Source: an uncultured virus (IMG/VR IMGVR_UViG_3300036800_000502) (lineage: Duplodnaviria > Heunggongvirae > Uroviricota > Caudoviricetes). From it: 20,561 nt of DNA. Below, one piece after another: positions 1-20,561 of this stretch. The first letter of the stretch is position 1, and every line of letters starts with the position of its first letter. The stretch lies in the IMG/VR virus record IMGVR_UViG_3300036800_000502. One strand, 5' to 3'. The notes under the pieces were generated by a model. That model was given only the letters and a program-made list of their open reading frames with translations, made no database searches and was not told the origin of the DNA. A program made the translations under genes and the position numbers.

Positions 1-91
1 CCCCGTATTAGTTGGGTTGCCGGCCAATTGTGCCGACACAGAAGGTGTGGCCGTTATCGGACGAAGCACCACCGGGTTTGCACACAGAGGC

Positions 92-116
92 TTACGCGTA
101 ACCTTACGCGTAAGGT
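92..116. promoter_or_regulatory. Tandem palindromes, operator-like
   Basis: TTACGCGTAA at 92-101 and 104-113. The second lies within the perfect 16-bp palindrome ACCTTACGCGTAAGGT (101-116), upstream of or at the 5' end of the helicase gene. Confidence 0.45.
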
Positions 117-157
117 GCGTTAGACCTGGTCAGAGCCCTGTCCGCCCCCGGGTGTGG

Positions 158-2122
158 ATGTCGCCGCACAGAGAAGACGTGGGACAAACCGCTGGGGTCA
201 GTCGATTGGGGTACCGGGCCGTGCTCACCGGCGCCGGCGTCGATCCGGTGATCGAGCTGGTCTTTCCCTACGACGCCACCCACGCCCACACCGGCCAGTG
301 CCTTCGCGAGTGGGTCAAGGGCCTCGATGACCGACGGTGGGACGCCGCCAACAAAGTCTGGCTGCTCCTCGATCCCGCCTCTCTGCCCAAGGGGGTCCTG
401 AAGGAAGCCGGGTTCTCGGTGGTGGGGGAGGACGGTCAGCCGATCAAACGAGGCGACGTCATCGTTCCCCGACGAGTCAGGCCGAAGCTGGACGAGGCCG
501 ACCTCGCCATCCCCGAGTGGTTCGGGCTCGAGCTCTACGACTACCAGCACACCGGGGCGATCATGGTGGCGGCCGGGCGGAGCGCCCTCTGTGATGTCCC
601 CGGGCTCGGGAAGACCCGCCAGGGCCTTGCCGCCGCTGCGGCCCTCGGGGCCAGGCGCACCTTGATCCTCTGCCCACCGGTGGTCGTCACCCACTGGGAG
701 CGGGAGGTCACCCAATCAGGTCTGGGGGTGGAAAGGGCGGCTCTCGCCGCTACCGCCCCCGCCGGCGGTAGCGAGAAAGAGGAGCCGGCGGCGCTTCCGA
801 ACCTCGCACCACCGGAGCCCACAGGGGTCGCCGGCTCCACATCCATTCTATCGGACGCCATAGTCCCGAACGTGAGCACCTTCCGTTCGGGACGCAAAGC
901 TCCAGCACTACCGGACGCTGGCGTAGTGGTGGTGCCAGACACCCTGGTCGCCGCCCGCCCGTCGCTGGCCAGCCAACTGGTGGCCTGGTGCCCAGACGTG
1001 ATGATCTACGACGAGGCTCATCGGGCCAAGACTTGGGACTCGAGGCGGTCGCGGGTGGCCCGGCGGTTGGCAGCGGTCTCCACCCATGTGATCTGCGCCT
1101 CGGGGACCCCACTGTTTGCCAACCCCACCGAGCTCGCCCCGCTGCTGGCCATGACCGGCCACCTCGATGAGGTTTTCGGTGGGAAGGCCGAGTTCTGCGA
1201 ACGGTACGCCAAGCAGAACAAATACAAGGCGTGGAAGCCCCGGCGCGATCGCCTCCCCGAGCTGCGGCGGAAGCTGGACGCATCGGTGTGGGTCCAGCGA
1301 AACAAGGACCAGGTGGCGACCGACCTGCCAGCGAAGTCTCGCCGGGCGGACTGGGTGGATGTCGACACCTCCGATTACAACGCCGCCTACCAAGAGGTCG
1401 TCGCCCAGGTCGACCAGTGGTTGGACAGCTACGCCGGACGGCCGGACGACGAAGCCATCGAGGAGTGGTGCGGTGGCCAGTTGGGCCTGATCTCCGTGCT
1501 GCGGCGGGCCGCCGGCCTGGCCAAGGTGGAGTACGCCACCGAAATGGTCGCCGAATGGGTGGCGGCCAACACCGAGATCGACTCCAACGGCCGGGCCGTT
1601 TGTACCCGGCCACTGGTCGTCTGGACCCACCATCGGGTGGTCACCGAAGCGATGGCGGCGTCAGTCCCCCTGGCGGTCGGGGGAGCGGGAGTCATTGCCG
1701 GGGGCACGTCACACAACGAGCGGGCCCGGCTGGTCGACGACTTCCAGGCCGGTCTGATCCCGGTGCTGGTCTGCTCTATCGCCGCCGCCGGAGTCGGGAT
1801 CACCCTGACCAGAGCGTCGGACATGGTGTTTGTGGAGACCGACTGGACACCCGCCCTCATAACTCAGGCAGAGGACAGATGCCACCGAATCGGCCAGGAG
1901 AACCATGTGACCGCCACCACGTTGATTGCACCGGGAACTCTGGATGAGCACATCCAGTCCGTGCTCCGGAAAAAGGCCATCACCCTCGATGCGGTGATGA
2001 CGGGCGGCGACCACGCCGTGGCGGTGTCTCCCCGCGAAGGGAAGACCGACGCCGCTTCGGTCCTGTCCACCATCGTCAAGGACTGTCTGGCCCGCCGCCA
2101 GCACGGGGAGAAGGCAGCATGA
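158..2122 (+). CDS. SNF2/SWI2-family (SMARCAL1/HARP-like) helicase-like ATPase
   Basis: LYDYQ (Q motif), DVPGLGKT (Walker A), DEAH, SGTP, GITLT, QAEDRCHRIGQ (motif VI). N-terminal FPYD...RRWDAANKVW segment is HARP-like. Start uncertain (in-frame GTG 47, ATG 158, GTG 179). Confidence 0.9.
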   Translation: MSPHREDVGQTAGVSRLGYRAVLTGAGVDPVIELVFPYDATHAHTGQCLREWVKGLDDRRWDAANKVWLLLDPASLPKGVLKEAGFSVVGEDGQPIKRGDVIVPRRVRPKLDEADLAIPEWFGLELYDYQHTGAIMVAAGRSALCDVPGLGKTRQGLAAAAALGARRTLILCPPVVVTHWEREVTQSGLGVERAALAATAPAGGSEKEEPAALPNLAPPEPTGVAGSTSILSDAIVPNVSTFRSGRKAPALPDAGVVVVPDTLVAARPSLASQLVAWCPDVMIYDEAHRAKTWDSRRSRVARRLAAVSTHVICASGTPLFANPTELAPLLAMTGHLDEVFGGKAEFCERYAKQNKYKAWKPRRDRLPELRRKLDASVWVQRNKDQVATDLPAKSRRADWVDVDTSDYNAAYQEVVAQVDQWLDSYAGRPDDEAIEEWCGGQLGLISVLRRAAGLAKVEYATEMVAEWVAANTEIDSNGRAVCTRPLVVWTHHRVVTEAMAASVPLAVGGAGVIAGGTSHNERARLVDDFQAGLIPVLVCSIAAAGVGITLTRASDMVFVETDWTPALITQAEDRCHRIGQENHVTATTLIAPGTLDEHIQSVLRKKAITLDAVMTGGDHAVAVSPREGKTDAASVLSTIVKDCLARRQHGEKAA

Positions 2123-2760
2123 GGTCGCACTGGAACTCCAGGGATCGTGGCGACGGCGGCCAGGCCCTCCTCGAGGTCCTCGTGGCCTTCACCATCCTGG
2201 TGGGAGCCATCGCCGCCATCGGGTACGGAATGGTCCAGACCACTTCCGCCGGGGTCGACGCCACCCAGATGTCCAGCGAGACCACCCTGGCCAACCAGGC
2301 CATCGTCCAAGCGGAGGCGCTGCCGTTTGGCGCCGTCCAATCCGGCGCCAATGCCGCCCAACTCGCGGCGGGGCTCAACCATGCCGGCTCGGCGCTGCTG
2401 GACTGGCCCCAGGTGACGTACAGCGGGACCGCCTACACCTTGACCCTTAACCCCGGGTCCAATCCAGTGTTTGTCGGCAACGTCCCGACCACCAACCCCG
2501 CCACTGCCGGAGAAGCGCCGCTGGCCCCGTTCGTCTCCACCCACACCCTGGGGAACGTCAAATACAAAGTGGCGGTGTTCGTCACCGCGGTTACCGGGCA
2601 CCCGACACTGGATCTGGTGAGGGTCACTGCCATCGTGGAACGAACACTCGCATCCTCGACGACTGATCCGACGTGCCCACCGCTACCCACGACGTGTCCG
2701 CCAGTGACAACCACCACGGTGGGAGTGGTGGCTCAACAAGTCGAACTGGGGGCACAATGA
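2119..2760 (+). CDS. Type IV minor pilin/pseudopilin-like protein (PilV-like)
   Basis: Class III signal G|QALLEVLVAFTILVG with Glu at +5, then a hydrophobic helix. ATGA overlap with the helicase stop. Confidence 0.8.
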   Translation: MRSHWNSRDRGDGGQALLEVLVAFTILVGAIAAIGYGMVQTTSAGVDATQMSSETTLANQAIVQAEALPFGAVQSGANAAQLAAGLNHAGSALLDWPQVTYSGTAYTLTLNPGSNPVFVGNVPTTNPATAGEAPLAPFVSTHTLGNVKYKVAVFVTAVTGHPTLDLVRVTAIVERTLASSTTDPTCPPLPTTCPPVTTTTVGVVAQQVELGAQ

Positions 2761-4034
2761 CCAGCCGCATCACCACCGCCATCCAAGTCCGACGGAACCG
2801 GGGCGGTGATGACGACGGCTTCACCCTCACCGAGATGCTAATGGCGGTGGTGGTCATGGCCGTCCTGTTGGCGGTCATCGTCACCCCGCTGACCACCCTC
2901 ACCGATACCGCCAACCGGACCGTCGCGGCCTCCCAGGCCGCAGCGACCACCACCGAGGTGGTCGGGGCCATGCAGGCCGGGGTCAGCAGCGCCACCCAGA
3001 TATGCCTCCCCACCCAGGTGACCCCATCAGCCTCCTCGAATCCCGAGGTCGTGCAGGCGGGGACCGCCGTTCGGGTCCTGACCGACGCCTTCGACTCCAC
3101 CGGAGCCAACCCGGTGTGGGAGCAGTGGTGGATCGACCCGACCACCGGCCAACTGAAGGCCCAGACCTGGGCTGTCGGGACGACGCCACCGGCATCGTCA
3201 CTGGCAAGGGTGGTGACCAGCAACGTGGTCCCCACTACCGGCGGCCGCCTGCCGTTCGCCATCACCTCTGAAGGCATTTCGGCCGTCGGCGCCCCGCCAG
3301 CGGGCACCTACATCGCCACCGGTGGCACCGCTGACGGCACCTCCGGCGAGACCGGAGCGTGGACCTATACCCTCCATGTCTACACACCCACTGCCGGCAC
3401 CCTCGCCCAGACCGAACCTACGTCGGGCACGGTGTCGACGACAGCACCTACTCCGCCCGCCACGGTTTGGATGACCGCCGGGTCAGGCCCGACGGCATTC
3501 TCCGATCAGCTCACCGCCACTGGCAACAACGGAAGGGTGACCTATACCCAGACCAGTCACACCCAGCCCGTCGGTACTACGCAGCACCTGACCACCACCT
3601 CGGGCGGAGCGGTAGCAGCCACCGGCTCTTTGATAGCGGGCCCTTACACCGCCGCCGGTACCGACACCGACGGCAACGGCGACACCGGCGTCTGGTCCTA
3701 CGCCCTCAACGTCTACACCCCCGCTGCTAACACCATCGTCCAGACTGCGCCGACATCGGGCACGGTGGCAACGACCGGATCGGCGACCTTCTCAGACCAG
3801 CTGGCGGTCACCGGCAACAGCACAACGGCGACCTTCACCCAAGGCACCGGTAGTGCGAGCCTCGCCATCTCCCCACCGCCGTCGACGACCCGACCCAAGC
3901 TGTTGACCGTCACCCTCACCGCATCGACCGGGGTCAAGTCCAGTGCGATAACCACGCCGGTCACCGCGTCGATCGCCGCTCTCGACACCGCCTACAACCC
4001 TGCCCCCGGCACCTGCCTAGCGGAGGTTCACTGA
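2757..4034 (+). CDS. Type IV minor pilin-like protein (PilW-like) with inserted Thr/Gly-rich repeats, 425 aa
   Basis: G|FTLTEMLMAVVVMAVLL prepilin motif. ATGA overlap at 2757-2760 places the start here rather than at 2673. Confidence 0.82.
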   Translation: MTSRITTAIQVRRNRGGDDDGFTLTEMLMAVVVMAVLLAVIVTPLTTLTDTANRTVAASQAAATTTEVVGAMQAGVSSATQICLPTQVTPSASSNPEVVQAGTAVRVLTDAFDSTGANPVWEQWWIDPTTGQLKAQTWAVGTTPPASSLARVVTSNVVPTTGGRLPFAITSEGISAVGAPPAGTYIATGGTADGTSGETGAWTYTLHVYTPTAGTLAQTEPTSGTVSTTAPTPPATVWMTAGSGPTAFSDQLTATGNNGRVTYTQTSHTQPVGTTQHLTTTSGGAVAATGSLIAGPYTAAGTDTDGNGDTGVWSYALNVYTPAANTIVQTAPTSGTVATTGSATFSDQLAVTGNSTTATFTQGTGSASLAISPPPSTTRPKLLTVTLTASTGVKSSAITTPVTASIAALDTAYNPAPGTCLAEVH

Positions 4035-4035
4035 C

Positions 4036-5802
4036 ATGACTGAACACACCCGACTCCGGCCACCGAAGATTCGGGACCGTTTGCTCGACCGGACCGATTC
4101 TTCCGAGGAGAGCGGGTTCGCCCTCGTCTTCGTGATGCTCTTGTCGGTCGTCCTGATGACCATGCTGATCTTCGCCGTCTCCTCCTCGGTCGGGAACCTG
4201 AACACCGCCGCCAATTTCTCCAACGTCAACCAGGCCCAGAACACCGCAATGTCCGGGCTGTCTGATGCCACCAACAAGATGGCCACGGCCCTCGCGGTCA
4301 CCGGCCTTCCCTGTTCCGCGTCATCGGCGGTCGACCCACCCCTGCTGCTTCCGACGGTCCAAAACACCAGCGCCACCTACAACGTGTCCATCACCTACAC
4401 CGCCGCCGGCTCCTCGGACCCCTGTACGCCCGGCTCCGGGCCGTCAACCACTCCGGACGCTGCGATCCTGGTCTCGACCGGGACCACCGCGGCTGGCACC
4501 CCACAGGTCAAGACGGTCGTGATGCGGGAGGCCATGACCATCGCGGCCACGCCGGGATCGCTGACCGCCCCGTTCACCTACGCCATGTTCAGTTCGCAAA
4601 CCCTTAACATCGAGGCCGGATTGAACGTCAATTCGCCCAGTACGTGCATCGGCCCGAACGGGGTGGTGGAGCCATCGCCGTGCGCCAACACCTACGGCAA
4701 TGTGGTCAACAACTGCCAGGGCAATTCGCTCATCCAAGGGAGCGTCCAGGTGGGGACGGCACTGGTCGCCACCCTGACCATCGGCAATCAGTGTGAGGTC
4801 AAGGGCGACATCTTCGTTGCCGGGAACGTGATCCTCAAAAACGGCGCCACGGTTGACGGCAGCATCCACGCCTACGGCGGAGACGTCACCCTCGAAGACA
4901 GCTCCTCGGTCGGGGGGAGCATCTACGCCTCGACCATCGCCGGGCCGGGCGGCGGCACCATCAACATCGACCCCAACCCCATCAACCAGCTTTTCTGCCT
5001 ACTCCTCGGCTGTGATTCCGTTGACGGGAGCCTGTATGCCGCCAACACGGTCACCTCCGTCATCGGAGGGGTAACCCAGACCATCCACAACCTGCTCCCG
5101 TTAGTGCAGGTCGCCGGGACGGTCAACGTGGGGTATCCCAGTGGCTCGATGCCCGCCGCCCCGACGACCCAGACCATCCCGCAGCTCAACCCCACTGCGC
5201 TCACCCTGTCCCTTACCGCCGGCGACTCGGCCACACCCACCCCACACGACTACACCGTCATCTGCATCGGGGGCACCAACGCCCCGGGCTGCTCTTCCTT
5301 CCAGCCGTCCTGTTCCACGTTCCAAGCCACCGTGACGGCCGCCTTCCCGGCGACGCAGCCGACGGCGATTTTCGCCCCGACCTGTGTAGTGACCACCAGT
5401 GGGAACAGCACCTTCACCCTCGGGTCGAACGAGATCTGGGTGGTCGGCGGATTCAGCAACGGCGGCGGCCTGACGGTGCAGGCCAGCGTCAGCGGGCAGA
5501 CACACGATCTTGGGGTCGTCGTGTCCGCCAGCTTGTCTCTCTGCCCACTCGCGGACATCAGCCTCAATGGGAATACGAGTATCTTCGCCGCCTCAGTCAA
5601 AATCGCACTCTTCACTCCGTGCAACGTGAACATCAACGGGGACCAAACGATCTACGGTCAGATGTTGGCCGGCGAGAACATCACCACCAAAGGGAACGTC
5701 ACCCTCAACTACGACCAGTCCGGCAGCAAATACCTGCCCGGCGCCTACGGCTCCCCGACCCCGACCCCTACCGTGACCGGTAAGACTGTGACCAACGGCT
5801 GA
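4036..5802 (+). CDS. PilX-like minor pilin with large C-terminal beta-rich domain
   Basis: G|FALVFVMLLSVV lacking Glu+5, as typical of PilX/GspK. A..A..G helix follows, then repeated GSI/GDI/GNV beta-solenoid-like turns. GGAGG at 4022-4026. Confidence 0.75.
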   Translation: MTEHTRLRPPKIRDRLLDRTDSSEESGFALVFVMLLSVVLMTMLIFAVSSSVGNLNTAANFSNVNQAQNTAMSGLSDATNKMATALAVTGLPCSASSAVDPPLLLPTVQNTSATYNVSITYTAAGSSDPCTPGSGPSTTPDAAILVSTGTTAAGTPQVKTVVMREAMTIAATPGSLTAPFTYAMFSSQTLNIEAGLNVNSPSTCIGPNGVVEPSPCANTYGNVVNNCQGNSLIQGSVQVGTALVATLTIGNQCEVKGDIFVAGNVILKNGATVDGSIHAYGGDVTLEDSSSVGGSIYASTIAGPGGGTINIDPNPINQLFCLLLGCDSVDGSLYAANTVTSVIGGVTQTIHNLLPLVQVAGTVNVGYPSGSMPAAPTTQTIPQLNPTALTLSLTAGDSATPTPHDYTVICIGGTNAPGCSSFQPSCSTFQATVTAAFPATQPTAIFAPTCVVTTSGNSTFTLGSNEIWVVGGFSNGGGLTVQASVSGQTHDLGVVVSASLSLCPLADISLNGNTSIFAASVKIALFTPCNVNINGDQTIYGQMLAGENITTKGNVTLNYDQSGSKYLPGAYGSPTPTPTVTGKTVTNG

Positions 5803-5831
5803 GGCCTCCGCAGCACAGCCACCCCGGCTGG

Positions 5832-5852
5832 GATCCTGGTGGCACAGAGGTA
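5832..5852 (+). promoter_or_regulatory. Upstream motif B (GATCCTGRTGGCACAGAGGTA-N3-GTG), copy 1
   Basis: 20/21 identical to 8755-8775, with the same 3-nt distance to a GTG start. Confidence 0.65.
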
Positions 5853-5855
5853 ACC

Positions 5856-7595
5856 GTGGGAACCACGAGAGACGGAATCCAACTCGGGCATCTGGTTGGC
5901 AAACGCGGCCCCTTCAAGGTGCCGCTGACGGTGGCCACCGAGACGCTCGGCATCCTGGCCGTGAAGCGGGCGGGGAAGTCCAACGTCGCGGTGGTGATGG
6001 CCGAGGAAATGTTCGATGCCGGCATCCCGTGGGTGGCCATCGACCCCAAGGGCGACTGGTGGGGCGTCCGGTCATCCAAGGACGGTAAGGGGCCAGGGCT
6101 GCCGGTGGTCGTCTTCGGCGGGGAGCACGCCGACGTGCCCCTGGAGCCCACCGCCGGGCACATGCTGGCCAGTCTCATCGCTGAGCGCCACCTGACCTGC
6201 GTGCTCGACGTGTCGGGCATGACCAAGGCCGACCTACGTCGGTTTCTCACCGATTTCACCACCACCCTCTACCGGAAGAACCGCGAGCCCCTCCACGTCT
6301 TCTTCGAGGAGGCCGACGAGTACATTCCCCAGCGGGTGATGGGAGAGATGGCCAAGCTGGTCGGGGCCTGCGAGACGCTCGTAAAACGCGGTGGCTTTCA
6401 TGGCATCGGGGTCACCCTGGTGACCCAACGGTCGGCCAGCCTGAACAAAGACGTACTCACCCAGTGCGGCACCCTCATCGCTCTCCGCACCACCTCGCCC
6501 CAGGACCGCAAGGCGATCCTCGGATGGGTCCAGCAACACGCCGACGGGGCCGAGATAGTGGACGCTCTGCCCGGGCTCCCCAACGGCGAGGCTTGGGTGT
6601 GGTCTCCCGAGTGGCTGGCCGAAGACCTGACCCATGTGCAGTTCCGCCAGCGCCGGACGTTCGACTCCGGGGCGACGCCGGTAGTCGGGCGCAAACGGGC
6701 CGTACCGACGACCCTGGCCGACGTCGACCTGGCCAAGATCAAAGAGGAAATGGCCGAAACGGTGGAACGGGCCAAGGCCGACGACCCGAAGGAGCTCCGC
6801 AAGCGCATCAAGGAGCTGGAGCGGCAACTGGCCAGCCAGCCGGCGGCGGAACCGGTCGAGCCGGTGGTGGTCACCGAGTACGTGGTCCACGCCGGGTCAG
6901 TCGAGGCCATGGCGAAGATCCGGGACACCATCGGCCTGTTCTCCGACGAGATCGTCGGGCAGCTCGCCGCCCTCTCGACCGAGTTGGCCGACGCCCAATC
7001 GAAGGTGGGGGACAAGCCCACCTCACTGGCGCGGACCCCCCATGTCCCTGTCCGGACATCTGGTGGGCCACAACGAACCGCCGAACTACCGAAACCGCAG
7101 GTCAAAAGGTCGCAACCGACAGAGCCTTCAACGGACACCTCGGTGTCGGGGCCCCAGCGGAAACTGCTCGTCGTCCTGGCCACCTACGGGCCCCGGACGA
7201 AGCGCCAGCTCGCCCTCCAGGGCGGCTACTCGGAGAGGGGCGGCGGCTTCAACAACCCGTTGGGAGCCCTCCGCACCGGTGGCCTCATCACTCGGGGCGA
7301 ACCCATCACCATCACCGACGAAGGGCTGGCGGCGCTCGGGGGCTACGAGGAGCTCCCTCGAGGCAGCGCCCTGCTGGACCACTGGTACAGCCAGATTCGG
7401 GGCCCGGAGAAGAAGATCCTCTCGGTCCTGGTGCAAGAGGGCGAGCTGACGAAGGCCGATCTGGCCGAGCGGGCTGGGTATCAGCCGACCGGTGGCGGCT
7501 TCAACAACCCGTTGGGCCGACTCCGCACCTTGGGGTTGGTGGACAGGGGCGACCCGATCCGGCTGACCGACGAGTTCTCCGAGGCGATCTCGTGA
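5856..7595 (+). CDS. HerA/FtsK-superfamily (DUF87-like) ATPase with two C-terminal winged-helix-like repeats
   Basis: ILAVKRAGKS (variant Walker A), IDPKGDW, FFEEADEY (Walker B), LVTQRS. A coiled coil (ELRKRIKELERQL) precedes two GGGFNNPLGxLRTxGL repeats. Confidence 0.8.
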   Translation: MGTTRDGIQLGHLVGKRGPFKVPLTVATETLGILAVKRAGKSNVAVVMAEEMFDAGIPWVAIDPKGDWWGVRSSKDGKGPGLPVVVFGGEHADVPLEPTAGHMLASLIAERHLTCVLDVSGMTKADLRRFLTDFTTTLYRKNREPLHVFFEEADEYIPQRVMGEMAKLVGACETLVKRGGFHGIGVTLVTQRSASLNKDVLTQCGTLIALRTTSPQDRKAILGWVQQHADGAEIVDALPGLPNGEAWVWSPEWLAEDLTHVQFRQRRTFDSGATPVVGRKRAVPTTLADVDLAKIKEEMAETVERAKADDPKELRKRIKELERQLASQPAAEPVEPVVVTEYVVHAGSVEAMAKIRDTIGLFSDEIVGQLAALSTELADAQSKVGDKPTSLARTPHVPVRTSGGPQRTAELPKPQVKRSQPTEPSTDTSVSGPQRKLLVVLATYGPRTKRQLALQGGYSERGGGFNNPLGALRTGGLITRGEPITITDEGLAALGGYEELPRGSALLDHWYSQIRGPEKKILSVLVQEGELTKADLAERAGYQPTGGGFNNPLGRLRTLGLVDRGDPIRLTDEFSEAIS

Positions 7596-8155
7596 CCATC
7601 ACTGTCGTTCACCCCGCCGGCAACCATGTGACCATCGGCCTCGTCTCCTGTGGCAAGAAAAAGGCAGACCGGGCGTGCGCGGCCCGGGACCTGTACCAAG
7701 GCGAGTTGTTCAGGCGGGCGTCGGCCTACGCCGAGCGCACCTACGACCACTGGTTCATCCTCTCCGCCCAGCACTACCTGGTCCACCCTGACGAGATTCT
7801 CGATCCGTACGAGAAGCCCATCGCTTCGATGTCGGTGGCCGACCGTCGCCACTGGGCCCTGATCGTCGAGTCCGACATCCGGCTGGGCCATGGTGCCGCC
7901 ACCGAAGGCCGGCACCAGTTCCCGCCGGACACTCCGCAGCTCCGGGTCGGCGCCTGGATCAGCGAGGGCAAAAAGCAAGGAGCCCACCGGTCGGCAGACA
8001 TCTACCTTCATGCCGGGTCCGACTACGCCGAACCCCTCCTGGAGCGATTCGCGACCATGCGCCACGACGACTGGCAGACCGTCCACCGACCGCTTCAGGG
8101 CCTCGGGATCGGGGACCAGCTCCACTGGTACGGCGAGCGGGTGGCCGCCGCCTGA
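7592..8155 (+). CDS. DUF6884-like (YaaA-like fold) protein, 187 aa
   Basis: LVSCGKKK...ARDLYQGELF...WFILSAQHYLVxPD...PYE...HAGSDY...PLQGLGIGDQLHW pattern. GTGA overlap with the ATPase stop. Confidence 0.75.
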   Translation: MTITVVHPAGNHVTIGLVSCGKKKADRACAARDLYQGELFRRASAYAERTYDHWFILSAQHYLVHPDEILDPYEKPIASMSVADRRHWALIVESDIRLGHGAATEGRHQFPPDTPQLRVGAWISEGKKQGAHRSADIYLHAGSDYAEPLLERFATMRHDDWQTVHRPLQGLGIGDQLHWYGERVAAA

Positions 8156-8180
8156 AGTGAGTCTGGCGACTGGCTGAAAC

Positions 8181-8189
8181 GCCGCCCTC
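8181..8189 (+). promoter_or_regulatory. Upstream motif A (GCCGCCCTC-N9-start), copy 1
   Basis: 9 nt before ATG 8199. Confidence 0.75.
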
Positions 8190-8198
8190 TTCTTAGGC

Positions 8199-8762
8199 AT
8201 GAGCCGAGACCAGCACAACCGCCAGCCCCAAGGGACCCCCGACGGCGGCCAGTTCGCCGCCAATGTCCGTCCCGAGCTTCCTTCGCTCTTGACCGACGGG
8301 GACACCCGGACCAGCCCGCTACCCCCAGCCGTCCCGAGCCATCGTCACACCAACCCCGACGGGACCCCCGGCGGGTGGGTGGCCGACACCGCGCATGTGG
8401 ATGACTCAGCCATCGTCAGAGAGGCGGCCCGGGTCCTCGATCGGGCCCGGGTCCTCGGGTTCGCTCAGATCCTCGACAGCGCCCACATCGGCGGCAACGC
8501 CACTGTCTCGGGCGGGGCGGTGGTCGGGGGCGAGTGCTCGGTCGACGAGAACGCGATCGTCACCGGCAAGGCGGTTCTCGACGGCCAGGTTCACATCTCC
8601 GGAGGGGCCGAAGTCAGCGACAAGGCGAGGCTGAGCGGCAACGCCCGGATCTTCGGTGGGGCCATCGTCAGGGGAAACGTATTCGGCGATCGAGCCATCG
8701 GCGGCAGCGCCATTGTGGCCTCCGGTGCCGTGTTGGCCGATCCGAACCCGGTCCGATCCTGA
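8199..8762 (+). CDS. GGQFA-tagged left-handed beta-helix (hexapeptide repeat) protein
   Basis: N-terminal RQPQGTPDGGQFAANVRPE, followed by 6-residue periodic A-x-V/I-x-G/D-x repeats. Confidence 0.8.
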   Translation: MSRDQHNRQPQGTPDGGQFAANVRPELPSLLTDGDTRTSPLPPAVPSHRHTNPDGTPGGWVADTAHVDDSAIVREAARVLDRARVLGFAQILDSAHIGGNATVSGGAVVGGECSVDENAIVTGKAVLDGQVHISGGAEVSDKARLSGNARIFGGAIVRGNVFGDRAIGGSAIVASGAVLADPNPVRS

Positions 8763-8775
8763 TGGCACAGAGGTA
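8755..8775 (+). promoter_or_regulatory. Upstream motif B, copy 2
   Basis: GATCCTGATGGCACAGAGGTA, 3 nt before GTG 8779. Confidence 0.65.
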
Positions 8776-8778
8776 GTT

Positions 8779-9198
8779 GTGGCACCCAAACGCAATCCCC
8801 CTCCGGTCAAGCTGGAGGCCAACAAGGATCTCCCGGAGCTAGCCCGGGCCACATCCCTCGGTCTCGGGGTGCTGCGCCACGCCAAGGTCTACTCCTGGTC
8901 GGATCTGGGCACCATGATGCCCGTCGGCCTGGAGTTGACCCAGGGCCAGTACGACCTGATGACCGCCAACGCTCAGTACCTCGGCCTCATCCGGTTCGGT
9001 TCGCCGGCCGGCCGGGAGAGAAAGCCGACGGTAACCATCGCTGTCTGCCCCGAATGCGACGGCTGGGTCCTGATGGCGTCGGGGCCTGCCCCGGCCAAGT
9101 GCAAGACGACCCTCGGGTGTACCGGCCATCCGATGAAGGCCGGGGTGGCCAAGAAGACCGAGATCAAACGCCAACCTCAACCCGCCCTATCGGCATAA
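8779..9198 (+). CDS. Hypothetical protein with possible Zn ribbon, 139 aa
   Basis: CPECxG...CKTTLGC. Start placed at GTG 8779 by motif B spacing; this also avoids overlap with the upstream gene. Confidence 0.7.
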   Translation: MAPKRNPPPVKLEANKDLPELARATSLGLGVLRHAKVYSWSDLGTMMPVGLELTQGQYDLMTANAQYLGLIRFGSPAGRERKPTVTIAVCPECDGWVLMASGPAPAKCKTTLGCTGHPMKAGVAKKTEIKRQPQPALSA

Positions 9199-9210
9199 CG
9201 GAGACGAACC

Positions 9211-9495
9211 ATGCAACTCGACATCCAGTCGAACCGGACCGGCCGGCTTCTCCGGTGGGTCGACGGCCAGTGGTCTGGGGACCCCGAGTGGGTCGAGATC
9301 GCCAAGCAGACGTGCCACCACCGCCAGCCCATCGCCCTCACTCCCACCGGACCGATCGTCGAGGCCGATGCCTCCGACCCGGTGTCGGTGGTAGCGGTGC
9401 TGTCGTCGGTGGTGACCGAGCCGGCCACCCTCGGCGGCGACTTCCCACCGGAGGTCGACGAAGCCTTCGAGCTCGAGCTGGGGGCAGTGGGCTGA
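9211..9495 (+). CDS. Small acidic hypothetical protein
   Basis: GGAG ribosome-binding site near 9200, GC3-rich codons, fills the intergenic gap. Confidence 0.7.
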   Translation: MQLDIQSNRTGRLLRWVDGQWSGDPEWVEIAKQTCHHRQPIALTPTGPIVEADASDPVSVVAVLSSVVTEPATLGGDFPPEVDEAFELELGAVG

Positions 9496-9511
9496 CGGGG
9501 CACCCGGCAGC

Positions 9512-9520
9512 GCCGCCCTC
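9512..9520 (+). promoter_or_regulatory. Upstream motif A, copy 2
   Basis: 9 nt before ATG 9530. Confidence 0.75.
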
Positions 9521-9529
9521 ATCCTGAGT

Positions 9530-9778
9530 ATGGACCCACCGACTAGCCCCGATCTATCCCGGGGAGAAGGGGTGCCTGCCTCGCCCGGCTCCACATTTCC
9601 CCGGTCCAAGGCACCCCGTCGGCAGGGGCCACCCACCGCAACAATCACCAAGGACAGCCCGACTCAATGGTTCGGCGATCGAGGACTCTGCCAGAACTGC
9701 GGGCTCATCGCTCACGAAGACCACGCCCTCGGCCTGGTCCACACCGGGACACTCCGGGCGGAGTGCAACCATCCATGA
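9530..9778 (+). CDS. Small Cys/His-containing hypothetical protein
   Basis: Motif A upstream; C-terminal CQNC...H..H...C. Confidence 0.6.
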   Translation: MDPPTSPDLSRGEGVPASPGSTFPRSKAPRRQGPPTATITKDSPTQWFGDRGLCQNCGLIAHEDHALGLVHTGTLRAECNHP

Positions 9779-9954
9779 AGTGCCAGATCGTTCGATCCGT
9801 GGACATTGGGAAGTGTCCGACGCTGAGGCTGGATGCGGGCCACTACCGAGAAGACGGATCTTGCGGGTGTAGGGGCCTCGATCCGCCGAGGGAACTCCCC
9901 CTCTACGTGTCACTGGCCGCAGCGGTAGCGACGGACTCATCAGGGACGAGGTAG
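9775..9954 (+). CDS. Small Cys-containing hypothetical protein, 59 aa
   Basis: ATGA overlap with the previous stop; MKCQIVRS...KCP...HYREDGSCGC. Confidence 0.5.
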   Translation: MKCQIVRSVDIGKCPTLRLDAGHYREDGSCGCRGLDPPRELPLYVSLAAAVATDSSGTR

Positions 9955-10013
9955 GACGCCTCCGACAGGGCGCCGGCGGCTCATTTTGAGGGACGGCCCC
10001 GGCGGTCAGTTTC

Positions 10014-10022
10014 GCCGCCCTC
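10014..10022 (+). promoter_or_regulatory. Upstream motif A, copy 3
   Basis: 9 nt before GTG 10032. Confidence 0.75.
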
Positions 10023-10031
10023 TAGCAGGGT

Positions 10032-11243
10032 GTGGGTACCGACCAGAATCGAGTCCGACCCGGCGTTCCGGCCGGTGGCCAGTTCGCCACCAACCCTCAC
10101 CCCGAGGCCTCGGGGCTCGACCTCTCGGACCTGGACCTGGTGGACCTCCCCGACGATCCGCAATCCACGAATCGCGATTCACGGATCGTCCCTCAACCAA
10201 ACCCGCCGGCACCGGTTGACCAGTTTCCCGGGTTGGCTCCAGGCGTCGCCGACCGGCTGGATCCCGAGGTGTTCCGTGACGCCCGCCAAGCGGTAGCCCT
10301 CATGGTCTCTCGCCCCGGTGATCCGGTGGCCGCAGCCAAGGCCGAACTGGCGGTCGGCAGGGTCGGCCTGATGGTCGACATGGCCGCCCGGTTGCAAGAG
10401 GTCAGGAACCAGGCCGACCTCGAGCTGCCCGACCCGCTCGACCCGGACTTCGTGGCCAACCGGGTCGCCGAGTCGGGCCAGGCCGTCCGCGAGGTGCTCG
10501 GCGCCATCCGGCCGCTGGGGTTGCCGGCCGGGGAGACCCTCGTCACCGTCGACTCCCACCGTCCGGCCGAACGGGCCTTCAACGCCGCCGCCGCCCAGTT
10601 CCCGGCAGACTGGCTGGCGGCGTCGCAGTCGCTCGCCATGCCCCTCCGGGCGCGGGTTTCGGCCGGCCGCAACCACTACATCGAGGCCAAGTCGTACCGA
10701 CACGACGAAGGCACCCAGCTGCGGGAGGCACGGGTGTGGGCGCACTCGCCGTTCACCGTCCCACCCGACAGCGCCACCAACATCGAGCGGACCGAGCACG
10801 GTGTGTCGTGGTCAGAGATCCGCCCGGTCAAAGTCAAGAGCACCAAGCGGGCCGCCATCATCACTGTCCCGTCGCCCGGTCGGAATCCCGCCTTTGCCGC
10901 CCGGGTCGCCACCCACGAGCTCACCCACCGGATGGAAGACGCCAACCACCAACTGGGCCGGCTCGAACAGGCGTTCCTCGACCGTCGGTGTGTGGACACC
11001 GACGGCAACCCCAACCGGACCCACTCCTACCGGGGGATCCGCCACAAGGAGCGGATCCGGGACGGCGGGTTCGTCGACGAGTACACCGGGAAGATCTATC
11101 CCGACCCGACCTACCGGGAGGTGCTCTCCACCGGCACCGAAGCGGTCTTCAACGGGGACCACGGTGGGCTGGTGGGGAGGGGAGGGGCCCAGCCCGACCC
11201 GGATCACCGGGCCTTTGTGCTGGGCTGCCTGGCCGTGGCCTAA
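10032..11243 (+). CDS. GGQFA-tagged zincin-like metallopeptidase
   Basis: N-terminal RVRPGVPAGGQFATNPHPE; C-terminal VATHELTHRME (HExxH) ... YTGKIY ... EVLSTG (third-ligand Glu helix). Confidence 0.75.
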   Translation: MGTDQNRVRPGVPAGGQFATNPHPEASGLDLSDLDLVDLPDDPQSTNRDSRIVPQPNPPAPVDQFPGLAPGVADRLDPEVFRDARQAVALMVSRPGDPVAAAKAELAVGRVGLMVDMAARLQEVRNQADLELPDPLDPDFVANRVAESGQAVREVLGAIRPLGLPAGETLVTVDSHRPAERAFNAAAAQFPADWLAASQSLAMPLRARVSAGRNHYIEAKSYRHDEGTQLREARVWAHSPFTVPPDSATNIERTEHGVSWSEIRPVKVKSTKRAAIITVPSPGRNPAFAARVATHELTHRMEDANHQLGRLEQAFLDRRCVDTDGNPNRTHSYRGIRHKERIRDGGFVDEYTGKIYPDPTYREVLSTGTEAVFNGDHGGLVGRGGAQPDPDHRAFVLGCLAVA

Positions 11244-11268
11244 CCCGCACCGGCTGATCGCCCCGATC

Positions 11269-11277
11269 GCCGCCCTC
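11269..11277 (+). promoter_or_regulatory. Upstream motif A, copy 4
   Basis: 9 nt before GTG 11287. Confidence 0.75.
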
Positions 11278-11286
11278 TATGTGGGT

Positions 11287-12609
11287 GTGACCGACTTCGT
11301 TCCGAACCGGGTACGGCCAGGGATCCCCACAGGCGGACAGTTCGCGGCCAGCCAGCGGGCCGAGTCCGGGGTCAGGTTGTCAGAGATCGAGCCAGAGCCA
11401 ACGGAGACCGAATGGACCTTGGCTAAGGATCTCCAGCCAGGAGACCGGTTCCAGGTCGGCGACGGCCCAGTCGTTGTCGTGGACGAGTTCATCCCCGACG
11501 GGAGCGCCTATGAGAACGGGTCTCCCGTAAACCCGGAAGTGCCTCACGACGCTCTGGGGAGAACCCAAGATCTGGTGAGATGCCACCTTGAGACCGGGGA
11601 CCGCTCCGGGTATCAGCTGTTCGGTCGGGGCGGCGGTGTCCACAAGCTGGTCGGAGAGACCAGGCCCCAAGACTTCGCCGAGCTCGTAGCGGCCCGCCAA
11701 GCCTCCATCGAGGGGGAGGGGTACGTGCCGGCCATAGCTCACTCGTACGTGACCAGCCCCGGCTCTTCGGCCCATCGCCAAGAGTGGTGGGACAAGAGCT
11801 TCGTGGCCGCCGAGTACGGCGACCACCAAGCCGGCGAGTACCCCCACATGCCCGACGACTACACCCCGTCGCACGGGAGGGGGAGATCCCTCGACGGCCA
11901 CCGCCGTACCCACCGGATGGCCTACCGGGGAGCCGGGGTGACCCTCCGGATGCCGTCGGCCACCGCCATCAAGGCGTTCGCCAAGGAGACCCCCGGCCAC
12001 ACCTTCGACATCCCGGTCTCGGCCACCCACCCCGAAGGCCAGGTCGCCGGCTGGGTGCGGGTCACCGTGGACTCCGACGGAAACTGGGCCACCCGGGGTC
12101 TGGGGTTCGACCCGGCCGACGCCGCCTACGTCTCGGAGTCCGTCCAGTGCGTGCTGTCGGCCCGCCGGCCGTCCCGGGCACTGGCGGAGACCGGGGACAT
12201 CCTGGAGCGCCGGCGGGAGCGGGCTGCTCACATCGGGGCCAGGACCACTCCGGTGGTCTCGGGATGGGTGAGAGCCGTCGGCTTCGACAAGTCCACCTCC
12301 ACCATGGTGATGACCACCGCCGCCCACCAGTACGGGTTCCAGGTCCCCAGCTCTATCTACCAAGAGCTGGCGGCCTCGGACGCCCCCGGTCAGGTGTTCA
12401 ACCAAAAGGTCAAGGGCCGGGCGGTTCGGATCGAGGTCAACCAGTGCCCCAAGTGCTCCCGGTTCACCGCCGACGGGACCAGCCACCGGTGCCCGCCGAA
12501 GGAATCCCGCCCGTCAGCCCCCACCTACGCCAGCCGGCTGGCCCGCCAGCGGGCCCGGACCGCCCGATGGGGACGATCCCGGCCAGTGCCGCCCTCTAAC
12601 AGAACATGA
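11287..12609 (+). CDS. GGQFA-tagged multidomain protein with KTSC-like domain and CxxC-HxC finger, 440 aa
   Basis: MTDFVPNRVRPGIPTGGQFAASQRAE; VVSGWVRAVGFD...YGFQVPSSIYQELAASDAPGQVFNQKVKG matches the KTSC pattern; CPKC...HRC. Confidence 0.75.
   Translation: MTDFVPNRVRPGIPTGGQFAASQRAESGVRLSEIEPEPTETEWTLAKDLQPGDRFQVGDGPVVVVDEFIPDGSAYENGSPVNPEVPHDALGRTQDLVRCHLETGDRSGYQLFGRGGGVHKLVGETRPQDFAELVAARQASIEGEGYVPAIAHSYVTSPGSSAHRQEWWDKSFVAAEYGDHQAGEYPHMPDDYTPSHGRGRSLDGHRRTHRMAYRGAGVTLRMPSATAIKAFAKETPGHTFDIPVSATHPEGQVAGWVRVTVDSDGNWATRGLGFDPADAAYVSESVQCVLSARRPSRALAETGDILERRRERAAHIGARTTPVVSGWVRAVGFDKSTSTMVMTTAAHQYGFQVPSSIYQELAASDAPGQVFNQKVKGRAVRIEVNQCPKCSRFTADGTSHRCPPKESRPSAPTYASRLARQRARTARWGRSRPVPPSNRT
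12588..12596 (+). promoter_or_regulatory. Upstream motif A, copy 5 (inside the 3' end of the previous CDS)
   Basis: 9 nt before ATG 12606. Confidence 0.75.
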
Positions 12610-13385
12610 CCACCTCCAACCCGAACCGAGTTCAACCCGGAGTTCCGGCCGGCGGCCAGTTCGCCGCCCAACACCGCCCCGAGTCGGACCTGAAGATCGG
12701 CCGCCGCAACCCGTTCGTCGACATGTCGGACGACGAGATCATCCAAGCCGTCCGTCAGGCCTTCGATTCGGCCACCCCCAGCTTTCTGGAGGAAGTGGCC
12801 AGTGCCGACGCCCCCGAGCTTCGGATGTTGGCGGCGCAGAACCCGAACACGCCGGAACCCGCCTTGGAGCGGCTGTCCGAGGACACCGATCGCAACGTGA
12901 GCAGCGCCGCCAACACGACCCTCCGTTTCCGGAACGACAACTCCGACCCGCCGCCGGATGTCGACGAGGACGACGAACCGGACCCCGAAGACCCCGAAGG
13001 TCCGGACACCATCCCCGACTACATCGGTGCCGTCCACTACGCCCTCTTCCCCGAGGGGGAGACCCAGCGAGCGCGCCGGGGCCACGAGTTCCTCCCTCCG
13101 GAGCTGATCCACGCTCTCCCCGAGCTGTACTCGACCGAGGGTGTGTCATTGGCCGAAAAGCAGATCCACGCCCACTACTTCGTCGGGGGCTGCGACTGGT
13201 ACATCGCCGAGCTGGACCGGTCGGACGGGACAGCTTTCGGTCACTGCGACCTCGGCATGGGCTTCCCCGAGTGGGGGTACGTGAACCTGGTGGAGCTGGA
13301 GTCGACCTCGACCAACGCCGGGTTCCCCGTCGAGCGGGACTGCTACTTCACCCCGGCCACGGCCAAAGAACTTGGGCTGGCATGA
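12606..13385 (+). CDS. GGQFA-tagged protein with LRV/HEAT-like repeat and C-terminal DUF2958-like domain
   Basis: RVQPGVPAGGQFAAQHRPE; AAQNPNTPEPALERLSEDTD; HYFVGGCDWYIAELD...AFGHCDLGMGFPEWGYVNLVEL...VERDCYF. Confidence 0.8.
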   Translation: MTTSNPNRVQPGVPAGGQFAAQHRPESDLKIGRRNPFVDMSDDEIIQAVRQAFDSATPSFLEEVASADAPELRMLAAQNPNTPEPALERLSEDTDRNVSSAANTTLRFRNDNSDPPPDVDEDDEPDPEDPEGPDTIPDYIGAVHYALFPEGETQRARRGHEFLPPELIHALPELYSTEGVSLAEKQIHAHYFVGGCDWYIAELDRSDGTAFGHCDLGMGFPEWGYVNLVELESTSTNAGFPVERDCYFTPATAKELGLA

Positions 13386-14134
13386 CCCCGATGGCCCGCC
13401 AACCCAAGGGCATCCCCACCGGCGGCCAGTTCGCCTCAGTGGCCAGCCCCGAGTCGGAGGTGGAACTGGAGGAGCCGGCGTTCGAGGACCGCCTGTTCGC
13501 CACACTCGAAGATCCCGACAGGGTGGAAGTCCCCGGGTACACGGCGGTCTACCAGTATCTCCAAGAGATGGTCGAGGTGGCCAACATCGGGGGCGACGAT
13601 GTGCGGGAGATGGTCCTGACGTCTCTCGATGAGATGACCGACATCCTGGCCAGTGTCAAAGAAACGGTAGCGAGGGTGGATGAACTATCGGCCATCGGCC
13701 ATCACTCACCGGCCTACCTGGCTGAGTTGGAACGGCGCCAGCAAGACCGGGCCGCCTTCACCCAGGCCGCCGTCTCCGGGTACGTCACCGAGGCTCTCGA
13801 TATGGCCAAACGGTCGAGGGAGAACCGTTGGCACCACATCTTCAGTGCGACCACGATCACTCCGAAGGCCAGGGAAAGGATCGAACAAGAGGTCCGCATC
13901 TTCTGTGAAGCGGCCATGGATTCCATGCTCTGTACCGGCCAAGTCGCTGAGCAGTTCGGCAAGGACCTCTACCAGAGCCGGAACGGAACCGGCCGCGGGT
14001 TTGAGAACTCGCAGGGGTTGGAGGATCCGTCAGCCATCGCCGACACCAAGTCCCTCGCTGTCCTGGCCGCCGTCTACGTCCCGTCCCGGCTGGTCGCCGG
14101 AACGGACGGGAAGCTCCACATCGTCGAGGGTTGA
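13382..14134 (+). CDS. GGQFA-tagged hypothetical protein, 250 aa
   Basis: ATGA overlap with the previous stop; MTPMARQPKGIPTGGQFASVASPE (alternative ATG 13391). Confidence 0.75.
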   Translation: MTPMARQPKGIPTGGQFASVASPESEVELEEPAFEDRLFATLEDPDRVEVPGYTAVYQYLQEMVEVANIGGDDVREMVLTSLDEMTDILASVKETVARVDELSAIGHHSPAYLAELERRQQDRAAFTQAAVSGYVTEALDMAKRSRENRWHHIFSATTITPKARERIEQEVRIFCEAAMDSMLCTGQVAEQFGKDLYQSRNGTGRGFENSQGLEDPSAIADTKSLAVLAAVYVPSRLVAGTDGKLHIVEG

Positions 14135-14150
14135 GGGGTCCCGGGCCGGC

Positions 14151-14159
14151 GCCGCCCTC
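14151..14159 (+). promoter_or_regulatory. Upstream motif A, copy 6
   Basis: 9 nt before ATG 14169. Confidence 0.75.
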
Positions 14160-14168
14160 ATTATGAGC

Positions 14169-14411
14169 ATGGTCAGCAAGTCGGCATTCGTCAATGGGGC
14201 GGTAACCGGAGCGGTCGTTGTAACAGTGATGGCACTCGGCCTCGGCGCCGCTGGCTGGGCCTACCTGGCCTGGTTGCTCGGCACCAGCCTGGTCGCCGGG
14301 ACTGCCTGGCACCTCCGGGCCGTCCGGAGGGCTGCGTATGCCCATCAGCGGGCCTACCAGGCCGCCTGGGCCCGTCGTAGCCGCCAGGGCTCGGACCTGC
14401 CGGTCGGCTGA
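14169..14411 (+). CDS. Small membrane protein, 80 aa
   Basis: Two hydrophobic segments and an Arg-rich C-terminal tail; motif A upstream. Confidence 0.65.
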   Translation: MVSKSAFVNGAVTGAVVVTVMALGLGAAGWAYLAWLLGTSLVAGTAWHLRAVRRAAYAHQRAYQAAWARRSRQGSDLPVG

Positions 14412-14431
14412 GTTGGCTGGCCGGCAGGATC

Positions 14432-14440
14432 GCCGCCCTC
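14432..14440 (+). promoter_or_regulatory. Upstream motif A, copy 7
   Basis: 9 nt before GTG 14450. Confidence 0.75.
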
Positions 14441-14449
14441 TATATGGGC

Positions 14450-15481
14450 GTGACTACCACCTCCGTCATCCCCAACCGCCAGCCGCCGGGCGTCCCTATC
14501 GGTGGCCAGTTCGCCGCCAAGGTCACCCCGGAGTCCGACCTCGAGCTCGTCGACCCCTCCCAGGCCGTACCGGACCCCTCTGAGACCCCCATCGAGCCCA
14601 AGCTGAGCGACCTCGGGCGGGACGACCGGATCAAGGCTCTCCGGGACGAGATCGACCGAGCCATGGACAACCTCTCTTCTGAGGAGGGGTGGCGAGCCTT
14701 TCTCGACTCCAACGCCAAGTTCCACAAGTACAGCTTCGGCAACCAGATGCTCATTGCCTGGCAGAACCCCGACGCCACCCGGGTGGCCGGCTTCAACACC
14801 TGGAAAAACGAGTTCGGACGGACCGTCAACAAGGGCGAGAAGGCCCTCTGGATCCTCGCCCCGGTGGTCAAGAAGATCAAGGAGAAGAACGCCGATACCG
14901 GGGTGGAAGAGGAGAAGGGCCGGACCGTCGGTTTCCGAGGCGTCGGCGTCTTCGACATCAGCCAGACCTCCGGCCCGGACCTGCCCGAGGACCCGAGGAT
15001 CGCCCAGAGCGAGCTCGACGAGGACGAGATCCCCGACGGCATGGTCGACGACATGAGCCGGGTCATCGAGGCCAACGGTTTCAAGATCGAGTTCGGCGAC
15101 ACCGGCAAGGCCGGCGGTTGGACCGACTACCGGACCAAGACGGTACGGATCTCAGACGATGCCACTCCTGCCGGCAAAGTGAGGACTCTCGCCCACGAGG
15201 CGGCCCACATTGCCCTCGGCCACGGCGAGGCCATCAACGAGTACCACACCAGCCCGGGCGGCAAGCGCCCCGACATGGAGGTGGAGGCCGAGTCAGTGGC
15301 GTACGTGCTCAGCCGCCACTACGGGATGTCGACCATCGGGAACCAGTCGTTTGGCTACATCGACGGGTGGGCCAAGGGCAACAAAGACCTCGTGAAGAAA
15401 ACCGCCGAGAAGGTGATCGCCGGGGTCCGGACCGTCCTCGACCAGGCTGCGCCACAGTCGACAGAGCCGGCGGCGGCGTGA
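14450..15481 (+). CDS. GGQFA-tagged ArdC-like protein (ssDNA-binding domain plus HExxH zincin domain)
   Basis: WRAFL...FHKYSFGNQMLI..QNPDATRVAGFNTWK..GRTVNKGEKALWILAP...VFDISQT (ArdC-N/DUF1738 pattern); TLAHEAAH...EVEAESVAY. Alternative ATG 14444. Confidence 0.88.
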   Translation: MTTTSVIPNRQPPGVPIGGQFAAKVTPESDLELVDPSQAVPDPSETPIEPKLSDLGRDDRIKALRDEIDRAMDNLSSEEGWRAFLDSNAKFHKYSFGNQMLIAWQNPDATRVAGFNTWKNEFGRTVNKGEKALWILAPVVKKIKEKNADTGVEEEKGRTVGFRGVGVFDISQTSGPDLPEDPRIAQSELDEDEIPDGMVDDMSRVIEANGFKIEFGDTGKAGGWTDYRTKTVRISDDATPAGKVRTLAHEAAHIALGHGEAINEYHTSPGGKRPDMEVEAESVAYVLSRHYGMSTIGNQSFGYIDGWAKGNKDLVKKTAEKVIAGVRTVLDQAAPQSTEPAAA

Positions 15482-15498
15482 GCGGGCTGTTGGCCCCG

Positions 15499-15507
15499 GC
15501 CGCCCTC
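15499..15507 (+). promoter_or_regulatory. Upstream motif A, copy 8
   Basis: 9 nt before GTG 15517. Confidence 0.65.
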
Positions 15508-15516
15508 ATCAAAACT

Positions 15517-15558
15517 GTGCAGACTCCCGGTACCCCCGACCCCCAACACCAGGCCTGA
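15517..15558 (+). CDS. Putative 13-aa leader mini-ORF (MQTPGTPDPQHQA)
   Basis: Starts at the motif A position and stops 3 nt before the in-frame GTG of the next gene. Confidence 0.35.
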   Translation: MQTPGTPDPQHQA

Positions 15559-15561
15559 CCG

Positions 15562-16299
15562 GTGCTGGGTCGCGACCATGCCCTCCTGGGCGCTGTCGGG
15601 TGGGTAGGCCTGGCCCCGCTGGTGGCTCCCCAGTTCGCCCACACCACTCTGTCGCCGGCGGAGATCGGCATTGGCGGAGTGGTGAGCGCCGCCTTCGCCC
15701 TCGTCCCCGACATCGACGAGCCCGGCAGCACCGTCTCCCGGAAGCTCGGTCCGATCAGCGAGGCCGTCTCCCACCTCACCAAGGCCCTGGCTGGTGGACA
15801 CCGGAAGGCCACCCACAGCCTGTTGTTCGTTGGAGCGGTCGGGGTAGCCACCGTCATCGCCGCGCACTACATGATCGCCCCGGCGGTCATCGTCGGACTG
15901 TCGTTCCTGTTGGTGTTCCGGATGCTGGTCCCCAGGATGTTCCGGTTCCTGCCGCTGGTGAGCCTGGGCATGGTCGGCCTGGCCGGACTGTCGGCGTGGT
16001 GGATCTTCCGTCACTCAGGGATGGAGGGCTGGCTCCCGTACGCCTGTGCCGGCGGGATCCTCTGGCACATGATCGGAGACACCCTGACCGTCGAGGGGGT
16101 CCCATACTTCTGGCTGCCCGGCGTCAAGCGGCTTCAGGACGCCAGGATCGCCGTCCCGCTCGTCGGCCACTGCGGATCCGTCCGCGAGACGTTCCTCGGG
16201 TGGGTCATGGGACTCGGGTTGCTGTGGATGTCGGCCATCTTGGTGCTGCTGCCCCTGGTCCACTCCACCTGGCCGACAATCAAGCTCCCAGCCACCTGA
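15562..16299 (+). CDS. YdjM-like membrane-bound metal-dependent hydrolase
   Basis: MLGRDH, ALVPDIDEPGS, HRKATHS and HMIGDTLT..G motifs; multiple transmembrane helices. Confidence 0.85.
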   Translation: MLGRDHALLGAVGWVGLAPLVAPQFAHTTLSPAEIGIGGVVSAAFALVPDIDEPGSTVSRKLGPISEAVSHLTKALAGGHRKATHSLLFVGAVGVATVIAAHYMIAPAVIVGLSFLLVFRMLVPRMFRFLPLVSLGMVGLAGLSAWWIFRHSGMEGWLPYACAGGILWHMIGDTLTVEGVPYFWLPGVKRLQDARIAVPLVGHCGSVRETFLGWVMGLGLLWMSAILVLLPLVHSTWPTIKLPAT

Positions 16300-16985
16300 T
16301 GCCTGCCCCACCGGTACTCGCTCCACCGGCCCACCCGGCCAAGTTCTCCCCGACGATCCTGGTCGTGCTGGGCAAGGTGCTGACCGCCGAGGCGCGCCGA
16401 GCTGGCCACCCCCTCACCGTGCTGGACCCCATGGCCGGGGTCGGGCGCATCCACAGCCTGGAGGGGGACTGGGCCACCACCGGGGTAGAGCTCGAGCCTG
16501 AGTGGGCCGACCAGCACCCTCGGACCCAACAGGGGGACGCCACCGCTCTTGCCTTCCCGGATGGGAGCTTCGATGTCGTCTGCACCTCGCCGGCCTACGG
16601 GTCACGGATGGCCGATGGCCATGAGGCCAAGGACAGCTCGCACCGGATCACCTACAAGCACATGCTGGGCCGACCGCTCTCGCCCAACAGCGGCGCCGCC
16701 CTCCAGTGGGGCCAGAAGTACCGGGACCTGCACCAGGCTGTTCTGGCCGAGATGGTGCGGGTCGTCGCCCCCGGGGGGCTGGTGGTCGTCAACATCTCGG
16801 ACCATATCCGGGCTGGGGTCACCCAACCGGTGAGCCGCTGGTGGGCGGGGGAGATGCGCTCAGCAGGCCTCAAGATCGACCGCCGGATCAAAGTGCCGAC
16901 GCCGAGAATGCGATTTGGGCAGAACCACCAGCTCCGGGTGGCCCACGAGTGGGTCTTCGTCGGGCGAAATCGGGCCATTCGATGA
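16299..16985 (+). CDS. Orphan SAM-dependent amino-methyltransferase (probable N4-C/N6-A DNA MTase), 228 aa
   Basis: HPAKF, VLDPMAGVG (motif I), GVELE, GDA, DVVCTSPAY (motif IV, SPPY-like), RVVAPGG. TGATG overlap with the previous stop. Confidence 0.8.
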   Translation: MPAPPVLAPPAHPAKFSPTILVVLGKVLTAEARRAGHPLTVLDPMAGVGRIHSLEGDWATTGVELEPEWADQHPRTQQGDATALAFPDGSFDVVCTSPAYGSRMADGHEAKDSSHRITYKHMLGRPLSPNSGAALQWGQKYRDLHQAVLAEMVRVVAPGGLVVVNISDHIRAGVTQPVSRWWAGEMRSAGLKIDRRIKVPTPRMRFGQNHQLRVAHEWVFVGRNRAIR

Positions 16986-16988
16986 AAA

Positions 16989-16997
16989 GCCGCCCTC
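16989..16997 (+). promoter_or_regulatory. Upstream motif A, copy 9
   Basis: 9 nt before ATG 17007. Confidence 0.75.
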
Positions 16998-17006
16998 TTA
17001 GGAGAT

Positions 17007-17489
17007 ATGGAGACTCAATCAAGAATCCGCCCGGGAACCCCGGCCGGCGGTCAGTTCGCCGCAAATGCCCACCCCGACGCTGGCGCCGAGCTGTTGTCGG
17101 CCGCCGCACCGAAGCTGCCGCCCTGGGGGCAGGAGCTCGATAAACGGATCAACCTCGAGGTCCGGAAGCACACCTCCGACAAGTACGAAAGTTTCGACAT
17201 GGGCACCATCCTCGACGCCGACGAGGATGCGTTGACCGAGGTCTACGGCGAGCAACGGGCCGACTGGCTGAGCGGGTTGACGGTCGAGATCGAGTCCGAC
17301 ACCTACCTCGCCTTCGGGGCGTCCGACGACGGCCCCGCCGAATACGAGACCGTCGGCAAAGTTTCCGTCTTCGAGGCCGGAGGACGACTGGTCACCAGCG
17401 CCGCCTTCACCGACCAGGACGACCCCGAACTCGGGCCCGTCTCCGTCTGGGCTGCTCAACACCAATCAGATTTGAGGGAGGTCGCATAG
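17007..17489 (+). CDS. GGQFA-tagged acidic hypothetical protein
   Basis: METQSRIRPGTPAGGQFAANAHPD; body rich in Asp/Glu. Confidence 0.78.
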   Translation: METQSRIRPGTPAGGQFAANAHPDAGAELLSAAAPKLPPWGQELDKRINLEVRKHTSDKYESFDMGTILDADEDALTEVYGEQRADWLSGLTVEIESDTYLAFGASDDGPAEYETVGKVSVFEAGGRLVTSAAFTDQDDPELGPVSVWAAQHQSDLREVA

Positions 17490-17491
17490 TC

Positions 17492-17668
17492 ATGTTCGTC
17501 GTGTACCCAACCGGGAACCACACCGAAGTGGGTGGCCCCGAGAAGAACGCCAAGCCAACGTCCCGTTACGCCGACCGCATCCAGGCCCCTCTGGCCAAGG
17601 TCATCGGCATCCGCTCCCAGCGGGCAACTCCGGCGACCGACGACGGTCGCTTCGACGATGCTGCCTGA
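17492..17668 (+). CDS. Small hypothetical protein, 58 aa (not in ORF track)
   Basis: ATG 2 nt after the previous stop with GGGAGG upstream; MFVVYPTGNH...RFDDAA; fills the gap. Confidence 0.45.
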   Translation: MFVVYPTGNHTEVGGPEKNAKPTSRYADRIQAPLAKVIGIRSQRATPATDDGRFDDAA

Positions 17669-17690
17669 TTTTCGCCGCATGGTTCTAGGC

Positions 17691-20561
17691 ATGGACGCCG
17701 CTGGCTGGACCAGGCACAAAATCACCTCCGTAACCCGACCCAGTGTCCTCCGTCGCTCCCTCACGGCCTTCGCGGCGCTGGTGGTGCTGGTCTCCACCCT
17801 CGCCGTCGGCCTGGTGGTGCTGACTCCGGCCACCAAGGCCGCCGCCACCAGCCCGACCCCGTGGGCGGCCACCATCCTCCCGAAGGTGCCGAACCCCACC
17901 GGGGTTGAGGCGGTGTCGTGCCTGTCGTCGACCTCGTGTGTGGCCGTCGGCGTCATGGGGGACAGCGAGCTCTCCTACGCCGGCGACTACACCATTCCCA
18001 CCGCCGAGCATTCGGTCGCCTGGGTCCTCTCGGGCACCACCTGGACCCCGACCGTGATGCCCGACACCGCCCAGACGAAGGGCTACCAGGTCGGCTTCGG
18101 CGGGATCTCCTGCACCTCGGTCACCTCCTGTGTGGCGGTCGGGGGGACAACCGCCAGCTTCGGAGTCGGCCAAGGAGCCGGATACCCGCAGCCGTTCGTC
18201 GCCAATCTTTCCGGCACCACCTGGACCTCGGCCTGGCTGCCGCCGGACGGCTCGCTCGGGGCATCCCCGACTTCCATCTCCTGCCCGGCGGCCGGTTCCT
18301 GTGTGGCGGTCGCAGATGCCACGACCACCTACGGCAACGGGGCCCTAAATGCGAACAGCGCCATCGCCTGGACCCTCTCCGCGGGAACCTGGACGCCGGC
18401 TTACCTTGCCGCCGGGGGCGTCTATGAGTCCTCCGCCTTCAGTGCCAACTCGGTCTCCTGCCTTTCGACCACCTCCTGTTATGCGGTCGGGAGCTCCAGC
18501 GCCGTCGGCACCACCGCTCCCCCTGCCGGGTTGGTGTGGGAGCTCGCGGGTACCGCCTGGTCCACCACGGCGGACACCTCGGTCAGTTCCCTCTCCGGGG
18601 TGTCGTGTGGGTCGTCCGTCTGCATGGCCGTCGGCACCAACGCCGCCGGCACCGGCTCGGTTGCCGGCAACGTCGTCGGGGTGACGACGACCTCCGCGTT
18701 CACCGCCATCTCCGGGTCGCCCTCGAGTATCTCGTGCTACTCCGACACCAACTGCGTCGCCGTCGGGGTGGCCTATGTCCCCGGACAACCCCTGGGCTAC
18801 ACGACCTCTTCCGACATTTTCTCAGGAGGTGCCTGGTCTTCGGTGGCGATGAGGGGGCCATCGAGTCAGATAGGGGTGGCCGACATCTCCTGTACGACCG
18901 CCACCGACTGCATCGCGGTCGGGAGCGGGGCCAACACTCCCGCCGGGGGCCCGCTGGCCTGGACCCTGGCCGGCGGCACCTGGACCAGTGCCAACATGCC
19001 CACGCCCACCACCCTGCCGTTCACCCCCAGTTCGATTTCCTGCCCGACGACCGACTTCTGTGGGGCGGTCGGGTCAGCCACCGAGTCTCCCGGCCCCGAC
19101 GGCGGCAACCTCGGAGACAGCGCCGTCGCCACTCTCACCAACGGCACCTGGACCGTCCTCCCGCTGGTGTCCTACGAGCCACTCACCGGAATCTCCTGCC
19201 CGTCGGCCGGCTTCTGTGTGGCCGTCGGCTACAACAACAACAGCAGCTCCGGTGGCGGGGGAGCGATCGCCTGGACTCTTTCCGGGGGCACCTGGACCAG
19301 TGCCACCATCACCGGCTCGGGATCGGCGTATGTCTCGCCAAGAGCGCCGGTCTCGATCTCGTGTACCTCGACCACTTCCTGCGTGGCCGTCTGGGGGCAG
19401 TACAACACCGCCCAGGGGGAGTATTCGCCGACGGCGTTCACCCTGTCGGGCACCACCTGGACCGCCGCCACTCTCCCCAACAATGCCGGCGGCAATCCGG
19501 CGAGCATCTCGTGTGTCTCGTCCACCTTCTGTGTCGTCATCGACGGGACGAATTACTGGACCCTTTCGGGCACCACCTGGACCCAGGGCTACATGGGGGC
19601 CGGCAACGGCTATCCCGGCGGAGCGGTCTCGTGTGTGGCCGTCGGGTCGTGCGTGGCCGTGACGCTGGTGGCCGGGGGTTCCCAGCTCATCGGCGATGAG
19701 TTCGTGCTGTCGGGTGCCACCTGGGCCGAGAACGGCGAGGTGTTCACCAACGGGTTCTCGCCCACCTCGATCTCGTGTACCTCGATCACGTCCTGTGGGG
19801 TGGGCGGATCCGCCGTCAACTACTCCAACGGGGTGACCAGTGCCGCCGTAGAAGATGAGTGGGGCAACCCGATCCCGTTGGCGGCCCTGGGCACCGGCGA
19901 CGCCTCCACCCAGATCACCGGAGTCTCGTGCCCGACCTCCGCTTCCTGCTTCGCCGCCGGCTACGGGCAGAACTCCTCCTACCTGGACACCGACGCCTTC
20001 GTCTACACCGGCTCGATCCCACCCCCGGTGGTGTGCTCGGCGACCTACGGGAACGACTGCAAAATCTCCCAGGCCATGCCGTTTGCCATGTTCGCGGCCC
20101 CGGTCGGCCAGATCACCCAGACCATCAACGACATCGTGACCAATACCTCGAACAGCATCGAGCAGCTCGGGGCCAATGGGATCTTCAACGCCGGGGACAT
20201 GGCCAACAACGACAGCTCCGATTCCATGTCGGTCGGCATCCCCGGCACCGCCTGGCCGCTGTCGCCCACCACCGAGTTCGTCAAACAACCCGATTCGGAG
20301 ACCGGCGGCCCGGTGGACACCTGCTGGGCGGCGTCGCTCAAGCCCGGCCAGAGCTGTGTCATCCCGGTGGCTTTCCAGCCGACTCAGGAGGGCTCCAACA
20401 CCAACTTCTTGTGCATCAGCTTCGCCGGGCAAGTTGCGGCGTCCATCGGGAACTGCATCTACCTCCAGGGGACGACCGTCCAAGCCAACGGCCCGACCCT
20501 GCCGCCGGGGTGCGCGGAGCCGGCCTGCCCGTCCCTCGGCTCCGGGGTCCAGGTGATCCCC
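17691..20561 (+). CDS. Large secreted Cys-repeat (beta-propeller-like) surface protein, truncated by the window end
   Basis: Frame checked at several points from ATG 17691 (alternatives 17658, 17679) to the window end with no stop seen. Signal peptide RRSLTAFAALVVLVSTLAVGLVVLTPATKA; 14 SCx4-5CxAVG-like repeats with W/FxLSGxTW; Ig-like SLKPGQSCVIPVAFQPT motif. Confidence 0.85.
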   Translation, partial: MDAAGWTRHKITSVTRPSVLRRSLTAFAALVVLVSTLAVGLVVLTPATKAAATSPTPWAATILPKVPNPTGVEAVSCLSSTSCVAVGVMGDSELSYAGDYTIPTAEHSVAWVLSGTTWTPTVMPDTAQTKGYQVGFGGISCTSVTSCVAVGGTTASFGVGQGAGYPQPFVANLSGTTWTSAWLPPDGSLGASPTSISCPAAGSCVAVADATTTYGNGALNANSAIAWTLSAGTWTPAYLAAGGVYESSAFSANSVSCLSTTSCYAVGSSSAVGTTAPPAGLVWELAGTAWSTTADTSVSSLSGVSCGSSVCMAVGTNAAGTGSVAGNVVGVTTTSAFTAISGSPSSISCYSDTNCVAVGVAYVPGQPLGYTTSSDIFSGGAWSSVAMRGPSSQIGVADISCTTATDCIAVGSGANTPAGGPLAWTLAGGTWTSANMPTPTTLPFTPSSISCPTTDFCGAVGSATESPGPDGGNLGDSAVATLTNGTWTVLPLVSYEPLTGISCPSAGFCVAVGYNNNSSSGGGGAIAWTLSGGTWTSATITGSGSAYVSPRAPVSISCTSTTSCVAVWGQYNTAQGEYSPTAFTLSGTTWTAATLPNNAGGNPASISCVSSTFCVVIDGTNYWTLSGTTWTQGYMGAGNGYPGGAVSCVAVGSCVAVTLVAGGSQLIGDEFVLSGATWAENGEVFTNGFSPTSISCTSITSCGVGGSAVNYSNGVTSAAVEDEWGNPIPLAALGTGDASTQITGVSCPTSASCFAAGYGQNSSYLDTDAFVYTGSIPPPVVCSATYGNDCKISQAMPFAMFAAPVGQITQTINDIVTNTSNSIEQLGANGIFNAGDMANNDSSDSMSVGIPGTAWPLSPTTEFVKQPDSETGGPVDTCWAASLKPGQSCVIPVAFQPTQEGSNTNFLCISFAGQVAASIGNCIYLQGTTVQANGPTLPPGCAEPACPSLGSGVQVIP

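Follow-up and report, generated by a model that had tools for sequence, protein, structure and literature searches.

Seven genes in the window, by which we mean the whole 20,561-nt stretch of DNA analysed, from a soil actinobacterial mobile element, encode proteins that start with the same peptide, hereafter called the header, and then continue into unrelated bodies. The header is portable between unrelated bodies and limited to the actinobacterial mobile elements described below, in which it has formed element-specific dialects. We concluded that it is probably a label for proteins whose transit or activity is tied to the mobile DNA.

The header peptide in the window

A six-frame scan of the window found exactly seven genes that start with M-x(4-8)-R-x-P-x-G-x-P-x-GGQFA-x5-[ED], all on the plus strand, with GGQFA cores at 8244, 10074, 11332, 12651, 13421, 14501, and 17046 (Table 1). 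A profile built from the seven headers recovered each window copy with E values of 1e-16 to 1e-20 and found no eighth copy in the window. In the header, which is about 30 residues long, an extended R-x-P-x-G-x-P segment leads into a turn at GG, followed by Q-F-A, an acidic residue, and Leu; M1, R, G, P, G, G, Q, F, and A are invariant in the alignment of the seven. An earlier sequence-only reading of this DNA had described the N-termini as aligning without gaps. They do align, but with small gaps (at most) before the Arg. The gene starts that it had proposed were borne out and lie upstream of the header. Header protein 6 is 343 aa long from GTG 14450 and 345 aa from the also-open ATG 14444; the former is favored because of its fixed 8-nt spacing from an upstream DNA motif. 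With the headers masked, no two window proteins fell into the same BLASTP cluster, and their Pfam matches also differ (beta-solenoid; DUF2958; ArdC-N plus M78 peptidase; weak KTSC; three without match), which agrees with the earlier claim of unrelated bodies. Four of the seven bodies have no assignable domain. The claimed absence of a Sec or Tat signal also held: a TM-like hydrophobic core (a 19-residue window with mean hydropathy of at least 1.6) was present in none of 153 complete header proteins, those of the window included.

Table 1. Features of the window. Names in the last column denote the records in which homologues were found.
Feature	Position	Strand	Description	Homologues
SNF2-family helicase	2..2122	+	Pfam match; 5' end cut by window edge	L027, L026, L030, L034, pACHL01
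HerA/FtsK-superfamily ATPase	5856..7595	+	Pfam HerA_C, DUF87, MarR_2; two C-terminal winged-helix repeats	G003 (with intein), G004
Promoter-like motif GCCGCCCTCT	8181..8190	+	Exactly 8 nt 5' of start codon	
Header protein 1	8199..8762	+	187 aa; header 8199-8303, then beta-solenoid/hexapeptide-repeat body (Pfam B_solenoid_ydck, Hexapep; PHROG 7964, 5070)	L027
Motif variant GCCGCCCTCA	9512-9521, 14151-14160		At genes without header	
Further GCCGCCCTCT copies	10014-10023, 11269-11278, 12588-12597, 14432-14441, 16989-16998		At header genes	
Header protein 2	10032..11243	+	403 aa; header 10032-10133; HELTH (HExxH) motif in body; no Pfam family; residues 290-382 weak PHROG 'minor head protein' match	L026, L015 (45-46% identity)
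Header protein 3	11287..12609	+	440 aa; GTG start; header 11287-11391; weak KTSC match	L027, L015, L026, L035, L029; family also in G003, G004, pACHL01 (header in all)
Header protein 4	12606..13385	+	259 aa; header 12606-12710; DUF2958 body; start overlaps stop codon of preceding gene	G003, pACHL01 (with header)
Header protein 5	13382..14134	+	250 aa; header 13382-13480; no family	
Header protein 6	14450..15481	+	Header, ArdC-N ssDNA-binding domain, M78/zincin-like peptidase (Pfam ArdcN, Peptidase_M78)	L011, L013, L018 (with header)
YdjM-family membrane hydrolase	15562..16299	+	Pfam match; no header	G003 (54% identity), L001, L004, pACHL01
Header protein 7	17007..17489	+	160 aa; header 17007-17105; no family	

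A conserved promoter-like DNA motif sits 8 nt before six of the seven header-gene starts, the exception being header protein 5, whose start overlaps the preceding stop codon (ATGA); at up to one mismatch, 14 motif matches were observed vs. 3.8 expected. This arrangement could mean that the conserved 5' end is a promoter, operator, mRNA leader, or recombination handle and that the peptide is incidental, and the perfect repeats of header DNA within some polyvalent proteins (see below) could help module shuffling. However, the motif is separate from the coding header. It occurs 122 times on plasmid pACHL01, only 32 of them ahead of header genes; in relatives, many genes that lack the header are preceded by the local form of the motif, as is a tRNA in one genome (G004), while operon-internal header genes carry ordinary Shine-Dalgarno sequences instead. 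All synonymous codons are used at the conserved header residues, in line with the codon variation that the sequence-only reading had pointed out, with entropies (R, P, G, A) of 1.42-1.96 bits in the header vs. 1.65-2.08 bits in the bodies. Since codon entropy inside the header is normal, selection acts on the peptide, and we regard a nucleic-acid role as very improbable.

Distribution of the header and its elements

A search with the header profile, which the earlier reading had suggested, matched 3,484 protein clusters. The header is almost always found at residues 1-35, the match starting at or before residue 12 in 138 of the best 150 clusters, and its core lies 11-16 residues after the start in 153 of 165 header ORFs; on pACHL01 the RefSeq CDS starts coincide with the header starts. 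Five of 72,556 plasmids in PLSDB carry the header, in 129 places in all. Arrays occur on Micrococcaceae plasmids of 375-440 kb, with relatives, integrated or at the contig level, in Actinotalea, Cellulomonas, and Acidimicrobiia. On pACHL01, 49 of about 541 genes (about a tenth) bear the header, and pYJN5-1 has 36 copies. Every copy in one genome (G001) is on two contigs, and every copy in a closed chromosome (G003) is within 83 kb adjoining an integrase. A class-wide sample of 300 other genomes contained no copy. The header is not a tag of ordinary chromosomal proteins; its copies are confined to mobile elements. We found no header entry in Pfam, NCBIfam, or PDB and no description in the literature searched. 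A Pup-like modifier was considered and rejected: its GGQ/GGE should be at the extreme C-terminus, but the header GGQ lies 13-19 residues into the chain, with a whole protein after it.

Among 132 headers, drawn from two classes of Actinomycetota, nine positions show conservation of 90% or more. At 16 variable positions, identity is 0.46 within an element vs. 0.30 between elements. The header was modeled as coil by AlphaFold2 (132-row alignment) and is predicted to be intrinsically disordered. Disorder, and the occurrence of the same header on solo genes and fused modules, would suit a relic of polyprotein fission or a generic expression or solubility aid that has no reader. That explanation appears improbable given the nine conserved positions, the presence in 3,484 clusters, and the freely varying synonymous sites; a linker has no need of the invariant R, P, G, GGQF, and E.

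The window shares nine gene families with the homologous megaplasmid and integrated arrays. The SNF2-family helicase is a conserved neighbor of header arrays, the YdjM-family hydrolase is kept beside them, and the body of header protein 3 is kept across elements. Type IV secretion genes are absent from the window, where the HerA/FtsK-superfamily ATPase is the only candidate translocase. The relatives, which are plasmids of 375-440 kb or integrated elements no shorter than 100 kb, have a Gram-positive-type type IV secretion set and Tad-like pilus genes. Elements of the family also have genes for Pol III alpha, SSB, and ligase, and a sigma factor of their own. In five of five cases, the record, contig, or region that carries headers also had a VirB4-type (AAA_10) ATPase. 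pACHL01 also has an FtsK-like ATPase, a CHAP hydrolase, and an 821-aa product annotated in RefSeq as a type IV secretion DNA-transfer protein; this name has no support from Pfam or NCBIfam, either here or for the 828-aa G003 homologue. Header genes follow in a run at 200-228 kb, immediately downstream of the gene for this product and the FtsK-like gene. pACHL01 also encodes secY and secG. No TrwC-type relaxase was found on header-bearing contigs, and MOB-suite typed all five header-bearing PLSDB plasmids as non-mobilizable; for these reasons we can only infer that these elements conjugate.

The earlier reading had proposed a modular address that loads diverse cargo into a virion, a secretion channel, or another compartment, and had called for a search for the accompanying machinery. 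Such machinery was found in part, as the VirB4-type ATPase, but neither Phage_capsid nor Phage_Mu_F was detected on two complete plasmids (W01 and W02) or on header-bearing contigs, and the 101 G003 element proteins include no phage structural Pfam family. The portable, peptide-level label on unrelated cargo thus stands, for mobile elements only, and virion packaging is out for this element family because no capsid or MuF gene is present.

Header cargo and the fused polyvalent proteins

Header-borne cargo includes ArdC-N plus peptidase, DUF2958, DUF7007, DNA ligase (NAD-dependent, on pACHL01), Fic, and, in relatives, a weak LPD29; about 125 of 150 header proteins tested had no Pfam match. ArdC, DUF2958, DUF7007, DNA ligase, and Fic are of a kind known or predicted to travel with DNA. 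Five polyvalent proteins of 1,282-2,992 aa hold four to seven internal headers, one ahead of each enzyme module, which sit between Phage_Mu_F, ART-PolyVal, GNAT, NUDIX, topoisomerase IB, and ParB-like domains. The solo-gene header is homologous to the header preceding every module of these giant proteins.

A conserved junction, hydrophobic-x-K or AAAW[DN]E, precedes each header in the polyvalent proteins, and the residue after the header Q/E is nearly always F, otherwise W, Y, or L. Both features would be consistent with a protease recognition element or conditional N-degron (e.g., cut after GGQ to expose Phe) that times the release or destruction of modules. Two window header proteins have zincin-type motifs (the M78 domain of ArdC and the HELTH of the 403-aa protein), Iyer, Burroughs, Anand, de Souza, and Aravind (2017; PMC5512222) predict that metallopeptidases process polyvalent proteins, and three Clp N-domain proteins adjoin the RefSeq-named DNA-transfer gene of pACHL01. 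However, a search of the other loci compared turned up no Clp N-domain gene. A cut in the solo header would release nothing useful, since only 5-9 residues precede the conserved Arg, and the header would stay on a processed product because the junction motifs lie upstream of it. We consider a processing signal unlikely.

We tentatively favor, at less than even confidence, the reading that the header is a docking handle for co-transfer with DNA. Each of the seven genes would encode a free-standing effector module of a large conjugative element from an actinobacterium, a counterpart of the modules that a polyprotein releases. The header would serve as a short linear docking motif with a single reader common to all modules. 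This reader may link each module to the mobile DNA or to the apparatus that transfers it, and the protein would thereby reach the recipient together with the DNA, in this case through the VirB4-type secretion system of the element; phage-type polyvalent proteins may use the same header-borne entry from the capsid. Its stronger form, an N-terminal "travel with the DNA" signal on up to about 50 proteins sent into recipient cells via a Gram-positive-type T4SS and shared with phage-type polyvalent proteins, is possible but doubtful. The signals known for type IV secretion lie at the C-terminus or within the substrate rather than at its N-terminus, which counts against co-transfer. So does the header-bearing DNA ligase, for which a role in the donor is just as plausible.

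As one header occurs with two delivery machines, one based on a capsid and one on secretion, there are simpler readings than a receptor specific to one machine; a reader on the cell side would account for both. The header may instead dock modules, in the donor or the new host and with no transport, onto an intracellular hub such as the element DNA, the replisome/SSB, or another element scaffold. Cargo that acts on DNA (the ArdC ssDNA-binding domain and the pACHL01 ligase), the replication genes and sigma factor of these elements, and dialects that fit an element-encoded reader all point this way. On the other hand, inspection of the header alignments suggested a misfit to the clamp-binding consensus, Q-L-[SD]-L-F, and the roughly 125 of 150 header proteins mentioned above lack a known DNA-related domain. 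Such a hub seems to us rather unlikely.

Comparison with known systems and significance

The header genes have their closest parallel in the polyvalent proteins of phages and conjugative elements and in the solo-domain versions of these. Iyer et al. (PMC5512222) describe mobile-element genes that accompany type IV secretion, with predicted entry of the proteins with the DNA, and the same modules as in the window and its relatives (ArdC-N plus zincin peptidase, weak LPD29; in fused form MuF, ART, GNAT, and NUDIX). The location is also similar, homologous arrays being found on five megaplasmids and an integrase-bounded chromosomal element. However, polyvalent polypeptides have 2-15 domains, whereas the window proteins (160-440 aa) are single-module "solo" versions encoded by separate genes with their own promoter-like motif (header protein 5 excepted). 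The passages of that paper covered by the search contain no mention of the header.

T4 internal proteins carry a short N-terminal capsid targeting sequence as an address on unrelated cargo. The header resembles it as a short N-terminal peptide common to unrelated proteins, but is about three times longer. T4-type targeting, rejected here, would require a capsid and prohead protease on the element, which has no Phage_capsid or Phage_Mu_F match. ArdC of pSa and TraC1, the primase of RP4, are transferred during conjugation (PMC5512222). The present elements resemble those systems in having an ArdC homologue with header and, outside the window, a VirB4-type ATPase on the same element; a conserved N-terminal peptide common to dozens of conjugative T4SS substrates was not described in the literature searched. 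The MIX motif is an N-terminal marker common to otherwise unrelated type VI secretion effectors. It lets effectors be listed from sequence, as the header would, but differs in sequence, secretion system, and phylum.

The element family is notable in itself for its own promoter motif, sigma factor, replisome genes, and pilus genes, and the header links solo plasmid genes to polyvalent modules, with giant proteins built from, and falling apart into, labeled units. Should the header prove to be an address or docking label, sequence alone would suffice to list all effectors of the poorly known giant actinobacterial plasmids and integrated elements, and the header would offer a portable tag for protein delivery between actinobacteria and a handle for finding its reader. 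If the travel signal is true, no earlier effector-translocation signal would be known for actinomycetotal conjugation, and a single label would be common to two unrelated DNA-delivery machines.

Header copies and genes of the window

Seven window proteins had been reported, from the sequence alone, to share an N-terminal peptide with the core GGQFA (∼30 residues, hereafter the header). A six-frame scan found seven copies of the full pattern and no more, at the reported starts from 8199 to 17007; nine positions are invariant in the alignment of the seven N-termini, and a profile built from them scored each at E 1e-16 to 1e-20 and detected no eighth copy in the window. The seven bodies comprise a beta-solenoid, two proteins of 403 aa (with HExxH) and 440 aa (with a weak match to KTSC), a DUF2958 protein, an ArdC-N domain joined to an M78 peptidase, and two proteins without a match. 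After the headers were masked, no two window proteins fell into one BLASTP cluster, which upholds the claim that the bodies are unrelated. The proposed lack of a Sec or Tat signal also stands, as none of the 153 complete header proteins from the window and related loci has a TM-like segment. The observation made in the sequence-only reading is confirmed and is extended below.

The window has a G+C content of 67%, and all its plausible genes lie on the + strand (see table). Its DNA is present in a soil metagenome run; no RNA run with this DNA was found among the sequencing runs listed. The second pilin-like gene encodes a clear GFTLTE prepilin (methylation) motif, and the pilin-like trio is an insertion separating the SNF2 helicase from the header genes; in the related loci L026 and L027 the two adjoin. 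The winged-helix repeats that end the HerA/FtsK-like ATPase are reminiscent of the DNA-recognition end of Streptomyces TraB. The repeat protein that runs off the window carries a hydrophobic segment at its N terminus, contains many SGTTWT...SISC...C[VY]AVG-type repeats, and matched no family in Pfam, NCBIfam, or PHROG. Header protein 2 (10032-11243) has its HExxH zincin motif as HELTH, and there is weak similarity between its residues 290-382 and the C-terminal part of a PHROG 'minor head protein'; possibly this protein is, next to ArdC, a second metallopeptidase module. AlphaFold2 with a 4-row alignment gave a poor model of the window ArdC (mean pLDDT 48.5).

Features of the window and of plasmid pACHL01 (NC_011879.1)
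Feature	Position	Strand
SNF2 helicase	2-2122	+
Three consecutive type IV pilin-like genes (213, 453, 588 aa)	2119-5802	+
HerA/FtsK-superfamily ATPase, two winged-helix repeats at its end	5856-7595	+
DUF6884 protein	7592-8155	+
YdjM hydrolase, then DNA methyltransferase-like protein	after the header stretch	+
Large open-ended repeat protein, >1,010 aa, runs off the window end	17532-20561	+
Motif GCCGCCCTC[TA], 8 nt before eight starts (six header genes, two without)	8181-8190, 9512-9521, 10014-10023, 11269-11278, 12588-12597, 14151-14160, 14432-14441, 16989-16998	
pACHL01: secG, secY; 990-aa sigma-70 family protein; two Pol III alpha/PHP; header-bearing NAD-dependent DNA ligase	coordinates given: 11238-12836, 377249-380221, 303213-305318	

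Peptide constraint and a promoter-like DNA motif

The gene starts carry two separable conserved features, an upstream DNA motif and the coding header. The motif GCCGCCCTCT ends exactly 8 nt 5' of the start codon in six of the seven header genes, and a one-base variant stands at the same distance before two header-less genes (starts 9530 and 14169); at ≤1 mismatch the window holds 14 matches versus 3.8 expected. Operon-internal header genes have an ordinary Shine-Dalgarno sequence instead of the motif. The reported synonymous codon variation was borne out: every synonymous codon is in use at the conserved header residues, with a codon entropy about that of the protein bodies. From the codon usage and the Shine-Dalgarno sequences in operons we concluded that the constraint on the header acts on the peptide and that the start codons lie 5' of it; on pACHL01, a plasmid of the cultured soil strain Pseudarthrobacter chlorophenolicus A6, RefSeq places the CDS starts just where the headers begin (e.g., 6885, 18611, 19270, and 26062), the first of these CDSs running to 7871. 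That the header is a nucleic-acid-level element is hardly credible.

Local versions of the motif occur in Micrococcaceae plasmids (GCCG[CT]ACAC), in Actinotalea (CCGCACATC), and in an Acidimicrobiaceae element (TCCCATCTA). pACHL01 carries 122 copies, 32 of them before header genes, with an ATG a few bases 3' of most of the other 90. We infer that the GCCGCACAC-type motif serves as the -10 part in a promoter used throughout the element for leaderless transcripts. It may be read by the elements' own sigma factor, such as the 990-aa sigma-70 family protein of pACHL01 or the ECF-type factor of the closed Acidimicrobiaceae chromosome. On the Actinotalea contig one motif copy precedes a tRNA; motif, tRNA copy, and own sigma factor together suggest element-specific leaderless transcription.

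Distribution of the header and linked machinery

In a megablast of the whole window against PLSDB the only match was 40 bases of one header in Paenarthrobacter plasmid pYJN5-1, which has 16 N-terminal headers of the GG[QR]F type within 30 kb (14 by profile) and 36 in 440 kb. By tblastn, one window header matched 5 of 72,556 plasmids, all from Micrococcaceae, 375-440 kb in size and with 17 to at least 40 places each; pACHL01 has 49 copies among 541 annotated features. The same header matched none of 50,697 phage records, and the header stretch of P0002, a protein from the profile search described below, gave no phage match either (both single-peptide tblastn with low-complexity filtering). When one genome per species was scanned for the pattern, 29 loci emerged, in Arthrobacter, Pseudarthrobacter, Sinomonas, Actinotalea, Cellulomonas, Acidimicrobiaceae, and unclassified actinobacterial MAGs. 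These loci, locus L001, and the window gave 165 header ORFs, of which 164 are co-directional with the query match and 153 have the core 11-16 residues after the start.

Within genomes the copies are confined. All 34 copies of Arthrobacter terrae lie on two contigs of ∼190 kb each, and all 16 of the closed Acidimicrobiaceae chromosome lie within 83 kb, in an element whose end is marked by a tyrosine integrase adjoining clpP and clpX. No copy at E ≤ 1e-5 was found in 300 other genomes across the class (up to 25 candidates scored per genome). In the genomes sampled, the header is therefore not spread over ordinary chromosomal proteins. The two copies of the Sinomonas genome lie on a chromosome contig, in a stretch (∼9-14.5 kb of the locus) that is homologous to and collinear with pACHL01 101-106 kb. 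We count this fragment, which has the two header genes and no machinery genes, as evidence that pieces of header plasmids integrate. Only four IMG/VR loci match the header. An IMG/VR contig of 52 kb filed as viral (L078) has five header genes in a row (9771-12341) and resembles a fragment of the header plasmid/ICE family more than a phage.

Nine gene families are common to the window and the elements: SNF2, HerA-like ATPase, a small zinc-ribbon protein, YdjM, and five header proteins. The three best-sampled elements (pACHL01, the Acidimicrobiaceae element, and the Actinotalea contig) have some 25 protein families in common, among them Pol III alpha, SSB, an AAA_5 ATPase, a ∼1,000-aa protein weakly matching a mobilome membrane protein family, and a ∼830-aa ATPase to which RefSeq gives the name type IV secretion DNA-transfer protein. 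The name finds no support in Pfam or NCBIfam, and the 828-aa ATPase had no match in PDB. An FtsK-like protein of 1,300-1,400 aa is common to the first two, and the header-gene run of pACHL01 at 200-228 kb lies directly 3' of the RefSeq-named DNA-transfer gene and the FtsK-like gene. pACHL01 further carries a CHAP hydrolase, Tad/type IV pilus genes, secY, and secG; export of header proteins by the plasmid SecY/SecG was ruled out because they lack a hydrophobic core. In the Acidimicrobiaceae element, LAGLIDADG domains occur in the HerA-like and SNF2 homologues and an intein splicing domain in Pol III alpha (L035:15099-17603; L034:3934-6813; L036:8494-13395); these LAGLIDADG domains are likely inteins.

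A VirB4-like AAA_10 ATPase was present in five of five header-bearing records, contigs, or regions; on pACHL01 its gene lies at 339888-342389. Phage_capsid and Phage_Mu_F were absent from both complete plasmids and every header-bearing contig. Of the two kinds of co-occurring machinery proposed in the sequence-only reading, the secretion-type apparatus is thus the linked one and the capsid is not. The header elements may conjugate. No TrwC relaxase was found on either complete plasmid or on the header-bearing contigs, and MOB-suite typed all five header plasmids as non-mobilizable.

Header cargo, polyvalent proteins, and possible roles

A Pfam scan left 125 of 150 header proteins without a family at E ≤ 0.001; above curated cut-offs were DUF7007 (n = 6), ArdC-N with M78 (n = 3), and DUF2958 (n = 2), with weak matches to LPD29 as well. 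Carriers on pACHL01 include a Fic protein and an NAD-dependent DNA ligase. The header itself has no covering model in Pfam or NCBIfam, and its profile had no PDB match at E up to 10. Among the papers listed, literature searches gave nothing relevant for GGQFA/GGQF and, for pACHL01, nothing on the header; term searches of PMC5512222 and PMC5576092, whose supplements could hold a description, turned up none.

A 132-row profile searched against 1.84 billion cluster representatives matched 3,484 at E ≤ 0.001 and 141 at ≤ 1e-10; in 138 of the best 150 of the 3,484 clusters the match begins at residue 12 or earlier. Two small proteins (P0022 and P0133) have a full header and, ∼30 residues after it, another match that is header-like but partial, which suggests local duplication of the header. 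Five giant proteins (1,282-2,992 aa) have 4-7 internal copies each, and their domains (Phage_Mu_F, ART-PolyVal, ADP-ribosyltransferase, GNAT, NUDIX, topoisomerase IB, and ParB-like nuclease) identify them as polyvalent proteins. One header precedes each module, with a short conserved junction (hydrophobic-x-K or AAAW[DN]E) just before it. Given this layout, the solo window proteins look like released modules of such a polyprotein with the N-terminal header retained. That the header is a processing or degradation signal is improbable, and that it is a mere relic is very improbable. The MuF part of protein P0060 matched 798 actinophage records; the one inspected, Gordonia phage Jabberwocky gp13, has no header. 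Since both single-peptide searches of deposited phages were negative and only few IMG/VR loci matched, what ties the header to phages is the MuF domain that the fused proteins carry.

In the AlphaFold2 prediction the header is coil and lacks secondary structure (pLDDT 69), and the alternating conservation R-x-P-x-G-x-P suggests an extended peptide with one face toward a partner. Variable positions form dialects: ATxHAEP in Micrococcaceae, xxxNPEST in the Acidimicrobiaceae chromosome, and PGARAEVDVDL in another genome (G005). At these positions, headers from one element have an identity of 0.46 and headers from different elements 0.30, which fits one reader (binding partner) per element or concerted evolution. 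The header (57-row alignment) and the 828-aa ATPase family (39-row) were also modelled as a complex; the score of 0.00, obtained without controls, speaks neither for nor against this pairing. Clp N-domain proteins were rejected as reader, being not conserved across the other loci examined, and a double-glycine leader, Pup, and a clamp-binding motif were rejected by inspecting the pattern against these motifs as generally known. A docking peptide for a cell-side hub is rather unlikely.

We concluded that the header is a real and widespread short linear motif, so far uncatalogued, that marks effector-type modules both of polyvalent proteins and of giant actinobacterial elements bearing type IV secretion. 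In the leading, though tentative, reading it would label these modules for co-transfer with DNA.
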